Part shown: positions 1 through 36,279 of the stretch, piece after piece | Numbering within the stretch: position 1 is the stretch's first letter | How the letters are laid out: each line of letters opens with the position of its first letter | IMG/VR virus record: IMGVR_UViG_2917393062_000005 | Coordinates: 1-36,279 of that record | Reading direction: 5' to 3' (one strand) | Source: a virus | Taxonomy: Duplodnaviria; Heunggongvirae; Uroviricota; Caudoviricetes | Length of the DNA: 36,279 bases | The notes under the pieces: model-generated | The model's input: the letters and a program-made list of their open reading frames with translations, nothing else | Told to the model about the DNA's origin: nothing | Databases searched by the model: none | Program-made: the position numbers and the translations under genes

Positions 1-993
1 TTAACTCAATAACCAGACCAATATCACGATGATGGCGGTCAGCAATATCCACAGGCTGGGGCGCATGGCCATTTCTTGCATCGTGTTAATGAATGGCGTA
101 AAGGGATTGAGCAACGGTTGAATATCTCGCGGTTCAATCCCATTCACCCGCCGTTGATAAAGCTGGTTGAGGATATCCTCGGCCTGTGCGGAAGTCAGGG
201 CTGATTGCTGAGAAAGGCCATATTTTTGCTCAACATAGCTCGATAATACTGTCAACTCGCTGGCATCCAGTGGCTGTTTTAGCGCCATCTGAAGCGACTC
301 CAGCGTCGGTGTATTTTGCTGACTTAACACCTGGCGTGCCTGCAACCAGGTAACCAGGTGGGTAAACATTTTGGCCGGGATCAACTCACCATTTTTTACC
401 CCAGAAAGTTCCAGCATAGATTGCCAAATCTGCTTGCTGGGTTCTCCTGTTGCCGCCGCGAGTTTAGTCACCAGTTGCTTAAGCGTATTGTGTTCTGCCG
501 GTAGCAAAGGGCGATCGGTCGCCTGGCGCTGTTGCGGCTGCGGGATAACCATCTTCCCTTCCTGTAACAGCGTCAGGACGGTTTTTAATTGCTCCGGTGA
601 GAGTTGATTCAGCGGCGTCTGACCAAAGTTATGACGAATGTAATCTGTGACCGCCTGACGATTATTCCCCAGCCGTAAGTACTCGCTCAATTGCGCCAAA
701 AGCTGGCGGACAGAATGGCTTTCTTGCGCGGCCAGTAAACGTTGTGCAAGGTTTTGTTCTGCGGCGGGGAAATTGCGTGAAAGTAACGGTGAATCGCCCG
801 GCAGACCGATGTCGTGCTTTATACCGGCCCACAATTCCGCTCTCTGCTGTTGCGTCAGCGAAGTCACTTTGGTTATCAAACTTTCCAGCACTGTACGTTG
901 CAAGCTGGATAAAGGCTGATTGCCTGCGCCAGACGACAGTTTATCCCCCTGACCCGGTGGTTGCCCAGGAGGGGCGGAAATTGGTTGTATCAT
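1..993 (-). CDS. flk: Host flagellar regulator Flk-like protein, C-terminal membrane anchor; lies outside the prophage
   Basis: 330-aa Gln/Leu-rich protein starting MIQPISAPPGQPPGQG and ending in a hydrophobic segment (SLWILLTAIIVILVWLLS); matches Flk as I recall it (N-terminus, length, C-terminal TM). Recalled, not searched. Confidence 0.55.
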   Translation of the reverse strand: MIQPISAPPGQPPGQGDKLSSGAGNQPLSSLQRTVLESLITKVTSLTQQQRAELWAGIKHDIGLPGDSPLLSRNFPAAEQNLAQRLLAAQESHSVRQLLAQLSEYLRLGNNRQAVTDYIRHNFGQTPLNQLSPEQLKTVLTLLQEGKMVIPQPQQRQATDRPLLPAEHNTLKQLVTKLAAATGEPSKQIWQSMLELSGVKNGELIPAKMFTHLVTWLQARQVLSQQNTPTLESLQMALKQPLDASELTVLSSYVEQKYGLSQQSALTSAQAEDILNQLYQRRVNGIEPRDIQPLLNPFTPFINTMQEMAMRPSLWILLTAIIVILVWLLS

Positions 994-1161
994 TACGTAT
1001 CCTTATACCTGAAATCATCGCAAGTATGCCTGGCCGCGAGATTATGGCACACTTGTCCGGTTAACTCTCGTTCTCATACAGGTACCACAAACGTGAAAAT
1101 CCTTGTTGATGAAAAAAACAAAGATTTAATTTATTGATATAAAAGGATTTGTATCAGCGTA

Positions 1162-1174
1162 TGTCCACGCAGTG
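1162..1174. repeat. Candidate attL core (TGTCCACGCAGTG), left copy of the flanking direct repeat
   Basis: Identical 13-mer at 36252-36264 inside the int 3' end; flanks also match (GCGTA upstream, NCCAC downstream). Sits between host flk and the first phage gene. Confidence 0.5.
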
Positions 1175-1196
1175 ACCACATTTTCGAGAGGTAGAG

Positions 1197-1220
1197 TAAG
1201 CCCGCAACATTGCGGGCTTT
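1197..1220. terminator. Hairpin AAGCCCGC-AACATT-GCGGGCTT next to the methyltransferase stop
   Basis: 8-bp perfect stem seen in sequence; T-rich tract is weak on both strands. Confidence 0.35.
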
Positions 1221-1223
1221 GTC

Positions 1224-2015
1224 TTATGGTTCGATCGCCGTTTTGAGCCGTTGTGTTGCTACATCAAAATAATGATCACTGGTTTCTATACCAATAAATT
1301 TGCGTCCTGCTTTCAGTGCAGCCACACCCGTTGTCCCTGACCCCATAAAAGGATCAAGGACTGTTCCGCCACTATTCACAGTCCTGACCAGTTCCGCCAT
1401 TAGTTCTTCTGGTTTTCCGGTCGGGTGCATTTTCTTTGACGGGATAACCGGGAACGTCATGCAGCCGTCGAACGGTCCCGAAGGCGATTTATCTAAATGG
1501 CCTTTGCTGCCCCAGACGATGTATTCGCACTGATGCCGGAAATATCCGGTATGTGGTGTTCGTGACCCCCTCCCTTTGTTCCACGCAATAATGCCGCGCC
1601 ATGTAAAGCCACTGGCCTGAAACGCATCGGTTAAAGCTGGTAGTTGTCGCCAGTCAGTAAATACCAAGGCATAACCGCCCGGCCTGACTGCGCGGTGTGC
1701 CTGTGCCATCCATAATTGTGTCCAGTAAGCCCACGAACGGGCGTCCATGTTTTCACCCGCGAACCCATCAAAGCGGTGAAGGTTCTCGCCGTTCAGATAT
1801 TTTGCATGGCTGCCCTGGTTGGTGCGTCCGGCCTTGTGTGTCGCGCCCGAACTGTAAGGCGGGTCAGTGATTAAGGCATCAATGCTTTCTGGCTCAATCA
1901 GCGGCAATATTTCCAGCGCATTCCCACGACAGAGCGTGGCATTGTCAGTCTGATAAACCTTAGTGTGTTCCGGTGTATGTGCTGGTTGGTGCTGGATTGC
2001 GATCCCCACGGTCAT
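1224..2015 (-). CDS. Beta-class DNA N6-adenine (or N4-cytosine) methyltransferase
   Basis: Motif IV DPPY near the N-terminus (ITDPPYSSG) precedes motif I FxGxG near the C-terminus (DPFMGSGTTG), which is beta-class order. GAGGAG lies 4 nt upstream of the ATG at 2015. The 5' 56 nt overlap the com-like gene. Confidence 0.9.
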   Translation of the reverse strand: MTVGIAIQHQPAHTPEHTKVYQTDNATLCRGNALEILPLIEPESIDALITDPPYSSGATHKAGRTNQGSHAKYLNGENLHRFDGFAGENMDARSWAYWTQLWMAQAHRAVRPGGYALVFTDWRQLPALTDAFQASGFTWRGIIAWNKGRGSRTPHTGYFRHQCEYIVWGSKGHLDKSPSGPFDGCMTFPVIPSKKMHPTGKPEELMAELVRTVNSGGTVLDPFMGSGTTGVAALKAGRKFIGIETSDHYFDVATQRLKTAIEP

Positions 2016-2157
2016 AACTCCTCATGTGTGTGGGGTGCTCGATGGCTCTCGTTATCTGGTTAAGTGTTTTGCAGCGCGGACATTTTATTTCAATGTAGTG
2101 AAATGAGGCGCGGGCAAGTAGTTTGTTGCAATTTTTGCATCGTACATTTTGCGTCAT
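1960..2157 (-). CDS. com: Mu Com-like zinc-finger protein, putative translational activator of the downstream methyltransferase
   Basis: MTQNVRCKNCNKLLARASFHYIEIKCPRCKTL closely resembles the Mu Com C-x2-C...C-x2-C finger as recalled. ATG at 2157 follows an AGAGG RBS; the ORF track extends to a GTG at 2166. The 3' end overlaps the methyltransferase start as com overlaps mom in Mu. Confidence 0.8.
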   Translation of the reverse strand: MTQNVRCKNCNKLLARASFHYIEIKCPRCKTLNQITRAIEHPTHMRSYDRGDRNPAPTSTYTGTH

Positions 2158-2166
2158 TTGCGGCAC

Positions 2167-2295
2167 CTCTTGTGTGGTTACTGCTGTCGATATGATAACA
2201 AATCGATCGTTTTTATCGATCGGATTTATTGCATCGATCTGTTATGCCTATTGCTTATGTATGGTGCCCTCATTTGTGAGGGTAGCAAAAAGAAA
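2167..2295 (-). promoter_or_regulatory. Putative com-methyltransferase promoter region with three clustered GATC sites
   Basis: GATC at about 2205, 2218 and 2236 within AT-rich sequence just upstream of com; resembles the Dam-sensitive regulatory region of the Mu mom operon. Promoter hexamers not confidently placed. Confidence 0.4.
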
Positions 2296-2327
2296 ACCCG
2301 CAGTTTTTACGCTGCGGGTTTGTTGTT
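2296..2327. terminator. Bidirectional rho-independent terminator between ogr and com
   Basis: CCCGCAG-TTTTTACG-CTGCGGG hairpin flanked by an A-run upstream and a T-rich run downstream, so it can terminate on either strand. Confidence 0.5.
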
Positions 2328-2738
2328 CATGTCTGTGAGATAGGGTGCCGTTTCGACCAACCTTAGCAACCGATTGACGGGGGATTACTCCCCCGTCGCG
2401 GTTATCTTACTTATTACATAGTAAGAATGCCGCAATTTCCGTGCCAGCAAACCTGAATCGTAACTCGCACGGTGATGTGTGGAGGATCCAGATTATCGCT
2501 ACCGCAGTTATGCAAAGTAACAGGGTTTTTAACGGAATTTGCGTCATAACGCTTGTCTCCTGAGAGGAGAGGCGCTAACCTTCTACTTGCGAAGGTAAGA
2601 AGTGTTAGGGCCTCGGTTAAACAAAAATGTTTTCCGGGGCCTTTCCACATCTGGCCTTCGGGTATTCCCTCCGACCATCAGCCGAAAGGCACCCGCGCGT
2701 AATCTATCGCTTTTTTGTTACTCCGGCAATTCTGCCTG

Positions 2739-2999
2739 TTAATTCTGAGATAAAGGCAAACTCATCTGATTGTTTCCCCTGTGTGAGGCTGGCAGCTCAT
2801 GCCACGGGATACCTTCTGATGAGTGAACGCCGGAGGCGTGTTTCGATGTGAATTTATGGAAAGCTTCCAGTGTTGAGAAGCATACGCCGCATTCCAGGTT
2901 GTTACACTGGTAATACTTTTGCCGCACGGTGTTTGAATCATTTTCCGGACGACTGGTGCGGATACGGGCAGATGCGCCACAAAGCGGACAACGGAACAT
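2739..2999 (-). CDS. ogr: Late-gene transcriptional activator, zinc finger (P2 Ogr / 186 B family)
   Basis: MFRCPLCGASARIRTSR...YYQCNNLECGVCF matches the Ogr pattern MFHCPLC...HQCQNVNC recalled from P2. Confidence 0.85.
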   Translation of the reverse strand: MFRCPLCGASARIRTSRPENDSNTVRQKYYQCNNLECGVCFSTLEAFHKFTSKHASGVHSSEGIPWHELPASHRGNNQMSLPLSQN

Positions 3000-3041
3000 A
3001 GCGACCTCCCTTAACGTGGTGCTGTCGCTATTCTAAGTTCC

Positions 3042-4172
3042 TCACTCTGTTTCCGCTATCCATTCCGGGATTTTTGCCTCAAGCTCAAGCTGTGTGGTAA
3101 AGCCGCTGTTATCAATGGTGTGCTCGGCTTTTGCAATAATCCAGTCCTGATTATCAATCTCGCTTTTAAATCCTGTTACCGTGCCATGCATTTCGGGGTA
3201 GAGTTCTGCGCGTCCACGTGCCAGTGTGATGGAGAATGATGCGGCTCCGCGTTGTAACTGCTGCCACTTTGCCGCCGCTGCGCGTCTTGCTGCCTGCTCG
3301 TTCTGATAAGTCTTGCGTAACACAAACACATTGCCTTCCGCGCCTTCCATATAATCACCTTCACGGCTGCTGCTTTTCTCCTTTTTGGGTTTTGGCGGTT
3401 TGCGGCGTTTCACGCTGACTTTTTTCTTTTTCCCGTAATTAAGATCAAGCCAGTAGGCGCGTACCCCCGTATACGCCTCGCGGTCAGCAATACGGAACTG
3501 ATGGCGATCGCCGCTGCTGCGTGTAATGGCGAACGAGGGCAACGGCTGGCCCTGTGCGTTCACGCCACCACCTGGCATGATGAATAACAGATTGCCGCTT
3601 TTTACCGTGGTGATTGCGCCCAGCATTTCCGCCATGCGCGTAAGGAAGGACATGTCGCTTTCTTCGGTCTGGTCGGCGTGGTCGATTTCGATATCCATCA
3701 GCATTTCGCTGATTTGTGGTTTCAGACCATACCGATGAGCGATGGCGGATACCACACGCTCAAGGGTCACATCATGCCATGACACCTCACGTTTAACGTT
3801 AAATTCATCCCGAAAATCTGCGCTTCTGGCTGAAACAGTCAGCCTGTCCGGCGGTCCTTCGTGAGCGATTTCATCAACAATGTAAGTGCCTTTTTCTGTC
3901 AGCGGTTCTCCTTTCCAGCCAATGAGAACCGTCAGGCGCGCGCCCCGTGGCGGTAGCTGCAACTGACCATCCGCATCATCCAGCGTGATGGTGAGCTGGT
4001 CCGCTTCAAATCCCCGGTTGTCGGTCAGTGACAGACTCATCAGGCGCTCTGCCACGCCGGACAGCGTTTCCCCCTCCGCGAGAATATCAAAATCCGGCAT
4101 TTTCACGGGGTCTGTGCTCTGACTGAGCAATTGCATGGTGGTGTCGATCATCTTTCCCTCCCTGTGTGGCAT
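3042..4172 (-). CDS. D: Tail protein D (late control gene D)
   Basis: LMSLSLTDNRGFEADQL, FLTRMAE, lysine-rich basic stretch and SGFTTQLELE all match P2 gpD as recalled. True start may be the downstream Met (MIDTT...). Confidence 0.9.
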   Translation of the reverse strand: MPHREGKMIDTTMQLLSQSTDPVKMPDFDILAEGETLSGVAERLMSLSLTDNRGFEADQLTITLDDADGQLQLPPRGARLTVLIGWKGEPLTEKGTYIVDEIAHEGPPDRLTVSARSADFRDEFNVKREVSWHDVTLERVVSAIAHRYGLKPQISEMLMDIEIDHADQTEESDMSFLTRMAEMLGAITTVKSGNLLFIMPGGGVNAQGQPLPSFAITRSSGDRHQFRIADREAYTGVRAYWLDLNYGKKKKVSVKRRKPPKPKKEKSSSREGDYMEGAEGNVFVLRKTYQNEQAARRAAAAKWQQLQRGAASFSITLARGRAELYPEMHGTVTGFKSEIDNQDWIIAKAEHTIDNSGFTTQLELEAKIPEWIAETE

Positions 4173-4307
4173 GGTCGCATGTGCGTGCGGAGGGGGTTAC
4201 TGCTTTTTGTTGTCGCCGTGGCGGGAGAACGGCGCAGGGGTGAGATTACGCGCGTGGTGGGTGATGATTGTTGCCGAATCATTTAACGGATACAAGGGGC
4301 TGAAGCT
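4173..4307. promoter_or_regulatory. Divergent intergenic region between D (minus) and FI (plus), presumed late promoters
   Basis: 136-bp gap between divergently oriented late genes. I could not find a clean TGT-N12-ACA Ogr-type dyad by eye. Confidence 0.3.
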
Positions 4308-5492
4308 ATGAGTGAAACTCGTTTTCATGGTGCCCGTGTTACGGAAAGTACCGACTTGGTAACAGCGATTAATGATGTTGATTCCAGTGTTATCGGTATC
4401 GTGGCAACGGCGGATGATGCGGATGCGGAGCTGTTCCCGCTGAACAAGCCCACACTGCTGACCCGCGTCAATGACGTGCTGGGAAAATGCGGAACAACGG
4501 GGACGCTTTATCGTGCGCTTAAGGCCATCGCAGACCAGGTGAGCACAAAGGTGATCGTCGTTCGCGTGGCTGAACACAAAGAAGAAGACGGAAAGACGCA
4601 GGATCAACTGGTTATCGGTGGTTCTGAGGATGACGGCAGCTATACGGGGATGTATGCGCTGCTTGTTGCAGAGCAGGATGAAAGCATCGGATACCGTCCG
4701 CGTATTCTGGCCGCGCCGGAGCTGGACACGGAGGCGGTAACAAAATCCCTGTGCGTGATTGCGGGTAAACTGCGCGCGTTTGTGTATGCCTCATGTCACG
4801 GCTGTAACACGATGGCTGAGGCGATTACCTACCGCCAGAAATTCAACGAACGTGAGGTGATGCTCTTATGGCCGGACTTCATCGCCTACAACCCGAAAAG
4901 TGGCAAAAACGAAACGTTCCCCGCGCCTGCCTATGCGTGCGGCCTTCGTGCGTACATTGACCATGAGCAGGGCTGGCACAAATCGCTGTCCAACGTTCCG
5001 GTTAAAAATGTGCTGGGGATGTCCAGGCATGTGTTCTGGTCGTTGCAGGCCGAAGACAGTGATGCCAACAGCCTCAACAACAAAGAAATCACGACCATTA
5101 TTCGTCGCAACGGGTTCCGCTTCTGGGGCAACCGCACACCGGAAACGAACGCCTACATCTTTGAGGTGTATACCCGAACCGCACAGGTGCTGGCTGATTC
5201 AATTGCGGAAGCGCAGTTTGAAACCATCGACAGTCCACTGACGCCTGCGAACGTGAAAGATGTTATCAGTGCCATCAGGGCAAAACTGGATTCACTGGTT
5301 ACTGCCGGGAAACTGATTGGCGCGGAGTGCTGGTATGACGTGGTGGATAATAGCACCACGGATTTACGTCAGGGGCGTGTGCGTATTCGCTACAAATATA
5401 CGCCCGTTCCGCCACTGGAAGACATGGAGCTTTACCAGACGTTTACTGATGAATACTTTGAACCCGCATTTGCGGTGCTGGGAGGTGCCTGA
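4308..5492 (+). CDS. FI: Contractile tail sheath protein FI
   Basis: 394 aa; AELFPLNKP, GFRFWGNRT and YKYTPVPPLE motifs match P2 FI. Confidence 0.93.
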   Translation: MSETRFHGARVTESTDLVTAINDVDSSVIGIVATADDADAELFPLNKPTLLTRVNDVLGKCGTTGTLYRALKAIADQVSTKVIVVRVAEHKEEDGKTQDQLVIGGSEDDGSYTGMYALLVAEQDESIGYRPRILAAPELDTEAVTKSLCVIAGKLRAFVYASCHGCNTMAEAITYRQKFNEREVMLLWPDFIAYNPKSGKNETFPAPAYACGLRAYIDHEQGWHKSLSNVPVKNVLGMSRHVFWSLQAEDSDANSLNNKEITTIIRRNGFRFWGNRTPETNAYIFEVYTRTAQVLADSIAEAQFETIDSPLTPANVKDVISAIRAKLDSLVTAGKLIGAECWYDVVDNSTTDLRQGRVRIRYKYTPVPPLEDMELYQTFTDEYFEPAFAVLGGA

Positions 5493-6004
5493 TGGCTGTG
5501 CCAAAACATCTTCGCTTTTTTACGCTGTTTGTGGATGGTGAAAACGAAGTGGGTAAGGTGACGTCCGTCACTCTGCCTAAGCTGACGCGCAAAACCGACA
5601 GCTACCGGGGGGGCGGCATGATGGGTGCGGTGAGTATTGATCTCGGTCTGGACGACTCCGCGCTTGATGCGAGCTTTGTCATGGGGGGCGCAGTTCGTGA
5701 GCTGTTCCTTAAGTATGGCGGCACGATTGACGGCACGCTGCTGCGTTTTGCGGGTGAATACTACACCGATGCAGAAAGCGACCTGTATGAAGTCGAAATG
5801 CGCGGACGTGTGACGGAAATTGATATGGGGGAAGCCAAACAGGGCGAAGCCACATCACACACTTACGCCATTAAAAACACCTACTACAAGCTGAGTGTTA
5901 ACGATCGCCCGTTGTGGGAGATTGACCTGCTGAACTTCATTTACCGGAAGGACGGCAAGGACATTGTGCCCGATCGCATCCGTTCCGCGCTTGGGCTTGG
6001 CTGA
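5492..6004 (+). CDS. FII: Tail tube protein FII
   Basis: 170 aa starting MAVPKHLRFFTLFVDGE; start overlaps the FI stop (ATGA-type coupling). Confidence 0.9.
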   Translation: MAVPKHLRFFTLFVDGENEVGKVTSVTLPKLTRKTDSYRGGGMMGAVSIDLGLDDSALDASFVMGGAVRELFLKYGGTIDGTLLRFAGEYYTDAESDLYEVEMRGRVTEIDMGEAKQGEATSHTYAIKNTYYKLSVNDRPLWEIDLLNFIYRKDGKDIVPDRIRSALGLG

Positions 6005-6058
6005 TAAGTAATATGCAGGCGGCGCAGTGCGTCGCCTCTGACTGAAAGGAGTTTTCTG

Positions 6059-6424
6059 ATGAAAGAGACGAAAAACATCGATACCGAAAACACGGTCGTT
6101 GCTGAAACAGCGAAAGAAACCAGTGAGCGTGGCGTAAAACTTACCCAACCAATTGAGCGAGGCGGCGAAAAAATCACGTATGTGGAGATCACCGGAGCTA
6201 TTGAGCAGGCTGGATCTCTGCGAGATTTGTCGCTGTCTGATGTGCTGAATCTGAAAGCGGAATCCATGTTTACGCTGCTGTCACGCGTGACATCACCGCG
6301 ACTGGATGAAGTGACGATCAAAAAAATGGCATCCCGTGACTTTATTCAGTTATGTGTGGTTGCCGTAAATTTTTTGAGCGGTGCGGACTCTGGCGGGAAG
6401 AACGAACAGGCGACGGAAGCCTGA
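6059..6424 (+). CDS. E: Tail assembly chaperone E (zero-frame product)
   Basis: Position between FII and T; contains the slippery heptamer; paired with an overlapping -1-frame ORF. Confidence 0.8.
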   Translation: MKETKNIDTENTVVAETAKETSERGVKLTQPIERGGEKITYVEITGAIEQAGSLRDLSLSDVLNLKAESMFTLLSRVTSPRLDEVTIKKMASRDFIQLCVVAVNFLSGADSGGKNEQATEA

Positions 6425-6588
6425 TCACGGTTGTGTGCTTTGAGCACATAGAAGACTTTGTGGCAGATATTGCCGTTATTTTTAACTGGTCGCCCGCCGA
6501 AATCTTCATGATGACGCCCGGCGAAGTGGTTAGCTGGCGTGAGCGGGCGGCACTTCGCAGCGGGAGTGTAGACAATGAAGACTCTTGA
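6059..6588 (+). CDS. E+E': E+E' frameshift fusion tail chaperone (E to 6376, then -1 frame to 6588)
   Basis: Two overlapping ORFs in frames differing by -1 joined at the slippery site; the E' end overlaps the T start. Confidence 0.7.
6370..6376 (+). promoter_or_regulatory. Programmed -1 ribosomal frameshift site TTTTTTG (E to E+E')
   Basis: T TTT TTG in the E frame; a -1 slip enters the 6352-6588 ORF frame (FFERCGLW...). Same heptamer and gene context as P2 E/E'. Confidence 0.8.
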
Positions 6589-9382
6589 TATCCGGGTCGC
6601 TTTCAGCGCCGTTGACAGGCTGACCCGGCCTGCCGAAAACGCCCGCCGCCTGATGGGGCAGTTTGGTGACTCCATCCAGCGAACGCAGGGGGCGATCAAA
6701 AATCTCGAGCGTCAGGCGCGTTCATTTGAGCGCGCCCGCGACGCTGTCAGTAAAGCGGATGCGGGTATCGTGAAAGCACGACGCCAGCTTAACGCCCTTA
6801 ATCAGTTACAACGCACGGGTACAGTGCTCAGCGAAAAACAACAAAAGCTGATGCAGCAGTTAAGCACCCGGCTTGAACGCCTGAATGAATCGCGCACACG
6901 GGAAATTCAGAAAATGCGGGAGCTTGGCGGAGAGCTGAAACGCCACGGCATTTCCCTGACAGGCAGCGATAACACCATCCAGCAGGCCATCAGACGCACC
7001 GAACAGTACAACAACCAGCTTGAACGCGAACGACAGGCGCTTGCGCGTGTAACGCGGGCGCGTGAGCAGTATTCACGCGCGCAGGAAACAGCGGGAAAAC
7101 TGAAAACGGGTGGTGCGCTGGCAACTGGTGCGGCAGCGGCTGGCGGCTATGCTGCCGGGCGTTTTTTGCAGCCCGCTATCGGATTCGGGAAAGAGATGTC
7201 CCGTGTGCAGGCGCTGACGCGAATTGACCAGAACAGCCCGCAGTTTAAGGCGCTGCGTGAGCAGGCGCTAAAGCTCGGCTCTGAAACGCAGTTTACTGCG
7301 AGTGATGCCGCCAGTGGGCAGGCATTTCTTGCTATGGCTGGCTTCACACCGCAGGCCATTCAGGCTGCGCTTCCCGGCGTGCTGAGCATGGCAACGGCTG
7401 GCGGTATGGACCTTGGCGAGACGGCGGATATTGGCTCAAATATCCTGACGCAGTTCGGTCTCTCTGCTGACCAGATGGACCGGGTCGGCGACACACTTAC
7501 TGCGGCGTTTACCCGTACTAACACCGACCTTCGCGCGCTGGGCGAAACCATGAAATATGCAGGTCCGGTGGCGGGTAAGCTGGGAATATCGCTGGAGCAG
7601 GCCGCAGCGATGGCGGGCGTGCTGGCGAATATGGGCATCAGAGGGAGTGATGCCGGGACGGCAATGCGTGCCAGTCTGGCTCGTCTGGCATCACCGCCAA
7701 AGGCGGCGGCAGAAGCTCTGAAAGAGCTGGGCGTGTCCGTCTCGGATGCCGGGGGCAAAATGCGCCCGATGGAAGATCTGCTGGCTGACCTTTATAAAGC
7801 TACCCGCAAATACGGGGAAGTTGACCGGGTATCCTTCTTTAAGGACATCGCCGGGGAAGAGGCTTTCACATCGTTTATGGCACTCGTTGATGCGGCGGGT
7901 GACGGTTCCTTACCCAAACTGAGAAAAGAACTTGAGGGCGCACGCGGTGAGGCTGAACGCACGGCAAAGGTTATGGCCGACAACCTTGATGGCGACCTGA
8001 AAAATCTCGACAGCGCATGGGAAGGTCTTCGTATTCGCATCAGTGATCTGGTTGACGGTCCGCTGCGTTCTGTCACGCAGTGGCTAACACGGGTGGTCTC
8101 AAAGGTGACGGCACTGGCGCAGGCCCATCCTGTACTGACGCGCCAGCTACTGATAGCAGGCGGTGCGTTGCTGGCAATGACTGCAACGATTGGCTCGTTG
8201 TCGCTGGTTATGGGGGTGCTTTACGGGAAGCTGGCCACCTTGCGTCTTGGTTTTGACATTCTTACCCGGTCAATGAATGTCGTCAGGGTGTTGCCTGCGC
8301 TGTGGGGAATGGTGACGGGTTCCGTTTCCTTACTGGGAGGCGCGATCGGGGCGTTGTTCAGTCCGGTTGGTCTTATCGTGGCTGCGCTTGCCGGAGCTGC
8401 CGTTCTTATCTGGAAATACTGGGATCCCATCAGGGCATTTTTTGCCGGGGTGTTCAGCGGGATTATGGAAAGGCTGACCCCGTTGCGCGAAACCTTTGAA
8501 CGGTTTGGTCCTGTTTTTGACGCAATCGGAAGCGGGATCGGCCAGGTGTTTAACTGGTTTAAATCGCTGCTGTCACCGATGGAGTCCAGCAAGGAAACGC
8601 TGGATAAATGTACCAGTGCTGGCGAGGTATTCGGTAACGTTCTTGGTGGCGCGTTACAGCTTGTTCTGACGCCTGCAAAAATGTTGCTGGATACGCTGGC
8701 GTGGATACTTGAAAAACTCGGTGTGCTTCCGGATGAAGCGGAAAGGGCGAGAAAGAAAATCGAAGACGCACAGCGTGCGGCCATTCTTCAGGACAAGGTT
8801 GCTCTGTTTCAGGGAGACATTGCGAAAATCAATCCGCCGAAGTCTGCGGAAAATGGCAATGGCACCGGAGGCGATAAACCCAAAGACAACAAACCGCTCA
8901 CAGACAGCAATACCGGTACGCTACGCAGACTCAGCAAGATTGCTGATAACACAGGTAAGCTGGTTGATGAGACGAAAAAACGCATTGGCCCCGGCGATAT
9001 TGTCTTTAAGAACCTGCCCCGCGCACTTGCTGTTCGTGGGGAGTGGCAGGCGCGGAAGATTGCGCAGGTCAGTAAGCCTGCCCCCGCAATTAAGATCACA
9101 CCCGTGGTCCCGGCTCCGCTGCCTCCGGCGCTGGTTCCTGTTGTTGCGGCCAGCTCCCGCCCGGTGGCGGAGGCCATACGATCGCCAGTGGCGTCAGTTC
9201 CTGCAACTTCCCGTAACCGGGAGTCTGTTGCCTCCGGATTTGGCGGTGAAATTCATGTTCATCTGCATAACGTTGTTACACAGAATCCCCGCGAACTGGC
9301 GAAACTGGTCGGTGAAATGGTCAGGGCAGAAATGGAACGGCGCGCCCGTGCCGGACGTGGCAGTTTTTACGATAAAGATTGA
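6575..9382 (+). CDS. T: Tail tape measure protein T
   Basis: 935 aa, coiled-coil N-terminal part, Gly/Ala-rich hydrophobic central region; sits between E/E' and U. Confidence 0.9.
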   Translation: MKTLDIRVAFSAVDRLTRPAENARRLMGQFGDSIQRTQGAIKNLERQARSFERARDAVSKADAGIVKARRQLNALNQLQRTGTVLSEKQQKLMQQLSTRLERLNESRTREIQKMRELGGELKRHGISLTGSDNTIQQAIRRTEQYNNQLERERQALARVTRAREQYSRAQETAGKLKTGGALATGAAAAGGYAAGRFLQPAIGFGKEMSRVQALTRIDQNSPQFKALREQALKLGSETQFTASDAASGQAFLAMAGFTPQAIQAALPGVLSMATAGGMDLGETADIGSNILTQFGLSADQMDRVGDTLTAAFTRTNTDLRALGETMKYAGPVAGKLGISLEQAAAMAGVLANMGIRGSDAGTAMRASLARLASPPKAAAEALKELGVSVSDAGGKMRPMEDLLADLYKATRKYGEVDRVSFFKDIAGEEAFTSFMALVDAAGDGSLPKLRKELEGARGEAERTAKVMADNLDGDLKNLDSAWEGLRIRISDLVDGPLRSVTQWLTRVVSKVTALAQAHPVLTRQLLIAGGALLAMTATIGSLSLVMGVLYGKLATLRLGFDILTRSMNVVRVLPALWGMVTGSVSLLGGAIGALFSPVGLIVAALAGAAVLIWKYWDPIRAFFAGVFSGIMERLTPLRETFERFGPVFDAIGSGIGQVFNWFKSLLSPMESSKETLDKCTSAGEVFGNVLGGALQLVLTPAKMLLDTLAWILEKLGVLPDEAERARKKIEDAQRAAILQDKVALFQGDIAKINPPKSAENGNGTGGDKPKDNKPLTDSNTGTLRRLSKIADNTGKLVDETKKRIGPGDIVFKNLPRALAVRGEWQARKIAQVSKPAPAIKITPVVPAPLPPALVPVVAASSRPVAEAIRSPVASVPATSRNRESVASGFGGEIHVHLHNVVTQNPRELAKLVGEMVRAEMERRARAGRGSFYDKD

Positions 9383-9388
9383 GGAGTC

Positions 9389-9883
9389 ATGGCCATGATG
9401 ATGATCTACGGCATGTTTGTTTTTGAGCTGCGCACATTGCCGCATCAGCAGTTACAGCAAAACAAAAGCTGGCGGCATGTGAAAAATGAACGCGTTAACC
9501 GTTCAGCAAGCTGGCAGTATATCGGTGCAGGTGATGATCGCATCGTTCTTTCTGGTGTGCTTTATCCTGAAATCACAGGTGGCGAAGTGTCCCTGTCGCT
9601 GCTGACCACACAGGCGTATACCGGACGCCCCTGGCCTCTGATTGATGGCGTCGGGCAGATTTACGGCATGTATGTTCTGACTGACATAAGTACGACCCGC
9701 TCCGAGTTTGATCGCTACGGCAAGGCGAAAAAGATAGAGTTTTCACTGACCCTTGAACGCTGTGATGAGGATTTGCGGGAGCGCCTGCAATCCTCATCGT
9801 TCAGCGATATGCTGACTGGCTTCAAAGATAAGGTAACCTCGTCTTTAAATAGCGTGGCTAACTCAGTTCATAGTTTATTTTAA
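9389..9883 (+). CDS. U: Tail protein U
   Basis: 164 aa immediately after T; size and position match P2 gpU. Confidence 0.8.
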   Translation: MAMMMIYGMFVFELRTLPHQQLQQNKSWRHVKNERVNRSASWQYIGAGDDRIVLSGVLYPEITGGEVSLSLLTTQAYTGRPWPLIDGVGQIYGMYVLTDISTTRSEFDRYGKAKKIEFSLTLERCDEDLRERLQSSSFSDMLTGFKDKVTSSLNSVANSVHSLF

Positions 9884-9904
9884 AGAGTTTAATTTCTTGT
9901 GATA

Positions 9905-9930
9905 AATGGTCCGTAACATATCGGACCATT
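9905..9930. repeat. Perfect 9-bp-stem palindrome AATGGTCCG-N8-CGGACCATT downstream of U
   Basis: Seen in sequence; no T-run follows, so it is either a protein-binding palindrome or a weak terminator. Confidence 0.3.
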
Positions 9931-10064
9931 CAAGCACATTACATGTTGGTTCCATCTTATTGAATGCATCCAGTAGCCACAATATAATTTCTTGAGAGTT
10001 CATTACACACCCAGTCAGATTAACACCCCATTACATTGTAAGTGATAATGCAGAGATTAAATTC

Positions 10065-10607
10065 ATGGATATAAAAACATTAAAGGAGTGTATAAAAATA
10101 GAAGTTATAGGCGGAAACCATGAGTTTTCATGGAGAAAAGCTTTAACTCGCACCAGACGCAATAGGCGAAAACACTTTATGTTTTGGTGGCGAGTGGCCA
10201 GCTATCTATACAGCAGAGGAGGGTTCATGCGCTGGGTGGGCAAACGCATCGGAGCAAACCTTCATCGCGATTATAATGTTGAGATTCCTTTAACAGTGAG
10301 TATAGGGCCAGGCTTAGATATTGCTCACTTATCAGGTATTGTTATTACAGAAAACTGTGTGATAGGGAGAAATCTACATATAAAGCAAGGTGTTACTATT
10401 GGTCTAAGAACCCCTTCCAATGAGGCAATGATTACTATTGGAGATAATGTTGATATAGGTTGCAATTCATCTATCCTTGGTGGGCAAGTTAATATCGGTG
10501 ATAACGTTACGATAGGTGCTCATGCTCTGGTAACAAAATCTATTCCTTCCAACTCAATATATATAAACGAAATAACTCCTGTTATAAGACAAAAAAAGGC
10601 GCAGTAA
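10065..10607 (+). CDS. Hexapeptide-repeat (left-handed beta-helix) acyl/acetyltransferase, moron gene
   Basis: Repeated [LIV]-G-x-x-x-x hexapeptides (IGRNLHI, VTIGL, ITIGDNVDIG, VNIGDNVTIG), WcaF/CysE-like. Markedly AT-rich compared with flanking tail genes. True start may be internal. Confidence 0.75.
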   Translation: MDIKTLKECIKIEVIGGNHEFSWRKALTRTRRNRRKHFMFWWRVASYLYSRGGFMRWVGKRIGANLHRDYNVEIPLTVSIGPGLDIAHLSGIVITENCVIGRNLHIKQGVTIGLRTPSNEAMITIGDNVDIGCNSSILGGQVNIGDNVTIGAHALVTKSIPSNSIYINEITPVIRQKKAQ

Positions 10608-10619
10608 GCGCCTTTTTTC
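10590..10619. terminator. Bidirectional rho-independent terminator shared by the acyltransferase (plus) and G (minus)
   Basis: AAAAAAA-GGCGC-AGTAA-GCGCC-TTTTTT: hairpin flanked by an A-run and a T-run between convergent stop codons. Confidence 0.75.
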
Positions 10620-11193
10620 ATGGTTGCTCTGGCCAATCAATATCGGTGGTATTTTCTGGTTGAATACGATTCACCAATACACGGTACTTCTTCCAGCGTG
10701 TCAAGTTTATCTTTTCGTCTTCTGTCGCTATATCTAAATCAACAGCGTCCTGCAAAGTAGCAATGATCTTACTCGCATAAGCGATTTGTTCTCTCTTCTG
10801 AGATTCGGCGGCTCTGACAAGTGCATCACGCTCTGCATTCTCATCATTCACCCACGCATTTCCGTTCCATTTCTGATAATTCCCATCGGGGAAAATGGTT
10901 GTCACGTCTGGGGGTAATGCACCAAGTTCAGAAATATAAATGGCCGTTCCCGTTTTCGTTTCGTAGACAGTCTCTCCGCGATGGTCTTCCATCAACTCCC
11001 ATTTCATTTCATTTGCATTGAAAACGGCAGCAAAACCCGCCGGAATATCAGGCGGCGCAATATCTGTACTGTTTGCAGGCAGACCTGTATACGGTGGAAT
11101 ATATGCGTCACTTTCACCAATAAATTCGTTTGTACCATCGAGATAATTAAATACGCGAATAATTTGTGCTTCTGCACTCATTTTAAAACCCAT
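10618..11193 (-). CDS. G: Tail fiber assembly chaperone G
   Basis: 191 aa directly downstream of H with overlapping start/stop; GxxxYxxxxGxxP-type N-terminus typical of tail fiber assembly proteins. Confidence 0.8.
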
Positions 11194-13811
11194 TATGCAA
11201 GCCTCACAATATAGTTAAATGCGATGTTTTTGACGGTGTTTTCGGTATTGCCAGTAGCATTTACGGTAATGGAATGCCCGTGTGAGCCAATAGCAACAGT
11301 GTGTGAATGTGCACCAATACCAACAGTATGGTTATGTGCTCCAATGTCGACTGTATGTGCATGATTGCCTGATGAACTTGTAGTCGTAGCACCTTTATCA
11401 CTTCGCGGAACACCATAATCTGCACCGCCTGATTGCACGCTCACAGCAAAACCGACGGTATGTGTATGATTGCCAGAAGTATTGGTTGATTTTGTGCCGT
11501 GGTTAAACGTACTGACTGTTTTTGTCCCGTAATCAAATGAACTGGTCGTTTTCGTCCCTAAGTCCGTATTTGACGCACTGGCGCTGTGAGTATGCGATTT
11601 AATCCCGTCCTGTTCCTGTGACAATACGGCACGCCCACTGGCGGGTTTTCCCTTGATTGTCCAGCCGCGCATATCAGGAATAACACCTGAAGGATAGGCT
11701 ATAGCCAGTTTCGGATATGCAGCCTTATCGAACGTCTGCCCCTGCATAATTGCATAGCCCGCAGGTGGTGTATCTGATGGCCACGGCAACGGAACACCTG
11801 GCGGAAACGCTTCGATATTTGCCGACCCGTCAAATTTTACGCCGTTAATTGTCCTTGCCGTTTTCAGCTTTGTCGCTGTAGCAGCATTGCCGGACAGTTC
11901 GCCTGAAAGACCACCGCTGAATGTCTGTTTCGCCGCCCATGTCTGAGCTTCGTCGATAATTGGCACACGTCTTGTTGTGATCGTGCGACTTCCCGGATTT
12001 CCTGAAATACGCACCATAAAAAAGCGGTAATTCGCTTTACTTACAGTGCTGCGCCATACATGCATTGAGCGCCCCGTACCGGAATCATCACTCGGACCAA
12101 CTGCGATGTTTATCAGGTTGCCATCAATGACGCCCCAGTCCATGCCGTCGGGAATGTTGGTCATGTTATCAAGCCGAACGGTTATCAGACTGCCCGGCAC
12201 AAAGTCGTAGGTCTGCCAGTCCAGGCTGGTGAGTTTTGCCACTGCGCCACCGATGCCCAGATTCAGAGGCAACGAAAAGGAGTTATATACTTCTCGCCAT
12301 TCGGTCCATTTGCTCCCGGCGTAGACGCGCTCAAAAGTGCGCCCCTGTGTGGTTTCTGATTTCCCTGTGGTTGTGTAACGCTGCCAGACAGACACACCAT
12401 CAAAACGTCTGATTACTTCCAGTATCCCAAGCAGTGTTGCTCCAGCGGTATCCTGCATTGGACCGTTTGTTGCCTTCCCTGTAACGCTGTAAATGCCAGG
12501 TGAAGTCAGATCATTCAAATCCCCTTCGTAATAACGACACTCTGACTGATGGCCCACTCTTGACCACGGTTCCCACTGTGGATTCTCTGCATTCCATGTA
12601 GCAGAAAGGCAGCGAACATATACATTCCCCCGGCGGGTCGTGTAACGTTGCATGCGTGAGTACCCACCACCTTCAAGAACTTCAAGGAGTCCCTGACCAT
12701 AACTTCCTTCTTCTGGATAGTTGCGGTCAAATGAAGCGATAGAACCACTACTGTTTCGCCATAAACCAAGATGCTCTGCGCCTCCGAGCGTGTTCAGGTC
12801 AATGGTTGTACTCAGAGGGCGTGTTGCTGACTGAATCTGTCGCCAGTAGCTCCACGGACCGTCAGAGCCATTCCAGGAACCAGCAAGGTTGCGCATATAA
12901 ACATTGCCAGTTCTGGTGGTATAACGCTGCATTCCTACAAAATTACCGCCATTGAATACCTCAAGAACACCGACGGCACCGTCTTCCGGGAAATGTTTCT
13001 CCAGTGTTGCGTTGGAGGATGTGGATTTATACCAGACCCCCACATAAGCCTTAACAGGACCAAACGTATTCAGATCAGCATCAAGCGGCATTTCGCCATT
13101 GTTTTTCATAAACGTCAGGCTGGTAACGCCAACATTGTCCAGAAAAGCGCCCTTATCTGGAATATCGTCACCGTTCTGGTCTTTCTGCAGACGTTTCTCA
13201 GCATTGTCATAGGCTGCTTTTACTGCCTTTGGCGTTGCCGCCAGCTCTTCACTGGTGCTGTTTGTTGCACTGCTTAACTGGGTAAAACCTTTTTCTGTCA
13301 GCGTGGCGTCAGGATGGCGGCGGGACTGCTCATGCTCTGCGATTTTGTCATCGACGTAATCCTGCGTCGCCATCACTGTGCTGGCATCAATACTCAGCTC
13401 AACGGACGCCACATTGCTGAGAATAATAACCATGCGGCAGGTCTGCGCACGCCCGGAGCCTTCAGCCAGTTCAGGCTTATAGCTTTCCGCCATGTTGGCG
13501 ACCGCAATCAGTGTTCCGGCATCGTCATACAGACCAAGCTCACGCATCCAGAAGCCGCCCACTTCTGGCGGAACAACCAGTTCAGCCACGATATAGTTTT
13601 TATTCTTATTATCCACGCTGACTTTATTCAGGGCGTGACGCCAGACCTCATGCACCAGTTTCGTCTGACCGGCATCCGGCACCGGCAATTTGCCATTACC
13701 GTCACCCACGGCCATTGCAGACAGGGTTACTTTTTTCCCGCCGGGGACAGTGGCGGCTGCCAGCTTTGCGGCTCCGGCAGTAGTGATAACGGTTTTAAAT
13801 TTCGTGCTCAT
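11193..13811 (-). CDS. H: Tail fiber protein H
   Basis: 872 aa; N-terminal about 200 aa match P2 gpH closely ([63 protein letters not shown]). C-terminus carries HxH repeats. Confidence 0.93.
11222..11420 (-). repeat. Imperfect tandem repeats encoding HxH motifs at the H C-terminus
   Basis: Protein repeats NHTHTV, NHAHTV, AHNHTV, AHSHTV, SHGHSI, with corresponding repeated nucleotide blocks. Confidence 0.6.
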
Positions 13812-13821
13812 TGTTTCTCAC

Positions 13822-14382
13822 TTATCCGGGATAAACAGTAATAACATCACCATCACAGACCACACCGCCTGTATACAGATAGCCGGGAATGTCCTGGATA
13901 ATGTTCAGACCGATAAGGTGGCGACTTGCGGGTTTGGCATCGGCAATCAGCCGTTCCATTTCCAGATACATTTCCTCGGTCACACCACTGTCCAGCGTGC
14001 CAACATCAACCTTGAATGTTCCGGGTTCGCCGTCGAACTCCCACCACTCAGACACGCGAATGAGGTATCCCAGCGGTTCAATGGCTCGTCGCAGGGCGCT
14101 GATGGTTCCTTTGTGTCGGTGTGTCAACCATGCATCACGAATCACCTGTCGCTTTGTCTCTTCTGGCCAGTTGCGATCCCAGCGGTCAACGGAAAACGCC
14201 CAGGCGAGATAAGGCAGCAGATGTACCGGGCAGGTGTCCGGCGACCACAGCGTGTTGAGGTCTACCGGAATGTCTGTAATGCGTGTCCCGACGGCTTCGG
14301 CACAACGCATGAAATTGCTGGCTGATGGCGGTAACAGTGAATTACTCATTACGCCCACCTTCGCTGATGGTGAATGACTCAC
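13822..14382 (-). CDS. I: Baseplate protein I
   Basis: WSPDTCPVHLLPYLAWAFSVDRWD, ERLIADAKPASRHLIGLNI and GDVITVYPG match P2 gpI. Confidence 0.9.
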   Translation of the reverse strand: MSHSPSAKVGVMSNSLLPPSASNFMRCAEAVGTRITDIPVDLNTLWSPDTCPVHLLPYLAWAFSVDRWDRNWPEETKRQVIRDAWLTHRHKGTISALRRAIEPLGYLIRVSEWWEFDGEPGTFKVDVGTLDSGVTEEMYLEMERLIADAKPASRHLIGLNIIQDIPGYLYTGGVVCDGDVITVYPG

Positions 14383-15237
14383 AGCGCGCCGCCTGTATGT
14401 CGCTGATGGCCATATTCTGTGTGGGTTCGATTATCTCCACGCGTTGCACACCGTGCACATGCAGTGCGGCAGCAATGGCGGACAACGCCACATCCTGACC
14501 GATAAGCCCCTGCTCAGCCAGCCACTTCCTGAACGACGATTCAGCCGCAGCCAGAATAGGTTCGGATTCCGGGCCGGGGTAGAAGTACAGTTTTGCATTC
14601 AGCCGCCATGTCACGATTCTGGCGCTCTGTACGGTCAGGCGGTCGGCCACCGGGCGGGTATCCTCTGCATTCAGAACGGCGCGAACGGTATTAAGCAACG
14701 CCTCCGTTGCTGTGCCGTCGCCCTCAGTGGACAGAATGGAAACCGTCACGTTGGCCGGAGACGGGCTGATGGCCCGCGCGTCGCGTACCAGACCGCTGGC
14801 GCTGCGTGCAAAATACTCGTATGCACCTGACGGGCCAGCAACACTCAGACCGTCATACGCCCGTTGCGCCCGCAGTCTCAGTGAGGTGTCACTTTCCATC
14901 ACCGCGTCGGTGGTATCCGTTGCCGGAGTGATAACCAGGCGCTTTGTGTTCATATTGCCCGCAAGGTTGTCCAGGTCTGTCCCGGCGCTGTGGCTTAGCA
15001 TGCAGCGCGTGCACCCTCATTGACCCGCTGGCGTAACAGCATTTCACGAAACGCTGTTGTCTGGGCGATAACGTTCAGGGGCTCCGATTCCAGCTCCAGC
15101 GCGGCGGAGACGGCTTCACGCTGTTCGGCGGGATAAGCCGCAATCATCATGGCCTTTGTATCAGCCAGAATTGCCTCAAAGTCAGGCTCCGCGATGATGG
15201 CGGGTTCCGGTAACTGGGAAAGGTCAACGGCAGGCAT
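14342..15237 (-). pseudogene. J: Baseplate protein J interrupted by a frameshift (80-aa N-terminal ORF plus 219-aa C-terminal ORF)
   Basis: Both pieces match P2 gpJ (N: LPEPAIIAEPDFE...RQRVNE; C: TKRLVITPA...VTVQSA...ALHVHGVQRVE), but the first stops at TAA (14995-14997) and the second starts in a different frame at 14999-15001. Confidence 0.8.
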
Positions 15238-15240
15238 GAT

Positions 15241-15591
15241 TTACTCCCTCAGCGTGATGGTTAATTCAACATTCTGCATGGTCTGCATGACAGTGCCCGA
15301 CAGCGTCACCCCGGCGCGGCCTCCTGCCTTCCAGACAACGTCGATGGCGTCCAGGGCAATGCGGGGTTCCCATCGCGTCAGTGCAATCACGGCAGCACTC
15401 ATGCATTGCAGACGCGTGGTGTTATTCATGGGCTCGTCAATCAAATCAGGCACAAGGCTGCCATATTCCCGTCGCATAACCCGGCTTGCCAGCGGGGTGA
15501 TCAGGATGTCCCTGACTGACTGTTTCAGGTGCTCCATATCGTTCAGGTTTCCCGTCCCGTCCGGATTCATTCCTGTGTAGCGGGTTGTCAC
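15241..15591 (-). CDS. W: Baseplate protein W
   Basis: 116 aa; RVMRREYGSL and WEPR motifs match P2 gpW. Confidence 0.85.
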   Translation of the reverse strand: MTTRYTGMNPDGTGNLNDMEHLKQSVRDILITPLASRVMRREYGSLVPDLIDEPMNNTTRLQCMSAAVIALTRWEPRIALDAIDVVWKAGGRAGVTLSGTVMQTMQNVELTITLRE

Positions 15592-16169
15592 TGCGGGCCT
15601 CCTGTCGAATCGCTGCCACCTTTAACGCCACCGTGCTTATGCGTATGCACTGTGATGCCGTTTGAGGTGAAATCGCCGCCGCTGTGCGTGATATTGCCGC
15701 TCATCGTTCCCCCTTTTGTGACGTCAAGCGTCGCTGTTCTCAGAAGGTCTGTGCATTCCACGACAGGCGTATCCAGTGTCACGCTGACGGATGCCTGCAG
15801 GGTGGCTGTTTTCATGCCGCTGGCGCTCAGTGCGCCTGCGTCCGCGTCGTAGCGGAACACCGCGCCGTCCGGCGCGCTGACCACGATTTCTTTCAGGCTT
15901 TTGCCGGGGGCCGGATTGGCATCACTCCACAGGCTGCCAATTATCATGGCGGTTTCCGGGTTGCCGCCTATGCAGGCAATTACCACCTGTTCGCCTGGTG
16001 ATGGCGGCAGCCACACATTGAAGGCTCCCGCGCGCGTGGTGTTCCAGCGCAGCCAGCCTGTTTCCAGTTCGCCGCTGCGAACGCGCACGCGCCAGGACTT
16101 CTCGTCAACTTCAGAGATGATCCCGGTGCGGATGATATTGCTCAGCAGTCGCATGAGTTCTGCGCTCAC
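15588..16169 (-). CDS. V: Baseplate spike protein V
   Basis: 193 aa in the conserved S-V-W order with overlapping stops/starts; Gly/Thr-rich C-terminus. Confidence 0.8.
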   Translation of the reverse strand: MSAELMRLLSNIIRTGIISEVDEKSWRVRVRSGELETGWLRWNTTRAGAFNVWLPPSPGEQVVIACIGGNPETAMIIGSLWSDANPAPGKSLKEIVVSAPDGAVFRYDADAGALSASGMKTATLQASVSVTLDTPVVECTDLLRTATLDVTKGGTMSGNITHSGGDFTSNGITVHTHKHGGVKGGSDSTGGPQ

Positions 16170-16810
16170 CGTACAGCCTCCGCAATCCGGCCCAGCACCG
16201 TGTTATAAATCAGGCGTTCATCTGCCTGACTGATGCCCAACAGCTCACGTACCGGGTAATCGGTGAAAATGCCCGGCGCAACCTGATCGCGCTCACCGAA
16301 CTGATGAACGCGGGCAATACGTGCGGCCACGCCGCTGTAACCCACCGTCACACCGGAAGCATCTGCACGGGCTTTCAGGTAGCGGGCGGTGCGCAGTTTT
16401 ACGAACATGGGGACGCGCTTTGTGCTGTCCTGGTTGATGCGCCGGGTGCGTATTTCCAGAAAACGGTCGATGTCATCCCGGTAAAACGTGCGGATATTGT
16501 TTTTATCCTCATCCCACCCGGTAATGGTTCGCCCGTATTTCCCTGTGTCGTGATGCCAGTTTTTCAGCGTGCGTGCTTCGTTATTCCAGATAAAGCGAAT
16601 GCGTTCCTGTATCCGGGTTACGCGGCGTCTGCGTGGTGTCCATGCGGTCCCGTCCGGCGCTTTCTGTGACCGGATGCGCGCCTGCTGGGCGCGGCGTAAA
16701 TCCTGTGCCAGCTTTCTGGCGATGTTATTGATGGCCTGCTGATTCAGGCTGTCGCGGATGGCCTCAAAGGTTTCATCCACGCGGGTGAATGCCTTATCCA
16801 TCGCTTTCAC
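16166..16810 (-). CDS. S: Tail completion / virion morphogenesis protein (gpS-like, longer than P2 S)
   Basis: RIARVHQFGERD matches the P2 gpS motif RIARVHQYGLKD; sits between R and V. Confidence 0.75.
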   Translation of the reverse strand: MKAMDKAFTRVDETFEAIRDSLNQQAINNIARKLAQDLRRAQQARIRSQKAPDGTAWTPRRRRVTRIQERIRFIWNNEARTLKNWHHDTGKYGRTITGWDEDKNNIRTFYRDDIDRFLEIRTRRINQDSTKRVPMFVKLRTARYLKARADASGVTVGYSGVAARIARVHQFGERDQVAPGIFTDYPVRELLGISQADERLIYNTVLGRIAEAVR

Positions 16811-17261
16811 CCCACGTCACATCCTGGAATACATGCGACCAGTCGCCTTCGGAAGATGGCAGGCGGGGTTTTGGCTCCGGCAGGTGTTCTGCCTGCGGTG
16901 TGCCCTGACTGCTGCGCGTGATGCGAACGCGTTCCCGCAGGGGGAGCGTAAACAGGAGATCGGCGCTGTCATCGTCATTGATAACGGCGGAAAATTTGAT
17001 GTCCTGATTACGCTCAGGGTTGAGCAACAACTGTGGCTGATTTTCGGATAACCACGCCAGCAGCGGCAGCGTGAGGTCGTCCAGCTCCCCGGCGTAATCC
17101 ATGACAAACATCACCATCTGATAGCGGTAAACAAACGATGGGGTTTCTCCTGTCGTTTCAATGTTGCCGCTCTCCACGAAAATGGTGAATTTTTCCGGGT
17201 TGGCCTGACACCATCGGCATGAACGGGTCATGGCTTCACGCAGGGAATCAGTTTTCAGCAT
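16794..17261 (-). CDS. R: Tail completion protein R
   Basis: 155 aa; MLKTDSLREAMT and LPLLAWLSENQP match P2 gpR. Confidence 0.85.
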   Translation of the reverse strand: MLKTDSLREAMTRSCRWCQANPEKFTIFVESGNIETTGETPSFVYRYQMVMFVMDYAGELDDLTLPLLAWLSENQPQLLLNPERNQDIKFSAVINDDDSADLLFTLPLRERVRITRSSQGTPQAEHLPEPKPRLPSSEGDWSHVFQDVTWGESDG

Positions 17262-17568
17262 GGTTGTTGTCCTCGTTGTTCAGTCGTTGCAGTCTGCGCT
17301 GTTCCAGTAATTCAATGGCCCGTTTATCCGCGTTACAGGTTTCCAGTGCATCCAGAAGGCGGTCGCCCCATATACCGAGATTTCCCCATGTGGGAGTGTC
17401 AGGGAAGGGGGGAGGCGTTACCGGTATGGTCAGCGTCTGCGGTATAAGCCGGACTGACGGCGCTGGCCGTGGCGCGTTCTGCGTGCCTGCGCAACCTGTC
17501 AGTAAAACGAGCGTCAGGCAAAGCGTGGGCGCATTCATCTTTTGCAATATCGTTGCGTAGCTGTTCAC
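17248..17568 (-). CDS. lysC: o-spanin (Rz1/LysC-like outer-membrane lipoprotein), partly embedded in the i-spanin gene
   Basis: Signal peptide with lipobox LLTGC followed by a Pro-rich segment; overlaps the 3' part of the i-spanin gene in another frame. Confidence 0.75.
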   Translation of the reverse strand: MNSYATILQKMNAPTLCLTLVLLTGCAGTQNAPRPAPSVRLIPQTLTIPVTPPPFPDTPTWGNLGIWGDRLLDALETCNADKRAIELLEQRRLQRLNNEDNNHAEN

Positions 17569-17806
17569 GTCTGGCCTCTCCGTCCTGATTTCGCTGTTGA
17601 TTTTCCACGCGGAGTTGCGCCAGCACCTGCTGCATATCCTGTACCCCGGTGCTGATGATATTCAGGGTGTCGACGGTGCTTTTCAGGGCGCTGGCCTGCG
17701 CTTCGTTTCTGGTGTTCTCCCGGCCCAGCGACCACGACAGACGCATGGATGTTCCCCATGCGGCAATCAGAAGGAAAGCGACGCCCAGCGTAGGCCAGAG
17801 CTTCAT
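17399..17806 (-). CDS. lysB: i-spanin (Rz/LysB-like)
   Basis: N-terminal TM helix (MKLWPTLGVAFLLIAAW) then coiled-coil region; start overlaps the endolysin stop. The ORF track's upstream extension is probably not translated. Confidence 0.75.
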   Translation of the reverse strand: MKLWPTLGVAFLLIAAWGTSMRLSWSLGRENTRNEAQASALKSTVDTLNIISTGVQDMQQVLAQLRVENQQRNQDGEARREQLRNDIAKDECAHALPDARFTDRLRRHAERATASAVSPAYTADADHTGNASPLP

Positions 17807-18195
17807 GCCGGATAGGCTCCGTGTGGTAACTGAAAATGCGGTCCGTCTTTCAGGGTCTTCCAGTCGCCGCCCCATTCCACCGGAATATTCAGTTCCCGGC
17901 TGGCCTGTCTGAATGCTGCTGCGATTTTTTCGTACAGCGGCCATTCCCATGACACCTGGCTGCCGATATAAGCCACAACATCCACGGCATGCCCCGTAAG
18001 GTGGCGGCTGTTCATGGTCTGGCTCTTACCCGTGGCCACCAGTTGCTTCTGGCGGTAACGGCTGCGCAACCCTTCGGTGATACCAAAATCCACTTCCGAG
18101 ATTTCCAGTGCCCGTCGGGTCACTTTCACCAGATCAGGATTTACGCCCTGCAAATTCTTTTCGCTCCGGCTGCTGAATTTAAATGTGTTGCTCAT
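17803..18195 (-). CDS. Endolysin, peptidase M15-type (L-alanyl-D-glutamate peptidase family), not the P2 K lysozyme type
   Basis: 130 aa with HLTGHAVDV and GGDW-like motifs suggestive of zinc D-Ala-D-Ala/L-Ala-D-Glu peptidases; located in the lysis cassette between holin and spanins. Family assignment is from motif memory. Confidence 0.6.
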   Translation of the reverse strand: MSNTFKFSSRSEKNLQGVNPDLVKVTRRALEISEVDFGITEGLRSRYRQKQLVATGKSQTMNSRHLTGHAVDVVAYIGSQVSWEWPLYEKIAAAFRQASRELNIPVEWGGDWKTLKDGPHFQLPHGAYPA

Positions 18196-18516
18196 TCGTC
18201 CTTCTCCTTCACCCTGCGATTAAAGGCCGCAATAACCTTGTCGCGTGCTTTTTCTGCCCCCATAAAACCGATTGATGCGCCGATAAACGTCACGGCATCT
18301 TCAGGAAAACCGAAGAAGCGCAGCGACCCGGCCACGGCCATGGCAAGAACGCCGCACGCCAGCGATCCCGTTACGGTCTGAACCAGTGTTCGTCCGTCAT
18401 AAAGACTCATCAGCGCGGAAATGCTGACCGCCGCGCCTACTGCATACACCGTTGGCAGGTGGTCAAAGAGCCATGCAATAACCTGCTCTGTGATCCCTGT
18501 TTGAATGGTGCTCACT
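18192..18516 (-). CDS. Putative holin
   Basis: About 108 aa from a GTG at 18516 preceded by GGGGGAG; two to three hydrophobic helices and a charged C-terminus (RRVKEKDE); sits upstream of the endolysin. Confidence 0.6.
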
Positions 18517-18517
18517 G

Positions 18518-18718
18518 CTACTCCCCCCACAACTGAATCATTTCTCGTTTCTTCTTCTCCGGCTCCGGCATCTCCACTTCCTGCCCTGCGTCCAGAAACA
18601 CCTGCTGACAGAGTCCGGGGTTGGCATCCAGCACCTTTTCGGTGATGCCCTGCGTCGTGCCGTAGTACCGGAAACAGAGCGAATCCACGGTGTCGCCTTC
18701 CAGTGCCTTCACTTTCAT
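18518..18718 (-). CDS. X: Tail protein X (LysM-like)
   Basis: MKVKALEGDTVDSLCFRYYG...VLDANPGL matches P2 gpX (QGDTLDAICVRYYG...VLAANPGL). Confidence 0.85.
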   Translation of the reverse strand: MKVKALEGDTVDSLCFRYYGTTQGITEKVLDANPGLCQQVFLDAGQEVEMPEPEKKKREMIQLWGE

Positions 18719-19221
18719 CAGCACAACTCCGCAAAGATTCGCGGGCGGCACAGAATGTCAGAGATGGCCCAGCTCACATCGCGCCACAAATCCGATGTCT
18801 GTATATCCAGTGCGTCCGCCCGGCGGTCGCCCTTATCCGTGGTGTCCGCATCGCGGTAACGCTCCAGAATCAGGGCGCGTGTGGCGGTATAAACAGCATT
18901 GCGCCAGTGCCAGAGATTGACGCTTTCTCCGTTAATTACGGGTGCCGGAACATCGGCCAGCGTATGATGGCCAGCCGCCTGCTGTTCCTGCTGCCATGCT
19001 TCCAGCTCGCGGGTAACGTGTGCCACAGCTCCGGTGGCGGTATGCAGCAGGCGGGAGGTGGTCACACGGCCCGGCAGTCGTACCGCCAGACGCAGCTCGC
19101 GCAGCACAATATCCGGCCAGAATGCACCTGCTGAAATGCGAGTGTCGCCATCATCGGTATCGGTGATGTCGTCCTCTGCGGGTCTTGGTTCAGTTCTGGC
19201 AACCATACTCATGGGGTTCAC
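18718..19221 (-). CDS. L: Capsid completion protein L
   Basis: 167 aa immediately downstream of M in the O-N-M-L order; size matches P2 gpL. Confidence 0.8.
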   Translation of the reverse strand: MNPMSMVARTEPRPAEDDITDTDDGDTRISAGAFWPDIVLRELRLAVRLPGRVTTSRLLHTATGAVAHVTRELEAWQQEQQAAGHHTLADVPAPVINGESVNLWHWRNAVYTATRALILERYRDADTTDKGDRRADALDIQTSDLWRDVSWAISDILCRPRIFAELC

Positions 19222-19314
19222 TCCTGAAAAAAATCGGGCGGTGGGTGCGCGGTGTAAACGGTCACGGAGTCAAACCGGAACACCGCGCACGCCGCCCGCT
19301 GACGGGGTCAGTCG

Positions 19315-20115
19315 TTAACCGCGCTTCGCCTTCTGCGTCGCGGTGGTTTTTCGTGTTGCAGGTTTCCGCGTTGTCTTTTTACTTTTGCTGCTTTCGTCCT
19401 GCGCCTGCTGTGCGCTGGCGTCTTCTGATGCGGCTGCGGAATCGGCTTTTTTCAGGGCGCGGGAAAGGGTTGCAATCTCGCGTTTCACACCTGCGTTCGG
19501 GTTCAGCTGCATCGCTTCGCGCAGCAGCTTCAGTGACAGGGCCATGCTGTCCGCATCGGTCAGGCCACGGCGGGCAAAGGCGCACGCCTTGCATAATTTG
19601 GCGCGTACTTCGTCCGGCATATCCTGGTCGGTGACAATCTCCCGGAGGGTGTCCAGTGGTTCGATAAAGGCGGACAAATCCGCGTCGGCATCCGTCCCGG
19701 CCTGCGTCAGTACCGGGTTGCAGATTTCTTCGGTCAGTACCGTGGCAGCAGTACGGCCAAAGTTATCCGGCATGATGAGGTTGTGATGGACCACATACGC
19801 ACCAATACGCAATGCCAGCGGAAGATCGCCACAGTCAATCGCCCACACCATCAGCGTGGCAATCACCTCATCCTGCTGCCCGCCGTCAGCCTCCAGCGTT
19901 CCTTCAATCCAGCCGGAAAAGTCCGGTAACAACTCTTTTTTGATGGCGGCTTTGGCGCTTCTGGCCTGTACGCCCTTAAGTCGGGCCTGTGCCAGACGCA
20001 GACGATACAGCACCTCTTCATGCGCGGTACGTGCGGCGTGATCCACGCCTTCATTCGCCCGGCCTGCGCGCTGCGCCATCACGTTCTGCCAGTGTTGCTG
20101 TGCAGGGGTAATCAT
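19315..20115 (-). CDS. M: Terminase endonuclease (small) subunit M
   Basis: 266 aa after N; basic Lys/Thr-rich C-terminal tail; position and size match P2 gpM. Confidence 0.8.
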   Translation of the reverse strand: MITPAQQHWQNVMAQRAGRANEGVDHAARTAHEEVLYRLRLAQARLKGVQARSAKAAIKKELLPDFSGWIEGTLEADGGQQDEVIATLMVWAIDCGDLPLALRIGAYVVHHNLIMPDNFGRTAATVLTEEICNPVLTQAGTDADADLSAFIEPLDTLREIVTDQDMPDEVRAKLCKACAFARRGLTDADSMALSLKLLREAMQLNPNAGVKREIATLSRALKKADSAAASEDASAQQAQDESSKSKKTTRKPATRKTTATQKAKRG

Positions 20116-20160
20116 TCTTTCTCTCCGTTACAGGCGGGCATGATGCCCGCCGTGAGTTGA

Positions 20161-21213
20161 TTAGCTGTCGGCGAACTTCAGGCCAGTGACCATCGCGCAC
20201 TTGCCATAGTCTTCAACGACATAAGCGTCATTGATGGACTGGTAGGTGGCGATGCGGTTGTATTCCGGCTCGTCTTTCATCAGGCGACGCATTGAGCCTC
20301 TCTGCCAGTAAATTGACAGGTTGTTGAATGAGGTGATCAGCATCGTTGCATCCGGGAAGAACGGCGCAAGGAATACATCCAGCCCACCAATGGTGCGCGA
20401 TGACAGGATGAGCTGTCCGGCGAGTAATTCCGCATTGGGATTCTGGCCGCTGATGCTGTTCAGCACGGGCAGACGCAGCGAGTTAAACAGGTTGCGCCCC
20501 ATAATCACCACGAGGTCGTCTGCTTCCTTGTGCCATTCATCCAGCAGGGATGAGCGCGCGTCCTGTACCAGTGCATCAGCGTTCGCATACTTACCCGCGT
20601 GCGCCACGGTGTTGTCCATGTTGCGGGAGGTCAGCGTCACGTCATTCATTACGCGTTCACTGGCATCGGTTCTGATGTGCTCCAGCCAGCCCACGTTAAC
20701 GTCCTGAAGCAGCTTGTTGGTGCTGAAATTGGATTTTTCCGCGTGTGATGTGCCGTTAAAGCCGATCATGATGCGGTCAAGCGCCACCTGCCGGGCAATC
20801 TGTGTGCTGATGCGCGACTGAAAATCGCTGTGAGCCGCCCAGGCATCAAGCTTCGGATACGAAATAAACGTGTCGTAGTTCACCTGTTCACACTGGTACT
20901 GACGAGCCTTCATATCGACAGCGTTAATCGGATTACGGCGATCTGTGCCGTCATAACTGGTATTCGTGCGCGCAATCGGCCCGGTGGTGTCCAGGAGAAC
21001 TTTTTCGCCTTTCTGGTCAGTTACACCGATTACATTAATTCTTTTCGTAAATTCGGTACTTTCCTTTGAAGCGTTTTCAAAACGCTGTTGTACCGATGGA
21101 TTGACGGTAAATCGCGATACCAGCGCAGAAACCGGGATATTGTTAAGCGACGCCTGCTGCGTCATGTAGCAGCCCAGCTTGTTACGGGCATTATCTGACA
21201 TCACCAGATTCAT
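20161..21213 (-). CDS. N: Major capsid protein N
   Basis: 350 aa between O and M; size and position match P2 gpN. Confidence 0.9.
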   Translation of the reverse strand: MNLVMSDNARNKLGCYMTQQASLNNIPVSALVSRFTVNPSVQQRFENASKESTEFTKRINVIGVTDQKGEKVLLDTTGPIARTNTSYDGTDRRNPINAVDMKARQYQCEQVNYDTFISYPKLDAWAAHSDFQSRISTQIARQVALDRIMIGFNGTSHAEKSNFSTNKLLQDVNVGWLEHIRTDASERVMNDVTLTSRNMDNTVAHAGKYANADALVQDARSSLLDEWHKEADDLVVIMGRNLFNSLRLPVLNSISGQNPNAELLAGQLILSSRTIGGLDVFLAPFFPDATMLITSFNNLSIYWQRGSMRRLMKDEPEYNRIATYQSINDAYVVEDYGKCAMVTGLKFADS

Positions 21214-21235
21214 AAAAATTTGCTCCTTTGTCTTA

Positions 21236-22072
21236 TCAGAAGTCAGCCAGTTGATCGGAGGCTGCGCCCGTTGCGGTGAACCGGTTCTGCGGATCGCCGT
21301 CCTGCGTGCGCAGTTTTTCCTTCAGTGCTGCCAGCTCTGTGGTCAGTGACGTAATTTTCTGGCTGTCCTGCTGATGGCGGGTTTCCAGCACATTAAAACG
21401 GTCGATAATGTCGGCCTGTGACGTTGCTACGCCTTCCACCGCTTCCTGAATACGGGAAAAACTGGCGTCATCCGCTTTGCGGCCACGGCCAATAATCCCC
21501 ATTACGCGGTTAAACCACTGGGTGCCTTCTTCCTGGCGTTGTTCTGCCATTTCGATGATTTCAGACTCGATGGCTTCGGAGATAAGCGGCGCTTCACCCT
21601 GGATACTGTTGAACGTCATCACCGCCTGACGTTGCTGTGCCGTGAATTTCAGGCGCTCAGTGCCCAGGCTTGCCGGGGTGTCGGTCATCGCCAGCCCGAC
21701 CAGATAGGCGCGCCCGTTAACGGAGAACTGCGGGTGCAGTTCGATACTGGAATAGATTTTCTTGCCGTCCGCGACAAGCTGCTTCATGCGCTCGGTCGGT
21801 TCGATTTCTGCATACAGCGCAGTACGCCCGGCCAGCGGACCTTCCGTAATGTCTTCCGTACTCAGTGCGGTGACATCGCCCATTGCGGAAAATTCGCTTG
21901 ACGGGCATGGCGAGAGATAGTGCTCAACGTTCACGCGGGCAGCGTAAACATCCGGGTCGAAGTTCTCAGCAGCTTCACGCAGATGCACCGGACTGATTTC
22001 GCGGCCGTCAACAGTTGATCCGGAGACAGCCACGCGAAACTTTTTGCGTGATGTCTTTTTTTCATTAGCCAT
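21236..22072 (-). CDS. O: Capsid scaffolding protein O
   Basis: Start MANEKKTSRKKF preceded by AGGGG RBS; coiled-coil C-terminus; divergent from P. Confidence 0.85.
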   Translation of the reverse strand: MANEKKTSRKKFRVAVSGSTVDGREISPVHLREAAENFDPDVYAARVNVEHYLSPCPSSEFSAMGDVTALSTEDITEGPLAGRTALYAEIEPTERMKQLVADGKKIYSSIELHPQFSVNGRAYLVGLAMTDTPASLGTERLKFTAQQRQAVMTFNSIQGEAPLISEAIESEIIEMAEQRQEEGTQWFNRVMGIIGRGRKADDASFSRIQEAVEGVATSQADIIDRFNVLETRHQQDSQKITSLTTELAALKEKLRTQDGDPQNRFTATGAASDQLADF

Positions 22073-22226
22073 AGTTTTTGCCCCTCTGACTGGTTCTTCA
22101 GTCATGATGGCAAAGCGTAACAGGCTGATACAAAGGGCTTTTGTTGTAAGAAAACGGCCAGAACAGGGGGTTAAGGAGAACAGTTTCGCGCGCGGGTAAT
22201 CTTCCTGTAATTACTCAGGGGGAGCA
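22073..22226. promoter_or_regulatory. Divergent late promoter region between O (minus) and P (plus)
   Basis: Gene arrangement as in P2 (Q-P leftward, O-N-M-L rightward). Individual promoter elements not resolved. Confidence 0.4.
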
Positions 22227-23978
22227 ATGATTCAGGACGCTTTTGTGCGCCAGCGTGCGCGGCAACTTTACTGGCAGGGTTATCCGCCCGCAGAAATATC
22301 ACGTCTGATGGGAATAAACCCGAACACGATTTATGCGTGGAAAAAACGCGACCAGTGGGATGAAACGCCACCTGTGCAGCGTGTCACGCAGTCCATCGAT
22401 GCGCGCCTCATCCAGCTTACTGAAAAACAGAATAAAACAGGCGGTGACTTCAAGGAAATAGACCTGCTGACCCGGCAGCTTAAAAAGCTGCATGATGGCC
22501 AGCCGGATGTGATGACCGCAGGAAAGAAAGGCCGGGCGAAAAAACTCAAAAATCATTTCACGCCGGAACAGATTGCCGCACTGCGGGAAAAAATCATCAG
22601 CAGGCTGGAGTGGCATCAGCGGGGCTGGTTTGACTCCCTGACCCTTTGCAGGGAAGCCGGGATACGTAACAGGATGATCCTGAAATCCCGACAGATTGGG
22701 GCGACTTGGTATTTTGCACAGGAAGCACTGCTGATGGCGCTGCGTGACGATGTGGCGCAACCTTACCAGCGTAACCAGATTTTTTTGTCTGCGTCGCGTC
22801 GTCAGGCGTTCCAGTTTAAAAGCATTATTCAGAAGGCCGCGGCTGAAGTTGATGTGGAGCTGAAGGGGGGCGATAAAATCATCCTCTCCAACGGCGCAGA
22901 GCTGCATTTTCTCGGTACTTCTGCTGCGACGGCACAGTCCTACACAGGCAATTTTTATTTTGATGAATTTTTCTGGGTCAGTCGCTTTGCTGAACTGCGC
23001 AAGGTGGCTGGCGCTATGGCAACCCTCAGCGGGCTGCGACGCACCTACTTCTCCACGCCATCAACCGAAACGCACGAGGCATACGTCTACTGGAACGGCG
23101 ACCGCTGGAACGAAAAAAAGGCCGCGCATAAACGCCAGCGTTTTTCTGTGGACTGGAAAACGCTGCATAACGGGCTTATATGCCCCGACCGGACGTGGCG
23201 GCAAATTGTCACGCTGGAAGATGTGGTTAATCACGGCTGGAAACACACCGATATTGATGAAATTCGTGATGAAAACACCGAAGACGAGTTCCGCAATCTC
23301 TATATGTGTGAGTTTGTCCGCGAAGGGGAATCGGCATTTAACCTGAATATCCTGATTGGCTGCGGCGTTGATGGATACGACGACTGGAAAGACTGGAAAC
23401 CTTTTGCTCCCCGCCCGATGGGGAATCGTCCGGTATGGATTGGGTATGACGCAAACGGCAGCAGTGGAAACGGCGACAGTGGCGCGGTGTCCGTGGTGGT
23501 TCCTCCGGCTGTTCCTGGTGGCCGTTTTCGAACGGTGGAGACGCGACGCGTTCAGGGGCTGGAGTTTGAAGAACAGGCCAGAGTCATTGAAGAGTTCACG
23601 TGTCGCTACAACGTGGAACACATCGGCATTGATGTGACGGGCGGGAACGGGGAGGCTGTTTATCAGATAGTGAAACGGTTTTTCCCTGCTGCTATTCCGT
23701 ACACCTTCACGCTGTCATCAAAACGGTCGCTGGTACTGAAAATGCTGCAAATAATGCGTGCCGGGCGGTGGGAATACGATCGCGCCGAACGCGAGCTGGT
23801 CGCGGCCTTTAACGCCGTGCGTAAGGTGAAAACACCGGGCGGCTTTATCACTTACGAAACGGACCGCGCGAGGGGGATCAGCCACGGCGACCTTGCGTGG
23901 GCAACCATGCTTGCTGTCATTAACGAACCAATTGGCGGCGAAGGAGAAAACGAGCGTTTCACGGTTATGGAGTTCTGA
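22227..23978 (+). CDS. P: Terminase ATPase (large) subunit P
   Basis: 583 aa; N-terminal HTH-like MIQDAFVRQRARQLYWQGY...IYAWKKRDQWD typical of P2 gpP; followed by the portal gene. Confidence 0.92.
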   Translation: MIQDAFVRQRARQLYWQGYPPAEISRLMGINPNTIYAWKKRDQWDETPPVQRVTQSIDARLIQLTEKQNKTGGDFKEIDLLTRQLKKLHDGQPDVMTAGKKGRAKKLKNHFTPEQIAALREKIISRLEWHQRGWFDSLTLCREAGIRNRMILKSRQIGATWYFAQEALLMALRDDVAQPYQRNQIFLSASRRQAFQFKSIIQKAAAEVDVELKGGDKIILSNGAELHFLGTSAATAQSYTGNFYFDEFFWVSRFAELRKVAGAMATLSGLRRTYFSTPSTETHEAYVYWNGDRWNEKKAAHKRQRFSVDWKTLHNGLICPDRTWRQIVTLEDVVNHGWKHTDIDEIRDENTEDEFRNLYMCEFVREGESAFNLNILIGCGVDGYDDWKDWKPFAPRPMGNRPVWIGYDANGSSGNGDSGAVSVVVPPAVPGGRFRTVETRRVQGLEFEEQARVIEEFTCRYNVEHIGIDVTGGNGEAVYQIVKRFFPAAIPYTFTLSSKRSLVLKMLQIMRAGRWEYDRAERELVAAFNAVRKVKTPGGFITYETDRARGISHGDLAWATMLAVINEPIGGEGENERFTVMEF

Positions 23979-25024
23979 TGAGCAGAAAAAATAAAAAAGT
24001 GCGCATGAGTTCACGCATTGATCTCGCTGATGCGCTCAGGAAAGAATCGTCGCTCAGTGCATTCACATTTGATGGTCCTTACCGCCTGACCGGGCATGAC
24101 CTGCTGGACAATATGTACTGTGCTGATAACGGGCGATGGTATGAAACCCCGGTGGACTGGTACGGTCTGGCAAGAGCTGCCCGGCAAACGTCCTGGCATC
24201 AGTCTGCGCTTTACTTTAAGCGCAATGTATTGCTCGGCTGCTATATTCCGCACCCGCTGCTTTCCCGGCAGGATTTCTCGGCGCTGGCGCTGGACTGGTT
24301 TGTGTTCGGTAACGCATTCCTTGAGCTTCGAAGCAATATGCTCGGCGAACCGCTTAAATTACGGCACGCCCTGGCGAAATACATGCGACGCGGAAGCGAT
24401 CTTGAATCATGGTGGTATGTGCAGGATGGCAAGGACGCGTTCCAGTTTCGCCCTGGCAAAGTGTGCCACCTGATGAATCCGGATATTAACCAGGAAATCT
24501 ACGGCATGCCGGAATATCTTGGCGCATTACTCTCGGCCAGCCTTTCTCATTCGGCGGACATGTTCAGAAAACTGTACTACGACAACGGATCCCACGCCGG
24601 GTGCATCATCTACATCGGTGCAGCGCAGGTAAACCGCGAAAGCATGGACTCCCTGAAAGAAACGCTACAGGGGGCACGTGGTGGTGGTGCGTTTAAAAAC
24701 GTGCTCATTCATGCGCCCAACGGGGGCAAAGAGGGGGTGCAAATTTTGCCGTTCCAGCAGATCACCGCAAAAGATGAGTTCATGAATGTTAAGGCGGCAT
24801 CCCGTGATGATGTGCTGGCTGCGCACCGCGTTCCGCCGCAACTGATGGGGGCGATGCCGGGTGAAAAAAGTGCGTTTGGTGATGTGGAGAAGGCCGCGCG
24901 GGTTTACGCAATTAACGAGCTGATGCCCGTCATGGAGGCCATGAAGCACATCAATGACTGGCTTGGCGAAGAGGTGATCCGCTTTAACCCTTACGCACTG
25001 TTAGACACCCAGCCCACATCCTGA
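23978..25024 (+). CDS. Q: Portal protein Q
   Basis: 348 aa, start overlapping the P stop; size and position match P2 gpQ. Confidence 0.9.
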   Translation: MSRKNKKVRMSSRIDLADALRKESSLSAFTFDGPYRLTGHDLLDNMYCADNGRWYETPVDWYGLARAARQTSWHQSALYFKRNVLLGCYIPHPLLSRQDFSALALDWFVFGNAFLELRSNMLGEPLKLRHALAKYMRRGSDLESWWYVQDGKDAFQFRPGKVCHLMNPDINQEIYGMPEYLGALLSASLSHSADMFRKLYYDNGSHAGCIIYIGAAQVNRESMDSLKETLQGARGGGAFKNVLIHAPNGGKEGVQILPFQQITAKDEFMNVKAASRDDVLAAHRVPPQLMGAMPGEKSAFGDVEKAARVYAINELMPVMEAMKHINDWLGEEVIRFNPYALLDTQPTS

Positions 25025-25051
25025 CGCGCTTCGCTTGTCTGCTGCTTCGCC

Positions 25052-25074
25052 GGGGCATAAAAAATTTATGCCCC
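25052..25074. repeat. Perfect 10-bp-stem palindrome GGGGCATAAA-AAA-TTTATGCCCC just past Q
   Basis: Seen in sequence; no U-tract, so either a terminator-like hairpin or a binding site. Confidence 0.4.
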
Positions 25075-25329
25075 GACTCTCCAGCTCCTGTATCAGTCAG
25101 ATAGTTTCACGACGCTTTCCAGTTTATCGCCACCATCGACGGTCAGACTCTTACGCAATCCCACCGCGTTGACTGCATGTTCTCGCCGTCTCAGTGCGAT
25201 TTTGACGGCCTTACCTTTCACCCCATCAAATCAAAAGCCCTCACGTCTTTTTCACGTTCAGCGTGAGAAATACAGCCATTCTGTTGTATCTCTGCGACAT
25301 CGTTCAGGGAATGCTATTTACCCCCTGAA

Positions 25330-25420
25330 ATGCGGGCTGTTCCCCCGTCACCTACGCGCAGAAAAAACGCGTTTTTTTGTGCACGCACGGATCCTTGACG
25401 GATCCAGCCGCCACGCGGGC
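25330..25420. other. Approximate cos (cohesive end / packaging) region
   Basis: In P2-like phages cos lies next to Q; G/C-rich motifs here (TGTTCCCCCGTCACC, GCCGCCACGCGGGCC) loosely resemble the P2/186 cos core as recalled. Position is approximate. Confidence 0.25.
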
Positions 25421-25448
25421 CGGAAGGGCAAAAAGTCGTTCAAAAAAA

Positions 25449-25478
25449 TTGTGCAATTTTGTGCACTATTGTGCATTG
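25449..25478. repeat. Three tandem 10-bp iterons TTGTGCA(A/C/T)T
   Basis: ttgtgcaatt / ttgtgcacta / ttgtgcattg in exact 10-bp register, next to the hairpin that ends the hotspot gene. Confidence 0.6.
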
Positions 25479-25483
25479 AAATA

Positions 25484-25506
25484 AACGCCCTGGAGGAGGG
25501 CGTTTT
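25484..25506 (-). terminator. Hairpin terminator after the 135-aa hotspot gene
   Basis: AACGCCC-TGGAGGA-GGGCGTT stem-loop immediately past the stop at 25509. Confidence 0.5.
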
Positions 25507-25508
25507 AC

Positions 25509-25916
25509 TTATCTTTTATAGCCTTGCCCCTTCCTGGCCAACGCCCTGATGGCCGGGCGTGCCAACACCATATTTTGGCAATGATGAATTGCCCGGCAAA
25601 ATTCATCTCTACCCATTGGATGCTCAACTGGCAATGTTAAATACAGGTTCCATGCGTCGCCTAAAAGTTGGGCTATCTTTTGTTCTTCAGATGTCAGCAA
25701 GCAAGCGGTATCCGTAAAATAATCATACTTTTCATGTATGTTATTTAACGGTTTTGTCTGTAGTGCAGCCTGAGCTATACGGTATGCCTGAAGCATACGG
25801 GCGTCGTTGATATCCATTCCGAACGGAATTTCTGATGATTGTGACTCTGCATCTTCAAGCCTGGCAATTTCTTTACGTAAGAAGTATTTCAACTCTTGTT
25901 TCTGTTTTCTGTTCAT
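25509..25916 (-). CDS. Hypothetical protein (about 135 aa) at the cos-proximal accessory locus
   Basis: ORF with AAGGA RBS before ATG at 25916 (MNRKQKQELKYF...); no family recognised. Occupies the tin/old-equivalent position of P2. Confidence 0.6.
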   Translation of the reverse strand: MNRKQKQELKYFLRKEIARLEDAESQSSEIPFGMDINDARMLQAYRIAQAALQTKPLNNIHEKYDYFTDTACLLTSEEQKIAQLLGDAWNLYLTLPVEHPMGRDEFCRAIHHCQNMVLARPAIRALARKGQGYKR

Positions 25917-26012
25917 GCTTTTTTCCTTTTTCTCTGTCAATGTGTTGCATTGTGTCCCCCTTGTTTATGTTCCCGGATTAAAGTCATCAGGCGGATGCGC
26001 CCTGATGTTGTG

Positions 26013-26324
26013 TTATTCGGGAAATAACGCCCGGATATTTCCGGCCATCTGACTGGTTATCTGTGCGGTTGATACTGGCTGTGACGCGGGGCATTCTGTC
26101 CTGGTTTGTGTCACTGATAACGCCTCATCGTCAGCCCATGCAGCCAGTCGGTAAGCCTCTGCCGGATTCATTTTCAGAAGAGCCAGCCCGGCCAGAAAAG
26201 CCACGCGTTGGCCGCTTTTGCGGGCTTCTGGTGTAAGGCTGTCCAGCCAGGCGCATGCTTCGCTTTCGTTCTTGACGGCCGCAGGCTTCAGATAGAAACT
26301 TATCCGTCTGGTTGGTGTCGTCAT
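26013..26324 (-). CDS. parR: ParR/StbB-like centromere-binding partition adaptor
   Basis: About 104 aa from MTTPTRRISFYLKP; AAGGAG RBS; immediately downstream of parM; resembles R1 ParR (FKLNPD..., RAALTAGLALY, ...LFP) as recalled. Confidence 0.65.
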   Translation of the reverse strand: MTTPTRRISFYLKPAAVKNESEACAWLDSLTPEARKSGQRVAFLAGLALLKMNPAEAYRLAAWADDEALSVTQTRTECPASQPVSTAQITSQMAGNIRALFPE

Positions 26325-26328
26325 TGGT

Positions 26329-27288
26329 TTACTCCTTGTCCATTGCGTACAGCCCATTAACCAGAGCAAACTGTGGCACCCCGTCCGCGATGAAAGTCGC
26401 ATTAACTCCGCAGGCTTCGCGGATAGCGGGTGCCACAATCTCCGCCCCTCCACCGACAACCATCACCCGCCCGTAACCCGAAAAACCCGCCAGCGCGCGG
26501 ATCACGCGTTGTTTCAGTGTTTCTTCCTTTTCACGAATAACCGCCATCAGGCTGGCGTAATGCGCGTCATTGTGGATGTGCTGGCGCAGCCAGGCTTCAT
26601 CATGGCGATGTTCGATAATGGTATTGGCGATGTGGTGACTGGTGCGCATACCGTTAGTGGCCATCACCGACAGTACGGCATCGGCCATCAGAGAAACGCC
26701 TACGTGTGGATCGCAAAACACCTGGCTGATACCTGCCAGTTGCCCCTGAACCTTTGCCACATCCAGCGTGGTTCCGCCCAAATCCACAATCAGCAGGGAT
26801 TCAAACGGACTCATGTCAGCCAGTGCCTTAAAGCCAGCCGGAATGGATTCAGGCATAACCCGCACGTTACGGATAGTGAATGCTTCGCCGTTCTGGTACT
26901 CCACCGGGCGCATAACGTTCGCTTTTTTGCGGTTGATGTTGGCCATGTCCGGCTGTGCGTTTGTGTCGAAATACTCGCTCAGTGGCAGGGTGACAACCAC
27001 ATCCACCTCCTGTGGCGTGATGCCTGATTTGACCAGCGCGTGATGAATGGCAATGACATTTACATCGCTGTATTGGTATTGCGTGTCGGTTGTCTGGACA
27101 AAGCGATCGCTGACCGGATCAAAACCATAGCGCACTCCATCAAGCATGTAGTTCGCGGGCTGCATGCCACCGAACGGCGCAGACCATTCCGACTTGAAGC
27201 TGTTCGGGCTGATGGCGTTGCGGCGTTCGCCGTTCTCAGTCCATGCCAGCTTGATGTTGGTGGAGCCGTCGTCGATACAAATTTTCAT
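26329..27288 (-). CDS. parM: ParM/StbA actin-like partition ATPase
   Basis: 319 aa with the ParM motif series: IDDGSTNIKL, ISPNSF, QYSDVNV, HHAL, QPDMANI.RKKAN, VMPESIPAG, DLGGTTLD, GISQ, GVSL, VGGGAE, LVNGLY. Confidence 0.85.
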   Translation of the reverse strand: MKICIDDGSTNIKLAWTENGERRNAISPNSFKSEWSAPFGGMQPANYMLDGVRYGFDPVSDRFVQTTDTQYQYSDVNVIAIHHALVKSGITPQEVDVVVTLPLSEYFDTNAQPDMANINRKKANVMRPVEYQNGEAFTIRNVRVMPESIPAGFKALADMSPFESLLIVDLGGTTLDVAKVQGQLAGISQVFCDPHVGVSLMADAVLSVMATNGMRTSHHIANTIIEHRHDEAWLRQHIHNDAHYASLMAVIREKEETLKQRVIRALAGFSGYGRVMVVGGGAEIVAPAIREACGVNATFIADGVPQFALVNGLYAMDKE

Positions 27289-27440
27289 GTCGCTTTTCCT
27301 TATGTTGATTAATTAATCGTTTACGGGATTCTGAAATCCCGTTTTTGCCTGTTTTGCGCGCACTTCATGTTTTATGGCACGTTTTTTGCTCATTTACGGG
27401 ATTTGTGAATCCCATTTCTGTCTGTTTTTTGTTTCCACTG
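27289..27440. repeat. Two about 36-bp direct repeats, each with an 8-bp palindrome, upstream of parM; candidate parC-like centromere/operator
   Basis: TTTACGGGATTCTGAAATCCCGTTTTTGCCTGTTTT (about 27320-27355) and TTTACGGGATTTGTGAATCCCATTTCTGTCTGTTTT (about 27393-27430); the second lies within the A 3' end. Also a 12-bp palindrome GATTAATTAATC at 27306-27317. Confidence 0.5.
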
Positions 27441-30172
27441 GTCAGGCCACCCCGCAGCAGGTCTGCTTTGCGGTGGGCGCGTTCAGTGGTTTCACTGATT
27501 CTCTGTGCGTGCTCTGCGTCACGGATGGCGCGCAGCATGTCAGAAAGCACGGTAACGGGGGTTTTCATGGTGTTCTGGTCCTGCTGAAGTGTGGATGCCA
27601 GACGTGCGGCGGCTTCAGGGTCTGATGCCCCCAGCTGTGCCAGATAGCTGGCGACCGGGTTATGGCGGATCTCCGTGCTGCTTACGCCGTGATTACGGCT
27701 CAGGCGCTGCCAGAGCTGCGTGATTCGGCTGTCCGGGCGGGTATCCGGTTTGCGTACAATTTCAAATCCCTGCGGTGCAATGATGCTGCCGTCAACGTAC
27801 AGACTGCCGCCCCGTAACAGGTGCTGCATCTGTTGTTCACCGATATGCAGGCCGAGAGATTCAGCAGACTCCCGCCATTCTTTAGCGAGTAATTCGTGGT
27901 TATCAGGCAAAGGCCGCTGCTGTTTGCGGCTCTGTGTCCAGCTCTGCATTTCATCACTGCTGTTTTTTGCCTGTTTGTCACGCAGCGAACGCATCAGCGC
28001 CCGGCGTTCGTGCCGTTTCAGTGAGCGCATCCATTCGTTCACTTCAACGCCGTCAGGGAGCTGCGGCCACGGTGCTGGCCGTTCTTCCGGCTGTTCTGTC
28101 CCGTTGTTGTCCGTTTCCTGTACACGGGGACAGTTATTGCCACGAGTCCAAGGGGCGGCAGGGCCGCCCTGAAGGTCAAAACCATTTTCGTGGGTGCTGT
28201 CTTCCGCTTCCGGTTTACGTCTTACCAGCTTCCAGTTATCCGGGTGCGTGCACACACGGGAGGATTCCCCGATGAGTGGCGACCAGATCCCGTAAATCTG
28301 TACACTCTGTTCGCCGTAATCGTTCAGCTCATCTGCGAGGTCGTAGGCTGTGCGAATCAGGTAGTCCTTGCGCGGAACAAGTACGCCACCCTGTTTTTCA
28401 ATGTAGGTGGCAAAACACCCGGCATCAGCGGCAGCAAGAACCGCATCCATTGCGTCATCCTTCAGCCGTTGCGGGCCTTCCGGGTTGCGTGCCATCTGGC
28501 TGGCAAGGCGGCGGAGTTCACGCCACACCTGACGGGAGGGAATGCCAAAGAACTGGAACTGGCGGACCCGGTGAAGGCGCGCCCAGCCGATGGCGCGTTC
28601 CACGCTCTCGGCCATTGATTTTCCGGTTTCGTGGTCAACGCGTGGCTTGCCCGTTTTCGGGTCGATGCCATCCACGGCGCGGCTGTCCAGGTTCTTTCCG
28701 ATGTAGGTGGCGATGTAGCTGGTTGGTGTGCCTTTTGAGCCGTCGACATACTCCACCTTAAAGCGCGGAGTAATATCATTGCCCAGCTCGTGGCGGTCTT
28801 CCTGAATGGCAATATCGCGGGTGATGGCCACGATGCTGTCGATTTCTTCCGGATGAGCAAAGACCATCATGTGCCAGTGCACGGTGCCGTCATGGTGAGG
28901 CTCCACCGTGCGGATGCCATACCAGCGCAGGCCGTCGCGGTTCAGTTTTTTGCGGACCGCCGCAAAAAACGTGTTAACCAGGTAATCGCTGGAGTCGCGC
29001 ATGGTGGCTCCGTTCCATTTGGGATTCGGATGACCGTTCTCTGTTGTGGCGTGGTATTTTGACGGGCAGGTGACAGTCAGAAACACCGCTTTGTCGCCAC
29101 GGGCTTCGGCCAGAAGTTCCAGCCCCTTCATGGTGGCCATCATTTCTGCCTTACGGTGAACTGGGTTACTTACTCCCGCGTAATACACTGTCTCGAGATC
29201 AATAGTGAACCCGTCTTCGTTTTCCAGCATGAAACTTTTCAGAAAATCGCGTGTTTTCTCGCGCTGTGCGCGAAACTCGCTTAACGCGTCCTGGCTCAGA
29301 TAGGGCGATGTTTTTCTGGAAACCAGACAGGCGGCGCGGAGTTGTTCTTCTCTCCACTCGCAACGTAACAGCCACAGTTTGCGTTTCCACCATTGCGCAC
29401 AGGTCAGGCGAAGGATTGCGCCCGGTAACAGTTCCGTATCCGGATCGCTCTTGTTCAGGGCTTCGTAATGTGGCGGCATGATGTGCAGGCATAATGCGAT
29501 ACGGGCCAGCATCCGGTAAGCCTTCAACATTACATCCATGGTCAGCTCGCCATCTCTGGCACCAAAGCCATCGCAGAGTGTTTCGAAGGTGCTGCTGAAC
29601 ATCGCCGCCGTCATGGTGGCCAGCGTCTGTATCTGGTGCTTGTTGAGCTGCGGCAGGTAAAGCAAATCGTCCAGGCGTTCACGCCCGGCAAGGGAGCGAT
29701 AACCCGGTGTCAGCCAGCGTCCGTCAGTGCGATCCAGACGTTCGAATATTTTGCGCAGGGTTCCGCGTGCATAGCGTTCAGCCTGCCAGCTCTTTTTGCC
29801 TTTCTGACGATCGGCTTCCTGTTTTTTGCGCAGGAAGGAGAGGTGGCGAATAAGCGGATCGCGCAGATAGGACGGCAGCAGGCGCAGCGAGGCCATGGCT
29901 TCATCCACCGCGCCGCGTGCCTGTTTTCTGGCGTCTCCTGCCAGTGTGATGGTTTTGTCCTGTTTTTCCTGTGCGTCCAGGCTTTTATTAATCAGGTTGC
30001 CCAGCGGCGTGGCGGAGAACGCCGCATCAGCCATTTCCTGGCAGCGCTCGTTCTCTGCCCGGTAGGCATCCAGCCAGGAGGAAAGCGCGGATTCAGGAGT
30101 GGGGATCTCCGTTCCTTCACGCCCCACTGCGTGGCGCGGTTGTTGCCAGTCCCTGATGTACTCTGCCGTCAT
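27365..30172 (-). CDS. A: Replication initiation endonuclease A (rolling-circle, GPA family)
   Basis: 935 aa; tandem-tyrosine active-site motif PTSYIATYIGKNLDS typical of P2 gpA-like proteins; located upstream of the cos-proximal locus. Confidence 0.85.
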   Translation of the reverse strand: MTAEYIRDWQQPRHAVGREGTEIPTPESALSSWLDAYRAENERCQEMADAAFSATPLGNLINKSLDAQEKQDKTITLAGDARKQARGAVDEAMASLRLLPSYLRDPLIRHLSFLRKKQEADRQKGKKSWQAERYARGTLRKIFERLDRTDGRWLTPGYRSLAGRERLDDLLYLPQLNKHQIQTLATMTAAMFSSTFETLCDGFGARDGELTMDVMLKAYRMLARIALCLHIMPPHYEALNKSDPDTELLPGAILRLTCAQWWKRKLWLLRCEWREEQLRAACLVSRKTSPYLSQDALSEFRAQREKTRDFLKSFMLENEDGFTIDLETVYYAGVSNPVHRKAEMMATMKGLELLAEARGDKAVFLTVTCPSKYHATTENGHPNPKWNGATMRDSSDYLVNTFFAAVRKKLNRDGLRWYGIRTVEPHHDGTVHWHMMVFAHPEEIDSIVAITRDIAIQEDRHELGNDITPRFKVEYVDGSKGTPTSYIATYIGKNLDSRAVDGIDPKTGKPRVDHETGKSMAESVERAIGWARLHRVRQFQFFGIPSRQVWRELRRLASQMARNPEGPQRLKDDAMDAVLAAADAGCFATYIEKQGGVLVPRKDYLIRTAYDLADELNDYGEQSVQIYGIWSPLIGESSRVCTHPDNWKLVRRKPEAEDSTHENGFDLQGGPAAPWTRGNNCPRVQETDNNGTEQPEERPAPWPQLPDGVEVNEWMRSLKRHERRALMRSLRDKQAKNSSDEMQSWTQSRKQQRPLPDNHELLAKEWRESAESLGLHIGEQQMQHLLRGGSLYVDGSIIAPQGFEIVRKPDTRPDSRITQLWQRLSRNHGVSSTEIRHNPVASYLAQLGASDPEAAARLASTLQQDQNTMKTPVTVLSDMLRAIRDAEHAQRISETTERAHRKADLLRGGLTSGNKKQTEMGFTNPVNEQKTCHKT

Positions 30173-30178
30173 AGTGAT

Positions 30179-30544
30179 TTACTTCGTCATGCCATTCAGG
30201 GTGTCGCGGCAGACGGCAGCCAGCCGCTGAATTTCCAGCACGGTGTCTTCTGTGTCGGCATGGCGATGTGTGATGCGGATGCTGTCGGCAATCACATCGA
30301 CGATTGCAGAGGATGGGCGCTGGTAAATGCCAATAACGGACGGGGTGCCACCTTCAATGCGGTAAAGCCTGTAATTTCCCTCGTGGCTGTCAATCATGTA
30401 GCGACCATCAATAACAATCTTTCCGTCAGCGAGCTGCGGTACAGGCAGGGATTTCAGGTACATGTCATAACGATCACGCACGCGAGCGGCAAGATCACGT
30501 TCTGTGTTGAGCAGGTATTCAAGAAAGTCGTTGGCGAGAATCAT
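30179..30544 (-). CDS. Hypothetical early protein, 121 aa
   Basis: ORF immediately upstream of A on the same strand. Confidence 0.55.
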   Translation of the reverse strand: MILANDFLEYLLNTERDLAARVRDRYDMYLKSLPVPQLADGKIVIDGRYMIDSHEGNYRLYRIEGGTPSVIGIYQRPSSAIVDVIADSIRITHRHADTEDTVLEIQRLAAVCRDTLNGMTK

Positions 30545-30616
30545 TGCTGCAATCCTCTTGTTACAGATGTGCGAAGGCCTCCCGCCGCAAAGTGCAGGAA
30601 AGGCCTGGAACAGGAA

Positions 30617-30847
30617 TTAATGGAGTTTGTTTTGCTGCTCGATGAGCTGCTGAAGCTCGCGCAGATCATCCGCCAGATAGCTGAAAACAGAGGCGGAATA
30701 AATGTTTGATAGTGCGTGGCTGCGCTCATGCAGCATATTGATGTGCATGATTTGCGCGACGCGTGATGCGCGGGAAAGTCTGCGGTTGATTTCAGTCTGG
30801 ATGTGACGACGCTCCGCGATAGCGCGGTGCTGTTTGCGGTCTGCCAT
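30617..30847 (-). CDS. Hypothetical small protein, 76 aa
   Basis: ORF with AAAGAGG RBS 8 nt upstream of the ATG; balanced, helical-looking composition. Confidence 0.45.
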   Translation of the reverse strand: MADRKQHRAIAERRHIQTEINRRLSRASRVAQIMHINMLHERSHALSNIYSASVFSYLADDLRELQQLIEQQNKLH

Positions 30848-31023
30848 GGTGTGGCCTCTTTGCTCGGTGATAGAAATAACTCACCATCCAGAGTTGAGAA
30901 TCTCGGGGTGGCGAGACGTACAGGGTTCTCAACACCGGAGAGCAAAGAATCCGGCCCGACCGAAGTCGGCCCCGTACGCCCCGCCATAATTCTGACGCGA
31001 AAAAGACGTGGCAATACAGTACG

Positions 31024-31047
31024 CACAAAAAAACCGCTTGCGCGGTT
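31024..31047 (-). terminator. Rho-independent terminator on the minus strand inside the early region
   Basis: Plus-strand A7-AACCGC-TTGC-GCGGTT; on the minus strand this reads as hairpin then T7. Confidence 0.55.
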
Positions 31048-31169
31048 ATGCGCTTTGCTCTGTATCGGGTTGAGAATCCCGGCACCCGTTTTATGAGGTG
31101 CAGCGGAAATGTAACCTGACCGATTGAGGCATGGCAAGCGGTTTTTTTGTGTGTGCATGTTCTGGTTTC

Positions 31170-31469
31170 TTACTGGTTCAGAAAAAAATCAAAAACCTTG
31201 TCAATGCGTTGCAGCAGCTCTTGCTGTATTGCTTCCGGCGTTTCCGGTTCGCCCGGCGACTCCAATGTCGCGCAGAAATCAGCGATTTCATGATGGAGCG
31301 TCAGGCGAATGGCAGGAGCCGTGGTTCTGGCGTGCTCCAGCTCATCCAGCAGTGCCAGCACAGCAGACGGCGAGAGCATTGCGCGAAATGCCAGTAATTT
31401 TTGAGGCGTTGCCATTCGTTGCAGAGCAAATGCCAGTTCGCGTAGCTTCTGGTGGTTGATGTTGCTCAT
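31170..31469 (-). CDS. Hypothetical early protein, 99 aa
   Basis: ORF in the early operon; start overlaps the upstream gene's stop. Confidence 0.55.
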   Translation of the reverse strand: MSNINHQKLRELAFALQRMATPQKLLAFRAMLSPSAVLALLDELEHARTTAPAIRLTLHHEIADFCATLESPGEPETPEAIQQELLQRIDKVFDFFLNQ

Positions 31470-31732
31470 GTTCTGGCTTCCTTCAGTAGCTGGTTAAACA
31501 TGTGAGTAAGTGGATTGCTACACCCGAACGGCATCGGGTTTACGTGGTAAGAAGCCTGGCCTCCTGTTTTGCGAGCGCGACCACCTGTGCTGCGGTTTGT
31601 TCTGATGACTAAGCCGCCACGCCAAAGTCGGCGTAACTCAGCATTAATGGCTGTGGTTGGAGTATTCAGTGCTGCGGCGATATCTCCGCCGCTACAACCC
31701 GGATGAGTAGCGATGTAGTCCAGAATGGTCAT
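31466..31732 (-). CDS. Hypothetical early protein, 88 aa, possible winged-helix DNA-binding fold
   Basis: ORF with translationally coupled neighbours; GGDIAAALNTPTTAINAELRRLWRGGLV is helix-turn-helix-like. Confidence 0.5.
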   Translation of the reverse strand: MTILDYIATHPGCSGGDIAAALNTPTTAINAELRRLWRGGLVIRTNRSTGGRARKTGGQASYHVNPMPFGCSNPLTHMFNQLLKEART

Positions 31733-31932
31733 CTGCGTGGCTCCTGTACCTGTCGGATAAGATTCACCCGCGCCACGTTGGTGGCGCAGAAGTAAGTGCC
31801 GTCAGTGAGGTAGATGTGGTGTGCATCCTTTTCCGAACGATGTTTGTCGATAGTGGTAATCAGGCGTTCGTCGACCTCGTATTCGCGCCCTCTGGAGGTA
31901 AAGCGAACGACGGGAAAATGCTTAATTGCCAT
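31729..31932 (-). CDS. Hypothetical early protein, 67 aa
   Basis: ORF overlapping the next gene's start. Confidence 0.45.
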   Translation of the reverse strand: MAIKHFPVVRFTSRGREYEVDERLITTIDKHRSEKDAHHIYLTDGTYFCATNVARVNLIRQVQEPRR

Positions 31933-31955
31933 TGCGCCCCCTTTGTCCAGTAACC

Positions 31956-32372
31956 CTATGCGTTAAATACGGCACGTTGCGCGTCATCAATGAATACAGC
32001 TTGAGAGCGTTCTATCAGGCGGAGATTTGTCAGAAGCTCTGACTCTTTTGTGTGGTAAGGCGTTATCAGGTATTTGCCGTGCAGTTCGGCAATAATGGTG
32101 TATTGCAGCATCATTGCTGAACCAAGAATATAAATGCAGCGTCCAATGCTGGACGGATTCATGGCTGCAACTGTTGACTGTGTTTTAAGAGTGTCGATTT
32201 CTTTGCTCTGTTCCTCAATAATTTTGGCTGCGTCAGCGGTGATTTTTGCAATGGTCAGTGCGTGAAGTGCTGCCATATGTTGGCTACGCTTCACGGCATC
32301 TTTAGCCATTTCATCTTCCGCTTCTGATAATTTTTTTAATGTGTCGATAATGCCTTCTTCTTTTGCGTTCAT
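31956..32372 (-). CDS. Hypothetical early protein, 138 aa
   Basis: ORF in the early operon; no family recognised. Confidence 0.55.
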   Translation of the reverse strand: MNAKEEGIIDTLKKLSEAEDEMAKDAVKRSQHMAALHALTIAKITADAAKIIEEQSKEIDTLKTQSTVAAMNPSSIGRCIYILGSAMMLQYTIIAELHGKYLITPYHTKESELLTNLRLIERSQAVFIDDAQRAVFNA

Positions 32373-32464
32373 TTTATATCTCCGTTATTTACGTGTGCGA
32401 ATACCTCCGCGAATGCGGATAGTTTTCAGGTTTTCGGGTTTAATCTGGTGTTTTGTTTAAGCTG

Positions 32465-32578
32465 TTATTCGTCAGTGAAAAAGCGTTCAATCTTTTTTAC
32501 TGAATGAATAATTCGCATAATCCCAATGGCGCAGGCCACCGAAATAATCAGAACAAGCCATGAGATAAATATACTCAT
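32465..32578 (-). CDS. Small hydrophobic protein, 37 aa, single predicted TM helix
   Basis: My own translation: MSIFISWLVLIISVACAIGIMRIIHSVKKIERFFTDE; ATG overlaps the upstream TGA (ATGA coupling). Below the ORF-track cutoff. Confidence 0.35.
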   Translation of the reverse strand: MSIFISWLVLIISVACAIGIMRIIHSVKKIERFFTDE

Positions 32579-32817
32579 GCGATATTCCCCAGCTTATACG
32601 GTTCAATATGTTCCCCGCATTCTGCGGCACAGATCAGCTCGGAAAGTTCGTTAAGTGCATCCAGATCATCAGCGTAAAAAGCGACGTCATACAAACTCCG
32701 GATTGCCCTGGTCAATGAATCACGGGCTGCACGTTCAGCATGAGCGCCTGATGCACTTAAGCGAAAATAAAATCGTTCAAGTGCTTTATTAATGAGAGTT
32801 TTATATTCTTTGCCCAT
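32575..32817 (-). CDS. Hypothetical early protein, 80 aa
   Basis: ORF in the early operon. Confidence 0.5.
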   Translation of the reverse strand: MGKEYKTLINKALERFYFRLSASGAHAERAARDSLTRAIRSLYDVAFYADDLDALNELSELICAAECGEHIEPYKLGNIA

Positions 32818-32828
32818 CGCAACGCCCT

Positions 32829-33107
32829 TTAATCTGCTTTCTGAATTTCAGCTTCTGAATCCATACAAATAATTTCGATATAGGGTTCATCGCCATTAAC
32901 CTGACGTGCCTTTTCAGCTTCGCTAATGATTTCTCGTACGGTCTGGTACGGAAGCTCCACAGTCAGGCGCGTACCGTTCAGATAAACGTAAGTAGCTGCG
33001 TTTTTTTCGGATGGAACAACTCCGTCAATGGCTGATGCGCGTAATAACAGTTCACCGCGAAAATCAATAAAACGGATAAATACACCTTGTGCATGCTCTT
33101 TGGTCAT
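32829..33107 (-). CDS. Hypothetical early protein, about 92 aa
   Basis: Probable start at the internal Met (MTKEHAQGVFIRF...); the ORF track extends to 33167. Confidence 0.5.
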   Translation of the reverse strand: MTKEHAQGVFIRFIDFRGELLLRASAIDGVVPSEKNAATYVYLNGTRLTVELPYQTVREIISEAEKARQVNGDEPYIEIICMDSEAEIQKAD

Positions 33108-33117
33108 AAAGCACCTG

Positions 33118-33459
33118 TTATAAATCAGCCTGTTTAATAAAACTTTGCCCGCGAAGCAGACGATCAACCGTGCGAAGTGCTTCGTATAATGTGAAATCCT
33201 GCCCGAAGTGATTGTCGCCGCAGCTCAATGCAAAAATGCGGTTTCCGGTAAACGGATTGCGCGGGCATTTGTGGACCACGATTCCAGCTTTCTCAATCAG
33301 CCAGGCATGCTCGCCGATTTGTTTTACTGGGTAGCCATCCGGCGTTGCATGTGTATCACTCAGGCTGTAGCGGATGTTACTGCGTGATGCACTGGTAGCG
33401 AAACGGTTAGCGTGGCGTTCAGCACCATTACGAAAGCGTGAATTACGTTGCTGTTTCAT
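33118..33459 (-). CDS. Hypothetical early protein, 113 aa, basic N-terminus with Cys/His cluster
   Basis: ORF; HKCPRNPF...SCGDNHF could be a metal-binding motif. No confident family. Confidence 0.5.
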   Translation of the reverse strand: MKQQRNSRFRNGAERHANRFATSASRSNIRYSLSDTHATPDGYPVKQIGEHAWLIEKAGIVVHKCPRNPFTGNRIFALSCGDNHFGQDFTLYEALRTVDRLLRGQSFIKQADL

Positions 33460-33488
33460 ATTCCGACTTGCCTCAATGTGTTGAAGAT

Positions 33489-33698
33489 CTACAGTCCGAT
33501 GTTTCTTGTAAGTTTAAAAATTACTTCGGCCATAACTTCACTAATTACTCCAGTATCCCGGTTGGCCAGTGCCACTTCCCATGCGGCTTTTGCTCGTGTA
33601 GGGTCTAGCCGACCTGATTTTTGTTGTGTAATGATGGAACGTAAATCGTCATATAGTTCTTTTATGGCTGTTTCTTTTGTCTGTGTGAGGTTATCCAT
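33489..33698 (-). CDS. Hypothetical early protein, 69 aa
   Basis: ORF on the early-operon strand; its ATG shares a CCATGG palindrome with the opposite-strand gene. Confidence 0.4.
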   Translation of the reverse strand: MDNLTQTKETAIKELYDDLRSIITQQKSGRLDPTRAKAAWEVALANRDTGVISEVMAEVIFKLTRNIGL

Positions 33699-34137
33699 GG
33701 CAACACCTTCAAATATTGATGTTTTTAATGAAACTGTTGGTAAAACTTTTGCGTTTCTTTATGAGTCATTTCCCCGAAAAGTAACCATTGATGTTTGTGC
33801 TTTAACCGGGGTTTCCGCTCCAACGTTTGAAGAGAAGGACCCGGCGGTCAGAAAGCAAAAACATGAAGCTCTTGTTCTTCGTTATTACTCCATTGAGTGG
33901 CTTATTGCTGCTGGTTATGTATCTGCCGATGCTGTTCCTTTTGAAAGTTTCGATAAGGCGGTACTTACGGCTAAAGGACTTGAATTATTGAAACTTGATC
34001 CAGAGTCACTTAAGCAATCGCTTGGAGATAAACTTGTCGATGCAACCAAGAGTGGGGCGATAGATGCAATAAAAAGCACCGCCTCATCTGCACTTACCAC
34101 AGGTATCTCCTTTGCTTTTAAACACTTGTTTGGCTAA
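33697..34137 (+). CDS. Hypothetical protein, about 147 aa, AT-rich, opposite strand to the early operon
   Basis: ATG at 33697 with GAGG 7 nt upstream; lower GC than the rest of the prophage; no TM helices; no family recognised. The ORF track's upstream extension to 33448 is probably spurious. Confidence 0.55.
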   Translation: MATPSNIDVFNETVGKTFAFLYESFPRKVTIDVCALTGVSAPTFEEKDPAVRKQKHEALVLRYYSIEWLIAAGYVSADAVPFESFDKAVLTAKGLELLKLDPESLKQSLGDKLVDATKSGAIDAIKSTASSALTTGISFAFKHLFG

Positions 34138-34241
34138 TCGACTGATGCATCCTACATAACGTCCATTTTTGAAGTATCTACGGCGAAACCTCATGTGATG
34201 GGGTTCGCTGTTTTGCTGTTGCTTATTCATTTTTTGTGCCT

Positions 34242-34448
34242 CTATCCGATGAGCCAAATAACAAACGCTATGAGCACCGCACCAATGGTGATCGGAAAAA
34301 GACCTCTGGCATAAGCGGCGAGGTAATGAACGTTGAGAACAATAAAGCGTTCTTTTTGTCCTGTTAGCTTGCTAAGCAGATAAATCGCTATTACACCCAC
34401 TTCTAGGAATACAAGGTCCAAAATGGCGCTGGTGATATTGCTGGTCAT
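34242..34448 (-). CDS. Small membrane protein, 68 aa, two predicted TM helices
   Basis: ORF immediately downstream of cox; hydrophobic segments LDLVFLEVGVIAIYLL and ITIGAVLIAFVIWLIG. Confidence 0.5.
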   Translation of the reverse strand: MTSNITSAILDLVFLEVGVIAIYLLSKLTGQKERFIVLNVHYLAAYARGLFPITIGAVLIAFVIWLIG

Positions 34449-34454
34449 TTATGA

Positions 34455-34742
34455 TTAAAGCCCCAGCCACAACAACCATGCATCGCGGCGTTCTTTCGGC
34501 TGATCAAAAAACGCTTTGCGCATACCTGCGTTAAATGCTGGCAGATATACCCAGTTTTCTGATGCTCGCGTCTTCACTGAACCTGGTTTCACAAAGTCAA
34601 TCGTTGGTAACTTTGCAGCGTCAATCATGGTTCTGACGGTTGATTCTTTGCGACCAATCATCTTGGCAAATAGTTGATATGGCACCGCTTCAAGTGGATA
34701 TGGTGCTACCTGAATGAACCCCTCAAGCTCTGATTCGCTCAT
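34455..34742 (-). CDS. cox: Cox-like excisionase / early transcriptional regulator
   Basis: AVPYQLFAKMIG...WVYLPAFNAGMRKAF...RDAWLLWLGL matches P2 Cox (AIPYQEFAKLIG...WVYLPAWNNGL...RDGWLMWLGL). Confidence 0.88.
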   Translation of the reverse strand: MSESELEGFIQVAPYPLEAVPYQLFAKMIGRKESTVRTMIDAAKLPTIDFVKPGSVKTRASENWVYLPAFNAGMRKAFFDQPKERRDAWLLWLGL

Positions 34743-34857
34743 TGTGGTAATCTCCTTAATTCGTCCAAATGGCCCAAAATGGCTTATATAGGCTTATTTT
34801 GGCTATTTGAATGTTTTGTATTACATGTAACCCAATAGCGTGGAGTTTAGATCACAT
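34743..34857. promoter_or_regulatory. Divergent Pe/Pc promoter-operator region between cox and C, with three direct repeats
   Basis: GGCTTATATA / GGCTTATTTT / GGCTATTTGA at about 10-bp spacing in the cox-C intergenic region; P2-type C repressors bind direct repeats. Confidence 0.5.
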
Positions 34858-35178
34858 ATGATCCATAAATCAAGCCTTGGAGAAAAACTTCGCCTGATTC
34901 GAGAGGCAGAGGGATTGTCACGTAGAGAGATGGAAGAGGTGACAGGGGTATCTCAAAACAATCTCAAAAATTATGAAATATTGGGAAGAATGATACCTGG
35001 AGAAACGTTACTCCTGATTTTGAATCATCCTCGTTTTCGGAAGTATTCGGATTGGGTGATGTTTAATCAAACTAATGCTGCGACGGGGCAGATTGCTCCG
35101 CCTCTCTCTCTTGATGGCTTCTTCGATTCGGAGGGAGATCAGGTTTCAACCGAAACAAGCCAAAAATCACCCCGCTAA
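34858..35178 (+). CDS. C: Immunity repressor C (P2 C family)
   Basis: MIHKSSLGEKLRLIREAEGLSRREMEEVTG aligns with P2 C (MSNTISEKIVLMRKSEYLSRQQLADLTG); about 106 aa from the ATG at 34858 (ORF track starts at 34840). Confidence 0.85.
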   Translation: MIHKSSLGEKLRLIREAEGLSRREMEEVTGVSQNNLKNYEILGRMIPGETLLLILNHPRFRKYSDWVMFNQTNAATGQIAPPLSLDGFFDSEGDQVSTETSQKSPR

Positions 35179-35274
35179 GGCCAGAAAACTGGTTAGACCT
35201 GCTCTTTGTCTGGTCTGATTATTGCTGGAAAGAGGCTGGAGAAATTGTAGAGCGGTTCATTGGAGGGCTTCGCA

Positions 35275-36279
35275 ATGTCAATTAAGAAGCTCGAAGATGG
35301 TCGTTATTTGCTGGACATCAGGCCGAACGGACGCAAGGGAAAGCGCGTGCGTAAGGTATTTGACAAAAAATCGGTAGCGGTGGCCACTGAACGCTACATC
35401 ATGGCGAACGCTGAAAAGCGGGAATATATACAGGGCTACCGTGATCGCCGAACGCTAAATGATTTGCTTGAGTTGTGGTGGATGTATCACGGTCAACACA
35501 GGCGTAAGGCGGAAGAAGACCGAAAACAACTGCGCAACATAATCAATGAGCTTGGCGCTGATATGCAGGCTGTGGATCTTGATAAGCTGAAAATTATCGC
35601 GTGGCGTTCTCAAAAGATAGCTGATGGATTGAAACCGTCATCTGCTAACAGGTACATGAATCGGTTATCCGGAATGTTTACCGTGCTGAAAAAAATAGGT
35701 CTTTGGGATGCAGAACATCCGGTAAGGGGAATTTCTATTCTTTATGTATCTCCACGAGAAATGGCGTTCCTGTCACAGAAGGAAGTTGCGTTATTGCTCG
35801 ATACATTGGAGGGCGATTACTGGCGTGTTGCTCTTTTGTGTTTAAGCACAGGAGCGCGCTGGAGTGAAGCCTGTAAGCTCCGTGGTGAACAGATAGTTCA
35901 TAACCGAGTGACGTTTCTTGAAACCAAAAATGGCCGAAAGAGAACAGTGCCAATTTCGCAGGCAGTTTGTGAGGCGATCAAAACCAGAGAAACAGGCAGC
36001 TTGTTTGAGGTGAAGTACCGGGAATTCTGTCTGGCGCTGAAAAGAGTTAAGCCCGATTTGCCAAAAGGCCAGGCTGCACATGTGCTGCGGCATACGTTCG
36101 CCAGCCATTTTGTGATGAACGGAGGAAACATTATTGCGCTTCAGAAGATTCTTGGCCACGCAACCATTCAGCAAACAATGGCATATGCACATTTTGCACC
36201 GGATTACCTGCAGGATGCGGTGGCCCTTAATCCGCTGAAAGGTGGCGTAAGTGTCCACGCAGTGTCCACGGGGGATTAA
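35275..36279 (+). CDS. int: Tyrosine integrase (P2 Int family)
   Basis: MSIKKLEDGRYLLDIRPNGRKGKRVRKVFDKKS matches the P2 Int N-terminus; catalytic-region motifs LSTGARWSEA, HVLRHTFASH and MAYAHF. The ORF track starts at 35260. Confidence 0.93.
   Translation: MSIKKLEDGRYLLDIRPNGRKGKRVRKVFDKKSVAVATERYIMANAEKREYIQGYRDRRTLNDLLELWWMYHGQHRRKAEEDRKQLRNIINELGADMQAVDLDKLKIIAWRSQKIADGLKPSSANRYMNRLSGMFTVLKKIGLWDAEHPVRGISILYVSPREMAFLSQKEVALLLDTLEGDYWRVALLCLSTGARWSEACKLRGEQIVHNRVTFLETKNGRKRTVPISQAVCEAIKTRETGSLFEVKYREFCLALKRVKPDLPKGQAAHVLRHTFASHFVMNGGNIIALQKILGHATIQQTMAYAHFAPDYLQDAVALNPLKGGVSVHAVSTGD
36252..36264. repeat. Candidate attR core (TGTCCACGCAGTG) inside the int 3' end
   Basis: Identical to 1162-1174, with partial matches in the flanks. 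Confidence 0.5.

Follow-up and report, generated by a model that had tools for sequence, protein, structure and literature searches.

A Probable Com-Controlled DNA-Modification Cassette with a Proposed Translational Lock and a Putative Dam/OxyR-Type Operator in the att-Proximal Cargo of a P2-Like Phage

We analyzed a stretch of viral DNA of 36,279 nucleotides (here called the window) and found in it a cassette that is probably a Com-controlled DNA-modification unit, equipped with a translational lock and a Dam/OxyR-type operator and carried as att-proximal cargo of a P2-like phage. The com gene, the methyltransferase gene, and all other features of the cassette lie on the minus strand. Sequence comparison established the homology of Com, its RNA motif, the hairpin, and the operator, together with their conservation across relatives. 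In the mechanism that we favor, one short transcript would carry com plus an overlapping gene for an orphan beta-class methyltransferase, the start codons of which (GUG 2009 and AUG 2015) would be paired in a stable hairpin, so that by default the enzyme would not be translated. Com would bind GAGNNCC-N3-GAGNNCC just 5' of the hairpin, overlapping its first bases, and bound Com would open the hairpin and permit methyltransferase initiation. Transcription would start from a sigma-70-type promoter that lies within an OxyR-type operator with three Dam sites; with unmethylated GATCs, OxyR could bind and the promoter would be shut, and Dam methylation of the GATCs would keep OxyR off. The enzyme would then methylate DNA, and the phage DNA would probably be protected from restriction in new hosts.

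Com, its predicted RNA motif, and the proposed translation-inhibition hairpin

The com gene (2157 to 1960) encodes 65 aa from ATG 2157 and is preceded by the Shine-Dalgarno (SD) sequence GAGGTG (2169 to 2164), within which a program-made 68-aa GTG open reading frame begins. The original prediction that this small protein is a Com homologue was borne out by profile searches, in which it matched Pfam family PF10122 (Zn_ribbon_Com) with an E value of 1.1e-11 and 44.5 bits, the curated membership threshold being 22.9 bits, and the PHROG "gpCom control of modification" with an E value of 2e-17. Cysteines at positions 7, 10, 26, and 29 make up an N-terminal CCCC ribbon (CxxC...CPRC), and over 42 aa the protein shares 60% identity with Mu Com; by homology, it is predicted to be a zinc-ribbon translational activator. 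A search for solved structures gave weak matches to eS27 zinc ribbons only, which are uninformative.

The predicted Com-binding RNA motif, GAGAGCCAUCGAGCACC (2034 to 2050), fits exactly the bipartite consensus GAGNNCC(N)2-3GAGNNCC that was defined by SELEX, and it also agrees with the native site in Mu (PMC6483171). For Com-controlled cassettes in general, we took as the motif either CC(N)2-3GAG or this bipartite form. It is the sole match to this consensus on both strands of the 36-kb window, where 0.09 matches would be expected, and at its 3' end it shares bases with the beginning of the 5' arm of the hairpin. The motif was found in its strict form in 31 and in a relaxed form in 53 of 69 distinct Com loci. 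Besides, the 4-bp stem of the motif covaries across the Com family, with 95% of cells paired, a value that none of 500 shuffles reached. The stem presenting GAGAGCCAUCGAGCACC has three of four pairs and an A.A mismatch; such a mismatch (A.A or C.A) marks the lineage of the window cassette and leaves its motif hairpin weaker than in most relatives.

The adjoining hairpin (2004 to 2035) is predicted to form by pairing of CCCCAC (2035 to 2030) with GUGGGG (2009 to 2004), and its inner stem, CAUGA/UUAUG, pairs the AUG. Both the GUG and the AUG start codons are base-paired in this structure, the apical loop of which holds the SD sequence GGAG. The hairpin alone has a folding energy of -14.3 kcal/mol, compared with -9.5 for the translation-inhibition structure (TIS) of Mu, and the fold of 101 nt of RNA around it has a z score of -2.4. 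The arms are kept and the loops have diverged in Mu and in loci L009, L006, L085, and L111, whereas cassettes of the Neisseria type share the architecture but not the arm sequences and show one compensatory change (L021 versus L064). Within enterics the arms are invariant, and their covariation is uninformative either way. A scan of Rfam gave no family covering the Com-responsive element and matched only the neighboring sok. RNA folding thus revealed an occluding hairpin with a perfect Com-binding motif 5' of it, and its sequence marks it as a homologue of the Mu TIS. The hairpin lies inside the com open reading frame, so that the passage of ribosomes along com could melt it even with no Com bound.

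It might be argued that plain translational coupling suffices, i.e., that com-translating ribosomes alone unwind the hairpin and that Com acts elsewhere or binds DNA. The overlap of 50 to 56 nt does place the hairpin (2035 to 2004) upstream of the com stop at 1960, and in RefSeq the protein goes under the name "Com family DNA-binding transcriptional regulator." However, Mu Com is an RNA-binding protein that activates mom translation (PMC6483171; PMC3299994), and simple coupling would not require a Com motif that is conserved, covaries, and holds its position across 53 of 69 loci. We therefore regard coupling alone as very unlikely and the RefSeq name as a misleading label for an RNA-binding translational activator.

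The methyltransferase and its genomic setting

Directly after com lies the gene (1224 to 2015) for an orphan beta-class DNA methyltransferase of the N6-adenine/N4-cytosine type, as had been proposed; the protein matched PF01555 (N6_N4_Mtase) with an E value of 3.4e-33, PHROG 67 with an E value of 1.4e-81, and, in PADLOC, methyltransferase models only (Type II MTase). Motif IV (D/S-PPY), here DPPY at residues 51 to 54, is N-terminal to the AdoMet motif I (FxGxG), here DPFMGSGTT at about residues 221 to 229, an order that assigns the enzyme to the beta class. Its closest solved relative is the DpnA-like adenine methyltransferase of H. pylori (5hek; E value of 9e-21), and it is related to CcrM and to DpnA-like structures. 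Because of the DPPY motif, adenine N6 methylation is the most likely product; the papers examined in a literature search gave nothing on how specific this P2-type enzyme is or when it is expressed. No gene for a cognate nuclease lies beside the methyltransferase, which is flanked by com on one side and by the att junction and host flk on the other; judged by its neighbors, the enzyme is an orphan rather than half of a restriction-modification system. We dropped the idea that it is a Hin1523/Hia5 homologue, since phmmer (E value of 1e-3 or below) did not match it with the Com-linked proteins of Haemophilus and Moraxella that belong to the Hin1523/Nma1821/Hia5 type (L052, L082, L042, and others). 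Likewise, no similarity to Mom (PF25680) was found in the payload.

The 3' end of com overlaps the methyltransferase start in the geometry of Mu, as first described, by 56 nt with the start at ATG 2015 and by 50 nt with the conserved GTG 2009; the enzyme is correspondingly 263 or 261 aa long. The true start is likely GUG 2009 to 2007, in the 3' arm of the hairpin, rather than AUG 2015. The GGAG of the SD sequence lies 8 nt from the GUG and only 2 nt from the AUG, and the relative L111 has no AUG and retains the GUG, which shows that the GUG is the conserved start. An equivalent GUG is in frame in cassettes with C5 methyltransferases and with Mom, and the start codon of Mu Mom itself is a GUG within the TIS stem (PMC6483171). 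The likely methyltransferase start is thus revised from ATG to GTG.

The host element is a P2-like temperate prophage of E. coli, with the cassette as its att-proximal cargo. Comparison with the free phage Chuche places the prophage-host junction near 1096, and the flank of the methyltransferase opposite com is the att junction followed by host flk. Between ogr and com we identified a hok/sok type I toxin-antitoxin locus (hok open reading frame, 2547 to 2407; sok, 2694 to 2536, with an Rfam match at an E value of 8e-9) that had been overlooked at first. A terminator scan detected a stem-loop (2294 to 2321) upstream of the com promoter and just downstream of the hok open reading frame, and this position suggests that it is most likely the 3' end of the hok mRNA and not a dedicated insulator. 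The proposal that a bidirectional terminator insulates the cassette from ogr is therefore not upheld. At the other end, a GC-rich hairpin (1198 to 1219) lies 4 nt past the methyltransferase stop and has a T-run on the plus strand only. In the free phage, the methyltransferase gene and int run toward attP from opposite sides; the hairpin probably terminates int transcription and possibly also the methyltransferase transcript.

A putative GATC operator and the predicted promoter of com

Three GATC sites (2239 to 2236, 2221 to 2218, and 2208 to 2205) lie just upstream of com, with spacings of 18 and 13 and a span of 35 bp, as the original prediction had noted; they define a putative Dam/OxyR-type operator (2205 to 2242). 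We dropped the argument from the number of sites, since about 22% of random placements give three sites within 35 bp (P of about 0.22), and because the count alone is not significant, the case for the cluster rests on conservation. Seven diverged cassettes all keep GATC2 and GATC3 unchanged. In the set of viral contigs, the upstream regions of which come from close relatives of the enteric cassettes, at least two GATCs are kept in 54 of 57 distinct regions, nearly all spaced 13 and/or 18; in the genome set, which is mostly nonenteric, 62 of 68 upstream regions have no GATC. Identical 18/13 spacing was seen in Mu Pmom, L009, Salmonella L004, Chuche, L101, and L111, and about 80% of 39 nt, aligned by eye, are identical between the operator and the Dam/OxyR region of Mu Pmom. 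Thus, the suggested likeness to the Dam-dependent mom promoter proved to be one of homology. The shared TTATGCC had raised the possibility of an operator inverted relative to Mu, and the alignment and the 18/13 spacing indicate the same orientation. The operator is lost in some relatives (L108-110 and L005) and is hence dispensable.

Two OxyR-like half-sites, ACAGATCGATGCAAT (2242 to 2228) and ATCGATAAAAACGAT (2220 to 2206), reach 7/10 and 8/10 when compared with ATAGnTnnnAnCTAT, values that agn43 also gives; such agreement is modest, and several overlapping registers do about equally well. The GATC pair spaced 13 corresponds to ATCG-N7-CGAT. The predicted sigma-70 promoter (2192 to 2219), a consensus match only, consists of a -35 element, TCGATA (2219 to 2214), a 16-nt spacer, and an extended -10 element, TGtTATCAT (2200 to 2192), and was the single promoter-like site in a scan of positions 1000 to 3100. 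An alternative promoter upstream of GATC1, in the style of agn43, was rejected, as the window has no acceptable -10 element there. Either TGTTATCAT or TGGTATCAT is retained in diverged relatives (L108-110, L111, and L101), among them relatives without the GATC cluster. The predicted promoter overlaps the operator, with GATC2 over the -35 element and GATC3 in the spacer.

The GATC cluster might not be an OxyR operator and might instead either confer direct sensitivity to Dam or hemimethylation (IS10-like or SeqA-like and linked to replication) or have no function; this overlap, the nonsignificant count, and the absence of the cluster from some relatives are in keeping with such a reading. We consider this doubtful, as the spacing is identical to that of Mu Pmom, where mom expression is under Dam and OxyR (PMC2909390), and the pair spaced 13 in ATCG-N7-CGAT has the layout of the gtr and agn43 OxyR half-sites.

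The cassette had also been described as late expressed, a view that our searches did not support. Between 2345 and 2151 there is no P2 Ogr site (TGT-N12-ACA), only a TGT-N10-ACA overlapping the -10 element, and no C-activator box (TTAT-N6-ATAA); tblastn with Mu C and Mor gave no match below an E value of about 1, and the sole promoter-like site is of the sigma-70 type. It is possible, albeit on balance unlikely, that the methyltransferase serves lysogenic conversion (host epigenetic marking or a restriction "vaccination") rather than late antirestriction. The att-proximal position near hok/sok and the sigma-70-type promoter-like site, with no Ogr or C element, are consistent with such a role, whereas the tightly controlled enzymes M.EcoGI, M.EcoGII, and Hin1523 are silent in lysogens, and the double lock suggests an enzyme that is usually kept off.

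Another reading follows from the overlap of an agn43-like operator with three Dam sites and a constitutive-type promoter: the C-independent cassette could be an epigenetic ON/OFF switch in lysogens that gives a phase-variable methylome ("phasevarion") via Dam/OxyR. Every round of replication would set OxyR and Dam in competition, and a heritable subpopulation would express Com plus the methyltransferase. Dam/OxyR, and not simple-sequence repeats, would then set the phasevarion, and the Com/hairpin lock would make the switch sharper. We think such a switch unlikely, and a literature search found nothing on Dam/OxyR control of a prophage methyltransferase in the papers examined. Better supported is the view that Com/TIS is a portable lock with a recombination joint at the GUGGGG start.

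Spread of Com cassettes and comparison with known systems

The same com/TIS sequence is joined to three unrelated payloads, namely Mom, C5 methyltransferases, and beta-class methyltransferases; its carriers are Mu-like and P2-like phages and also an E. coli prophage beside ybhC. Of 5,426 complete E. coli genomes, 173 contain the com region. Among 63 loci with a Com homologue, the open reading frame after com carries a Pfam DNA-modification domain in 46 (35 Dam-type, 6 PF01555, 3 C5, and 2 Mom); Hin1523-like payloads account for about 8 further loci. We suggest that the double lock of Mu (Dam/OxyR operator plus Com-opened hairpin) is a portable module that temperate phages of different types pair with Mom and with Dam-type, beta-class, and C5 methyltransferases, and such a lock would explain why prophage methyltransferases of this kind may be silent in methylome surveys.

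The cassette type itself is already known and annotated: the com-methyltransferase pair stands in RefSeq and in phage Chuche, and in FluMu, Pnm1, and Hia5 a methyltransferase takes the place of mom behind com (PMC3299994, citing Morgan 2002). The novelty initially seen in coupled regulation of the methyltransferase by Com must therefore be given up, since it was published earlier for these loci, with a proposed Com-type translational lock and putative Com sites at the hin1523 5' end (PMC3299994). The window resembles them in having a Com homologue and then a DNA methyltransferase at the mom position, but their enzymes are nonspecific adenine methyltransferases of another family, with no phmmer similarity to the window enzyme and no PF01555 match; their loci have no GATC cluster, and the phage type differs.

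M.EcoGI and M.EcoGII are, like the window enzyme, beta-class PF01555 enzymes of E. coli prophages, and they are unexpressed in lysogens (PMC5778455); they differ in having 349 aa and in lying on other prophages. In the paper describing them (PMC5778455), we saw no reference to a com gene.

With the OxyR-Dam switches of agn43 (E. coli) and gtr (P22 and Salmonella), the window shares an OxyR-type half-site, ATCG-N7-CGAT, that contains a pair of GATCs spaced 13, as in P22 gtr, where the pair lies within one OxyR half-site (PMC2909390), and an operator that overlaps or abuts the promoter. The agn43 operator likewise has three GATCs, spaced 19/13 there and 18/13 in the window. These switches drive surface-structure genes, whereas the window operator would control a translational activator and a methyltransferase.

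With Mu com-mom, the window shares a Com homologue (60% identity), a Com-binding motif at the same place, a homologous hairpin the 3' arm of which holds the start codon, a com gene that overlaps the payload gene, and three GATCs with 18/13 spacing in an operator with about 80% of 39 bases identical. The two systems differ in that the window payload is a beta-class methyltransferase and that of Mu is Mom, and in that the window element is P2-like whereas Mu is a transposable phage. Alignment indicates that the window lacks the ~33 nt bearing the C-dependent promoter of Mu, and it has neither a TTAT-N6-ATAA C box nor a C or Mor gene. Furthermore, the operator of the window overlaps the predicted promoter, whereas that of Mu lies upstream of its promoter.

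Layout of the locus and its two proteins

Every feature of the cassette lies on the minus strand. Between ogr (2999-2739; PF04606 match) and com we found a hok/sok type I toxin-antitoxin locus (2290-2700) that was missing from the original prediction, comprising a hok ORF (2547-2407; "Hok/Gef family protein" in RefSeq, with a match to PHROG "MokW-like host killing"), an overlapping mok-like frame (2650-2414), and sok (2694-2536; Rfam match, E = 8e-9). The stem-loop terminator at 2321-2294, previously taken for a bidirectional terminator insulating com, sits immediately 3' of the hok ORF; its position suggests to us that it ends the hok mRNA and is not a dedicated insulator. A 135-nt spacer containing three GATC sites then precedes com (2157-1960; 65 aa) and the methyltransferase gene (2015 or 2009 to 1224, with ATG or GUG as the start), which is followed by a GC hairpin (1219-1198). 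The free phage Chuche is collinear with the window over most of its length at 83 to 97% identity, and since similarity stops at 1096 on this side, the prophage-host junction falls near 1096, after which host flk (993-1) follows. The Chuche methyltransferase gene and int point toward each other, with attP between them. Judged from this collinearity, the junction, and the convergence, the window is a P2-like prophage and the cassette its att-proximal cargo.

The 65-aa protein matched Pfam Zn_ribbon_Com (E = 1.1e-11, over the curated cutoff) and PHROG "gpCom control of modification" (E = 2e-17), and shared 60% identity with Mu Com across the zinc ribbon plus the AxEHPT stretch after it. The downstream protein matched PF01555 (E = 3.4e-33); its motifs are in beta-class order, with DPPY before the AdoMet motif, and the closest solved structures were an H. 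pylori DpnA-like adenine methyltransferase and CcrM. Together with an overlap of 50 to 56 nt and the upstream GATCs, these matches confirm the com/methyltransferase module as first described, including both family assignments. Because of the DPPY motif, adenine is probably the target base. The enzyme showed no detectable similarity to either Mom or the Hin1523/Hia5 family. There is no nuclease gene beside the methyltransferase, and PADLOC returned methyltransferase models only; the enzyme is an orphan, and its role is probably the protection of phage DNA.

Predicted Com-binding motif and hairpin at the methyltransferase start

By SELEX and SHAPE, the Com target has been defined as CC(N)2-3GAG in a hairpin loop, with the bipartite consensus NGAGNNCC(N)2-3GAGNNCCNN and the native Mu site GAAUGCCUGCGAGCAUCCC (PMC6483171). 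A predicted Com-binding motif, GAGAGCCAUCGAGCACC (2050-2034, minus strand), fits this consensus perfectly and is its sole match on either strand of the window (36 kb; about 0.09 expected). It lies directly 5' of a hairpin in which, on RNA folding, CCCCAC (2035-2030) pairs with GUGGGG (2009-2004), and the hairpin 5' arm begins with the motif's terminal CC; thus, Com binding and hairpin closure should be competing states. Among 69 distinct Com loci of species-representative genomes, the motif was present in strict form in 31 and in relaxed form in 53, in every case after the zinc-finger codons and before the start of the payload, i.e., the gene downstream of com. The predicted 4-bp stem of the motif covaries strongly, with 95% of cells paired, three of the four pairs changing on both sides, and none of 500 shuffles attaining the observed value. 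In the window's lineage, the second stem pair is mismatched (A.A or C.A), so that its presenting hairpin would be weaker than most.

The occluding hairpin sought at the methyltransferase start was recovered on folding with the start codons paired: the AUG lies paired within the inner stem, and the loop contains the Shine-Dalgarno (SD) sequence GGAG. Alone, it reaches -14.3 kcal/mol, versus -9.5 for the Mu structure, and its 101-nt context gave a z score of -2.4. On alignment (Mu, GAGCAUCCCAC-GGAGAAACAUU-GUGGG; window, GAGCACCCCAC-ACACAUGAGGAGUUAUGACC-GUGGGG), the hairpin is homologous to the Mu translation-inhibition structure (TIS), beyond mere similarity. The same arms with other loops were found upstream of C5 cytosine methyltransferases, for example in Citrobacter braakii (L006) and an E. 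coli prophage adjoining ybhC (L085), and upstream of Mom in Mu, locus L009, and the L112 and L149 groups. Neisseria-type cassettes have different arms (GCAUCC/GGAUGC) in the same layout, and locus L064 shows a compensatory arm change (GCAUCG/CGAUGC). The Com-binding hairpin plus TIS element (1960-2160) is conserved and covarying, and an Rfam search of 900-3200 returned no family for it.

Mu Mom starts at a GUG within the stem (PMC6483171). The gap from the SD sequence in the window is 8 nt to the GUG and just 2 nt to the AUG, and locus L111 (71% identical to the cassette) has no AUG and keeps the SD sequence and the GUG. The methyltransferase therefore probably starts at GUG 2009-2007, which would give an enzyme of 261 aa and a com overlap of 50 nt. 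We also observed that the com/TIS sequence (CCCCACA...GUGGGGAAC) is near-identical before Mom or a C5 methyltransferase in the L112-L120 and L121/L148 groups (IMG/VR contigs) and in L085, with divergence beginning directly 3' of GUGGGGAAC; the first payload residues, V-G-N, seem to be part of the cassette, not of the enzyme.

In the mechanism that we propose, transcription from a promoter embedded in the operator would yield a com-methyltransferase mRNA with the methyltransferase start locked inside the hairpin, and Com, after being made, would bind the adjacent motif and open it. The main rival at this step, which the gene overlap favors and the covarying motif speaks against, is that ribosome-mediated coupling alone drives methyltransferase translation.

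Putative GATC operator and predicted promoter

As a count, three GATCs within 35 bp could well arise by chance (P about 0.22). Their start-to-start spacings of 18 and 13 recur in the window, Chuche, Salmonella L004, L101, L111, Mu, and the Mom-linked L009, among which the intervening sequence has diverged; all seven aligned cassettes keep GATC2 and GATC3 unchanged, and base-by-base comparison showed about 31 of 39 operator bases common to Mu and the window. At least two GATCs, nearly all spaced 13 and/or 18, occurred in 54 of 57 distinct viral-contig upstream regions, all close relatives of enteric cassettes, and 62 of 68 upstream regions in the mostly non-enteric genome set had none.

PMC2909390, where it cites Hattman and Sun 1997, places Mu mom expression under Dam and OxyR control, and describes GATC pairs spaced 13 within OxyR half-sites in P22 gtr. 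In the window, the pair spaced 13 forms ATCG-N7-CGAT (ATCGATAAAAACGAT, 2220-2206), which agrees with the OxyR half-site consensus at 8 of 10 positions, as does the agn43 half-site ATCGTTTATATCGAT; agn43 has three GATCs with spacings of 19 and 13. We infer that OxyR binds the window operator, which it would occupy only if the GATCs are unmethylated. Dam sensitivity without OxyR at these same GATCs is the main rival here, and, as regards timing, the main rival is methyltransferase expression in the lysogen instead of late in infection; Dam/OxyR phase-variable expression in lysogens is a reading worth testing.

The agn43 OxyR operator of E. coli K-12 (ATCGATCGTTTATATCGATCGATAAG, L167 318-365) is almost identical to the operator of the C5-linked C. 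braakii cassette (ACGATCGTTTTTATCGATCGATAAG, L006 about 2955-2990); either shared ancestry or convergence toward OxyR binding could explain the likeness. In L005 (a contig titled Vagococcus sp. WN89Y) and relatives L108-L110, deletion between GATCGAT repeats has removed every GATC or all but one, and TGTTATCAT is kept; in L092, GATC2 carries a point mutation. Such natural variants could be "unlocked" alleles.

The only predicted sigma-70-like site in 1000-3100, TCGATA-16-TGtTATCAT (2219-2192, minus strand), would place GATC2 in the -35 element and GATC3 in the spacer, and its extended -10 is kept in every P2-type relative, including the operator-losing L005 and L108-L110. This putative promoter is where the window cassette departs from Mu. 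On alignment with Mu and L009, about 33 nt are missing from the window and the C5-linked cassettes, which by position we take to be the segment with the C-dependent Pmom promoter. We found no TTAT-N6-ATAA C box or Ogr box at the cassette, and no Mu C or Mor homologue anywhere in the window. The Mu-like mechanism originally proposed is largely right, with the hairpin, the Com motif, and the conserved GATC spacing added, and without a C box or C/Mor; late expression, suggested along with it, is a hypothesis.

Distribution and relation to known cassettes

The L005 contig carries a 92%-identical copy of the enterobacterial cassette under a Firmicute label; contamination or a wrong label seems a likelier explanation than transfer. 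NZ_CP035755.1 (H9), a separate 25-kb record of E. coli E110019, holds a second copy from the same strain (98.5% identical); this record may represent a P2-like element that is extrachromosomal or unplaced. In four Clostridia/Firmicutes loci (L055, L065, L067, and L075), a Com-like zinc ribbon precedes a protein of 700 to 900 aa with no Pfam methyltransferase domain, and the Com-binding motif is absent; these long proteins are perhaps tail tape-measure proteins, and the zinc ribbon may serve a different function in these loci. The PGAP name of Com in RefSeq matches (H1-H61) denotes a DNA-binding transcriptional regulator; the experimental literature describes an RNA-binding translational activator.

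The novelty first suggested for a Com-coupled methyltransferase does not hold, since this kind of cassette is already known. PMC3299994, in text citing Morgan 2002, reports com followed by a methyltransferase instead of mom in FluMu, Pnm1, and an H. aegyptius island, and mentions putative Com sites at the hin1523 5' end. Besides, RefSeq names this pair "Com family DNA-binding transcriptional regulator" and "DNA-methyltransferase," and Chuche is annotated with "gpCom control of modification." The com promoter and gene occur at 95% identity or more in 173 of 5,426 complete E. coli genomes. Our survey of the downstream ORF in 63 Com-homologue loci (Dam-type, 35; PF01555, 6; C5, 3; Mom, 2; Hin1523-like, about 8) shows that the association of Com with modification genes is general. 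We found no paper on a C-independent layout or on a joint at GUGGGG. The C-independent layout with an agn43-like operator over the promoter, in P2-like phages and the E. coli prophage by ybhC, may be new, as possibly is the recombination joint of cassette and payload at the GUGGGG start.

Follow-up and report, generated by a model that had tools for sequence, protein, structure and literature searches.

The window analyzed here is the whole 36,279-nucleotide stretch of DNA from a virus of the class Caudoviricetes (IMG/VR record IMGVR_UViG_2917393062_000005). It harbors a P88-like (Xuanwuvirus) prophage, sharing ~95–97% nucleotide identity with phage P88 across the greater part of the late region. 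The complete late structural gene set of P2 (Q, P, O, N, M, L, X, R, S, V, W, J, I, H, G, FI, FII, E, T, U, and D) was identified by tblastn with P2 proteins at identities of 26–84%, and the Pfam domains agreed with these assignments. ICTV genera are delimited at ~70% nucleotide similarity over the genome. Xuanwuvirus records covered 73–82% of window positions 1-24000 at ~95–96% identity, and because the product of aligned fraction and identity was ~70–78% for this part, the prophage falls within the genus but close to the threshold. Traits of the Peduoviridae were found in the Ogr/Delta-type zinc-finger activator (Table 1) and in the late-promoter dyad, the latter as the variant TGT-N12-AGA in the P/O and D/FI gaps, with predicted start sites for the D/FI gap. 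The canonical Peduovirus gene order, with FI-FII-E-T-U-D co-directional with V–G and U directly upstream of D, was not found, FI–U being located on the plus strand and D, G, H, and V–J on the minus strand. Gene J of the window featured a 1-nt deletion compared to P88.

Table 1. Features of the tail gene block and its control regions in the window.
Feature	Position	Strand	Evidence or remark
ogr, late-gene activator, Ogr_Delta zinc finger, 86 aa	2739..2999	-	Pfam PF04606, E=5e-14; 42% identity to P2 Ogr
D, tail/baseplate hub gpD	3042..4151 (ORF up to ATG 4172)	-	Pfam Phage_GPD; 49% identity to P2 D
Divergent D/FI control region	4152..4307	.	Architecture conserved across 56 distinct gaps
Predicted D-side -10 hexamer GACCAT (minus-strand reading), predicted start site near 4164	4171..4176	-	A2/T6 hexamer at mirrored 43.5-nt offset
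Single Ogr-type dyad TGT-N12-AGA, centre 4219.5; extended TGTTGT-N12-AGAACG 4208-4231	4211..4228	.	Present in 52/56 related gaps
Predicted pF -10 hexamer GATGAT, predicted start site near 4275	4263..4268	+	A2/T6 hexamer at 43.5 nt from dyad centre
FI, tail sheath	4308..5492	+	Pfam sheath domains; 46% identity to P2 FI
FII, tail tube	5492..6004	+	Pfam Phage_tube, E=7.5e-47; 42% identity to P2 FII
E and overlapping E' frame, tail assembly chaperone pair	E 6059-6424, E' 6352-6588	+	E 32% identity to P2 E; Pfam Phage_P2_GpE in E' frame
T, tape measure protein, 935 aa	6575..9382	+	Pfam PhageMin_Tail; 32% identity to P2 T
U, tail protein	9389..9883	+	Pfam Phage_P2_GpU, E=3.4e-40; 47% identity to P2 U
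Hairpin after U, without T-run, not a canonical intrinsic terminator	9905..9930	+	Fold of 9884-9945: -18.2 kcal/mol, z=-4.4
Moron, CysE/WcaB/EpsC-like hexapeptide O-acetyltransferase, 180 aa	10065..10607	+	Pfam Hexapep; NCBIfam matches below cut-off
Bidirectional intrinsic terminator, common to moron and H-G transcript	10592..10618	.	Folds of -15.9 kcal/mol (plus, z=-4.6) and -18.0 kcal/mol (minus, z=-6.1); A-run and T-run flank stem
G, tail fibre assembly	10618-11193	-	Pfam Caudo_TAP; P2 G match
H, tail fibre	11193-13811	-	Pfam Phage_tail_fib; P2 H match
Comparator dyad TGT-N12-AGA, divergent P/O gap; -10-like TAATCT (P side, 22197-22202) and CATCAT (O side)	22145..22162	.	

The strand distribution of the tail genes was as described in the initial annotation: the ORF list, Pfam domains, and tblastn with P2 proteins placed D and ogr on the minus strand, and FI-FII-E/E'-T-U were assigned to the plus strand, pointing away from D and towards G, which together with H represents the end of a long minus-strand run of late genes. 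Because FI-FII-E-T-U-D and V-W-J-I-H-G share one direction in the P2 annotation, the FI–U block is inverted relative to P2; since this statement concerns gene order, chance is of no concern. Lying on opposite strands, D and U are not co-transcribable, as had been proposed, and the conserved promoter-like architecture of the D/FI gap supports this inference. A 72-aa ORF at 2762-2980, considered as a candidate for ogr, was rejected, being located in another frame and having no Pfam match. In P2-family phages, the E/E' tail chaperone pair is produced by a -1 frameshift. The start codon of D is most likely the ATG at position 4151, as suggested by the preceding AGGGAGGGA and by the equivalent ATG annotated in P88, and the predicted D-side -10 hexamer overlaps the ATG at 4172. 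The divergent gap between D and FI was recovered, but its length, previously given as 136 bp, was corrected to 135 nt when the D ORF is taken to begin at its first ATG (4172) and FI at ATG 4308, or 156 nt from ATG 4151.

At the opposite end of the block, U and G do not abut, but are separated by an interval of 734 nt. The convergence of FI–U and G is real; the terminator formerly thought to be shared by them is instead common to G and the 180-aa hexapeptide-repeat acetyltransferase ORF in this interval, which had been overlooked. The encoded protein is 61% identical to the ‘serine acetyltransferase’ of ESSI2_ev015, and its gene (GC 0.41) resides in a low-GC island, in which a promoter scan detected sigma-70-like sites at 9960-9988 and 10020-10049. 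Transcripts of FI–U would reach the bidirectional terminator only via read-through of this moron.

In late promoters of P2-family phages, a TGT-N12-ACA dyad precedes the start site by ~55 nt. A search of the D/FI gap for such Ogr-type elements, as proposed previously, revealed a single dyad with -10-like hexamers on both sides. Within the prophage, exact matches to TTGT-N12-AGAAC were confined to the D/FI and P/O gaps (three matches in total versus 0.16 expected, the third one being located in host DNA). Among the distinct related D/FI gaps, the dyad, with either ACA or AGA as right half, was detected in 52 out of 56, the remaining four having no exact pattern match. All 52 dyad-bearing gaps featured an A2/T6 hexamer on the FI side at an offset of exactly 43.5 nt relative to the dyad centre, and 47 of them had one at the mirrored D-side position (absent at this offset in 5/52), every other offset being occupied in at most 9/52 gaps, although such counts overstate independence, because the sequences are related by descent. 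The spacing between dyad and FI ATG was 88.5 nt in the window, and 89.5 nt in its two closest relatives, with 83.5 nt being a common value in the inverted clade, compared to ~83 nt in P2 and 79.5–84.5 nt in relatives featuring the canonical order. In the P/O and D/FI gaps of the window, the -10-like hexamers are located approximately ±43.5–48.5 nt from the dyad centre, with the O-side hexamer of P/O lying 1 nt further out. TGT-N12-ACA is the published late-promoter consensus, and one dyad has been assigned to both divergent promoters in the Stenotrophomonas phage Smp131 (PMC3931495). From this mirrored geometry, we infer a two-way use of the dyad, and it appears fairly probable that one shared dyad drives both pF and the D promoter.

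Alternatively, the inversion may be real and fixed, with D being transcribed from an independent promoter (e.g., a sigma-70 promoter or another activator site) and the mirrored hexamer being incidental. The D-side hexamer of the window, GACCAT, is indeed a weak -10 element with a predicted leader of only ~13 nt; moreover, a CGCGCGCG tract between the dyad and the D-side hexamer is conserved across the clade, and ogr of P2 has its own promoter. However, the D/FI gaps of the clade, each containing one dyad, are too short (122–198 nt) to accommodate two separate activator-dependent promoters, and the D-side hexamer at the exact mirrored offset in most gaps would have to be a coincidence. In P2, moreover, D is essential, and as a late tail gene it requires late timing. 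An independent D promoter is therefore regarded as unlikely.

To evaluate how widespread the inverted layout is, annotated phages, D-gene loci, and complete genomes were compared. The layout is annotated in P88 and in at least three further genera of the Peduoviridae (Novemvirus phiT5282H, Senquatrovirus SEN5, and Reginaelenavirus 3LV2017), and the contiguous D/FI junction also matched Serratia KSP20 and Klebsiella ST16-OXA48phi5.4. Among 80 D-gene loci from ~30 genera of Enterobacterales, 59 were inverted and 21 canonical, a ratio that does not represent a prevalence, because loci were selected for their similarity to the query. One and the same orientation was shared, without exception, by the 59 relatives whose D proteins were at least 61% identical. 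Furthermore, the D/FI junction was contiguous in 1356 out of 5426 complete E. coli genomes, i.e., about a quarter. UPGMA clustering of the D, FI, and U proteins yielded a two-cluster split in each case, coinciding 100% with the arrangement, which points to one old, fixed inversion. Isolated phages, the 59 loci, and the E. coli genomes thus bear out a real lineage-specific rearrangement, and it is almost certain that the inverted layout is a fixed, clade-typical trait. According to the initial annotation, the arrangement would lose its special interest if it proved to be standard in an already described P2-like subgroup. This is what was found: within the P2-family phages, the entire P88-like branch normally features this arrangement, and the inversion, real as it is, is for this reason unremarkable as a rearrangement.

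The origin of the block could also be explained by replacement, with a sheath-tube-tape-measure cassette from another contractile-tail phage having been inserted in the opposite orientation. P2-family phages are mosaic, and the H/G tail-fibre end of the window matches a Peduovirus at 87%, unlike the remaining genome; in addition, the tape measure protein is longer than that of P2 (935 vs. 815 aa) and only 32% identical to it. Nevertheless, the genes of the block (FI, FII, E, T, and U) are orthologous to those of P2 and have diverged to a similar extent as D and the genes for head and baseplate: since their identities to P2 (32–47%) do not stand out from the values of the remaining late genes (26–84%, mostly 36–55%), the block is orthologous rather than foreign. 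The identical two-way split obtained for D, outside the block, and for FI and U, inside it, as well as the retained spacing between the pF dyad and FI, likewise argue against such an exchange, which is considered improbable.

A programmed switch, in which an invertase of the Hin/Gin/Cin type flips the FI–U block, is highly improbable. At the U/G junction, next to U, P88 does encode a DNA invertase along with an alternative fibre cassette, but this enzyme flanks a tail-fibre shufflon and not the FI–U block; no invertase is present in the window, the sole ORF in the U/G slot being the acetyltransferase, and a single orientation was observed in all 59 relatives and 1356 E. coli junctions. Inverted repeats pairing the junctions 4173-4307 and 9884-10617 as crossover sites were not found in the window. 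The assembly inversion considered earlier, i.e., a segment 4173-10617 flipped by misassembly, has the difference from P2 as its sole hint and is practically dismissed by the same orientation in the isolates P88, phiT5282H, SEN5, and 3LV2017, in 59 loci from many genera, and, with a contiguous junction, in 1356 complete E. coli genomes, as well as by the lack of flanking inverted repeats able to mislead an assembler.

The best overall explanation, to which we assign a probability of roughly 0.85, is therefore a P88-like prophage featuring a single ancient, clade-fixed inversion of FI–U together with pF, and a shared dyad. Considered by itself, the origin of the layout in one derived inversion, affecting an orthologous block, is likely. 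Regarding its direction, gene order in R-pyocins and phiCTX serves as outgroup information, the polarity being based on outgroup gene order and not on a rooted tree. The P2 order as the ancestral state is supported by Burkholderia KS5, in which the canonical order is also present (PMC3091744). According to this reconstruction, a single ancient event would have inverted FI-FII-E/E'-T-U and its own Ogr-dependent pF compared to the P2-type order, with break points in the G/FI intergenic region and at the U/D boundary, and the inverted order is now a fixed feature of a large clade among the P2-family phages of Enterobacterales. D-ogr would have become a separate unit diverging from FI, the gap retaining one TGT-N12-A(C/G)A activator dyad. 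A single Ogr-bound site would most probably drive pF (start ~4275, plus strand) and the D promoter (start ~4164, minus strand), as for pP/pO of P2; pF was probably carried along in the inversion, and D presumably now uses the opposite face of the same activator site. The U/G junction would have turned convergent in the same event and serves as a cargo slot, and the palindromic nature of the activator site may be the reason why the rearrangement was tolerated. We lean slightly towards the view that the inversion made the symmetric Ogr dyad of pF a bidirectional late promoter timing both FI–U and the detached D(-ogr), so that P/O and D/FI, as a pair of bidirectional switches, would control most of the late programme. 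In the literature searched, neither a bidirectional D/FI promoter nor the inversion as a shared derived trait of the clade was found to be described.

For comparisons with P2, these results imply that the inverted FI–U layout should not be called a misassembly or a fresh rearrangement, as it is standard in P88-like phages and several sister genera and is carried by roughly one in four complete E. coli genomes. The inversion represents a simple, discrete marker for two deep groups of P2-family phages of Enterobacterales, and the conserved mirror-symmetric promoter geometry provides a directly testable prediction for D expression after the split from the F operon. If the D/FI dyad is truly bidirectional, the locus would illustrate how a rearrangement can be tolerated in nature owing to a palindromic activator site, and it would provide a clean shared derived trait of a large Peduoviridae clade.

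Compared to known systems, the window is closest to P88 and other Xuanwuvirus members (PhiR44_2, P884B11, 500465-2, and Citrobacter phiSM), with 95–97% identity over most of the late region and 97.7% identity in a 2-kb alignment across the D/FI junction. They agree with the window in the order and strands of ogr, D, FI–U, G, and H, as well as in the sequence of the D/FI gap. Differences concern the distal H/G module and the U/G cargo, which is a DNA invertase with an alternative tail-fibre cassette in P88 and an acetyltransferase moron in the window. The right half-site of the dyad is AGA instead of ACA in the Xuanwuvirus copies. The F operon of P2 (FI-FII-E-E'-T-U-D) comprises the same genes at 32–49% protein identity, with overlapping E/E' frames in both; P2 likewise has an Ogr activator and, at pF, a TGT-N12-ACA-type dyad ~83 nt upstream of the FI ATG. 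The P2 operon is co-directional with V–G and ends with D, which overlaps U, whereas FI–U is inverted and D detached in the window. In Smp131, P2-like late operons were also rearranged while TGT-N12-ACA promoters were kept (PMC3931495); however, this phage swaps members between the V and F operons, and its FI–U block is not inverted, unlike that of the window. The closest parallel to the D/FI geometry is pP/pO of P2, where one activator site (3057-3087) lies midway between start sites 55.5 nt to either side, a geometry mapped experimentally according to the record annotation, whereas that of D/FI is predicted.

According to the ORF map, Pfam scans and tblastn comparisons with all P2 proteins, the window holds a nearly complete P2-family prophage. 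Read along the minus strand, int and C (35-36 kb) are followed by the cox early genes, A and a ParM/StbB-type partition pair; thereafter, Q-P on the plus strand diverge from O-N-M-L-X, the lysis genes and R-S-V-W-J-I-H-G, the run from O to G extending on the minus strand from 22105 down to 10618. The partition pair (26013-27288, minus strand), consisting of a ParM (StbA_N/ParM) gene and a Plasmid_stab_B-like gene, is also annotated in P88 and suggests a plasmid-like segregation function in the P88-type lineage. A 1-nt deletion relative to P88 at 14995-15003 (GCGC-TGCA in the window versus GCGCCTGCA in P88) breaks the baseplate gene J (14342-15237, minus strand) into two ORFs, reflecting either a defective prophage or a sequencing error.

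In the P2 annotation, FI-FII-E-T-U-D-ogr all run in one direction, which is also that of V-G; therefore, the FI-U block of the window is inverted and D-ogr was left behind, as the initial annotation had claimed. The ORF it had named ogr (2762-2980) was the wrong one, and the correct ORF is listed in the table.

Coordinates of the features discussed for the D/FI and U/G regions, the P/O gap and the left prophage end
Feature	Position	Strand	Remark
DNA methyltransferase	1224-2015		prophage-end cargo
ogr	2739-2999	minus	86-aa ORF
D	3042-4151/4172	minus	
D-side -10-like hexamer GACCAT	4176 to 4171	minus	predicted start near 4164
TTGT-N12-AGAAC	4210-4230		D/FI gap
Dyad centre	4219.5		D/FI gap
FI-side -10-like hexamer GATGAT	4263-4268	plus	predicted start near 4275
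FI	4308-5492	plus	
FII	5492-6004	plus	
E/E'	6059-6588	plus	
T	6575-9382	plus	
U	9389-9883	plus	stop at 9883
Hairpin after U	9905-9930		stable fold, without T-run
Sigma-70-like sites	9960-9988 and 10020-10049		in low-GC island
TTGT-N12-AGAAC	22144-22164		P/O gap

The late-promoter consensus of P2 is TGT-N12-ACA (PMC3931495). Matches to the looser TGT-N12-A[CG]A, of which the window contains about 30, are too common to inform alone, and only those in intergenic positions with -10 hexamers mirrored around them were retained; three copies of the exact motif TTGT-N12-AGAAC are present, versus 0.16 expected. A search for Ogr-type elements on both sides of the D/FI gap had been suggested, and it revealed a single dyad, the presumed activator site, with mirrored -10-like hexamers on each side. 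The dyad TGT-N12-A(C/G)A was present in 52 of the 56 distinct D/FI gaps extracted from inverted loci. In a positional profile, hexamers were scored by A2 and T6, the two most conserved -10 positions. On the FI side, such a hexamer (GATTAT, GAATAT, CAACAT, GATGAT and others) begins precisely 43.5 nt away from the dyad centre in all 52 dyad-bearing gaps, and on the D side it occupies the mirrored 43.5-nt position in 47 of them (AATCAT, AACTAT, GATCCT, GACGAT, GACCAT and others), every other offset being found in at most 9 of the 52; the gap sequences share ancestry, and the dyad and hexamer counts are thus not independent. The P/O gap of the window has near-identical geometry, its O-side hexamer CATCAT lying 1 nt further from the dyad centre.

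The distance from the dyad to the FI start codon in the inverted clade (commonly 83.5 nt, range 75.5-89.5) matches that of the FI-side late promoter pF in P2 (approximately 83 nt) and of canonical relatives (79.5-84.5 nt); pF evidently moved together with the inverted block. On the opposite side, the predicted hexamer overlaps the first ATG of the D ORF (4172), which argues for ATG 4151 as the D start. The latter has a AGGGAGGGA Shine-Dalgarno sequence, its equivalent is the annotated D start in P88, and it is probably the true start.

A precedent is provided by P2, in which the divergent promoters pP and pO share one annotated activator site (3057-3087) whose dyad centre (3071.5) is located 55.5 nt from both mapped starts (3016 and 3127). 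Based on this precedent and the conserved geometry, pF and the predicted D promoter are most likely both activated from one dyad bound by Ogr. The only live alternative concerns mechanism, in that D might possess an independent promoter: an alternating GC tract (CACGCGCGCG / CGCGCGCG; CGCACGCAC at 4180-4200 in the window) is conserved clade-wide between the dyad and the D-side hexamer (gaps of loci L008-L064). In the P/O gap of the window, a similar CGCGCGCG occurs at 22186-22193, towards P.

The TTGT-N12-AGAAC motif at 1070-1090 (minus strand) was considered as a late promoter of the ORF at 1-993 and rejected, this ORF being host flk and the site lying upstream of it, outside the prophage; no -10-like hexamer was found at the expected offset, and the motif is regarded as a chance match. 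A perfect TGTTGT...ACA dyad (TGT-N12-ACA) at 25282-25299 lies in non-coding DNA beyond the end of Q, close to where cos is expected, with no obvious late gene associated. In P2, a terminator, orf30 and pV separate S from V, whereas in the window S (16166-16810) and V (15588-16169) overlap at 16166-16169, and no separate pV-type dyad of the right geometry was found near S/V on the minus strand. O through G may form one long late operon in the lineage of the window.

To evaluate the depth of the inversion, one genome per species (GTDB representatives) was scanned with an alignment of five D proteins, and the 80 loci returned were classified by tblastn of V, I, FI, FII, T, U, D and ogr. The window arrangement was detected in 59 loci and the canonical U-D tandem in 21, a ratio that is a product of locus selection and not a prevalence. 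Inverted loci include Salmonella, Serratia, Erwinia, Pantoea, Enterobacter, Klebsiella, Kosakonia, Pectobacterium, Brenneria, Edwardsiella, Xenorhabdus, Photorhabdus, Providencia, Morganella, Hafnia, Yersinia and others. Among the 80 loci, D proteins at least 61% identical to that of the window always belonged to inverted loci, and those with 47-54% identity to canonical ones. UPGMA clustering of identity matrices into two clusters reproduced the arrangement split without exception for D, outside the block, and for FI and U, inside it.

The FI-U genes are 32-47% identical to their P2 counterparts, inside the span of values for the remaining late genes (26-84%, mostly 36-55%), so that the block is best read as orthologous and inverted rather than as a foreign cassette. 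Replacement of the module instead of its inversion is unlikely because divergence from P2 is this even and genes within the block cluster congruently with those beyond it. An invertase-driven switch flipping FI-U is excluded, since no inverted repeats pairing the two block junctions were found, the window is without an invertase and the relatives show one orientation only. Misassembly, finally, is ruled out by population data: of 5426 complete E. coli genomes, 1356 carry the junction between D and FI in one piece (at least 80% of a 1.2-kb spanning query covered; nearly all matching records 95-99% identical).

Canonical order is also known from phiCTX and the R-type pyocins. Since Burkholderia phage KS5 has it as well (PMC3091744), the P2 order probably came first and was inverted once, long ago, a polarity inferred from gene order. 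The distal tail-fibre module (G and C-terminal H; 10631-14251) is 87-88% identical to the canonical-order Peduovirus P24A7b and unmatched in P88, showing that receptor-binding genes have been exchanged in mosaic fashion across the two gene-order groups.

By the initial annotation's own yardstick, the inversion would be unremarkable if a described P2-like subgroup had it as standard. This is the case: it is the norm for a described and classified group, comprising P88, Xuanwuvirus, Novemvirus, Senquatrovirus and Reginaelenavirus, and public records have displayed it for years. Megablast against phage records showed 95-97% identity to Escherichia phage P88 and other Xuanwuvirus members over ogr-D-FI-U and most late genes, and the P88 annotation features the window's pattern, in which D shares its strand with H and G, and the intervening U, T, E', E, FII and FI occupy the opposite one. 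A more sensitive search also detected the divergent D/FI junction in further Peduoviridae genera, namely in Novemvirus phiT5282H, Senquatrovirus SEN4/SEN5, Reginaelenavirus 3LV2017, Klebsiella ST16-OXA48phi5.4 and Serratia KSP20, and annotations confirmed the whole-block arrangement for phiT5282H, SEN5 and 3LV2017. No explicit description of the inversion was found in PMC5285337 (P88), PMC6456863 (Citrobacter prophage), PMC13586616 (P2/P4 defence hotspots) or PMC3091744 (Burkholderia P2-like phages). Keyword searches, of incomplete coverage, found no explicit account of it or of its promoter consequence; therefore, the predicted bidirectional D/FI promoter adds something modest and testable and falls short of a discovery.

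Besides flk, positions 1-2700 contain prophage-end cargo, including the methyltransferase and, per E. coli annotations, a Com-family regulator and a Hok/Gef toxin. This region matched 5437 E. coli records, most of them only 80-90% identical over the matched part, which is probably flk, and the host may therefore be other than a typical E. coli. The best D locus (98%) bears the label Salmonella enterica strain s1. A D protein with 98% identity to that of the window was also found in a P88-type prophage on a contig labelled Vagococcus sp., a Firmicute (NZ_JBQPOM010000071.1), most likely due to assembly contamination or mislabelling.

A further correction is that U and G are 734 nt apart (9884-10617), with an ORF in between. 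Downstream of the post-U hairpin, a low-GC island (GC 0.41) contains the moron with its own sigma-70-like sites, an ORF (10065-10607, plus strand) encoding a 180-aa hexapeptide-repeat acetyltransferase related to CysE/WcaB/EpsC that scores below all curated family cut-offs. A strong bidirectional terminator (10592-10618), with fold energies of -15.9 and -18.0 kcal/mol for its two strands, has the moron stop codon in its loop and abuts the G stop codon; it was missed by the terminator scanner and confirmed by folding. The proposed shared terminator at G thus exists, but it is common to the moron and G, and FI-U transcripts would reach it only by read-through. No nucleotide match to the moron was found in the 5426 complete E. 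coli genomes or the 80 loci; its closest phage-encoded relatives are 'serine acetyltransferases' (52-61% identical), one of which adjoins a tail fibre assembly gene, and it may represent a surface-polysaccharide-modifying conversion gene. The differing contents of the U/G slot argue that it is a cargo site: P88 harbors a DNA invertase there together with an alternative fibre cassette, in SEN5 and phiT5282H the slot is empty, and P2 carries Z/fun at the equivalent G/FI position.

Follow-up and report, generated by a model that had tools for sequence, protein, structure and literature searches.

A prophage left-handed beta-helix acetyltransferase paired with tail fibre genes: a candidate modifier of the lipopolysaccharide core

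The acetyltransferase gene described here is convergent with a gene for a tail fibre assembly protein (Tfa), and this same convergent pairing recurs across unrelated phage backbones. Its product is best explained, from sequence comparisons and a predicted structure, as an acetyl-CoA-dependent left-handed beta-helix (LbH) O-acetyltransferase of an uncharacterised family with the CysE/WcaB fold. It may act as a lysogenic-conversion enzyme which O-acetylates the core of the lipopolysaccharide (LPS) and so masks a phage receptor, a proposal whose substrate rests on gene neighbourhood and which we consider about evenly poised between right and wrong. The window, by which is meant the whole stretch of 36,279 nucleotides that was analysed, is by its sequence a P88-like phage of the P2 family, and the acetyltransferase is cargo of the prophage.

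Fold and family of the protein

The gene (10065..10607, + strand, ATG start) encodes 180 amino acids that match PHROG 2154, a mostly phage-borne family without assigned function, over nearly the whole profile (E 6e-61, 206 bits, residues 2-178 on profile positions 5-182 of 185). An initial annotation of this DNA had called the product a soluble hexapeptide-repeat acyltransferase and had set the hexapeptide architecture beforehand as the feature to be checked, and that architecture is present by profile and by predicted structure. The Pfam Hexapep model gives 31.8 bits against a cut-off of 27, and a six-residue register marked by an aliphatic residue is kept in seven of seven units from residue 73 to 114 and persists over 122-169; the layout is one of a four-helix N-terminal domain (residues 3-70) followed by some 14 hexapeptide units (73-169). 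Compared with profiles of PDB entries, the family profile finds the LbH domain of solved serine acetyltransferases (E 1.4e-23). The quality of structure prediction depended on the alignment: a first AlphaFold model from 26 sequences resolved the beta-helix poorly (pLDDT 50-70) and with it Foldseek returned nothing significant, whereas a second, monomer model from 56 sequences (pLDDT 84.8, pTM 0.81) led Foldseek to the solved serine acetyltransferases at E 2.6e-8 and TM 0.70-0.74.

The nearest relatives by subfamily profile are of the CysE/WcaB/EpsC type, with which the protein shares a helical N-terminal part, the LbH domain and a His/Asp pair, and which give its best sequence and structure matches. 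NCBIfam scores are 82 bits for EpsC (cut-off 150), 72.6 for cysE and 65-66 for WcaB (cut-offs around 195-196), so that the protein stays under every curated cut-off; WcaF reaches only 24.8 bits, and of the WcaF/CysE-like repeats read earlier it is the CysE likeness that survives. H88 aligns with H158 of CysE and E73 with D143, which makes E73 and H88 the putative catalytic pair; a His/acidic pair is also present in WcaB-type enzymes and hence does not discriminate for CysE.

Could the protein be what the databases call it, a genuine serine O-acetyltransferase carried as an auxiliary metabolic gene that increases the synthesis of cysteine? The name serine acetyltransferase is the one used by database sources, CysE proteins are the closest solved structures and, in Proteus, the start of a homologue abuts or overlaps the stop of a true cysE gene. 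Nevertheless the cysE models fall far below their cut-offs (TIGR01172 72.6 against 210.65; NF008349 41.8 against 397), and identity to a true CysE is 24% only. In place of the SATase_N domain (PF06426), absent by Pfam, stands the short four-helix domain, and when the protein is aligned with a true CysE, about 90 N-terminal residues remain without a partner. A87, A121 and M122 occupy the positions aligned with CysE D157, R192 and H193, and the D92 region of CysE and its C-terminal CysK-binding tail are absent from the aligned protein; D92, D157, R192 and H193 are, we take it, the serine-binding residues of the E. coli and H. influenzae structures. Among the homologue neighbourhoods examined none was in a cys locus, nor was any within a wca, eps or capsule locus. 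A genuine serine acetyltransferase is therefore hardly credible: the protein shares the fold of CysE without being a serine acetyltransferase, and the database name is wrong for a family that is common, uncharacterised and uniformly labelled with it.

In the most abundant allele group of the family Thr and Tyr replace the acidic residue and the His, which sits badly with a uniform catalytic role across the family. A profile search of genome contigs gave mostly distant CysE-like genes from unrelated phyla, with two useful loci only (L008 and L009). In the literature found on the family there was no biochemical or genetic test of any member, and the remarks made on phages JL22 (PMC9603915) and phiNP (PMC6456863) call the presence of the acetyltransferase unexplained and give no tested function.

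The exchanged module and the transcription unit

The gene follows gpU (9389..9883, + strand; Pfam Phage_P2_GpU, E 3.4e-40), the last gene of the FI-FII-E-T-U operon, and converges on Tfa (10618..11193, - strand; 191 amino acids, P2 gpG type; Pfam Caudo_TAP, E 2.4e-36), beside which lies the gene for tail fibre H (11193..13811, - strand; 872 amino acids; Pfam Phage_tail_fib, Phage_fiber_2 and Collar). Nucleotide identity of gpU to P88 is 95% up to 9868, where homology to the P88 backbone breaks 15 nucleotides before the gpU stop, to return at 13207. What had been taken for a single inserted gene is therefore part of an exchanged host-range module of 3.3 kb (9869..13206, genes on both strands, 46% GC) made up of the acetyltransferase, Tfa and the distal ~670 residues of fibre H (11193-13206), and the N-terminal part of the fibre (13207-13811) belongs to the P88-like backbone.

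In all five reference P88-like phages examined (P88, P884B11, 503458, 500465-2 and phiSM) this slot holds a DNA invertase and an invertible fibre segment, and so the acetyltransferase does not lie, as a moron would, between genes that are adjacent in related phages. The slot resembles the invertase slots of P88-like and P1-like phages in being a variable cargo and host-range region beside the Tfa gene, and differs from that of the reference phages in carrying an acetyltransferase instead of a Cin/Gin-type invertase with alternative fibre tips; in P1-like elements the invertase cassette has been replaced in the same way. The Z/fun locus of P2 is likewise a variable cargo and host-range region adjoining the Tfa gene, and the window gene had been assigned to the equivalent position, between the fibre genes and the sheath/tube operon. 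Physically it does lie between the two, but at the 3' end of the operon, and the Z/fun equivalence fails: Z/fun stands between G and FI with the operons co-directional, whereas in the window the operon runs towards the H-G fibre genes and the slot is between the 3' ends of convergent operons, with FI (4308..5492) 4.6 kb away at the opposite end.

The span that first drew attention, 9884-10619, comprises the open reading frame, a non-coding AT-rich leader of 181 bp (9884..10064, + strand, 35.4% GC) and the terminator. Its distinct composition is borne out, since the acetyltransferase gene has 38.9% GC against 52.6% for the window and a GC3 of 31.5% against 59% for gpT; the low-GC island is broader than the gene, taking in Tfa (43.6% GC) and extending to about 11500. 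The bidirectional intrinsic terminator, too, is as described, a hairpin at 10592..10618 that serves the acetyltransferase on one strand and Tfa on the other. Its arms, AAAAAAGGCGC (10592-10602) and GCGCCTTTTTT (10608-10618), are 11 bp long and 100% complementary, enclose the 5-nucleotide loop agtaa and are flanked by A6 and T6, and the folding energy is -16.1 kcal/mol on the + strand and -18.7 kcal/mol on the - strand (z about -2.5). The TAA stop of the acetyltransferase (10605-10607) is within the loop and the Tfa stop (10618-10620, - strand) overlaps the last base of an arm. A simple consensus terminator scan missed this hairpin.

Within the leader there is a 9-bp hairpin at 9905-9930 that lacks a U-tract, and there are two sigma-70-like sites, TTGAAT-17-TATAAT at 9960-9988 and TTAACA-18-GATAAT at 10020-10049, each with 10 of 12 hexamer positions matched. 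Such sites are at chance level in the region (7, against 5.8 +/- 2.3 in shuffles), and when the leader was compared across allele groups it was not conserved and no common regulatory element was found. Distinct composition, promoter-like hexamers and an own terminator speak for an independent transcription unit, although the hexamers do not exceed chance. Tandem Repeats Finder detected no tandem repeats in 9700-10800, which rules out phase variation of the NeuO kind.

A minus-strand frame of 42 amino acids within and around the leader (9875-10003) is treated as spurious: it has no match in Pfam, PHROGs or PADLOC, is not conserved, is unrelated to the frame at the equivalent place in phage yong2 and was dropped as a gene. 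An Rfam scan of 9700-10800 gave sub-threshold matches only, among them a weak similarity of the terminator shared with Tfa to sRNA terminators, and an IS009 match (36 bits against a cut-off of 117) that falls within the Tfa coding region and was discarded.

Linkage to Tfa and the fibre tip

A convergent Tfa gene lies within 36 bp of the acetyltransferase, or overlaps it, at 57 of 80 IMG/VR loci, which corresponds to 8 of 27 clusters at 90% identity, and in about 11 further clusters another fibre or tail gene adjoins it. The convergent pair is also found in phages yong2, 613R2, phiNP and JL22, in a P1-like phage-plasmid, in a Mu-like Salmonella prophage and in a prophage remnant adjoining icd, which is presumably e14-like. 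Between a P1-like element and the P88-like phage 613R2 a block of 3.2 kb is 94% identical; it begins in the leader, 70 bp ahead of the acetyltransferase, and takes in Tfa and the distal fibre. Across pairs, which are not independent of each other, acetyltransferase identity co-varies with that of Tfa (Spearman 0.75) and of the fibre tip (0.69). The enzyme and the fibre tip also reassort, for the acetyltransferases of the window and of phiNP are only 46-47% identical whereas their Tfa proteins and fibre tips are 70-80% identical (70% for Tfa, 80% for the C-terminal 200 amino acids of the fibre). Adsorption of phiNP requires the waaO-dependent GlcII of the LPS outer core (PMC6456863).

Such tight physical linkage to Tfa and the fibre tip across backbones would be expected if the enzyme modified a virion component, namely the tail fibre or Tfa, or aided fibre assembly in lytic growth. 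In the window, moreover, the gene runs in the same direction as the late FI-U operon, and gpU and the acetyltransferase are not separated by a U-tract terminator, so that late read-through from gpU is possible. However, the gene invariably converges on the fibre operon and is never part of it, and the upstream context varies (gpU in the window, hicAB in phiNP, a recA-like gene in yong2, the lyd region in P1-like elements), so that co-transcription with tail genes is not conserved. Those chromosomal members that lie in LPS operons, furthermore, have no fibre partner, and we know of no precedent for protein acetylation by LbH enzymes. An action on the virion, which the initial annotation had kept as a second option, thus finds no support and is very improbable.

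The region downstream of tail fibre genes is a general cargo hot spot, and so the linkage to Tfa may reflect a tolerated site and physical hitch-hiking rather than function. Some family members are at other cargo sites, beside integrases at prophage ends; one (L151) adjoins a repressor-like S24-peptidase gene, and others are alone in chromosomes (L009, and another beside a Usp gene). Other LbH enzymes acetylate small molecules, and an enzyme for defence or some other cargo function, with a small molecule such as a xenobiotic, an antibiotic or a signalling nucleotide as substrate, would be at home in a hot spot of this kind, the more so as P2-like phages carry varied cargo in the equivalent slot, Z/fun and NeaT among it (PMC3573123). 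Against such an enzyme PADLOC finds no defence-system match for the acetyltransferase, and none of the xenobiotic, maltose and galactoside acetyltransferase models matches strongly, the scores being 27-29 bits where cut-offs exceed 300. A small-molecule substrate would also leave the repeated embedding of the family in LPS core operons, to which we turn below, without explanation, and is accordingly quite improbable.

Chromosomal neighbourhoods and the possible substrate

The two clearest chromosomal contexts are core operons. In Leminorella grimontii the homologue (45% identical, E 9e-53, residues 2-174) is the last gene of a core operon in the order GT1, WaaP, GT4, GT8, WaaY, WaaZ, acetyltransferase, followed by a convergent WaaL. 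In a cluster of the Pseudomonas mendocina type the homologue (45% identical, E 1e-39) overlaps by 4 nucleotides an upstream GT2 gene, which is itself preceded by a carbamoyltransferase gene. The cluster starts with a GT1 gene and several Kdo/WaaP-family kinase genes and runs to an ABC-transporter gene; by its position the latter may be msbA, and the cluster is read as an LPS core operon. Pseudomonas cores are O-acetylated, and the enzymes responsible have not been identified (PMC8005017). In two phage loci (L155 and L166) the acetyltransferase has a WaaZ-like gene as its partner, and in Photorhabdus the homologue is flanked by a sulfatase-family gene and a GT25 gene, with Tfa and fibre genes beside it. 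The Rosenbergiella and Proteus homologues described below have LPS-related neighbours as well. The Leminorella and Pseudomonas neighbourhoods point to the LPS core oligosaccharide rather than to capsule or O-antigen as the probable substrate. The earlier idea, that of lysogenic conversion through a surface glycan or a phage receptor, stays the most plausible one, and it is the core that is now favoured.

Another envelope polysaccharide acetylated at the cytoplasmic face, be it the O-antigen unit, colanic acid, enterobacterial common antigen or capsule, would make this a classical serotype conversion of the NeuO or WcaB/WbbJ type. The best NCBIfam similarities are indeed to exopolysaccharide enzymes (EpsC and WcaB), yet the scores are far under the curated cut-offs (82 against 150; 66 against 196) and, among the neighbourhoods examined, no homologue sat in a wca, eps or capsule locus. 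Proteus homologues sit at the edge of the O-antigen locus, once with a GT2 gene after them, which would suit an O-antigen enzyme, but the gene is there in 60 of 60 serotypes, invariant, and the authors of the source thought it unrelated to O-antigen synthesis. A Rosenbergiella homologue adjoins an OafA-type O-antigen acetyltransferase, and Klebsiella prophage acetyltransferases associate with capsule type (PMC13123978), both of which would suit a polysaccharide other than the core. On the opposite side, the clearest chromosomal contexts are the core operons just described, and the co-inherited fibre tip resembles a core-binding tip and not an O-antigen-binding one. On balance a substrate among these other polysaccharides seems unlikely, though less so than the rivals discussed above.

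Modification of the core would extend a known theme, that of phage acetyltransferases which alter the phage's own receptor, as do Oac and NeuO and, by its position, perhaps NeaT. NeuO, of prophage CUS-3 in E. coli K1, is like the window protein a prophage-encoded soluble LbH O-acetyltransferase; its phage has a P22-like backbone and its gene is phase-variable through 5' heptanucleotide repeats. It differs in those repeats, as no tandem repeats occur at the window gene, in its capsule substrate and in belonging to the maltose/galactoside-acetyltransferase-type LbH subfamily, whose models score poorly here. Acting in the cytoplasm on polysialic acid, NeuO affects phage sensitivity and immune recognition (PMC3046976, PMC13001214). 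[quoted passage not shown] Oac of phage Sf6 and the OafA-type enzymes are the classical lysogenic-conversion acetyltransferases that change a phage's own receptor (PMC3630932), and differ in being membrane Acyl_transf_3 enzymes that act on O-antigen and are usually encoded beside int/att.

As for quite how acetylation of the LPS core would serve the phage, the gene would be transcribed in the lysogen from a promoter of its own, with transcription ending at the shared hairpin, and the enzyme would act in the cytoplasm, which supplies acetyl-CoA and is the site of core assembly on lipid A, to O-acetylate a core sugar. The modified core might then be bound poorly by fibres of the type encoded next door, and in this way the lysogen would be protected from superinfection and newly released phages would not be wasted on lysogens or their debris; altered surface antigenicity is a possible side effect.

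A wider and more tentative proposal, which we think somewhat less likely to be right than wrong, is that PHROG 2154 as a whole is a family of LPS-core O-acetyltransferases that travels as a cassette with a core-binding tip and its chaperone in P2/P88-, P1-, Mu- and e14-like phages. A phage would then import a 'key' (the tip) and a 'lock changer' (the enzyme) together, and in P88-like and P1-like phages the cassette would replace an invertase-driven switch between two tips. If this is so, the functions of binding and of modifying the receptor pass from phage to phage as one cassette, core modification joins the lysogenic-conversion repertoire, with a bearing on host range, phage therapy and LPS-based typing, and candidate enzymes can be named for the O-acetylation of Pseudomonas cores.

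With regard to distribution, the region has no megablast match in 5,426 complete E. coli genomes, and a protein identical to the window acetyltransferase is on record from Escherichia sp. E4930. Elsewhere in the family, one E. coli allele by itself is indexed across 594 blocks of the protein collection, and 783 member sequences are on record for the P1-like allele.

Position and boundaries of the acetyltransferase gene

The only gene within 9884-10619 is an ORF at 10065..10607 (+) encoding 180 aa, preceded by a 181-bp AT-rich leader and flanked on the left by gpU (9389..9883, +; Pfam Phage_P2_GpU, E 3.4e-40) and on the right by the tail fibre assembly gene tfa (10618..11193, −; Pfam Caudo_TAP, E 2.4e-36), with the 872-aa tail fibre H (11193..13811, −; Phage_tail_fib, Phage_fiber_2 and Collar) beyond. 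The feature is genuine, and of an ordinary sort: an acetyltransferase carried as prophage cargo. With 38.9% GC and 31.5% GC3, against 52.6% GC for the window and 59% GC3 for the tape-measure gene, it is as AT-rich and compositionally distinct as the initial annotation had it, and the low-GC island extends over tfa (43.6% GC) and tapers off within the fibre gene. The bidirectional terminator proposed there is also found: a perfect 11-bp inverted repeat AAAAAAGGCGC-agtaa-GCGCCTTTTTT at 10592-10618 folds on both strands (−16.1 kcal/mol on the + strand, −18.7 on the − strand), and since its loop holds the acetyltransferase stop codon and its last base overlaps that of Tfa, the two convergent genes share this one terminator. 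At 10652-10800 (−) Rfam gives a sub-threshold match to the candidate sRNA IS009, scoring 36 bits where the gathering score is 117 (E 1.5e-6); it falls inside tfa, toward the 3' end of the coding sequence, and probably reflects homology among tfa genes, not an RNA gene.

Promoter-like hexamers occur in the leader at 9960-9988 and 10020-10049, although such sites are no commoner than chance, and no leader conservation was found between allele groups. A perfect 9-bp hairpin AATGGTCCG / CGGACCATT with an 8-nt loop lies at 9905-9930, 22 nt past the gpU stop codon, and because it has no U-tract late read-through from gpU into the acetyltransferase is possible. Placed between late operon and cargo gene, this hairpin may act as a weak terminator or as a site of processing or regulation.

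T and U of the window are 94-95% identical to the genes of P88 and its relatives, and the phage is P88-like (genus Xuanwuvirus, Peduoviridae). In this group the FI-FII-E-T-U operon points toward the H-G fibre genes, with the protein D gene (3042..4172) on the opposite strand, and so the acetyltransferase comes 3' of gpU and convergent with Tfa, and not in the slot between G and FI that P2 uses for Z/fun, where it had been placed. Nor was a single gene inserted between the fibre genes and the sheath/tube operon: homology with P88 ends at 9868 and restarts at 13207, and so, as read from these limits, a whole 3.3-kb module is exchanged, comprising leader, acetyltransferase, Tfa and the distal ~670 fibre residues. 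In all five annotated P88-like phages examined (P88, P884B11, 503458, 500465-2 and phiSM) this slot is occupied by a DNA invertase together with an invertible segment that encodes alternative fibre tips and chaperones. More generally in P88-like and P1-like phages (window 9869-13206 versus comparison loci L001, L002, L182-L184 and L176, L007) the acetyltransferase/Tfa/fibre-tip cassette stands where reference genomes have a Cin/Gin-type invertase and invertible two-tip segment, and a fixed tip accompanied by an enzyme appears to have taken over from a switchable dual specificity.

Fold, family and the database name

The predicted hexapeptide-repeat, left-handed beta-helix (LbH) architecture is well founded. 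Pfam Hexapep passes its cut-off (31.8 bits vs 27), a six-residue register spans residues 73-169, and a 26-homologue profile hits serine acetyltransferases of solved structure in their beta-helix domain (E 1.4e-23). The first AlphaFold model resolved the helix region poorly, and its fold matches were all non-significant; a model from 56 homologues (pLDDT 84.8, pTM 0.81) matches serine acetyltransferase structures at E 2.6e-8 and TM 0.70-0.74. The general-base H88 and its acidic partner E73 are retained. The protein falls in PHROG 2154 (E 6e-61), a family annotated as 'unknown function' that the literature searched mentions only in passing.

Every source names the protein 'serine acetyltransferase', and its fold matches are to such enzymes, yet that it is a genuine one is highly improbable. 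It falls below the cut-offs of the cysE models (72.6 vs 210.65 and 41.8 vs 397), has no SATase_N domain, and when aligned with Proteus CysE (273 aa) lacks the D92 region and the C-terminal tail, with CysE D157, R192 and H193 aligned with A87, A121 and M122. We take the roles of D92, D157, R192 and H193 to be those in the E. coli and H. influenzae structures, and with these serine-binding residues lost the protein is, judged by sequence, not a serine acetyltransferase. Scores against the WcaB, EpsC and WcaF models are likewise far under each cut-off. In Proteus-type chromosomes (L168 5177-6558; L178 4180-5561) a genuine cysE is followed by a family member whose start coincides with the cysE stop codon or lies no more than 3 nt from it; the pair, placed between secB-gpsA and the O-antigen locus, is the 'two serine acetyltransferase genes' described for every one of the 60 Proteus serotypes, and this adjacency may be a reason why the annotation spread.

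One clade (alleles P0025, P0028, P0036 and P0037, loci L176 and L005; family alignments A1/A2) has Thr and Tyr at the acidic-residue and catalytic-His positions ('VTVPL...ISYLNG') where the window protein has E73 and H88. Among its alleles is the commonest one (783 member sequences, from P1-like phage-plasmids and from phage 613R2), and the clade may use a different mechanism or be non-catalytic.

In function the gene can be likened to NeuO, NeaT and Oac, although it belongs to none of those families. NeuO of prophage CUS-3 is likewise a soluble LbH enzyme, with capsule as substrate (PMC3046976), but is of another LbH subfamily and phase-variable, whereas no tandem repeats occur at the window gene. 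The AT-rich neaT gene in the P2-like prophage of CFT073 adjoins a Tfa homologue in opposite direction (PMC3573123), and Oac of phage Sf6 is a functionally similar cargo gene; both are membrane Acyl_transf_3 proteins, unlike the window protein.

Links to tail fibre genes and the LPS core

Homologues lie directly downstream of and convergent with tfa in four of four unrelated annotated phages (Hafnia phage yong2, E. coli phage 613R2, Citrobacter phiNP and the P1-like phage-plasmid JL22). Among 80 IMG/VR loci with relatives (39-99% identity) a convergent Tfa ORF lies no more than 36 bp away, or overlaps by 30 bp, in 57, representing 8 of 27 clusters at 90% identity, and in about 11 further clusters another fibre, baseplate or tail gene adjoins, recognised by Pfam (L134, L147, L148, L156, L167), by Tfa profile (L126, L155, L160) or by position alone (L153, L159, L162). 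A P1-like element with the allele of 783 member sequences shows the same Tfa arrangement, as do a Mu-like prophage of Salmonella and an icd-adjoining prophage remnant, taken as e14-like, on a contig carrying the protein recorded from Gibbsiella. On unrelated backbones the P1-like L176 and P88-like 613R2 have in common a 3.2-kb block (94% nucleotide identity) that starts 70 bp before the acetyltransferase gene, spans Tfa and reaches into the fibre gene. Pairwise acetyltransferase identity co-varies with Tfa and fibre-tip identity (Spearman 0.75 and 0.69), a descriptive measure only as the pairs are non-independent. A caveat on the fibre link is that the post-fibre region is a general cargo hot spot, and family members also occur after integrases, near a repressor-like gene (L151) and at the P2 A/Q cargo site (L138). 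An unrelated small-molecule or defence function at such a hot spot would sit with these locations; a PADLOC search gave no match for the window protein, and we consider it unlikely. Modification of a virion component would suit the fibre neighbourhood and sits poorly with copies in chromosomal LPS operons that have no fibre partner, and is very unlikely.

As a soluble acetyl-CoA-dependent enzyme the protein would have to work in the cytoplasm, and its chromosomal relatives are the best clue to its substrate. In Leminorella grimontii a homologue (45% identity across residues 2-174, E 9e-53) closes the LPS core operon (GT1, WaaP kinase, GT4, GT8, WaaY, WaaZ, acetyltransferase, convergent WaaL), occupying the K-12 waaU place next to a WaaZ 65% identical to that of K-12. 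This copy shares 59% identity with a Salmonella copy borne by a phage, more than the window protein shares with that Salmonella copy (48-49%), and so core-operon and phage genes belong to one family. A homologue in a Pseudomonas mendocina-type cluster (45% identical, E 1e-39) overlaps by 4 nt a GT2 gene located after a carbamoyltransferase gene. Around it stand GT1, several Kdo/WaaP-family kinase, the carbamoyltransferase, ABC transporter, Mig-14 and PIG-L family genes, in whose order we read waaG, waaP, wapO and msbA of the core operon. Pseudomonas cores are O-acetylated by enzymes not yet identified (PMC8005017). In the phage loci L155 (6564-7490) and L166 a WaaZ-like gene (28% identical to the WaaZ of E. 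coli K-12, E 2e-14, and to that of Leminorella) is paired with the acetyltransferase directly 3' of it, which suggests a multi-gene cargo remodelling the LPS core.

Other copies also have neighbours related to LPS: a sulfatase-family gene on one side and a GT25 gene on the other in Photorhabdus, with Tfa and fibre genes alongside, an OafA-type acyltransferase in Rosenbergiella, and the O-antigen locus edge, directly 3' of true cysE, in all 60 serotypes of Proteus. Another envelope glycan as substrate would fit the Rosenbergiella and Proteus contexts, the core operons fitting it less well, and is a minority reading. For the window gene we infer a lysogenic-conversion enzyme, expressed in the lysogen, that would O-acetylate an LPS-core sugar during the core's cytoplasmic assembly, a reading in which belief and doubt are about balanced. 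Against LPS-core acetylation count the chance-level hexamers, the unconserved leader, the missing U-tract after gpU, reassortment and the Thr/Tyr allele group.

Compared with phiNP, the window shows 70% identity in Tfa and 80% over the last 200 residues of the fibre. By experiment phiNP requires, for adsorption, the outer-core sugar GlcII of the LPS, which depends on waaO, and can do without OmpC and other common receptors; its family member is listed as a 'fitness' gene (PMC6456863). That member, 46-47% identical to the window protein, has the same convergent position, although acetyltransferase and fibre tip also reassort (47% vs 80% identity, window vs phiNP). With the core acetylated, the receptor used by the co-inherited type of fibre might be masked, so that superinfection is excluded and progeny are spared re-adsorption; this as the selected role is a more tentative proposal, less likely than LPS-core O-acetylation itself. 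The analysis thus corrects the position, rejects the database name and offers a testable hypothesis tying the family to the LPS core and a mobile fibre-tip cassette.

Other genes in the window

A 46-aa Hok/Gef-family toxin ORF (2407-2547, −; Pfam HOK_GEF, E 2.5e-8) adjoins ogr (2739-2999, Ogr_Delta) and protein D, at the place where P88 is annotated with a 'MokW-like host killing' gene. A DNA methyltransferase gene (1224-2015, −; N6_N4_Mtase) overlaps at its start with a zinc-ribbon ORF resembling Mu Com (1960-2166, −; Zn_ribbon_Com, E 1.1e-11), a layout recalling Mu com-mom with a methylase in place of mom, and a weak GemA-like ORF (1-993) comes next after the methyltransferase gene. A ParM/StbA actin-like segregation protein (26329-27288, −; E 2.7e-82) adjoins the replication gene A homologue (27365-30172), which in a P2-family prophage hints at plasmid-like maintenance.

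Follow-up and report, generated by a model that had tools for sequence, protein, structure and literature searches.

Gene J and the prophage that carries it

The window analyzed here, a stretch of 36,279 nt taken as a whole, contains a prophage in which the baseplate gene J occupies two open reading frames (ORFs) lying in different frames of the minus strand, flanked by intact copies of W and I (Table 1). The first ORF of the window is no phage gene but host flk, and the prophage is located between flk and pdxB. Its left boundary is formed by a 20-nt att core, the right copy of which lies 183-202 nt past the window end (11188-11207 of L016), inside the 5' end of pdxB; the two core copies are direct repeats, and an integrase gene is present. 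Integration into the 5' end of pdxB has left the original GTG start of this gene at window position 1092, and the phage end provides pdxB with a different upstream sequence, in which TTA replaces GTG. Since the GTG start is lost to pdxB, the gene must start elsewhere: its called product either begins at an upstream TTG and has 385 aa or, in a related genome, begins at a downstream ATG and has 370 aa.

Judging from sequence relatedness, the prophage belongs to the P88/PhiR44_2-like phages (Xuanwuvirus, Peduoviridae). Counterparts were found for 43 of the 49 PhiR44_2 proteins, mostly with 88-100% identity, and DNA blocks that are 87-97% identical to P88 and PhiR44_2 are collinear genome-wide. 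The host flank shows 93.4% identity to all 5,426 complete E. coli genomes versus 96.5% to Escherichia sp. E1V33, and the host is therefore placed in a cryptic clade of Escherichia. The alignment to E1V33 breaks at host dedD (L016 17356-18156), whose product has 266 aa here versus 216-240 aa in related genomes, suggesting that a linker or repeat in this protein varies in length.

Apart from J, the prophage is in good condition. The structural, lysis, and replication genes nearly all match PhiR44_2 over their full length. When the PhiR44_2 proteins were compared to the window by tblastn, J was the only gene represented by two high-scoring segment pairs (HSPs) in two frames, every other gene with a counterpart in the window being found in one frame. 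Moreover, the ~52 kb inspected (the window plus ~16 kb of host flank) contains no further frame break, and the host genes in the flank are of normal length. An old cryptic prophage would be marked by multiple lesions, by deletions, or by truncated genes; in this prophage, J alone is broken.

Other genes of the prophage deserve a brief description. The tail fiber protein H matches PhiR44_2 over residues 1-673 only; its C-terminal part differs and bears repeated His-x-His motifs, and no exact copy of the protein was found outside the two assemblies of the window's strain. A 180-aa hexapeptide-repeat (acetyltransferase-like) ORF, a candidate moron or gene for lysogenic conversion, lies between gpU and the tail-fiber assembly gene, where no gene is annotated in PhiR44_2. 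Beside ogr, the left end carries cargo comprising an N6/N4 DNA methyltransferase gene, a Com-type zinc-ribbon gene that precedes it, and a Hok/Gef toxin gene. Downstream of the gpA replication gene, the prophage has ParM/StbA-like and StbB-like genes for plasmid partition, as does PhiR44_2. In the early region, two Rfam families scored above the gathering score, namely, the C4 antisense RNA (78.5 bits) and the isrK Hfq-binding sRNA (63.1 bits).

Table 1. Window positions of the J fragments, of the lesion, and of other features of the prophage
Feature	Position	Strand	Description and evidence
Host flk	1-993		First ORF of the window
Left att core	1096..1115	+	20 nt, AAAATCCTTGTTGATGAAAA; left boundary of the prophage
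Left-end cargo (methyltransferase, Com-type gene, Hok/Gef toxin gene)	1224-2015, about 1960-2157, about 2407-2547	-	
E/E' slippery heptamer	6370-6376	+	T TTT TTG
180-aa hexapeptide-repeat ORF	10065-10607	+	
H	11193..13811	-	Tail fiber, 872 aa; intact; downstream of J in the same operon; strain-specific marker
I	13822..14349	-	Wedge partner of J; intact; downstream of J; ATG overlaps the J stop as ATGAGTAA; tblastn, Pfam
J, C-terminal fragment	14342..15001	-	219-aa ORF from the native Met80 codon; Pfam PF04865, tblastn HSP
Premature stop codon	14995..14997	-	TAA resulting from the frameshift
J, N-terminal fragment	14995..15237	-	80-aa ORF: native residues 1-78, Ala-Cys, premature TAA; tblastn HSP residues 1-86; PF26776
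Native Met80 ATG	14999..15001	-	Overlaps the new stop as ATGCTAA; possible termination-reinitiation start
1-nt deletion	15004..15006	-	Remaining C is 15005; GCGCCTG in relatives, GCGCTG in the window; alignments
W	15241..15591	-	gp25-like sheath initiator; intact; upstream of J; 100% identical to PhiR44_2 gpW over the full length; Pfam GPW_gp25
StbB-like and ParM/StbA-like partition genes	26013-26324 and 26329-27288	-	
C4 antisense RNA and isrK sRNA	30904-30991 and 31027-31101	-	Rfam matches
Integrase	35275-36279		

A single missing nucleotide splits J

The initial annotation had described J as split into two ORFs in different frames with a TAA at the junction, owing to an indel within a few nucleotides of the residues equivalent to ARAVMLAC in P2. 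The ORF boundaries that it gave are exactly those of Table 1, and the indel proves to be a deletion of 1 nt. The 80-aa ORF ends in ...RQRVNEGARAAC*, the asterisk being the TAA, and overlaps by 7 nt (ATGCTAA) the 219-aa ORF, which begins with MLSHSAGTDLD.... In a nucleotide alignment of the window's J with three intact relatives (from an avian-pathogenic [APEC] E. coli prophage, PhiR44_2, and P88), there is a single gap, which is also the sole length difference between them: where the relatives have GCACGCGCCTGCATG, the window has GCACGCGCTGCATG, with a CC pair reduced to a single C. The deletion falls at codon 78/79, and the TAA follows two codons on. All of the residues of intact J are kept across the two ORFs, in the form of native residues 1-78, an extra Ala, Cys79, and Met80-298.

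The protein comparisons agree with this picture. The 298-aa gpJ of PhiR44_2 yields two tblastn HSPs (frames -1 and -3), one extending over residues 1-86 and the other, with 98.7% identity, over residues 75-298, and the repaired J is 99% identical to the intact relative P0017. In P2 gpJ, the break aligns with ...NEAARAVMLACAAG..., as had been anticipated; the prophage is not P2 itself but of the P88/PhiR44_2 type, with a J protein only 54% identical to gpJ. Two antisense ORFs on the plus strand (14444-14830 and 14712-15023) are without support and are regarded as chance ORFs.

Comparison with intact J genes of relatives, a check that the initial annotation had proposed, sets a single 897-nt ORF against the 896 nt of the window. 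The J span is 897 nt long in all 30 E. coli matches listed (coverage reached 80% or more in 1,007 genomes) and in 13 of 13 phage matches; these E. coli and phage genes are annotated as encoding a baseplate assembly protein. Because every listed match has 897 nt versus 896 nt in the window, the split is not a chance pattern.

J is a member of the Baseplate_J family broken at an invariant motif

The 219-aa fragment matches the Pfam profile Baseplate_J (PF04865) with an E value of 1.3e-19 and 71 bits, for a cut-off of 21.1. The 80-aa fragment alone has no Pfam-A match in the profile scan; in the precomputed Pfam assignment, it is covered by Baseplate_J_N (PF26776), a domain that spans both fragments. 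NCBIfam contains no match for J, whether intact or split. P2 gpJ and the intact relative P0017 are collinear over their full length (54% identity over 302 aa; E=8e-114), and intact J aligns over residues 4-297 with Tri1 of the R2 pyocin (PA0618; PDB ID 6u5b; E=5.9e-75). The profile match, the full-length collinear homology, and the position within V-W-J-I-H-G all place the gene in this family. Since its members consist of a single uninterrupted ORF of ~298-302 codons and the window has one of 80 aa followed by one of 219 aa, the window's J is a pseudogene or split allele of the Baseplate_J wedge protein and not an intact member.

Conservation is high at the break. Nearly all of the whole-query protein homologs listed, from a total of 4,790, are 298 aa long, down to 67% identity, and none of those listed is naturally split at this point. 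In an alignment of 23 relatives, also reaching down to 67% identity, residues A78-C79-M80-L81-S82-H83 are invariant, which locates the break inside a conserved motif. The AlphaFold2 model of the intact relative, computed with a 23-sequence alignment, predicts a helix across the break (residues 53-83); since the model is poor (mean pLDDT, 52.7; pTM, 0.37), it suggests only weakly that the break lies within a helix.

Distribution of the deletion

An exact 32-mer spanning the junction has no match in 185,579 species-representative genomes or in 2.9 million viral contigs, and a degenerate 25-mer has none in metagenome contigs. A junction 53-mer, built so that each of its 28-mers crosses the junction, is absent from all 5,426 complete E. 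coli genomes, 225 of which contain the intact 54-mer used as a control; such exact or 28-mer-seeded searches miss copies with single nucleotide polymorphisms near the junction, as in the P88 haplotype. Within this scope, the deletion is private to one strain.

A look-up of the exact 219-aa product returned ten places. The lesions seen in the alignment are a G5-to-G4 change (L007, L013, and L015), an A3-to-A2 change (L011), and an additional C (L009 and L012), and other carriers show a scaffold gap, a contig truncated at its end, or a truly degraded prophage. Since frameshifts in the N-terminal part all give the same 219-aa ORF, the result of the look-up is an ascertainment effect. A frameshift hot spot in J or an allele shared among the carriers was considered and rejected, as the aligned lesions differ. 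The independent J frameshifts, among them those of E. coli DEC14C and P0304777.12, are found at codons about 59-79, mostly in short homopolymers; some of them may be platform errors, and others may be real pseudogenes.

Discussion

The frameshift in J is probably a real mutation. The initial annotation had left two options, a genuine lesion that would bar the prophage from producing infective particles unaided and a sequencing error; this interpretation is supported, with the former option favored. The window is 100% identical to contig VCDZ01000006.1 of GCA_005845405.1 over the 8.6 kb compared, deletion included; between W and I, the record lists no J protein, in keeping with a locus called as a pseudogene. 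Over 31 kb, the window is likewise 100% identical, deletion included, to contig 133 from the Logan assembly of SRR6148342; this contig stops at window position 1507, with the exact Flk protein encoded on a separate Logan contig. These are evidently two different assemblies of the same strain; a literature search found no mention of SRR6148342, VCDZ, or GCA_005845405. The agreement of two assemblers, the CC context of the deletion, the restriction of the split to J, and the normal host flank together favor a genuine mutation. Moreover, the rest of J and of the prophage is free of further decay, suggesting that the lesion is recent. Our best reading is thus a real and recent loss-of-function mutation in J that has left the prophage unable to make tails, and we consider it likely.

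The main alternative, that J is really intact (GCGCC) and that the missing C is a sequencing or consensus artifact common to both assemblies, strikes us as rather unlikely. Both assemblies probably stem from the same read set, and a systematic read error at the site is possible; on the other hand, the output of the two assemblers is the same at every base over 31 kb, and the fact that the 45.6-kb contig of the k=31 assembly is identical to that of the submitter suggests, by inference, accurate deep short reads. The J frameshifts of other assemblies that occur at homopolymers (G5 to G4 and A3 to A2) resemble platform errors, whereas the site in the window is a CC pair and contains no run of at least 4. 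An error would also fit a single-base lesion in an otherwise perfect gene that is seen in one strain only, with a 219-aa part occurring in identical sequence in other assemblies and a repaired J that is 99% identical to P0017, but the ~52 kb around the site has no other frame break.

Another possibility is that J is split yet works. The start codon of the C-terminal fragment overlaps the new stop codon, so some two-piece J could be made by reinitiation at ATGCTAA. The deletion would then by chance have turned J into a translationally coupled gene pair, the 80-aa and 219-aa pieces of which would join noncovalently in the wedge and yield infective particles, leaving the phage at least partly infective. 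[quoted passage not shown] A Shine-Dalgarno-like GAGG (-6.1 kcal/mol) is located upstream of the ATG, although this weak site is spaced by 12 nt, compared to 4-8 nt for the native starts of the operon. Since, in addition, the homologs listed are never split here and the arrangement is private to one strain, we hold both reassembly of the pieces and residual infectivity to be very improbable. If true, this would be a natural case of a contractile-tail wedge protein tolerating fission in its conserved N-terminal region.

Restoration of full-length J by a programmed -1 ribosomal frameshift or other recoding can practically be dismissed: although the passage from the first to the second frame is a -1 shift and a genuine -1 site exists in the same window, in the tail chaperone genes E/E', the two J frames are jointly open over 22 nt only (GGGTGCACGCGCTGCATGCTAA), an X XXY YYZ heptamer is absent from the whole of the first ORF, transcriptional slippage would find no long run of A or T, and J lies in one frame in the relatives, so that, with neither a slippery heptamer nor relatives with two frames, the split is not one of programmed recoding.

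If the deletion is a real loss-of-function mutation, as we favor, its effect can be considered in light of what is known of the baseplate. [quoted passage not shown] The loss of one C would end translation at the TAA after 80 residues and leave the remaining 219 codons in the -1 frame, behind the Met80 ATG. As the N-terminal regions of J and gpI build the core bundle and trifurcation unit of the wedge, a J chain cut in this region would prevent assembly of the baseplate and, hence, of the tail. The break would most likely abolish wedge assembly, and we infer the loss of infectivity from the P2, pyocin, and T6SS literature. Premature termination in J might also exert polarity and lower the expression of I, H, and G.

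Upon induction, the prophage would still excise, replicate, fill heads, and lyse the cell, and the particles released would be tail-less and noninfectious unless J were supplied in trans. The prophage is thus predicted to be inducible yet tail defective, giving lysis without plaques unless J is complemented. This is relevant to users of the strain or the prophage, for instance, when host range or induction is studied in cryptic clades of Escherichia; otherwise, it mainly concerns annotation. We recommend that J be annotated as a pseudogene at this locus, where the NCBI record appears to be without a J protein call. More generally, single-base frameshifts in prophage structural genes should be confirmed at the read level before a prophage is called defective.

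Comparison with known systems

Among known systems, gpJ of P2 is related to the window's J by collinear homology over the whole length at 54% identity, by the Pfam Baseplate_J domain, and by the same V-W-J-I-H-G gene order; it differs in having its 302 aa in one ORF, whereas the frame is broken after residue 78 here. The J genes of P88, PhiR44_2, and E. coli prophages are closer, with 95-98% nucleotide identity and the same gene order prophage-wide, but the copies listed run uninterrupted for 897 nt, compared to 896 nt in the window. The likeness to Tri1 of the R2 pyocin (PA0618; PDB IDs 6u5b and 6u5k) extends to the break itself, where the motif RINDAARAVMLAYASGADLD aligns to RVNEGARACMLSHSAGTDLD; Tri1 is an intact protein of a tailocin, not of a phage, and its likeness to J is one of sequence.

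The E/E' genes share with the split J the arrangement of two overlapping frames that serve one tail function. In E/E', the heptamer is followed by a 70-codon open -1 frame, which extends to position 6588 and is 96% identical to E' of PhiR44_2, and P2 has a T-run at its annotated E/E' frameshift site. The slippery heptamer of E/E' is conserved, as is the pair itself throughout the family, whereas the J junction has neither property.

Finally, the prophage resembles defective or cryptic prophages with a single lesion, in that it is otherwise complete and has one frameshift, in a gene essential for morphogenesis. It differs from them in that its exact deletion was found in no other record and further signs of decay are absent; by comparison, L008 is a truly degraded relative, whereas the prophage of the window is broken in J only. 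The J locus is an ordinary pseudogene due to a single-base frameshift or, less probably, a sequencing error; the gene and the phage family are both known, and the lesion calls for no new mechanism and is known in kind.

Follow-up and report, generated by a model that had tools for sequence, protein, structure and literature searches.

In phage lambda, the cosB site comprises the R3, I1, R2 and R1 elements, which are bound by the small terminase subunit gpNu1 together with IHF, and cosQ is a single short element. In phage SPP1, the pac site has boxes to either side of the cut, pacL and pacR, to which the small terminase G1P binds, and the DNA there is bent. Phages of the P2 type package their DNA from monomeric circles. 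Their cos sites are the closest described system for the element presented here and are placed after the portal gene Q and before a variable hotspot. A 55-bp cos core was reported as 'required for packaging' (Ziermann and Calendar 1990, as cited in PMC5694545, PMC3931495 and PMC9122126). The satellite P4 depends on the P2 terminase and shares just the cos signal with its helper (PMC9122126). Longer flanks of the P4 cos raised cosmid transduction about 11,600-fold and about 50,800-fold in two constructs (PMC9594776), so that sequences beyond the 55-bp core matter. The portions of this literature available to us cite the 55-bp core only, and the boxes described below as distal fall outside of it. 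The cosB elements of lambda are named in titles cited in PMC9611059 and PMC4669245.

The window analysed here, a stretch of 36,279 nucleotides (IMG/VR record IMGVR_UViG_2917393062_000005), is a P88-like prophage (Xuanwuvirus, Peduoviridae) of the P2 family. The gene for the portal protein gpQ is located at 23978-25024 on the plus strand (Pfam Phage_portal), and upstream of it the genes for the scaffold, the capsid and the small terminase subunit gpM (19315-20115) are encoded on the minus strand. Downstream of Q follow cos at 25310-25475, a cargo gene, parMR and a replication gene, and the same Q-cos-hotspot layout was found in at least 70 of the 80 prophages sampled. The intergenic region is 92-96% identical to P88-like phages and was matched in 1143 E. 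coli records (1142 of 5426 complete genomes). The cargo ORF (25509-25940, minus strand) differs from the cargo of P88 and lies in the cos-adjacent hotspot. Its protein (25509-25917) matched no entry in Pfam or PADLOC and a single PHROG named 'DNA ligase', over 67 residues only. Farther out, a 935-aa ORF (27365-30172, minus strand) stands in place of the gene annotated as replication protein in P88. Between the Q terminator hairpin (25051-25075) and the cos block, about 235 bp (25076-25310) are conserved in P88-like phages and not in satellites; two tiny minus-strand hypothetical ORFs annotated there in P88, one of which would enter cos, may be spurious. A search for RNA families delivered just a sub-threshold match to gyrA RNA, at the Q terminator hairpin.

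Between Q and the cargo gene, the word TTGTGCA occurs on the plus strand at 25449-25455, 25459-25465 and 25469-25475 (distal boxes 1, 2 and 3), with starts at 25449, 25459 and 25469 and a period of exactly 10 bp. This agrees with a sequence-only reading of the region made earlier, in which three phased repeats and a candidate cos element had been noticed; that reading was right in taking the repeats for a phased array of the protein-binding type next to cos. The candidate cos is real as a prediction, since 25334-25352 agrees with the cohesive end of P2 in 13 of 19 positions. The assumption that the three repeats make up the whole array proved to be wrong: a fourth TTGTGCA follows a run of seven T at 25377-25383 (the proximal box), and the three repeats form the distal part of a larger cos architecture. 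Relative to the predicted cos 19-mer, the offsets of the four copies are +28, +100, +110 and +120. The word as such is not enriched, with 6 copies in the window versus 9.3 expected, and four of these six fall within 99 bp (25377-25475). The triple pattern was found in none of 100 dinucleotide-preserving shuffles, with up to 3 mismatches allowed. Since TGCA is its own reverse complement, the core of the boxes carries no orientation.

We consider it probable that this P88-like prophage of the P2 family has an extended cos site of about 160 bp (25310-25475), in which the three phased TTGTGCA copies serve as the distal boxes for recognition by terminase. The conserved block starts with the left flank of cos at 25310-25333, where homology to two satellite elements, described below as L126 and L111, begins at 25310 and 25316, respectively. 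Among 89 distinct P88-type segments the information content climbs at about 25319. The predicted cosN of 19 nt is located at 25334-25352 (gggctgttcccccgtcacc), with a predicted 5′ overhang GGTGACGGGGGAACAGCCC on the minus strand. This GC-rich region is homologous to mapped cohesive ends (P2, GGCGAGGCGGGGAAAGCAC); the alignment with the P2 cohesive end (GTGCTTTCCCCGCCTCGCC in window orientation) is ungapped and leaves differences at 6 of the 19 positions, the window sequence being predicted by homology. The CCCCG core of the 19-mer is the block of highest information in 71 aligned cos regions of the P2 family. From the homology with the ends of P2, P4, 186 and PSP3, of which those of P2 are annotated in the record and the others were deduced from the starts and ends of the records, we predict the 19-nt cleavage site at 25334-25352, give or take 2 nt. 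This margin of about 2 nt follows from the box offsets, which are +28/100/110/120 here versus +26/98/108/118-121 in the P2 class.

A spacer of 19 nt (25353-25371), which overlaps the palindrome AAAAAACG/CGTTTTTT (25362-25377), separates cosN from the proximal box, and P2 and P4 likewise have 19 nt ahead of the T-run. The proximal box comprises the T7 run and GTGCA (25372-25383, plus strand) and is the positional counterpart of TTTTAATGCA in the 55-bp core of P2 and P4. Read from Q outward, the order in the window is gggctgttcccccgtcacc, 19-nt spacer, tttttttgtgca; in P2 it is GTGCTTTCCCCGCCTCGCC as the 19-nt cohesive end, 19-nt spacer, TTTTAATGCA, and P4 is alike. The columns of the T-run and the TGCA of the proximal box reach nearly 2 bits. 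Next to it, ACGGATCC is duplicated on the plus strand at 25387-25405, with copies 11 bp apart and one GATC (Dam) site in each. The two Dam sites thus lie in the middle of cos; in relatives, GATC is common at this place but not universal.

Midway between the proximal and the distal boxes lies a GC-rich, dyad-like central element (ccagccgccacgcgggccggaagggc, 25404-25429; family consensus GCC.G.ACTGG). Across 71 arms, conservation peaks here, at +28 to +39 counted from the proximal TGCA. Two A-tracts on the plus strand (25430-25434 and 25442-25448) lead into the array. An A-run ahead of distal box 1 also belongs to the family consensus and mirrors the T7 run before the proximal box, and the stretch of A-tracts at 25430-25448 is a possible intrinsic bend. 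By eye, no good match to the IHF consensus WATCAANNNNTTR was seen in 25384-25448, where the A-tracts and the central element are located. Outside of cos proper, 8 bp past the third repeat, a hairpin of nine pairs (AAACGCCCT ggagg AGGGCGTTT, 25483-25505) with T following on both strands has the form of a bidirectional intrinsic terminator and borders the cargo gene. It is common to P88 and absent from most other relatives. The stretch 25418-25475 also shows 77.6% identity over 58 bp to the cro-cII intergenic region of phage 434 and its relatives, which at E = 3e-3 may be due to chance.

None of the linear phage records and IMG/VR contigs checked starts or ends at the predicted 19-mer, and a literature search brought up no publication about the ends of P88-like phages. 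The linear record LR595891.1 of a close relative (Escherichia virus P88_4B11) is broken at window position 25430/25431, corresponding to its positions 1 and 37100, just after the central GC-rich element and before the A-tract. This point is 78 bp rightward of where we predict cleavage. If this break represents the true virion ends, the cleavage site is misplaced here, and the array would still be adjacent to cos. A cut at 25430/25431 was considered because the central element loosely resembles an inverted cos, and was rejected because the collinear sites of P2, 186 and P4 are cut at the CCCCG block.

For a comparison across the P2 family, 80 P2-like prophage loci were taken from data with one genome per species. 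They were fetched via an alignment of the portal, in order to avoid selection on the repeat itself, and were anchored on the 19-mer. With the window and the reference phages added, the set comprised 72 distinct right arms. The word TGC(A/G) was present at +26/28 in 70 of the 72 arms, at +32/34 in 40, at +98/100 in 66, at +108/110 in 59 and at +117-121 in 55, where by our own estimate about 0.6 are expected by chance for each offset (2/256 per position x 72 arms); the sampled phages are related, and these counts are not independent events. Almost no such words were found outside of the listed offsets. In 65 of 71 arms, exactly 72 bp separate the proximal word from the first distal one; the other arms have 71 or 73 bp here. 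Nearly all of the sampled P2-like phages and their satellites show this arrangement. Distal box 3, the last base of which ends the conserved block, is the most variable one.

The reference phages follow the same scheme. A T-run with ATGCA is located at +26 in P2, P4, 186 and PSP3, and further ATGCA words, counted from the cohesive end, are found in P2 at +98, +108 and about +120, in P4 at +98, +108 and +121, and in 186 and PSP3 at +98, +108 and +117/121. The information profile of 71 arms has four peaks, namely the 19-mer, the T-run with xTGCA, the central GCC.G.ACTGG and the distal boxes, and is near zero between them. Over the 65 bp between the boxes P2 and P4 show only 18% identity without gaps, and the window and P2 20%, and still the boxes are in register. 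Among 137 loci with the exact P88-type 19-mer and complete right arms, all carry the four boxes at no more than 1 base from the expected offsets, and the boxes differ by point changes only, mostly in box 3. P2-type cos sites thus share precisely spaced boxes beyond the usually cited 55-bp core. The window element is a P88-type member of the P2-family cos and as such an ordinary kind of feature. Its extended set of rigidly spaced boxes has received too little description in the literature we reached. With P2, 186, PSP3 and P4 it has in common the GC-rich 19-nt region, the 19-nt spacer, the T-run with xTGCA at +26/28, the three further xTGCA words at matching offsets, the sharing of the site with satellites, and the position after Q and before the hotspot. 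It differs in the word itself (TTGTGCA versus (T/A)(A/C)ATGCA) and in a spacer to the box word that is 2 bp longer (+28 versus +26).

Satellites, which rely on the packaging machinery of a helper, retain the boxes. P4-like satellites were found through psu (62-100% identical to psu of P4), and among their 41 distinct right arms the words are present at +26, +98 and +108 in 40 arms each and at +121 in 39; one arm is shifted by a 6-bp insertion. All of these are of the ATGCA flavour, and the GTGCA flavour was seen on a different type of satellite derived from P2. A pattern scan of viral contigs detected three small elements (L111, L126 and L115) with a TTGTGCA-type cos and without the genes for the portal (Q) or the large terminase subunit (P). 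L111 and L126 carry a P2-family capsid gene, integrases, MazF and, judged by size and position, a primase-like ORF; L115 carries homologues of gpO, gpN and gpM, a primase-like ORF and an integrase. In each of these elements, the scaffold and capsid genes are directly preceded by cos and the array, which have the phage orientation. The elements resemble the phage layout minus P and Q and seem to be satellites that derive from P2 and differ from P4. The regions concerned are about 8064-10700 in L115, 1059-4059 in L126 and 1198-4199 in L111, with cos at the place where P and Q would be.

At cos, the similarity between the window and L126 is limited to 25310-25475 (79.8% identity) and stops at the last base of box 3, and L111 shares 25316-25475 of the cos neighbourhood with about 80% identity. 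Two further short matches between the window and L126 concern an integrase gene and a capsid gene. Window positions 35296-36218 correspond to 4912-5834 of L126 with 74.5% DNA identity, where L126 has an integrase-like ORF of 346 aa; it also has a second integrase of the P4 type.

The fixed 72-bp register to the proximal box, the collinearity with mapped cos sites and the retention in satellites place the boxes in the packaging signal. In a possible mechanism, several terminase protomers would read the same short word at the proximal and the distal boxes, which with 72 bp are about seven helical turns apart. The DNA between them, with its A/T tracts and the central element, may bend or loop and thereby hold both sites in one complex. 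A multimeric terminase complex would then form beside the cleavage site and make the staggered nicks that start or complete packaging. Such distal boxes could explain the packaging of P4/P2 cosmids that is better by thousands-fold with longer cos flanks (PMC9594776), and their spacing offers a concrete design rule for transducing particles.

By analogy, the cos of the window resembles lambda cosB in logic, not in sequence. Both have repeated short elements beside a site of staggered nicks, here four TTGTGCA at +28, +100, +110 and +120, with one element near the nick, the others farther away and bendable DNA between them, an arrangement thought to nucleate a multimeric terminase. In contrast to lambda, there is no homology to gpNu1 in sequence or protein, the elements in the window lie away from the head genes, and the candidate reader, the binding of which we infer, may be a helix-turn-helix fused to the large subunit. 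The SPP1 pac site likewise has phased short boxes at two separated places, which a terminase oligomer could join; it differs by headful packaging instead of cohesive ends, by belonging to an unrelated phage family and by boxes that flank the cut on both sides.

Beyond the cleavage site, every conserved element is on the side away from Q, which in the coordinates of P2 becomes the mature chromosome's right end, and on the side of Q the conservation is short, from about 7 bp (P2/P4) to about 24 bp (window and satellites). Such a distribution is also what one would see if the boxes acted on the last-packaged end as an element for termination of packaging or end processing, similar to lambda cosQ, rather than as a site of terminase assembly. 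We regard this as rather improbable: an array of several phased boxes plus a proximal copy is closer in appearance to a platform for assembly than to lambda cosQ. The distinction between initiation and termination may also be moot if monomeric circles use one copy of cos.

If terminase recognises the boxes, there are two candidates for the reader: gpM, which is the small subunit, and a helix-turn-helix domain at the N-terminus of gpP, which is the large one. The gpP gene (22227-23978, plus strand) shows Pfam matches to Terminase_5 (PF06056, 1.8e-26), HTH_23 (4.2e-7), Terminase_6N and Terminase_6C, and the helix-turn-helix domain comprises residues 6-63 (nt 22242-22415). The product of the gpM gene (19315-20115, minus strand) matches Phage_term_smal (PF05944, 4.5e-37) and PHROG 74 (1e-81); Pfam revealed no known DNA-binding domain in it, and no relative with a solved structure was found. 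With respect to the flavour of the proximal and distal words in the same genome, 95 cases were G-G, 49 A-A and 41 mixed. The flavour matches within genomes and differs between lineages, which points to a phage-encoded reader and not to a host factor. In 60 phages the predicted recognition-helix classes of gpP track the box flavour (NTxY with GTGCA, (A/P)TV(H/Q) with ATGCA and TIH with TTGCG), but this co-variation is inseparable from phylogeny, since a ranking by mutual information gives class-specific columns all along the protein.

A more far-reaching idea, which we put forward only tentatively and hold to be less likely to be right than wrong, is that the functional cos of the entire P2 family is, instead of the 55-bp core, a rigid composite of about 150 bp with 4-5 copies of a 5-7-bp word, one or two of them near the nick and another three set off from these by exactly 72, 82 and about 92 bp, that it would be read by the gpP helix-turn-helix and not by gpM, and that the word flavour would define groups of packaging specificity between helper and satellite. 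If this holds, the flavour (GTGCA, ATGCA or TTGCG) decides which helper mobilises which satellite, and it could serve as a sequence marker for predicting their compatibility.

The right border of the array coincides exactly with that of the variable region. Among the 89 distinct P88-type segments, the information is high (1.2-1.96 bits) from about 130 bp before the array through box 3 and drops from about 1.5-1.9 bits to less than 0.4 bit directly after it, and 45 different 25-mers were counted directly after box 3. Many phage matches to the window stop at 25475. Box 3 is the last conserved element before the hypervariable cargo, which fits the cos-adjacent variable and defence hotspot described for P2-like phages (PMC9122126), and its end marks sharply where the defence-gene hotspot begins. 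This position raises the question whether the boxes are conserved as regulatory or insulating parts or as a homology anchor for the exchange of cargo at the hotspot, and not for packaging. In our reading, box 3 of P2 overlaps the probable -35 region of the old-tin promoter, and boxes 2-3 of P4 form a terminator-like hairpin stem followed by a T-run next to psu, so that part of the box conservation could have other causes. The minus strand of the window also permits a weak hairpin of terminator-like form (25466-25451). A promoter scan revealed no sigma-70-like promoter in the array. However, loci differ in which gene lies next to the boxes and in its orientation, and the 72-bp register to the proximal box stays fixed; in P4, where the hotspot is on the opposite side of cos, the boxes have kept their side relative to the cleavage site. 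A recombination anchor would require neither a phased repeat nor matching proximal and distal words. A role at the hotspot in place of packaging is hence judged very unlikely.

The sequence-only reading had left open whether the array belongs to packaging or to partition. The packaging part is borne out by the fixed 72-bp spacing and by the satellites, and partition through ParMR is not, for its linkage to the array is variable or absent. The repeats are assigned to the packaging signal on this basis, and the comparison also places the likely virion ends. As a parC-like centromere, the repeats would be bound by a ParR/StbB-like protein encoded next to a ParM/StbA gene. The parC of the type II (ParMR) system of plasmid R1 is similar in that short iterons are phased at about one helical turn with a ParM/StbB-like pair nearby, and like many centromere iterons the array is phased at 10 bp. 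A matching gene pair does exist about 540-1800 bp from the array, with the ParM/StbA gene at 26329-27288 (minus strand; PF06406, PF21523) and the ParR/StbB-like Plasmid_stab_B gene (PF10784, minus strand) between the cargo ORF and parM. The array, unlike parC of R1, is wrongly placed with respect to parM: it is located downstream of the par operon, past the cargo gene and the terminator, at a distance of about 540 bp from where the parR-like gene has its 3′ end, and not upstream of parM. Among 52 P88-type loci with at least 4 kb of downstream sequence, 30 have parM, at a variable distance of 404-2236 bp from the array, and in 22 it is absent within 4-9 kb downstream. Moreover, the same array occurs in P2, 186, PSP3, P4 and the satellites, which have no parMR in the stretches examined (for P4, the whole annotated record). 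By position, linkage and distribution, the ParR centromere was rejected as an explanation of the TTGTGCA array, and we give it hardly any credence.

The position upstream of parM, which is the canonical one for a centromere, is occupied by a separate pair of 39-nt direct repeats (27317-27355 and 27390-27428), which are 79% identical and 73 bp apart. One closely precedes parM, the other falls within the terminal part of the replication gene, and each holds the palindrome ACGGGATT-N4-AATCCCGT. Judged from the sequence, these repeats (27317-27428) are a candidate centromere or operator of the ParM/StbB-like pair of the prophage.

Follow-up and report, generated by a model that had tools for sequence, protein, structure and literature searches.

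A conserved ParM/ParR module in the replication block of P88-like prophages, with a possible role in segregating the extrachromosomal phage circle

On balance, we lean toward the view that the ParM/ParR gene pair of the P88-like prophage described here is a functional type II (ParMRC-type) segregation module, fixed in the early/replication block of the phage and acting on its transiently extrachromosomal circle. Of the options initially put forward for this pair (an episomal phage-plasmid lifestyle, positioning of the genome after induction, or a ParM-based function repurposed for defense), genome positioning after induction is the one that the evidence leaves standing.

The window, i.e., the whole stretch of 36,279 nucleotides that was analyzed, is a P88-like (Xuanwuvirus) prophage integrated beside the host gene flk, in agreement with the integrated P2-like prophage recognized initially. 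Positions 1 to 993 are flk, a gene present in 5,425 of 5,426 Escherichia coli genomes, and phage DNA starts near position 1096; the prophage abuts flk and has kept an intact integrase gene. The query region is 96.9% identical to phage P88 (NC_026014) over 89% of its length, and the order int-C-cox...A-parM-parR...Q-P is common to both. Judged by gene content and by this near-identical gene order, the prophage fits Xuanwuvirus (P88-like Peduoviridae). The sole replication function seen among the window ORFs screened is the rolling-circle initiator A, encoded directly upstream of parM on the same strand. A search of the window with a P2 cos sequence gave no match. Three genes, parM, parR, and orfX, are all located between gene A and the portal gene (the A-Q interval):

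27365 to 30172, minus strand: gene A, rolling-circle initiator of 935 aa (PF05840, E value of 3.6e-129)
26329 to 27288, minus strand: parM, actin-fold segregation ATPase of 319 aa
26013 to 26324, minus strand: parR, adaptor of 103 aa (PF10784, Plasmid_stab_B, 1.7e-24)
25509 to 25916, minus strand: orfX, helical protein of 135 aa (143 aa with the TTG at 25940 as the start)
23978 to 25024, plus strand: portal gene (Q homolog), as annotated in P88 and in the E275a prophage

The product of parM is a true R1-type ParM, as the initial annotation of a ParM/StbA homolog had proposed, rather than a member of a different actin-fold family. It has full-length matches to the Pfam domains StbA_N (2.7e-82) and ParM C-terminal domain (1.3e-68), and residues 2 to 316 align with R1 ParM (PDB 1mwk) with an E value of 8.5e-93. 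The nucleotide-binding and catalytic motifs of ParM are DDGSTNIK, PESIPAG, DLGGTTLD, and GGGAE. All four (the second extended here to MPESIPAG) align identically or conservatively with R1 ParM and, on the strength of this alignment, are intact. Among prophage copies, parM has dN/dS values of 0.02 to 0.15, which indicates purifying selection, and the ORF is intact in every copy fetched. Across P88-like copies, ParM is 97.8 to 99.7% identical, versus 83 to 96% for gene A. Few proteins of the phage are as well conserved as ParM. By tblastn, the prophage protein is only ~48 to 52% identical to the plasmid ParMs detected, and this distance from even the nearest of them rules out a recent capture from a plasmid. 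A single phage-specific ParM clade was considered and dropped, since a neighbor-joining tree of fewer than ~100 sequences gave two phage-borne clades whose joint node had a support of only 34%.

The start codon of parR is found 4 nt past the parM stop, with a GGAG sequence within the final parM codons, and its product matches PF10784; the proposal of a ParR-like adaptor with a coupled start was thus well founded. A single-sequence search of the PDB with ParR gave no match, but a profile of the family, this protein included, matched the ParR (StbB) of plasmid pB171 (PDB 2jd3) along the whole chain (4.8e-15), which places the phage protein in the ribbon-helix-helix ParR family. The AlphaFold2 monomer model was too poor (pLDDT of 54) to bear out this fold. 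ParR has a conserved N-terminal domain (residues 1 to 65), a hypervariable linker (residues 66 to 95), and a conserved C-terminal NIxxLFPE motif, which varies little or not at all among 20 phage ParR alleles. Plasmid ParRs are similar at this end, having an N-I/A-x-x-L/M-F motif in common with the phage protein. ParR exists as many alleles differing in the hypervariable linker, and ParM is almost invariant. Using tblastn at an E value of ≤1e-3, we found no plasmid ParR outside P88-like elements. A scan of genome contigs retrieved ParR only from Salmonella, apart from one Vagococcus contig and one Fredinandcohnia contig of 229 bp, both labeled as Gram positive and probably the result of contamination or mislabeling.

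Upstream of parM there are two imperfect repeats of 39 nt, 79% identical and separated by 73 bp from start to start:

27390 to 27428, minus strand: distal repeat, with a palindrome at 27397 to 27414 (CGGGATTTGTGAATCCCA on the plus strand), candidate ParR-binding site
27317 to 27355, minus strand: proximal repeat, with a palindrome at 27324 to 27341 (CGGGATTCTGAAATCCCG), candidate ParR-binding site

The distal repeat falls within the final codons of gene A and the proximal one stops 34 nt short of the parM ATG. Each contains an 18- to 20-bp palindrome of the form YGGGA-N8-TCCCR, a motif that occurs at these two places only in the 36-kb window (0.12 occurrences expected by chance). The region had been described as tandem 36-bp repeats that could be a parC-like centromere; an upstream pair of candidate centromere-like sites is indeed there, but as two 39-nt units that are not in tandem, and Tandem Repeats Finder detected no array at this place. 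The same two-site layout is found in P2-like prophages of Hafnia (L013) and Plesiomonas (L015), with the sites 72 to 73 bp apart, and the proximal site is 34 to 41 nt before the parM ATG in the E. coli P88-like, Hafnia, and Plesiomonas phages. In the Hafnia and Plesiomonas prophages, the upstream gene is a different one and ParM is only 62 to 63% identical; conservation of the layout at this level of divergence argues for (candidate) protein-binding sites, and ParR would be expected to bind both palindromes. The number and type of the repeats differ from those of plasmid parC regions. By visual inspection, A-tracts in the site region are not regularly phased.

Under the reading that we favor, ParR dimers would bind the two palindromes, which bracket the stop codon of gene A and the start of parM, and the NIxxLFPE tail of ParR would capture ParM. 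ATP-driven ParM filaments could then push apart or position the copies of the circular phage genome during an extrachromosomal phase, which could be the interval between infection and integration or the gene-A-driven replication that follows excision. The phage might benefit through better replication, better distribution, or improved odds of a daughter cell turning lysogenic. R1 parC is made of about ten iterons, direct repeats of 11 bp. That the phage has two palindromic sites where R1 has ten iterons counts against our reading, as so small a complex may not be able to cap a ParM filament.

To our knowledge, the AlpAC system of the Corynebacterium glutamicum prophage CGP3 is the single precedent for such a role. 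There, the adaptor is cotranscribed with AlpC and binds the upstream region of its own operon, and the system is induced early; the excised circle depends on it to replicate efficiently (Donovan et al. 2015, PMC4446434). By analogy, AlpC/AlpA/alpS seems the best functional model for the P88-like module, since both are pairs of an actin-like protein and an adaptor in an integrated prophage, although the host phylum and the phage type are unrelated and the order of the adaptor and filament genes differs. Among plasmid systems, the module resembles ParMRC of R1/NR1 (StbA/StbB/parC) in the order (candidate) sites-parM-parR, in the full-length ParM match with aligned ATPase motifs, in a ParR belonging to PF10784, and in the similar C-terminal motif of this adaptor. 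Unlike R1/NR1, it resides in an integrating P2-like phage, immediately behind a rolling-circle initiator gene, its ParR is shorter (103 aa), its ParM is ~48 to 52% identical to the plasmid proteins, and its candidate centromere consists of two palindromes 73 bp apart with no consensus promoter detected inside. The likeness to par2 of pB171 is that of the ParR family, recognized by profile where a single sequence falls short, whereas the layout of the candidate binding sites is different. The phage D6 also has a ParM/ParR pair (StbA/StbB), with a StbA 47.8% identical to the prophage ParM, and its GenBank annotation itself remarks on the similarity to P88 StbA; however, D6 is a plasmid prophage, while P88-like phages encode an integrase and, in complete genomes, nearly always reside in the chromosome.

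In the P88-like lineage, as in related P2-like prophages, ParM and ParR form a fixed module. Both proteins were present in 14 of 14 related phage records and in 1,348 of 5,426 complete E. coli genomes, including O157, O145, and ST131 backgrounds. Divergent homologs are found in P2-like prophages of Hafnia, Plesiomonas, Serratia, and Enterobacter, in all cases between gpA and the portal gene, so that the synteny is kept over five genera at 54 to 63% ParM identity. Many P2-like phages, P2 and 186 among them, do not have the module, which must be dispensable for the P2 lifestyle. The system is already known as an observation. A type II partition system in an integrating phage had initially been called unexpected, but RefSeq and PHROGs annotate the cassette as ParM plus a partition protein, and its presence, together with a suggested role in plasmid maintenance, was reported in a study of anti-phage hotspots (Rousset et al. 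2022, PMC9122126). In the searchable literature, we found no experiment on the P88-like system and nothing relevant on the partition genes of P88 (ParM), Xuanwuvirus, or CP-933T.

The interval between gpA and gpQ is the hotspot documented in that study (Rousset et al. 2022), and it is also where P2 carries tin/old. ParM and ParR had been taken for cargo of this hotspot, a view that does not agree with their constancy in relatives: the variable DNA begins only downstream of parR. The point at which sequence matches among relatives end varies and falls either within parR or past it, and the interval between parR and the portal gene ranges from 995 to 2,741 bp with varying content. Compared with tin/old and other A-Q cargo, the pair is constant in the lineage and matches no defense family, and only genes distal to parR behave as cargo. 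In this copy, orfX is the sole variable-cargo gene. Its product was initially described as a protein of unknown family, and this still holds, with no Pfam, NCBIfam, PDB, or PADLOC family (the best PADLOC match, E value of 0.02, is at chance level) and a low-confidence AlphaFold2 model (pLDDT of 53.5). It is a mosaic of two modules (residues ~1 to 60 and ~68 to 135), each also found separately in other proteins; the N-terminal half matches PHROG 660 and the C-terminal half matches PHROG 13916.

The location in an anti-phage hotspot (PMC9122126) could suggest that the cassette serves in defense or exclusion, destabilizing incoming plasmids, phage-plasmids, and related phages through centromere or partition incompatibility or acting as a repurposed anti-phage effector, and the many ParR alleles beside a near-invariant ParM could reflect diversifying specificity. 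Yet the part of ParR that varies is the linker, while its DNA-reading N-terminal part and the candidate binding sites are conserved. PADLOC had no match for either protein, so the initial proposal of a ParM-based function repurposed for defense gains no support, and the module is invariable between close relatives, unlike genuine hotspot cargo. As the module retains all the features of a functioning cis-acting partition system, including candidate sites on the phage's own DNA, we regard a defensive role as quite improbable. We give about as little credence to the repeats acting at the level of RNA or transcription, such as intrinsic terminators at which plus-strand transcripts (antisense, from late-operon read-through) would end before gene A, with ParM and ParR acting elsewhere or nowhere. 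On the plus strand, both repeats do resemble terminators, with a G+C hairpin and then a T-rich tail, and were flagged as such in a scan; the folding energy of the proximal hairpin is -10.4 kcal/mol (z = -2.6). However, what the Hafnia and Plesiomonas sites retain is the outer half-sites and their spacing: at three of the four only the 4-bp outer half-sites pair, around a 10-nt loop, the distal ones fold at just -4.5 and -4.6 kcal/mol (z of -0.5 to -0.7), and none of the four has a 3' U-run. Inner stem positions also vary without compensation among P88-like copies (in an alignment of four rows, with those of P88 and pZ1323 left out), and a location just upstream of parM is what the ParMRC rule calls for. 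The least credible alternative is that the module is left over from a plasmid-derived insertion, is decaying, and no longer has a function. Truncated ParM clusters (188 to 261 aa, hundreds of members, some on complete chromosomes) exist, so some copies have decayed, but the purifying selection on parM, the intact ORFs, and the synteny conserved over five genera effectively refute this explanation, and the distance to plasmid ParMs speaks against a recent capture.

A facultative phage-plasmid, in which ParMRC would, in certain hosts or under certain conditions, maintain the prophage as a low-copy plasmid, is unlikely, although less so than the preceding alternatives. The idea is already in print (Rousset et al. 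2022, PMC9122126), the module is of ParMRC type, complete, and under purifying selection, and a related StbA/StbB pair is carried by the P1-like phage-plasmid D6. One record also favors it, a 34,461-bp circle in PLSDB (NZ_CP148288.1) that holds a whole P88-like genome with an int-to-methylase join, as in the excised attP form; this comes, however, from a noisy assembly (25 gap openings in 18 kb) and could be excised or induced DNA. A second match, a Shigella "plasmid" of 26.7 kb, was rejected as an episome because it is a linear, decayed, IS-ridden fragment. Against these, 1,544 of 1,546 places in complete E. coli genomes are chromosomal, and an intact attP junction was found in none of the 432 genomes with this integrase type, all of which break at the core (pdxB|flk). 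The copy in the window is itself integrated next to flk with its integrase intact, and no replication function was seen other than the rolling-circle initiator. The episomal lifestyle proposed initially therefore fits poorly, and evidence for an extrachromosomal form is limited to the single 34.5-kb circular record.

There is an outside chance that the module provides P88-like phages with a real second mode of persistence or spread. This could be a transient carrier state, i.e., a plasmid actively segregated before integration or after excision, or a positioning step, driven by the actin-like filament, without which rolling-circle replication and the packaging of monomeric circles would be inefficient. 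If so, these would be the first Gram-negative integrating phages shown to need a cytomotive filament. With the module in about one-quarter of complete E. coli genomes, knowing whether its role lies in replication, positioning, lysogenization, or a plasmid state adopted now and then would shed light on how P2-like phages handle their circular genomes and would extend the AlpAC precedent. The system is easily testable, since the phages are inducible and the genes small.

Between gene A and parM, we detected no minus-strand terminator and no consensus sigma-70 promoter, and parM may be cotranscribed with gene A. Because the promoter scan was crude, the genes could also be expressed in the lysogen, under a promoter regulated by ParR. 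The terminator scan found one further element, on the plus strand:

25483 to 25505: G+C-rich hairpin (AAACGCCCTGGAGGAGGGCGTTT), just beyond the orfX stop

This hairpin is probably the terminator that closes the leftward operon, and its symmetry suggests that it would also be active on the minus strand.

Window positions 1-993 are the host gene flk (found in 5425 of the 5426 E. coli genomes), phage DNA starts at about position 1096, and the integrase stop codon forms the other end of the window; the element is thus an integrated prophage, P2-like as first annotated. The region is 97% identical to its counterparts in Xuanwuvirus (Peduoviridae) records, among them Escherichia phage P88. Relatives with the same integrase are inserted between pdxB and flk, and another relative between ihfA and btuC. 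The flk copy at the left edge is only 80-90% identical to E. coli flk in 5290 of the 5437 matching records; hence, the host of the window may be an atypical Escherichia or a member of a neighbouring genus rather than a typical E. coli. The genes around the interval between replication gene A and the portal gene are arranged as follows:

22227-25024, plus strand, portal and large-terminase genes, converging on the minus-strand genes
25483-25505, G+C-rich hairpin 3' of orfX
25509-25916, minus strand, orfX, a 135-aa ORF (143 aa from an upstream TTG)
26013-26324, minus strand, parR, a 103-aa ORF starting 4 nt past the parM stop
26329-27288, minus strand, parM, a 319-aa ORF, next after gene A in minus-strand order
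27365-30172, minus strand, replication gene A, 935 aa, PF05840 at 3.6e-129

By its sequence, the 319-aa protein is unambiguously assigned to ParM and not to a different actin-fold family. The Pfam domains StbA_N (2.7e-82) and ParM C-terminal (1.3e-68) both match end to end, crystallised R1 ParM (1mwk) is matched at 8.5e-93 over residues 2-316, and the motifs DDGSTNIK, PESIPAG, DLGGTTLD, and GGGAE align with it. The 103-aa protein matches PF10784 (Plasmid_stab_B) at 1.7e-24; pB171 ParR (2jd3, "StbB protein") was not reached by a single-sequence search of the window ParR and was matched at 4.8e-15 by a family profile that includes it. Both families, ParM and a ParR-like adaptor downstream of it, had therefore been named correctly in the initial annotation. 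Among P88-like copies, identity is 97.8-99.7% for ParM, 83-96% for gene A, and 85-100% for ParR, with one further ParR allele at 52% whose breakpoint lies about 54 nt into parR. Beside the nearly invariant ParM there are many ParR alleles (from 97% down to 52% identity), which have the upstream sites in common. They have residues 1-65 in common, as well as a C-terminal NIxxLFPE motif, similar to one at the C-terminal end of plasmid ParRs, and differ freely in a hypervariable linker (residues 66-95). P88-like ParRs (91-94% identical) were also found in assemblies labelled as the Gram-positive Vagococcus sp. WN89Y and Fredinandcohnia humi (a 229-bp contig), most likely through contamination or mislabelling.

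The module had been regarded as unexpected cargo at a defence hotspot, a view that the comparison with related prophages does not uphold. Each of the 14 matching phage records keeps gene A, ParM, and ParR, the matches ending at differing points downstream of, or within, parR, and the module is present in 1348 of 5426 complete E. coli genomes. From the end of parR to the portal gene, the interval varies from 995 to 2741 bp and differs in content; hence, the variable hotspot starts only after parR, and orfX is the only cargo of this copy. The module is lineage-fixed and widely distributed, and it is also already annotated and published. Xuanwuvirus records label the genes as ParM and partition protein, PHROGs places both in "partition protein" families, and the StbA of phage D6 is noted in its GenBank record as similar to the P88 protein. 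The gpA-gpQ interval was examined across 18,150 P2-like loci of E. coli by Rousset et al. 2022 (PMC9122126), whose supplementary tables list StbA plus Plasmid_stab_B arrangements. No functional study of this system was found in the literature searched.

As for orfX, its description as a protein of no known family stands, since no relative appeared in Pfam, NCBIfam, or PDB. It is a mosaic of two modules, each found separately elsewhere, and its AF2 model is helical but unreliable (pLDDT 53.5). A 2.8-copy ATTGTGCAAT repeat (25448-25475) lies ahead of the probable orfX terminator in a presumed cos-proximal non-coding stretch, and a perfect 11-nt inverted repeat (CGGGGCATAAA/TTTATGCCCCG) just past the portal stop (25051-25075). 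The P2 cos sequence used as a query was not found in the window.

The nearest ParMs outside the P88 group come from Plesiomonas (63%), Hafnia (62%), Serratia (58%), and Enterobacter (54%). In each case the gene is located in a P2-like prophage, between its gpA homologue and its portal gene, and is followed by a PF10784 ParR and then by cargo of differing kinds (HicAB or a KAP NTPase, for example). Gene A is 785 to 907 aa long in these four genera, against 935 aa in the window. The ParM relatives examined at 52% identity or less are in plasmid or ICE contexts. A neighbour-joining tree of ParM contains two phage-borne clades, whose joint node has only 34% support.

The repeats noticed upstream of parM are real, although they had been wrongly described as tandem 36-bp units: there are two 39-nt copies (27317-27355 and 27390-27428) with 79% identity and a spacing of 73 bp, and Tandem Repeats Finder reports no array there. 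Each contains an 18-20-bp palindrome, of a pattern found nowhere else in the 36-kb window (0.12 expected by chance). The parM ATG follows 34 nt after the proximal copy, and the distal one lies inside the last codons of gene A, so that this 3' stretch would be under dual constraint. Hafnia and Plesiomonas phages likewise have two YGGGA-N8-(T/A)CCCR sites, at spacings of 73 and 72 bp, the proximal site preceding the parM ATG by 38-41 nt, and in Hafnia an unrelated 167-aa ORF takes the place of A as the upstream gene; the Serratia/Enterobacter clade has another layout with a GGGAAC core. That the repeats are RNA or transcription elements is very improbable: the P88-type units do look like intrinsic terminators on the plus strand, but the homologous Hafnia and Plesiomonas sites do not, with a 3' U-run at none of the four, only the 4-bp outer half-sites pairing around a 10-nt loop in three of them, and the distal sites folding at just -4.5 and -4.6 kcal/mol (z -0.5 to -0.7). 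Furthermore, inner stem positions differ among P88-like copies without compensation. Since the outer half-sites are conserved at a fixed spacing whatever the coding context, we infer that the repeats are putative sites of a dimeric DNA-binding protein, which fits better than an RNA element.

Gene A and parM are on the same strand, parM after A, and a scan found neither a minus-strand terminator nor a consensus sigma-70 promoter between them, which suggests that parMR would be co-transcribed with the early replication operon. The reading towards which we lean is that ParR at the two sites would link circular phage genomes to ParM filaments while the genomes are transiently extrachromosomal, after infection or after excision. 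The same role on the excised circle is known from AlpAC, the actin-like protein and adaptor of the Corynebacterium glutamicum prophage CGP3, where the adaptor binds the upstream region of the operon and the excised circle replicates efficiently only with both proteins (PMC4446434). A facultative plasmid state of the phage, as suggested by Rousset et al. 2022, appears doubtful, given that chromosomes account for 1544 of the 1546 places in complete E. coli genomes and that an attP junction query, built from the one circular record, was intact in none of the 432 genomes with this integrase type, all matches breaking at the core. The one exception is that record itself, NZ_CP148288.1, deposited for E. 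coli Z1323PEC0009 as a circular "plasmid" of 34,461 bp, with a whole P88-like genome in the excised (attP) configuration. This noisy assembly shows many gaps of the frameshift type against the window (25 gap openings in 18 kb, among them a portal-gene frameshift), and the record may represent either a maintained episome or induced DNA that was assembled. A 26.7-kb Shigella "plasmid" is a linear, IS1-ridden fragment. A defence or exclusion role, for a module outside the variable part of the hotspot, seems to us improbable. In pairwise comparisons, parM has a dN/dS of 0.02-0.15 and parR one of 0.2-0.5; that the module is a relic without function is hardly credible. Its biological role is easy to test.

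The flk-side end of the prophage codes for an N6/N4 DNA methyltransferase (1224-2015; PF01555, 3.4e-33), and relatives have ogr, a Hok/Gef toxin, and a regulator of the Com family in this stretch as well (1224-2015 plus about 2016-3040). This ogr/att end is a second cluster of accessory genes. A hexapeptide-repeat transferase (PF00132, 10065-10607) is encoded between the homologue of tail gene U and the gene for tail-fibre assembly, at the place where P88 has a DNA invertase; the related circular record labels it "transferase", and it may be an acetyltransferase of lysogenic conversion.

Follow-up and report, generated by a model that had tools for sequence, protein, structure and literature searches.

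A probable RNA-based immunity module of the C4/CI and IsrK type ahead of an epsilon-like gene in the early operon of a P88-like prophage

Antisense RNA immunity in P1/P7, P4 and Gifsy-1

In the immI region of phages P1 and P7, the expression of icd-ant is controlled by the C4 antisense RNA (Rfam family RF01695), reportedly the subject of work by Citron and Schuster in 1990. Two short elements of this RNA, a' and b', are set against the targets a1 and b1 upstream and a2 and b2 downstream in the same transcript; the downstream pair covers the ribosome-binding site of the first open reading frame (ORF), the cargo is of the anti-repressor type, and the heteroimmunity between related phages resides in a'/b'. 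In the immunity region of the satellite P4, the genetic elements are arranged in the order PLE, seqA leader, CI RNA (seqB), seqC, eta, epsilon, orf151, orf106 and alpha. Yet another system is the isrK-orf45(STnc1160)-anrP locus of Gifsy-1 (RF01394; Hershko-Shalev et al., 2016, PMC4825925), in which a leader RNA with its own promoter and a leaky terminator is followed by a stable C4-like RNA, a loop of the leader is complementary to the C4 region, and a Rha-type anti-repressor is produced via a translated 45-codon ORF in a manner that depends on the interplay of the RNAs. The mechanism of IsrK and STnc1160 and its analogy to seqA and CI of P4 were set out in the same study, with experimental evidence for the binding of Hfq by IsrK and for its activation of downstream translation in trans (PMC4825925). 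The correspondence of IsrK with seqA and of C4 with CI has also been drawn elsewhere (PMC3632133). Under all conditions tested, Gifsy-1 lysogens express IsrK and STnc1160 at high levels (PMC7067206), and IsrK has been recorded together with C4 in P4-like satellites, in lambdoid and APSE phages, and in P1, P7 and N15 (PMC3632133, PMC7313666). Our literature search found no paper on the module in P88-like or other P2-like phages, or on its coupling to an epsilon homologue there.

The window considered here, that is, the whole stretch of 36,279 nucleotides that was analysed, is a P88-like prophage (genus Xuanwuvirus, Peduoviridae, P2-like) and is 91-95% identical to P88, P884B11, PhiR44_2 and Shae_phiSM, the first of which was recovered after mitomycin C treatment (PMC5285337). 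An integrase gene (35260..36279) and a gene for an HTH C-type repressor (34840..35178), both on the plus strand, face cox (34742..34455, minus strand), from which a minus-strand early operon runs through about ten small genes to the segment under study and on through a 76-aa gene, orf121, the replication gene A and ParM. The segment, positions 30848-31169, lies between two minus-strand ORFs, one for a 99-aa Ead-like protein that ends at 31170 and the 76-aa ORF that starts at 30847. We consider it very probable that this segment, within a P88-like early operon, provides a secondary layer of immunity based on RNA, of the type found in P1 (C4), P4 (CI) and Gifsy-1 (IsrK); most likely, the anti-repressor-like gene and, further along, the replication gene are held back by it. 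Modules of this kind are well known from P1/P7 C4, P4 CI/seqA and Gifsy-1 IsrK/STnc1160, and no new mechanism is opened by the presence of one here.

The closest parallel is P4, whose immunity region is also matched by isrK (60.8 bits) and C4 (74.9 bits), arranged as in the window; these matches are the seqA leader and the CI RNA, and epsilon and the replication gene lie downstream of them. The P4 order is paralleled in the window by the leader, C4, the epsilon-like gene, orf121 and A. A -35 hexamer of the TTGCC type stands just upstream of the leader in both, and both share a two-element antisense logic with a2 placed on the Shine-Dalgarno of the next ORF. However, the epsilon-like gene of the window follows directly after C4, with no eta in between, and the spacer from the leader to C4 is 35 nt long, as compared with about 108 nt in P4. 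The replication gene encodes an A nickase of the P2 type in the window and the primase-helicase alpha in P4, and the host element is a complete, helper-type P2-like phage as opposed to a satellite. The pairing of the b elements also differs in polarity, in that the P88-type C4 carries the purine-rich strand (GUUGAGAA, GUGGAAA), whereas the P4-type CI carries the pyrimidine-rich strand (UUCUCAC, UUUCCAC). Finally, a 21-nt inverted repeat that connects the upstream region with the leader terminator in the window is absent from P4.

With P1 and P7, the window shares the RNA fold, the arrangement of upstream and downstream targets on one transcript, the location of the downstream targets over a ribosome-binding site and the anti-repressor type of the cargo, and immunity differences between related phages would likewise reside in a'/b'. 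It departs from them in that the cargo is epsilon-like and not Icd/Ant, in that the upstream targets are found in a terminated leader of the IsrK type, and in that the carrier is a P2-like phage. The likeness to Gifsy-1 lies in the leader with its own promoter (predicted in the window), the terminator, the C4-like RNA downstream and a leader loop complementary to the C4 region; a dependence of anti-repressor translation on the interplay of RNAs would hold for the window as well. In contrast to the translated 45-codon ORF of Gifsy-1, the corresponding frame here is an ORF of 148-205 codons that shows no coding constraint over its overlap with the epsilon-like gene, and translation of the cargo would start from a separate Shine-Dalgarno, which lies under a2. 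No antiterminator circuit of the Gifsy-1 antQ type is evident in the window.

The leader RNA, the C4 RNA and their targets

A scan of the segment predicts a sigma-70 promoter on the minus strand (31108..31137, TTGCCA-18-TACATT), with the -35 hexamer at 31137-31132, the -10 hexamer at 31113-31108, and 9 of the 12 positions in agreement with the consensus. The predicted start point, at about 31101, is the first base of the match to the isrK model. The promoter is conserved in 8 relatives, where the -10 hexamer is invariant and the -35 hexamer reads TTGCCA in all except one, which has TTGCCC, and by position it is the equivalent of PLE in P4 and of PisrK in Gifsy-1. A second promoter-like site (31014..30986) was discarded, because transcription from it would begin within the stem of C4 and because the relatives do not conserve its -35.

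The leader RNA itself, 75 nt on the minus strand (31027..31101), belongs to the IsrK/SeqA-type family RF01394, with a score of 63.1 bits against a gathering threshold of 50. The fold of the single sequence reproduces the family consensus, with two 5' hairpins and a Rho-independent terminator. Hairpin 1 spans 31101..31082, and hairpin 2 (31081..31066) exposes the target b1, GAUUCUCAAC (31078..31069), unpaired in its loop; the target a1, AGAGCAAAG (31061..31053), is single-stranded in the linker that follows. The leader ends in an intrinsic terminator, AACCGC-GCAA-GCGGTT plus a T-run (31047..31027), which the first-pass annotation had read from the letters and which a consensus scan recovered. 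The Rfam model c4-a1b1 matched the leader below threshold only (15.9 vs 46.7 bits), the region being covered by isrK instead. LexA boxes were also searched for in the segment and elsewhere; the matches were no commoner than chance and none lay in the segment, so that no SOS link is evident.

Adjacent to the leader, collinear with it and in the correct order on the minus strand, a second gathering-level Rfam match identifies a C4/CI-type antisense RNA (RF01695; 30904..30991, 88 nt by the Rfam model). The match reaches 78.5 bits, with a gathering threshold of 45 (E = 6e-14), and is full-length, from model position 1 to 87. In its minimum free energy (MFE) fold (z = -4.9), the RNA adopts exactly the consensus structure of the family, with a long closing stem, a UUCG hairpin and a second hairpin. 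The antisense element a', UCUUUGCUCU (30948..30939), is located in the loop of the second hairpin, and b', GUUGAGAA (30933..30926), in a single-stranded joint. A tRNA-like acceptor-type stem followed by ACC is also visible in the C4 sequence.

Exact complements of a' and b', 8-10 nt in length, flank the C4 RNA at 31078..31053 upstream and at 30902..30857 downstream. The downstream target region (30857..30902, minus strand), which is defined by sequence, covariation and duplex energies, comprises b2, GAUUCUCAAC (30902..30893), a small hairpin (30885..30866) and a2, GAGCAAAGA (30865..30857). The last of these overlaps the Shine-Dalgarno AAGAGG (30860..30855), which stands 7 nt before the ATG of the epsilon-like gene at 30847.

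Several repeats in the segment had been listed in the first-pass annotation. The 15-mer AAAAAAACCGCTTGC is found exactly at 31027-31041 and recurs inverted, again exactly, as GCAAGCGGTTTTTTT at 31134-31148; the two arms match over as many as 18 exact nt, or over 21 nt if one mismatch is allowed (31021-31041/31134-31154), and the exact 18-nt inverted repeat is longer than any found in 300 dinucleotide shuffles (mean 8.6, maximum 16). The direct repeat GTTGAGAATC, previously placed at about 30893 and 31070, occupies 30893-30902 and 31069-31078. On its own it is marginal, since a repeat of 10 nt was reached in 12 of 300 shuffles, and it is significant because of a three-way covariation in the relatives. 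Its inverted near-copy GGTTCTCAAC, earlier put at about 30921, is present with an offset of 3 nt at 30924-30933. These motifs are real, but the proposal that the near-copy pair forms an 8-bp stem does not hold: GTTGAGAATC is the plus-strand view of the targets b1 and b2, and GGTTCTCAAC corresponds to the antisense element b'. A second repeated element had gone unlisted, with GAGCAAAG at 30940-30947 and CTTTGCTC at 30858-30865 and 31053-31060 (plus strand). This second triplet is a1/a'/a2 (GAGCAAAG/CUUUGCUC), and it was overlooked along with the promoter and the C4 fold.

By comparison with the known systems, the module might work as follows. In the lysogen, the internal promoter would fire constitutively, as the promoter prediction and the homologues suggest. 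Most of the transcripts would stop at the terminator to give a leader of about 75 nt and some would read through, a split that is proposed by analogy with IsrK. The read-through RNA would then be processed, at its 5' end by RNase P as in P1 and P4, into a stable C4 RNA of about 80-90 nt, the a' and b' elements of which would bind b2...a2 in every mRNA transcribed across this part of the operon, in line with the sequence complementarity and the covariation. The translation of the epsilon-like gene would thereby be blocked and, through Rho-dependent polarity of the sort associated with icd/ant in P1 and kil/eta in P4, orf121 and A would be switched off as well. The b1/a1 elements of the leader may serve as an intramolecular partner or as a decoy in trans for C4 and in this way set the switch point; such a role has been shown for IsrK in Gifsy-1. 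Repression may take the route of blocked translation, of Rho polarity or of the leader terminator. The suggestion in the first-pass annotation of a small regulatory RNA, or a checkpoint before the replication genes, agrees well with the small regulatory RNAs ahead of the replication gene and the internal minus-strand terminator. The operon-internal site of the module, about 3.7 kb inside a long early operon already under C control, counts against the model, as the modules of P1 and P4 are found at the start of their operons.

Covariation, cargo genes and competing explanations

The same pair of isrK and C4 matches was recovered with Rfam from 5 relatives and from phage P4. In an alignment of 8 sequences, 7 specificities can be told apart by concerted changes in a'/a1/a2 and b'/b1/b2 on an almost invariant backbone. 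An invariant core of 21 nt in C4 is identical in P88-like phages and P4-like satellites, and when it was used as a query against IMG/VR, 119 loci were obtained; among 125 copies of C4, taken from IMG/VR and elsewhere, 26 combinations of a' and b' were distinguished. Almost all of the copies have cognate targets of 7-10 nt on both sides, whereas non-cognate complementarity is far shorter. Likewise, the column entropy across 57 distinct epsilon-type modules is concentrated in b1, a1, a', b', b2 and a2, and within the C4 RNA itself the variation among these modules is confined to a' and b'.

The pairing was quantified in an alignment of 20 specificities. Upstream targets and a'/b' were paired in 95.6% of the cells, and both partners had changed in 11 of 17 pairs; the corresponding values for the downstream targets were 95.3% and 10 of 17, as compared with about 67% in shuffles and 26-54% in slid registers (41-48% downstream). 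G-U wobble is tolerated in the pairs between target and antisense element, and the summed duplex energies average about -24 kcal/mol for cognate and about -12 kcal/mol for non-cognate combinations. We take these patterns as strong evidence that the repeats work through RNA-RNA pairing and encode a diversifying specificity. The comparison of structure and covariation across related phages that the first-pass annotation had recommended returned consensus folds and targets that co-vary with the antisense elements. The hypervariable a/b "barcode" would define the specificity of immunity between near-identical phages, and selection for such a distinction may account for the observed variation.

The gene directly behind the module encodes 76 amino acids (30617..30847, minus strand) and, judged by a pN/pS of 0.42 as against 1.15 and 0.96 in the other two frames, it is a real gene. 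Its product is a homologue of the P4 epsilon protein (helper derepression), with a Pfam match to PF25738 Derepression (32.2 bits vs a cut-off of 27), a family profile that aligns with P4 epsilon in hhalign (95.4% probability, E = 1.7e-8, 63 columns) and a tblastn match as well. With 29% identity to P4 epsilon, the protein is a putative anti-repressor. A search of genome contigs with the single 76-aa protein as query gave 3 loci. The genes that follow, orf121 (30179..30544, minus strand; phrog_3237, function unassigned), which has no similarity to orf151 or orf106 of P4, and the gene for the replication endonuclease A (27365..30172, minus strand; Phage_GPA), are the ones that would be subject to polarity. 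Gene A always follows the epsilon-type modules, in most of these loci about 800 nt downstream of the C4 core and, where a different gene intervenes, at a distance of 817-820 nt.

The same C4 core also precedes three other cargos, namely Rha-type proteins, P22-type Bro-N/P22_AR anti-repressors and P4 eta-like ORFs, and a2 overlaps or abuts the Shine-Dalgarno or the start codon in all four cargo contexts. The cargos are of anti-repressor types, be it Rha, Bro-N/P22_AR, P4 eta or the epsilon-like Derepression family.

We also considered the possibility that activation of the Gifsy-1 type is the dominant mode, such that b1/a1 of the leader pairs with the C4 region in cis to yield a silent mRNA, the short leader activates it in trans, and C4 is no free repressor in trans. 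A cis fold and activation in trans have been demonstrated experimentally at the homologous isrK-orf45-anrP locus (PMC4825925). In addition, the MFE fold of the 262-nt read-through RNA of the window is highly structured (z = -4.3), and b1/a1 are conserved and co-vary with a'/b', as do the downstream sites. However, b2/a2 co-vary equally well, which would be unneeded if only the pairing of leader and C4 mattered, and in Salmonella the homologue of C4, STnc1160, exists as a stable RNA in its own right. Moreover, the processed C4/CI RNA of P1/P7 and P4 is a genetically defined immunity factor that acts in trans (summarized in PMC4825925 and PMC3632133). All in all, we think it rather improbable that activation dominates, although activation and trans-repression are not mutually exclusive, and we prefer trans-repression by a processed C4 RNA as the main mode of the module.

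A protein-coding function is another explanation that has to be weighed against the RNA module, since a 205-aa ORF (30541..31158, minus strand) spans the segment and continues through the epsilon-like gene in another frame. In P884B11 it carries the annotation "transcriptional regulator", and PGAP labels it "similar to ash family protein". Of 84 epsilon-type loci, about 78 keep the frame open; it terminates at an ATGA that overlaps the start of orf121, and it was left open in only 6.4% of the trials when the epsilon gene was resampled synonymously. Its product has a weak match to Phage_ASH and matches to PHROG "regulator" families, and orf45 of Gifsy-1 is translated from the equivalent start codon (PMC4825925). 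This AUG, conserved at the 5' terminus of C4, is in frame with the beginning of the 205-aa ORF.

Against this, the Phage_ASH score (PF10554) is 18.6 bits, below the cut-off of 26, and the pN/pS of 1.15 set above against 0.42 for the epsilon frame is that of the 205-aa frame over its overlap with the epsilon-like gene. The PHROG matches map only to the translated RNA region, and their source is anti-repressor calls that are over-extended at the N-terminus. Such over-extended calls arise when, in a given phage, the frame through C4 continues into that of the cargo. The frame is shifted or stopped in 6 of the 84 epsilon-type loci and absent from Bro-type loci, its ATG at 31158 lies upstream of the predicted transcription start, and the variable positions follow RNA complementarity and not codon structure. 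The equivalent "cI ORF" of P4 likewise acts as an RNA (see also PMC4825925). A protein encoded across the segment is therefore most unlikely, in agreement with the first-pass description of the segment as not convincingly coding, which holds for an ORF that stays below the Pfam cut-off and is free of protein-level constraint where it overlaps the epsilon-like gene. The same annotation had named, as the outcome that would speak against a regulatory segment, a conserved gene across it without conservation of the repeats; the relatives do have an annotated spanning ORF, yet in these phages the repeats are conserved and co-varying. The openness of the 205-aa frame is an unexplained oddity, which we do not count as evidence for a protein.

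Lastly, the notion that the repeats are protein-binding or origin-associated DNA sites (iterons, an operator), also entertained in the first-pass annotation, is hardly credible and we saw no sign of such an element: the segment is indeed close to the replication gene A and has short motifs repeated in direct and inverted orientation, but the one inverted copy co-varies with the two direct copies as antisense with sense, and G-U pairs are tolerated, which argues for RNA pairing and not for a DNA-binding site, 26 motif combinations occur on a near-invariant backbone, the same cassette precedes non-replication cargo in lambdoid phages, and the ori of P2-type phages is located inside gene A.

The upstream arm and the distribution of the module

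The upstream arm of the 21-nt inverted repeat, ACACACAAAAAAACCGCUUGC (31134..31154, minus strand), was delineated from the repeat, its excess over shuffles and the folds. Its complement within the leader terminator takes in the loop, the 3' stem and the U-tract, and the core of the arm, CACAAAAAAACCGCTTGCC, is invariant in 8 of 8 aligned relatives although the upstream genes differ. In the MFE folds of RNAs that start upstream, as read-through from the early operon would, a long-range helix between the arm and the 3' half of the terminator replaces the terminator hairpin, in the window and in two relatives, and this helix wins even for an RNA truncated before the U-tract, whereas an RNA that starts at 31101 forms the terminator hairpin. 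An upstream complement of the terminator of 15-18 nt was found in the epsilon-type loci in which the terminator was correctly located. The P4-, Rha- and Bro-type modules are without the arm, and in cargo contexts other than the epsilon type the terminator is preceded by complements of no more than 8 nt. Among epsilon-type loci neither arm varies, so there are no pair changes to count as covariation between arm and terminator.

One hypothesis is that the arm is a candidate antiterminator, which would be present only in transcripts that start further upstream, and it is plausible that the terminator is sensitive to the promoter from which a transcript originates. Transcripts from the far-upstream promoter Pe would carry the 21-nt arm (31154..31134) and, by thermodynamic prediction, may pass the leader terminator. 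The arm also holds an A7 tract in the position of an UP element (-47..-41) and the start of the -35 hexamer, and it can alternatively be read as UP element plus -35.

A joint reading would bring together three proposals: (1) that the barcode, under diversifying selection, provides RNA-based kin discrimination or exclusion, (2) that the arm makes the terminator sensitive to the promoter of origin and (3) that the epsilon-like protein antagonizes the phage's own C repressor. We put this combination forward tentatively and regard it as unlikely to hold as a whole. If it were true, incoming elements with the same barcode would be blocked in the expression of epsilon and the replication gene, among P2-like phages as well as satellites. 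Transcripts from the internal promoter would terminate, and early transcripts from Pe would fold the antiterminator and read through. The module itself is an evolutionary link, in the form of an immunity RNA and an epsilon-type derepressor common to P2-like helper-type phages and P4-type satellites. The at least 26 two-site antisense specificities on a near-identical backbone are useful for the study of RNA-based heteroimmunity and for the design of orthogonal RNA regulators.

The findings also suggest a correction of the annotation of this stretch, which at present is either left blank, given a 205-aa "transcriptional regulator" in error or labelled "similar to ash family protein"; in the one RefSeq record examined, nothing is annotated across the segment. 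In the Xuanwuviruses 520873 and 503458, the Ead-like ORF, the leader, C4 and most of the epsilon-like gene are deleted, and the cassette is therefore accessory and not essential to this type of phage. The stretch 30600-31480 is found in 1,288 of 5,426 complete E. coli genomes, or about a quarter.

Pairing strands in P88-type and P4-type antisense RNAs

The b pairing of the C4/CI-type antisense RNA is strand-swapped between the two types of loci. In the P4-type CI RNAs, including that of P4 itself (L007 4440-4470) and those of P4-type loci in IMG/VR such as L025, the antisense element b' is the pyrimidine-rich strand (UUCUCAC, UUUCCAC) and the targets of the CI RNA are the purine-rich strand, whereas b' in the P88-type C4 RNAs reads GUUGAGAA or GUGGAAA (compared at window positions 30926-30933). 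There is thus partial complementarity between the antisense RNAs of the helper type and those of the satellite type.

One locus, L014 (5192-5452), appears to be a recombinant whose upstream target is mismatched. Its leader target b1 is UUCUCAC-like and does not match the locus's own antisense element and downstream target (b'/b2, GUGGAAA/UUUCCAC); the a-elements agree, with a1, a' and a2 all matching.

Gain and loss around the module

The 5' edge of the module is a hotspot for recombination or moron insertion. Extra genes, encoding a lipoprotein/serine protease and a membrane protein, are inserted directly before the module, behind their own hairpin, in phage P88 (L002 4500-5650) and in IMG/VR loci in which the distance from the Ead-like gene to the C4 core downstream is about 1,060 or 1,585 nt, not about 497 nt. 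The homology between phages restarts exactly at CACAAAAAAACCGCTTGCC.

Two other Xuanwuviruses, Escherichia phages 520873 (L010 2935-3077) and 503458 (L011), have a deletion at the module site, with a junction that fuses a MarR-like gene to a remnant of the epsilon-like gene, its final ~40 nt. Both phages lack the Ead-like ORF, the leader and C4 along with the greater part of the epsilon-like gene, and the module is therefore dispensable, or has been lost in some lineages.

A 226-kb contig (NZ_JBQPOM010000071.1) assigned to the Gram-positive Vagococcus sp. WN89Y also carries a P88-like prophage, which has full leader and C4 matches and whose epsilon-like gene is 88% identical. The presence of this prophage in the assembly probably reflects enterobacterial contamination.

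Overlapping and neighboring features

A 205-aa ORF (30541-31158, minus strand), in the frame of the conserved AUG at the 5' end of C4 (30987), overlaps the entire epsilon-like gene in another frame, and its stop (ATGA) falls on the start codon of orf121 (30544). It may be a coupling ORF like orf45 of Gifsy-1, or else a product of chance. The frame is open in ~78 of 84 related loci and remained open in only 6.4% of the synonymous resampling trials; its pN/pS is ~1.15.

Further downstream, replication gene A (27365-30172, minus strand; 935 aa) encodes a protein that extends ~440 aa past its GPA domain (residues 179-498). It is directly followed by a gene for a ParM-type actin-like segregation protein (26329-27288, minus strand) with StbA_N and ParM C-terminal domains.

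Finally, a terminator-like hairpin on the plus strand (31120-31148; CCGATTG-8 nt-CAAGCGG with one mismatch, then T7), identified by eye and absent from the scan list, lies antisense to the predicted promoter of the module.

What the first reader, a model, noticed from the sequence alone, without database searches (positions are those of the whole stretch)
33480..34450. AT-rich island in the early region with an opposite-strand 147-aa gene and a small two-TM protein
Between cox and the remaining early genes is a low-GC block containing a well-supported ORF (33697-34137, plus strand) transcribed against the early operon. Its ATG shares a CCATGG palindrome with the start of a 69-aa minus-strand ORF, and next to it is a 68-aa two-TM protein on the minus strand. 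Opposite-strand, compositionally foreign genes in prophage early regions are often lysogen-expressed conversion or exclusion genes. Neither protein matches a family I recognise, so this is a candidate undescribed exclusion or abortive-infection pair.
Basis: partly seen in the sequence, partly recalled or inferred. Interest (0 to 1): 0.6.

Follow-up and report, generated by a model that had tools for sequence, protein, structure and literature searches.

The report
Head-to-head prophage gene pair, likely defence
A 0.7-kb cassette inserted in the early operon of this P2-like prophage carries two uncharacterised genes that start back-to-back on opposite strands. The same pair recurs in many prophages as a lone backward gene plus a small forward partner, the layout known for prophage defence genes with a self-immunity protein, but no function has been tested.

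Summary

**What is there**
- The 68-aa two-TM protein is an ordinary, lineage-conserved early gene that follows cox in P88-like phages. It is not part of the island.
- The island is a ~0.7-kb cassette (about 33463-34154) that P88 and Shae_phiSM lack.
- It holds the 146-aa plus-strand gene and the 69-aa minus-strand gene. Their ATGs overlap in CATG.

**Evidence that the pair is a unit**
- Both genes are under purifying selection.
- The large protein belongs to a big unnamed family: 1,594 clusters at 50% identity, PHROG 2266 "unknown", no Pfam or PADLOC match.
- It has an acidic winged-helix domain with a hypervariable patch and a basic amphipathic tail.
- The partner is a confident three-helix bundle.
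- In 73 of 114 distinct contexts the partner sits divergently next to the large gene, usually with the same CATG overlap.
- The slots differ: after cox, the gpA-gpQ hotspot, tube-TAC, and a slot between terminase-sized and portal-sized genes.
- The large gene is almost always the only gene facing against its operon, and the partner runs with the operon.

**Reading**
The layout matches Tha/Ith, Tai/Ati and Tab/anti-Tab, without sequence homology to the two pairs tested (Tai/Ati, Tab/anti-Tab). My best reading (about 0.45) is a lysogen-expressed defence protein plus a lytic-cycle self-immunity protein. This is unproven.

The parts
33463..34154 (.). Two-gene cassette, inserted relative to P88-like relatives
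   Evidence: blastn against Shae_phiSM (L002) and P88 (L003): homology ends at 33438/33462 and resumes at 34155/34246. Only 1 of 5,426 complete E. coli genomes has the whole block at high identity. Ten have any DNA-level match and 3 have it full-length.
33697..34137 (+). 146-aa gene on the strand opposite the early operon. Encodes an acidic winged-helix domain (residues 1-100) with a hypervariable patch (about 31-60) and a conserved, mildly basic amphipathic C-terminal tail (about 109-146). Proposed lysogen-expressed effector.
33489..33698 (-). 69-aa partner gene, co-directional with the early operon. Three-helix bundle. Proposed cognate neutraliser (self-immunity) made in the lytic cycle.
   Evidence: Conserved family with core I..Q.....[ML]D..RA..(Y)W...L.......[VIL]L.[DE][AV]L. 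144 database hits, none named. AF2 pLDDT 93. dN/dS 0.2-0.3. Divergent and adjacent to the large gene in 73 of 114 distinct contexts.
33696..33699 (.). CATG in which the two start codons overlap by 2 nt. Each gene's Shine-Dalgarno sequence lies inside the other gene's first codons.
   Evidence: Sequence. The same CATG overlap occurs in 81 of 121 loci, from E. coli to Pseudomonas, Bilophila and a Phycisphaerae MAG.
34180..34222 (+). Candidate one-directional intrinsic terminator for the plus-strand gene: a stem of about 13 bp followed by GUUUUGCUGUU.
   Evidence: Weak: the fold z-score of the 96-nt stretch is -0.74, and the hairpin lies in DNA shared with phages that lack the cassette.
34242..34448 (-). 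68-aa two-TM protein. NOT part of the cassette; a conserved early gene of the P88 lineage that follows cox.
   Evidence: PHROG 14475. Present after cox in P88, Shae_phiSM, PhiR44_2 and Chuche. More than 400 complete E. coli genomes match only the cox-side part of the query, which in the listed hits starts at 34155 and includes this gene, without the cassette. Absent from other phages that carry the pair (L006).
34455..34742 (-). cox, first gene of the early (lytic) operon. Its transcription would read antisense through the 146-aa gene and then into the partner. Context only.
   Evidence: Pfam Phage_Cox, 1.2e-22.
33118..33459 (-). DUF4761 early gene, the left border of the cassette. Context only.
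   Evidence: Pfam DUF4761, 3.7e-69.

Best explanation
The cassette is a mobile two-gene accessory module (a moron) of temperate phages, organised as a 'non-contiguous operon'.

**Proposed mechanism**
- The 146-aa gene faces against the host operon and has its own promoter. It is made in the lysogen and acts on superinfecting phages.
- It probably binds a phage protein through the hypervariable face of its acidic winged-helix domain. Its conserved amphipathic tail would be the effector or assembly element.
- The 69-aa three-helix partner is transcribed only with the phage's own lytic operon (here Pe: cox, the 68-aa gene, then the partner).
- The partner binds and neutralises the 146-aa protein, so the prophage is not hit by its own defence.
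- The same lytic transcription runs antisense across the 146-aa gene and lowers its expression.

**Shown**
- The cassette borders.
- Both genes are coding and conserved.
- The conserved head-to-head architecture.
- The nested antisense placement in many different phage operons and hotspots.
- The fold classes.

**Inferred**
- The timing of expression.
- The protein-protein neutralisation.
- The anti-phage activity and its target.
For: 1. **The pair is a unit.** In 73 of 114 distinct contexts a recognisable partner lies divergently and adjacent to the large gene. In 81 of 121 loci the start codons overlap in CATG.
2. **It moves between unrelated slots.**
   - cox to next early gene in three different P2-like lineages (window; L006; Morganella L010).
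   - The gpA-gpQ defence hotspot in Klebsiella and Salmonella phages (hotspot defined in PMC9122126).
   - Tail tube to TAC.
   - A recurrent Pseudomonas slot between genes I infer, from size only, to be terminase and portal.
   - An ICE.
   - An island next to Hachiman.
3. **Operon placement.** The gene downstream of the large gene is convergent in 101 of 112 contexts. Among loci with a partner the figure is 70 of 73, so the large gene is the lone antisense gene and the partner runs with the operon.
4. **Both orphan states exist.**
   - The large gene occurs alone in an ICE (no partner by HMM).
   - In the defence island only a 23-aa remnant, next to an IS, sits where the partner would be.
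   - The partner occurs alone, next to a 16-codon remnant of the large gene, in a 186-like early operon in 7 E. coli genomes.
   - A defence/counter-defence pair predicts these states. A toxin-antitoxin pair does not.
5. **Protein features.** The large protein is acidic: mean net charge -4.9, and 94% of 157 family members are negative. Its recognition-helix and wing regions are acidic to neutral. It has a hypervariable block (3.3-3.6 bits of entropy against 1.1-2.2 in the flanks). Together these suggest a protein-recognition surface rather than DNA binding.
6. **Rate.** The partner evolves 1.5-2 times faster than the large gene, but under purifying selection.
7. **Precedents with the same logic.**
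   - Tha/Ith (PMC11087260).
   - Tai/Ati of phi80, whose genes are also head-to-head with a 20-nt overlap (PMC11364771).
   - Tab/anti-Tab (PMC10884400).
   - TerI/anti-TerI (bioRxiv 10.1101/2025.02.27.640495).
Against: - There are no expression, interaction or phenotype data of any kind.
- No convincing sigma-70 promoter was found for either gene. The scans also fail to find Pe and Pc, so they are uninformative.
- There is no homology to any known defence protein (PADLOC; Tai, Ati, Tab and anti-Tab).
- 39 of 114 contexts, some inside phage operons, lack a detectable partner. Either the partner is dispensable there or it has diverged beyond detection.
- The closest fold matches are MarR-type regulators, so a regulatory role is not excluded.
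- Guilt by association with hotspots is weak evidence. Those hotspots also carry partition systems and toxins (PMC9122126).
- The orphan partner in L131 could simply be a recent deletion.
Confidence: 0.45

Rival explanations
1. Divergent regulator-target pair. The 146-aa protein is a MarR-like dimeric winged-helix transcription factor, with its N- and C-terminal helices forming the dimer interface. It controls the small gene, or other cargo, transcribed divergently from it.
For: - The secondary-structure order resembles MarR, and the low-confidence C-terminal helices could be a dimer interface that a monomer model cannot place.
- MarR-type genes are classically divergent from their targets (established knowledge).
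- In several partner-less loci a different gene of 170-230 aa lies divergently 50-90 nt upstream (L032, L035, L046, L050, L075, L089).
Against: - No MarR or HTH Pfam model hits any of 18 members, even at E = 1.
- The family is acidic overall (-4.9), with an acidic recognition-helix region (-2.1) and a wing poor in K/R. That is atypical for DNA-binding winged helices.
- The CATG overlap leaves no intergenic operator.
- A regulator with one small target would not be expected to hop as a unit into late structural operons.
Confidence: 0.15
2. Toxin-antitoxin or addiction module. The large protein is a toxin, with the amphipathic tail attacking the membrane, and the small protein is its antitoxin, stabilising the prophage.
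For: - It is a two-gene module with one small, fast-evolving helical partner.
- The tail is rich in G/A/S/T/L/K and amphipathic, like membrane-active peptides.
- It is mobile and sits in hotspots where TA systems are common.
Against: - The genes are divergent, not co-transcribed.
- 34% of contexts keep an intact large gene with no detectable partner, including the ICE. In the defence-island copy only a 23-aa remnant sits next to an IS where the partner would be. An orphan toxin should be lethal.
- The tail is not a transmembrane segment: maximum 19-residue Kyte-Doolittle hydropathy averages 1.12, and only 1% of members reach 1.6.
Confidence: 0.1
3. Anti-defence locus. The small protein is an early-expressed inhibitor of a host defence system (Acr-like), and the winged-helix protein is its associated regulator (Aca-like).
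For: - In P2-like phages the small gene sits directly after cox at the very start of the early operon, an ideal place for anti-defence genes.
- It is small, helical and fast-evolving.
- It persists alone in L131.
Against: - Aca genes are co-directional and downstream of acr genes, not divergent and overlapping.
- In many phages the pair sits in late tail or head operons, which is too late for anti-defence.
- The large protein lacks DNA-binding character.
- The large gene occurs alone in non-phage islands.
Confidence: 0.1
4. A lysogenic-conversion or other accessory moron unrelated to phage defence (for example host physiology or envelope), with the small ORF as an unrelated or structural co-passenger.
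For: - Hotspots also carry non-defence cargo such as partition systems and toxins (PMC9122126; this window's own gpA-gpQ slot holds ParM and a Plasmid_stab_B protein).
- No defence homology was found.
Against: - The tight co-inheritance and conserved CATG overlap of the two genes argue for a functional couple.
- The systematic placement with the partner in the lytic operon and the large gene antisense points to life-cycle-coupled regulation.
Confidence: 0.15

Closest known systems
Tai/Ati of coliphage phi80 (tail assembly inhibition plus anti-Tai; PMC11364771)
   Same: - A prophage moron in which the defence gene is oriented against a lytic operon and the small counter-defence gene lies in that operon ('non-contiguous operon').
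- In phi80 the two genes are also head-to-head with overlapping 5' ends (L125: 4366-4980 on the minus strand, 4961-5191 on the plus strand).
- Found in several hotspots and mobile elements, and the counter-defence gene is present in only some carriers.
   Different: - No sequence similarity: hhalign probability 0.1% for the large proteins, and no BLASTP or hhalign match for the partners.
- Tai is about 204 aa.
- The overlap here is exactly 2 nt (CATG).
- The target and phenotype here are unknown.
Tab/anti-Tab of Pseudomonas phage JBD26 (PMC10884400)
   Same: A small prophage-expressed protein on the opposite strand inside a late operon, plus a small operon-encoded neutraliser that binds it. 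The same self-immunity logic.
   Different: - Tab is 83 aa.
- The genes are convergent with overlapping 3' ends and sit between the terminase subunits.
- No sequence similarity.
Tha/Ith of S. aureus phage 80alpha (PMC11087260)
   Same: A non-contiguous operon that couples immunity to lysogeny and its inhibitor to the lytic cycle through antisense transcription, with protein-level inhibition by a small partner.
   Different: - Tha is a HEPN RNase and lies within the cI operon, with the inhibitor as the antisense gene. The polarity is reversed relative to this cassette.
- No HEPN domain here.
P2 exclusion genes old, tin and fun(Z), and the gpA-gpQ hotspot systems (PMC9122126)
   Same: Accessory genes of P2-like prophages in variable slots. 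Homologues of this pair occupy the gpA-gpQ hotspot in Klebsiella and Salmonella phages.
   Different: - In this window the pair sits in a different slot (cox to DUF4761), which that paper does not describe as a hotspot.
- No homology to any PADLOC model.
MarR-family winged-helix regulators
   Different: - No profile match.
- Acidic surface.
- An extra amphipathic tail.
- No intergenic operator region.

Membership tests
PHROG 2266 (phage protein family, function unknown) | Full-length match to the family profile | tested here: met
   E = 3.3e-29, residues 4-141 on profile positions 2-143 of 144. This gives membership only; the family has no known function.
Tai/Ati (phi80) | Sequence homology of the large protein to TaiEcA | tested here: not met
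   hhalign of A1 against phi80 orf63: probability 0.1%, E = 0.46.
Tai/Ati (phi80) | Sequence homology of the partner to AtiEcA | tested here: not met
   BLASTP finds no alignment. hhalign probability 0.04%.
Tai/Ati (phi80) | Defence gene antisense within a lytic operon, with the counter-defence gene adjacent in that operon | tested here: met
   Window layout. The downstream gene is convergent in 101 of 112 contexts, and in 70 of 73 with a partner.
Tai/Ati (phi80) | Blocks tail assembly of invading phages; constitutive expression in the lysogen | not testable with these tools
   Needs plaque assays, electron microscopy and western or RNA-seq data.
Tab/anti-Tab (JBD26) | [quoted passage not shown] | tested here: not met
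   hhalign probabilities 0.3% and 0.5%. The window pair is in the early operon.
Tha/Ith (S. aureus) | HEPN RNase domain in the effector | tested here: not met
   No HEPN hit in the window protein. One of 18 relatives has a noise-level HEPN_LA2681 hit at E = 0.079.
Type II toxin-antitoxin | Co-directional bicistronic operon, with the toxin never maintained without its antitoxin | tested here: not met
   The genes are divergent. 39 of 114 contexts have an intact large gene without a detectable partner.
MarR-family transcription factor | Match to the MarR, MarR_2 or HTH_27 profiles | tested here: not met
   No Pfam family for the window protein at E <= 0.1, and none in 18 relatives at E <= 1. The PDB profile search gives a MarR chain only at E = 0.32.
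MarR-family transcription factor | Winged-helix fold with a basic recognition helix and wing for DNA contact | tested here: inconclusive
DUF2513 (PF10711; UniRef's name for relative P0012) | Match to the Pfam DUF2513 profile | tested here: not met
   P0012 and 17 relatives were scanned against Pfam at E <= 1. DUF2513 was not among the hits.
Known anti-phage systems (PADLOC-DB v2) | Match of either protein to any model | tested here: not met
   No hit for the window proteins at E <= 1. Among 18 relatives the only hit is a noise-level Cmr5 match at E = 0.033.
   Met for the 68-aa two-TM gene only. Not met for the 146-aa and 69-aa genes, which are absent from P88 and Shae_phiSM.

The most novel reading that the evidence does not exclude
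The 146-aa and 69-aa pair founds a large, unnamed family of prophage-borne anti-phage systems, present in more than a thousand protein clusters across Gammaproteobacteria and beyond. A winged-helix sensor or effector with a hypervariable recognition patch is made in lysogens. A dedicated three-helix self-immunity protein is made only in the carrier's own lytic cycle. The obligatory CATG head-to-head overlap acts as a built-in transcriptional toggle: the two mRNAs must overlap at their 5' ends, so expression of one suppresses the other.
Probability: 0.3. Interest if true: 0.7.

Novelty: new variant of a known kind. Interest (0 to 1): 0.55.

Why it matters
- **If the reading is right**, this adds a widespread and completely unannotated protein pair to the small, recently recognised class of prophage defences that carry their own self-immunity gene (Tha/Ith, Tai/Ati, Tab/anti-Tab, TerI).
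- **It points to a second variable slot in P2-like phages.** The position directly after cox would be a cargo site besides the published gpA-gpQ hotspot.
- **It offers a tractable test of operon architecture.** The conserved 2-nt start-codon overlap makes it a clean system for asking whether head-to-head overlapping transcription works as a lysogeny/lysis toggle.
- **It is easy to test**, because the module is only 0.7 kb.
- **If the reading is wrong**, the result is still a well-delimited, conserved two-gene family that deserves a name in Pfam or PHROGs.

Tried and rejected
**Database searches with no result**
- Pfam, NCBIfam and PADLOC scans of both proteins and of 18 relatives each found nothing.
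- PDB sequence-profile searches found nothing meaningful.
- Literature searches by accession and PHROG id found 0 papers. The search 'P2-like/hotspot/cox/anti-phage' also found 0.

**Fold searches**
- BFVD gave no match at E <= 0.001.
- The afdb50 library was unavailable.

**Homology to known pairs**
- Tai/Ati and Tab/anti-Tab were tested and rejected.

**Promoter scans**
- The consensus tool found 0 sites in 33000-35300, although Pe and Pc must lie there.
- My looser scan gave only 8/12 matches. One example is TTGCCT-16-TACAGT at 33468-33495. I did not use this as evidence.

**Candidate terminator at 34180-34222**
- It is plausible by eye but not statistically distinct, and it lies in shared DNA.

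**Ideas dropped**
- The two-TM protein as partner: rejected on synteny.
- The longer 229-aa reading of the plus-strand ORF from TTG 33448: rejected, because the homologues, RefSeq and the conserved CATG all start at 33697.
- The C-terminal tail as a transmembrane anchor: rejected on hydropathy.

**Tool failures**
- One protein search failed on queueing and was repeated.
Full report
**Setting.** The window is a P2-like prophage of the P88 (Xuanwuvirus) type.
- Right end: integrase (35260-36279, +), a C-type HTH repressor (34840-35178, +), and cox (34455-34742, -; Pfam Phage_Cox 1e-22).
- A leftward early operon follows: DUF4761, DUF4754, a MarR-like protein and the replication protein gpA (27365-30172).
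- The closest annotated relative is a prophage next to pdxB in E. coli FDAARGOS_943, 98% identical over the finding. There all the ORFs discussed here are annotated as hypothetical proteins.

**Checking the observation.** All three ORFs exist at the coordinates given.
- The 146-aa plus-strand ORF (33697-34137) and the 69-aa minus-strand ORF (33489-33698) overlap by two bases inside CCATGG.
- Each has a Shine-Dalgarno-like motif within the other's first codons (sequence).
- The 'AT-rich island' is only partly real. The cassette is 41.9% GC against 52.6% for the window, but the whole early/immunity region is 44.6% GC.

**What the island is.**
- blastn against Shae_phiSM and P88 places the borders of the extra DNA at about 33440/33463 and 34154.
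- The insert therefore contains only the 69-aa and 146-aa genes.
- The 68-aa two-TM gene (34242-34448; PHROG 14475) lies outside it. It follows cox in P88, Shae_phiSM, PhiR44_2 and Chuche.
- More than 400 complete E. coli genomes match only the cox-side part of the query. In the listed hits that part starts at 34155 and includes the two-TM gene, without the cassette.
- Other P2-like phages carry the pair without the two-TM gene (L006-L009).
The natural pair is the two head-to-head genes.
- The cassette is rare in E. coli: 10 of 5,426 complete genomes have any DNA-level match, and 3 have it full-length.

**Both genes are real.**
- Unsaturated comparisons between cassettes give dN/dS of 0.15-0.24 for the large gene and 0.20-0.30 for the small one.
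- The small gene accumulates 1.5-2 times more non-synonymous change.

**The large protein.**
- It matches PHROG 2266 (function unknown; E = 3e-29) and nothing in Pfam, NCBIfam or PADLOC.
- A profile search of 1.84 billion cluster representatives finds 1,594 clusters at E <= 1e-3 and 837 at E <= 1e-10. Almost all are 135-160 aa and match full-length, so this is a large single-architecture family with no name.
- AlphaFold2 gives a confident winged-helix domain for residues 1-100 (pLDDT about 90) and low-confidence helices for 102-146.
- Across 158 aligned sequences (157 family members plus the window protein), the 157 family members average net charge -4.9 and 94% are negative. The recognition-helix region (-2.1) and wing (-0.6) are not basic.
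- Residues about 31-60 are hypervariable: 3.3-3.6 bits of entropy against 1.1-2.2 in the flanking blocks.
- The tail is conserved, mildly basic and rich in G/A/S/T/L/K. It is amphipathic but not a transmembrane segment.
- I read this as a protein-recognition scaffold with an effector or assembly tail, not a classical DNA-binding repressor. That reading is an inference.

**The partner.**
- Small ORFs upstream of the homologues form a clear family, with core I..Q.....[ML]D..RA..(Y)W...L.......[VIL]L.[DE][AV]L.
- A profile search gives 144 hits, all 'hypothetical'. There is no Pfam match.
- AlphaFold2 gives a confident three-helix bundle (pLDDT 93). The structural neighbours are generic.

**Conserved architecture.** I collected 121 loci with homologues from IMG/VR, GTDB genomes and assemblies.
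- In 81 of them the large gene's ATG overlaps a divergent ATG in CATG.
- By HMM, 73 of 114 distinct contexts carry a recognisable partner, always divergent and adjacent. 39 have none, and 2 are odd.
- The taxa include E. coli, Yersinia, Morganella, Proteus, Klebsiella, Salmonella, Pectobacterium, many Pseudomonas, Halomonas, and even Bilophila and a Phycisphaerae MAG.

**Where it sits.** The pair occupies unrelated slots.
- After cox in three different P2-like lineages (window; L006; Morganella L010).
- The gpA-gpQ hotspot, described as a reservoir of defence systems (PMC9122126), in Klebsiella phage ST147-VIM1phi7.1, Salmonella phage FSL SP-004, and a very common Salmonella/Klebsiella prophage type recorded on at least 1,000 contigs.
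- Between the tail tube and the tail assembly chaperone.
- In many Pseudomonas prophages, between genes that I infer from size only to be terminase and portal.
- An ICE, without a partner.
- An island next to Hachiman, where an IS adjoins a 23-aa remnant in the partner's position.
- With crude ORF calling, the gene after the large gene is convergent in 101 of 112 distinct contexts, and in 70 of 73 with a partner. The gene beyond the partner is co-directional with it in 53 of 73.
- So the large gene is a lone antisense gene nested in an operon, and the partner belongs to that operon.
- Transcription from Pe in this window would run cox, the 68-aa gene, antisense across the 146-aa gene, then the partner and DUF4761.

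**Orphans.**
- The large gene survives without a partner in non-phage elements.
- Conversely, seven complete E. coli genomes carry an intact partner immediately after a 16-codon remnant of the large gene, in a 186-like early operon.
- Both states fit a defence gene with an optional counter-defence gene. They fit a toxin-antitoxin pair poorly.

**Comparison with known systems.**
- The layout is the 'non-contiguous operon' shown experimentally for Tha/Ith (PMC11087260) and Tai/Ati (PMC11364771). It resembles Tab/anti-Tab (PMC10884400) and TerI/anti-TerI (bioRxiv 10.1101/2025.02.27.640495).
- In phi80 the tai and ati genes are also head-to-head with a 20-nt overlap.
- There is no sequence relationship to Tai, Ati, Tab or anti-Tab, so this is not a member of those families.

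**Verdict.**
- Best explanation (confidence 0.45): a lysogen-expressed defence protein plus a lytic-operon self-immunity protein, reciprocally regulated by their overlapping divergent transcription.
- Rivals: a MarR-like regulator with a divergent target (0.15), a non-defence moron (0.15), a toxin-antitoxin pair (0.10), and an anti-defence gene with a regulator (0.10).
- What is firmly shown is the anatomy: a delimited cassette, two conserved coding genes, a deeply conserved CATG head-to-head arrangement, and nested antisense placement in many phage operons and hotspots.
- Expression timing, interaction, anti-phage activity and target are all inferred. Promoter scans were uninformative.
- The finding is a good experimental lead but not a demonstrated system.

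Noticed in passing
window 25509-27288: The prophage's own gpA-gpQ hotspot carries a plasmid-type partition module: ParM/StbA (26329-27288, -; Pfam StbA_N 3e-82) and a Plasmid_stab_B protein (26013-26459, -), plus an unknown 143-aa ORF (25509-25940, -). Rousset et al. report that about a quarter of P2-like phages carry such a system, so this is known (PMC9122126).
   Followed up: partly
L131 2489-2750 (E. coli EC2, NZ_CP058571.1) and six other complete genomes: An intact 64-aa partner gene sits next to a 16-codon remnant of the large gene (ATG...TTTAATGAAACG then a stop), in an early operon with a different (186-like) immunity region. This is either an orphan partner or a recent deletion.
   Followed up: partly
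window 33712-33735, and the same codons in L-loci: Codons 6-12 of the large gene (AAT ATT GAx ... TTT AAT GAA) keep AT-rich synonymous choices even in roughly 60% GC Pseudomonas genomes: 'AATAT' in 11 of 18 high-GC sequences. This may be a DNA- or RNA-level signal, such as a promoter or 5' element for the partner, embedded in the coding sequence. Codon bias was not formally tested.
   Followed up: partly
L033, L037, L042, L084 and other Pseudomonas loci (partner ORFs): Many Pseudomonas partner proteins end in a Cys-rich tail (for example PRCRCCRSC or CQCHCCRHC) that the enterobacterial ones lack. It could be a metal-binding or modification site.
   Followed up: no
L032, L035, L046, L050, L075, L089: Where no small partner is detectable, a larger divergent gene of 170-230 aa often lies 50-90 nt upstream of the large gene. 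It may be an alternative partner or cargo.
   Followed up: no
L090 4998-6419: Two tandem copies of the large gene (4998-5360 and 5860-6216, +) are followed by a partner-like ORF on the minus strand (6249-6419). This is an atypical arrangement.
   Followed up: no
L002 2618-3076 (Shae_phiSM) versus window 34155-34241: In Shae_phiSM the DUF4761 homologue is annotated as 152 aa. Its N-terminal extension runs into the DNA that, in the window, lies between the cassette and the two-TM gene and contains the candidate terminator hairpin.
   Followed up: no
window 31466-31732: An 88-aa MarR-type winged-helix protein lies inside the early operon (Pfam MarR_2, 2.5e-7). RefSeq also annotates it as MarR in the relative.
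   Followed up: no
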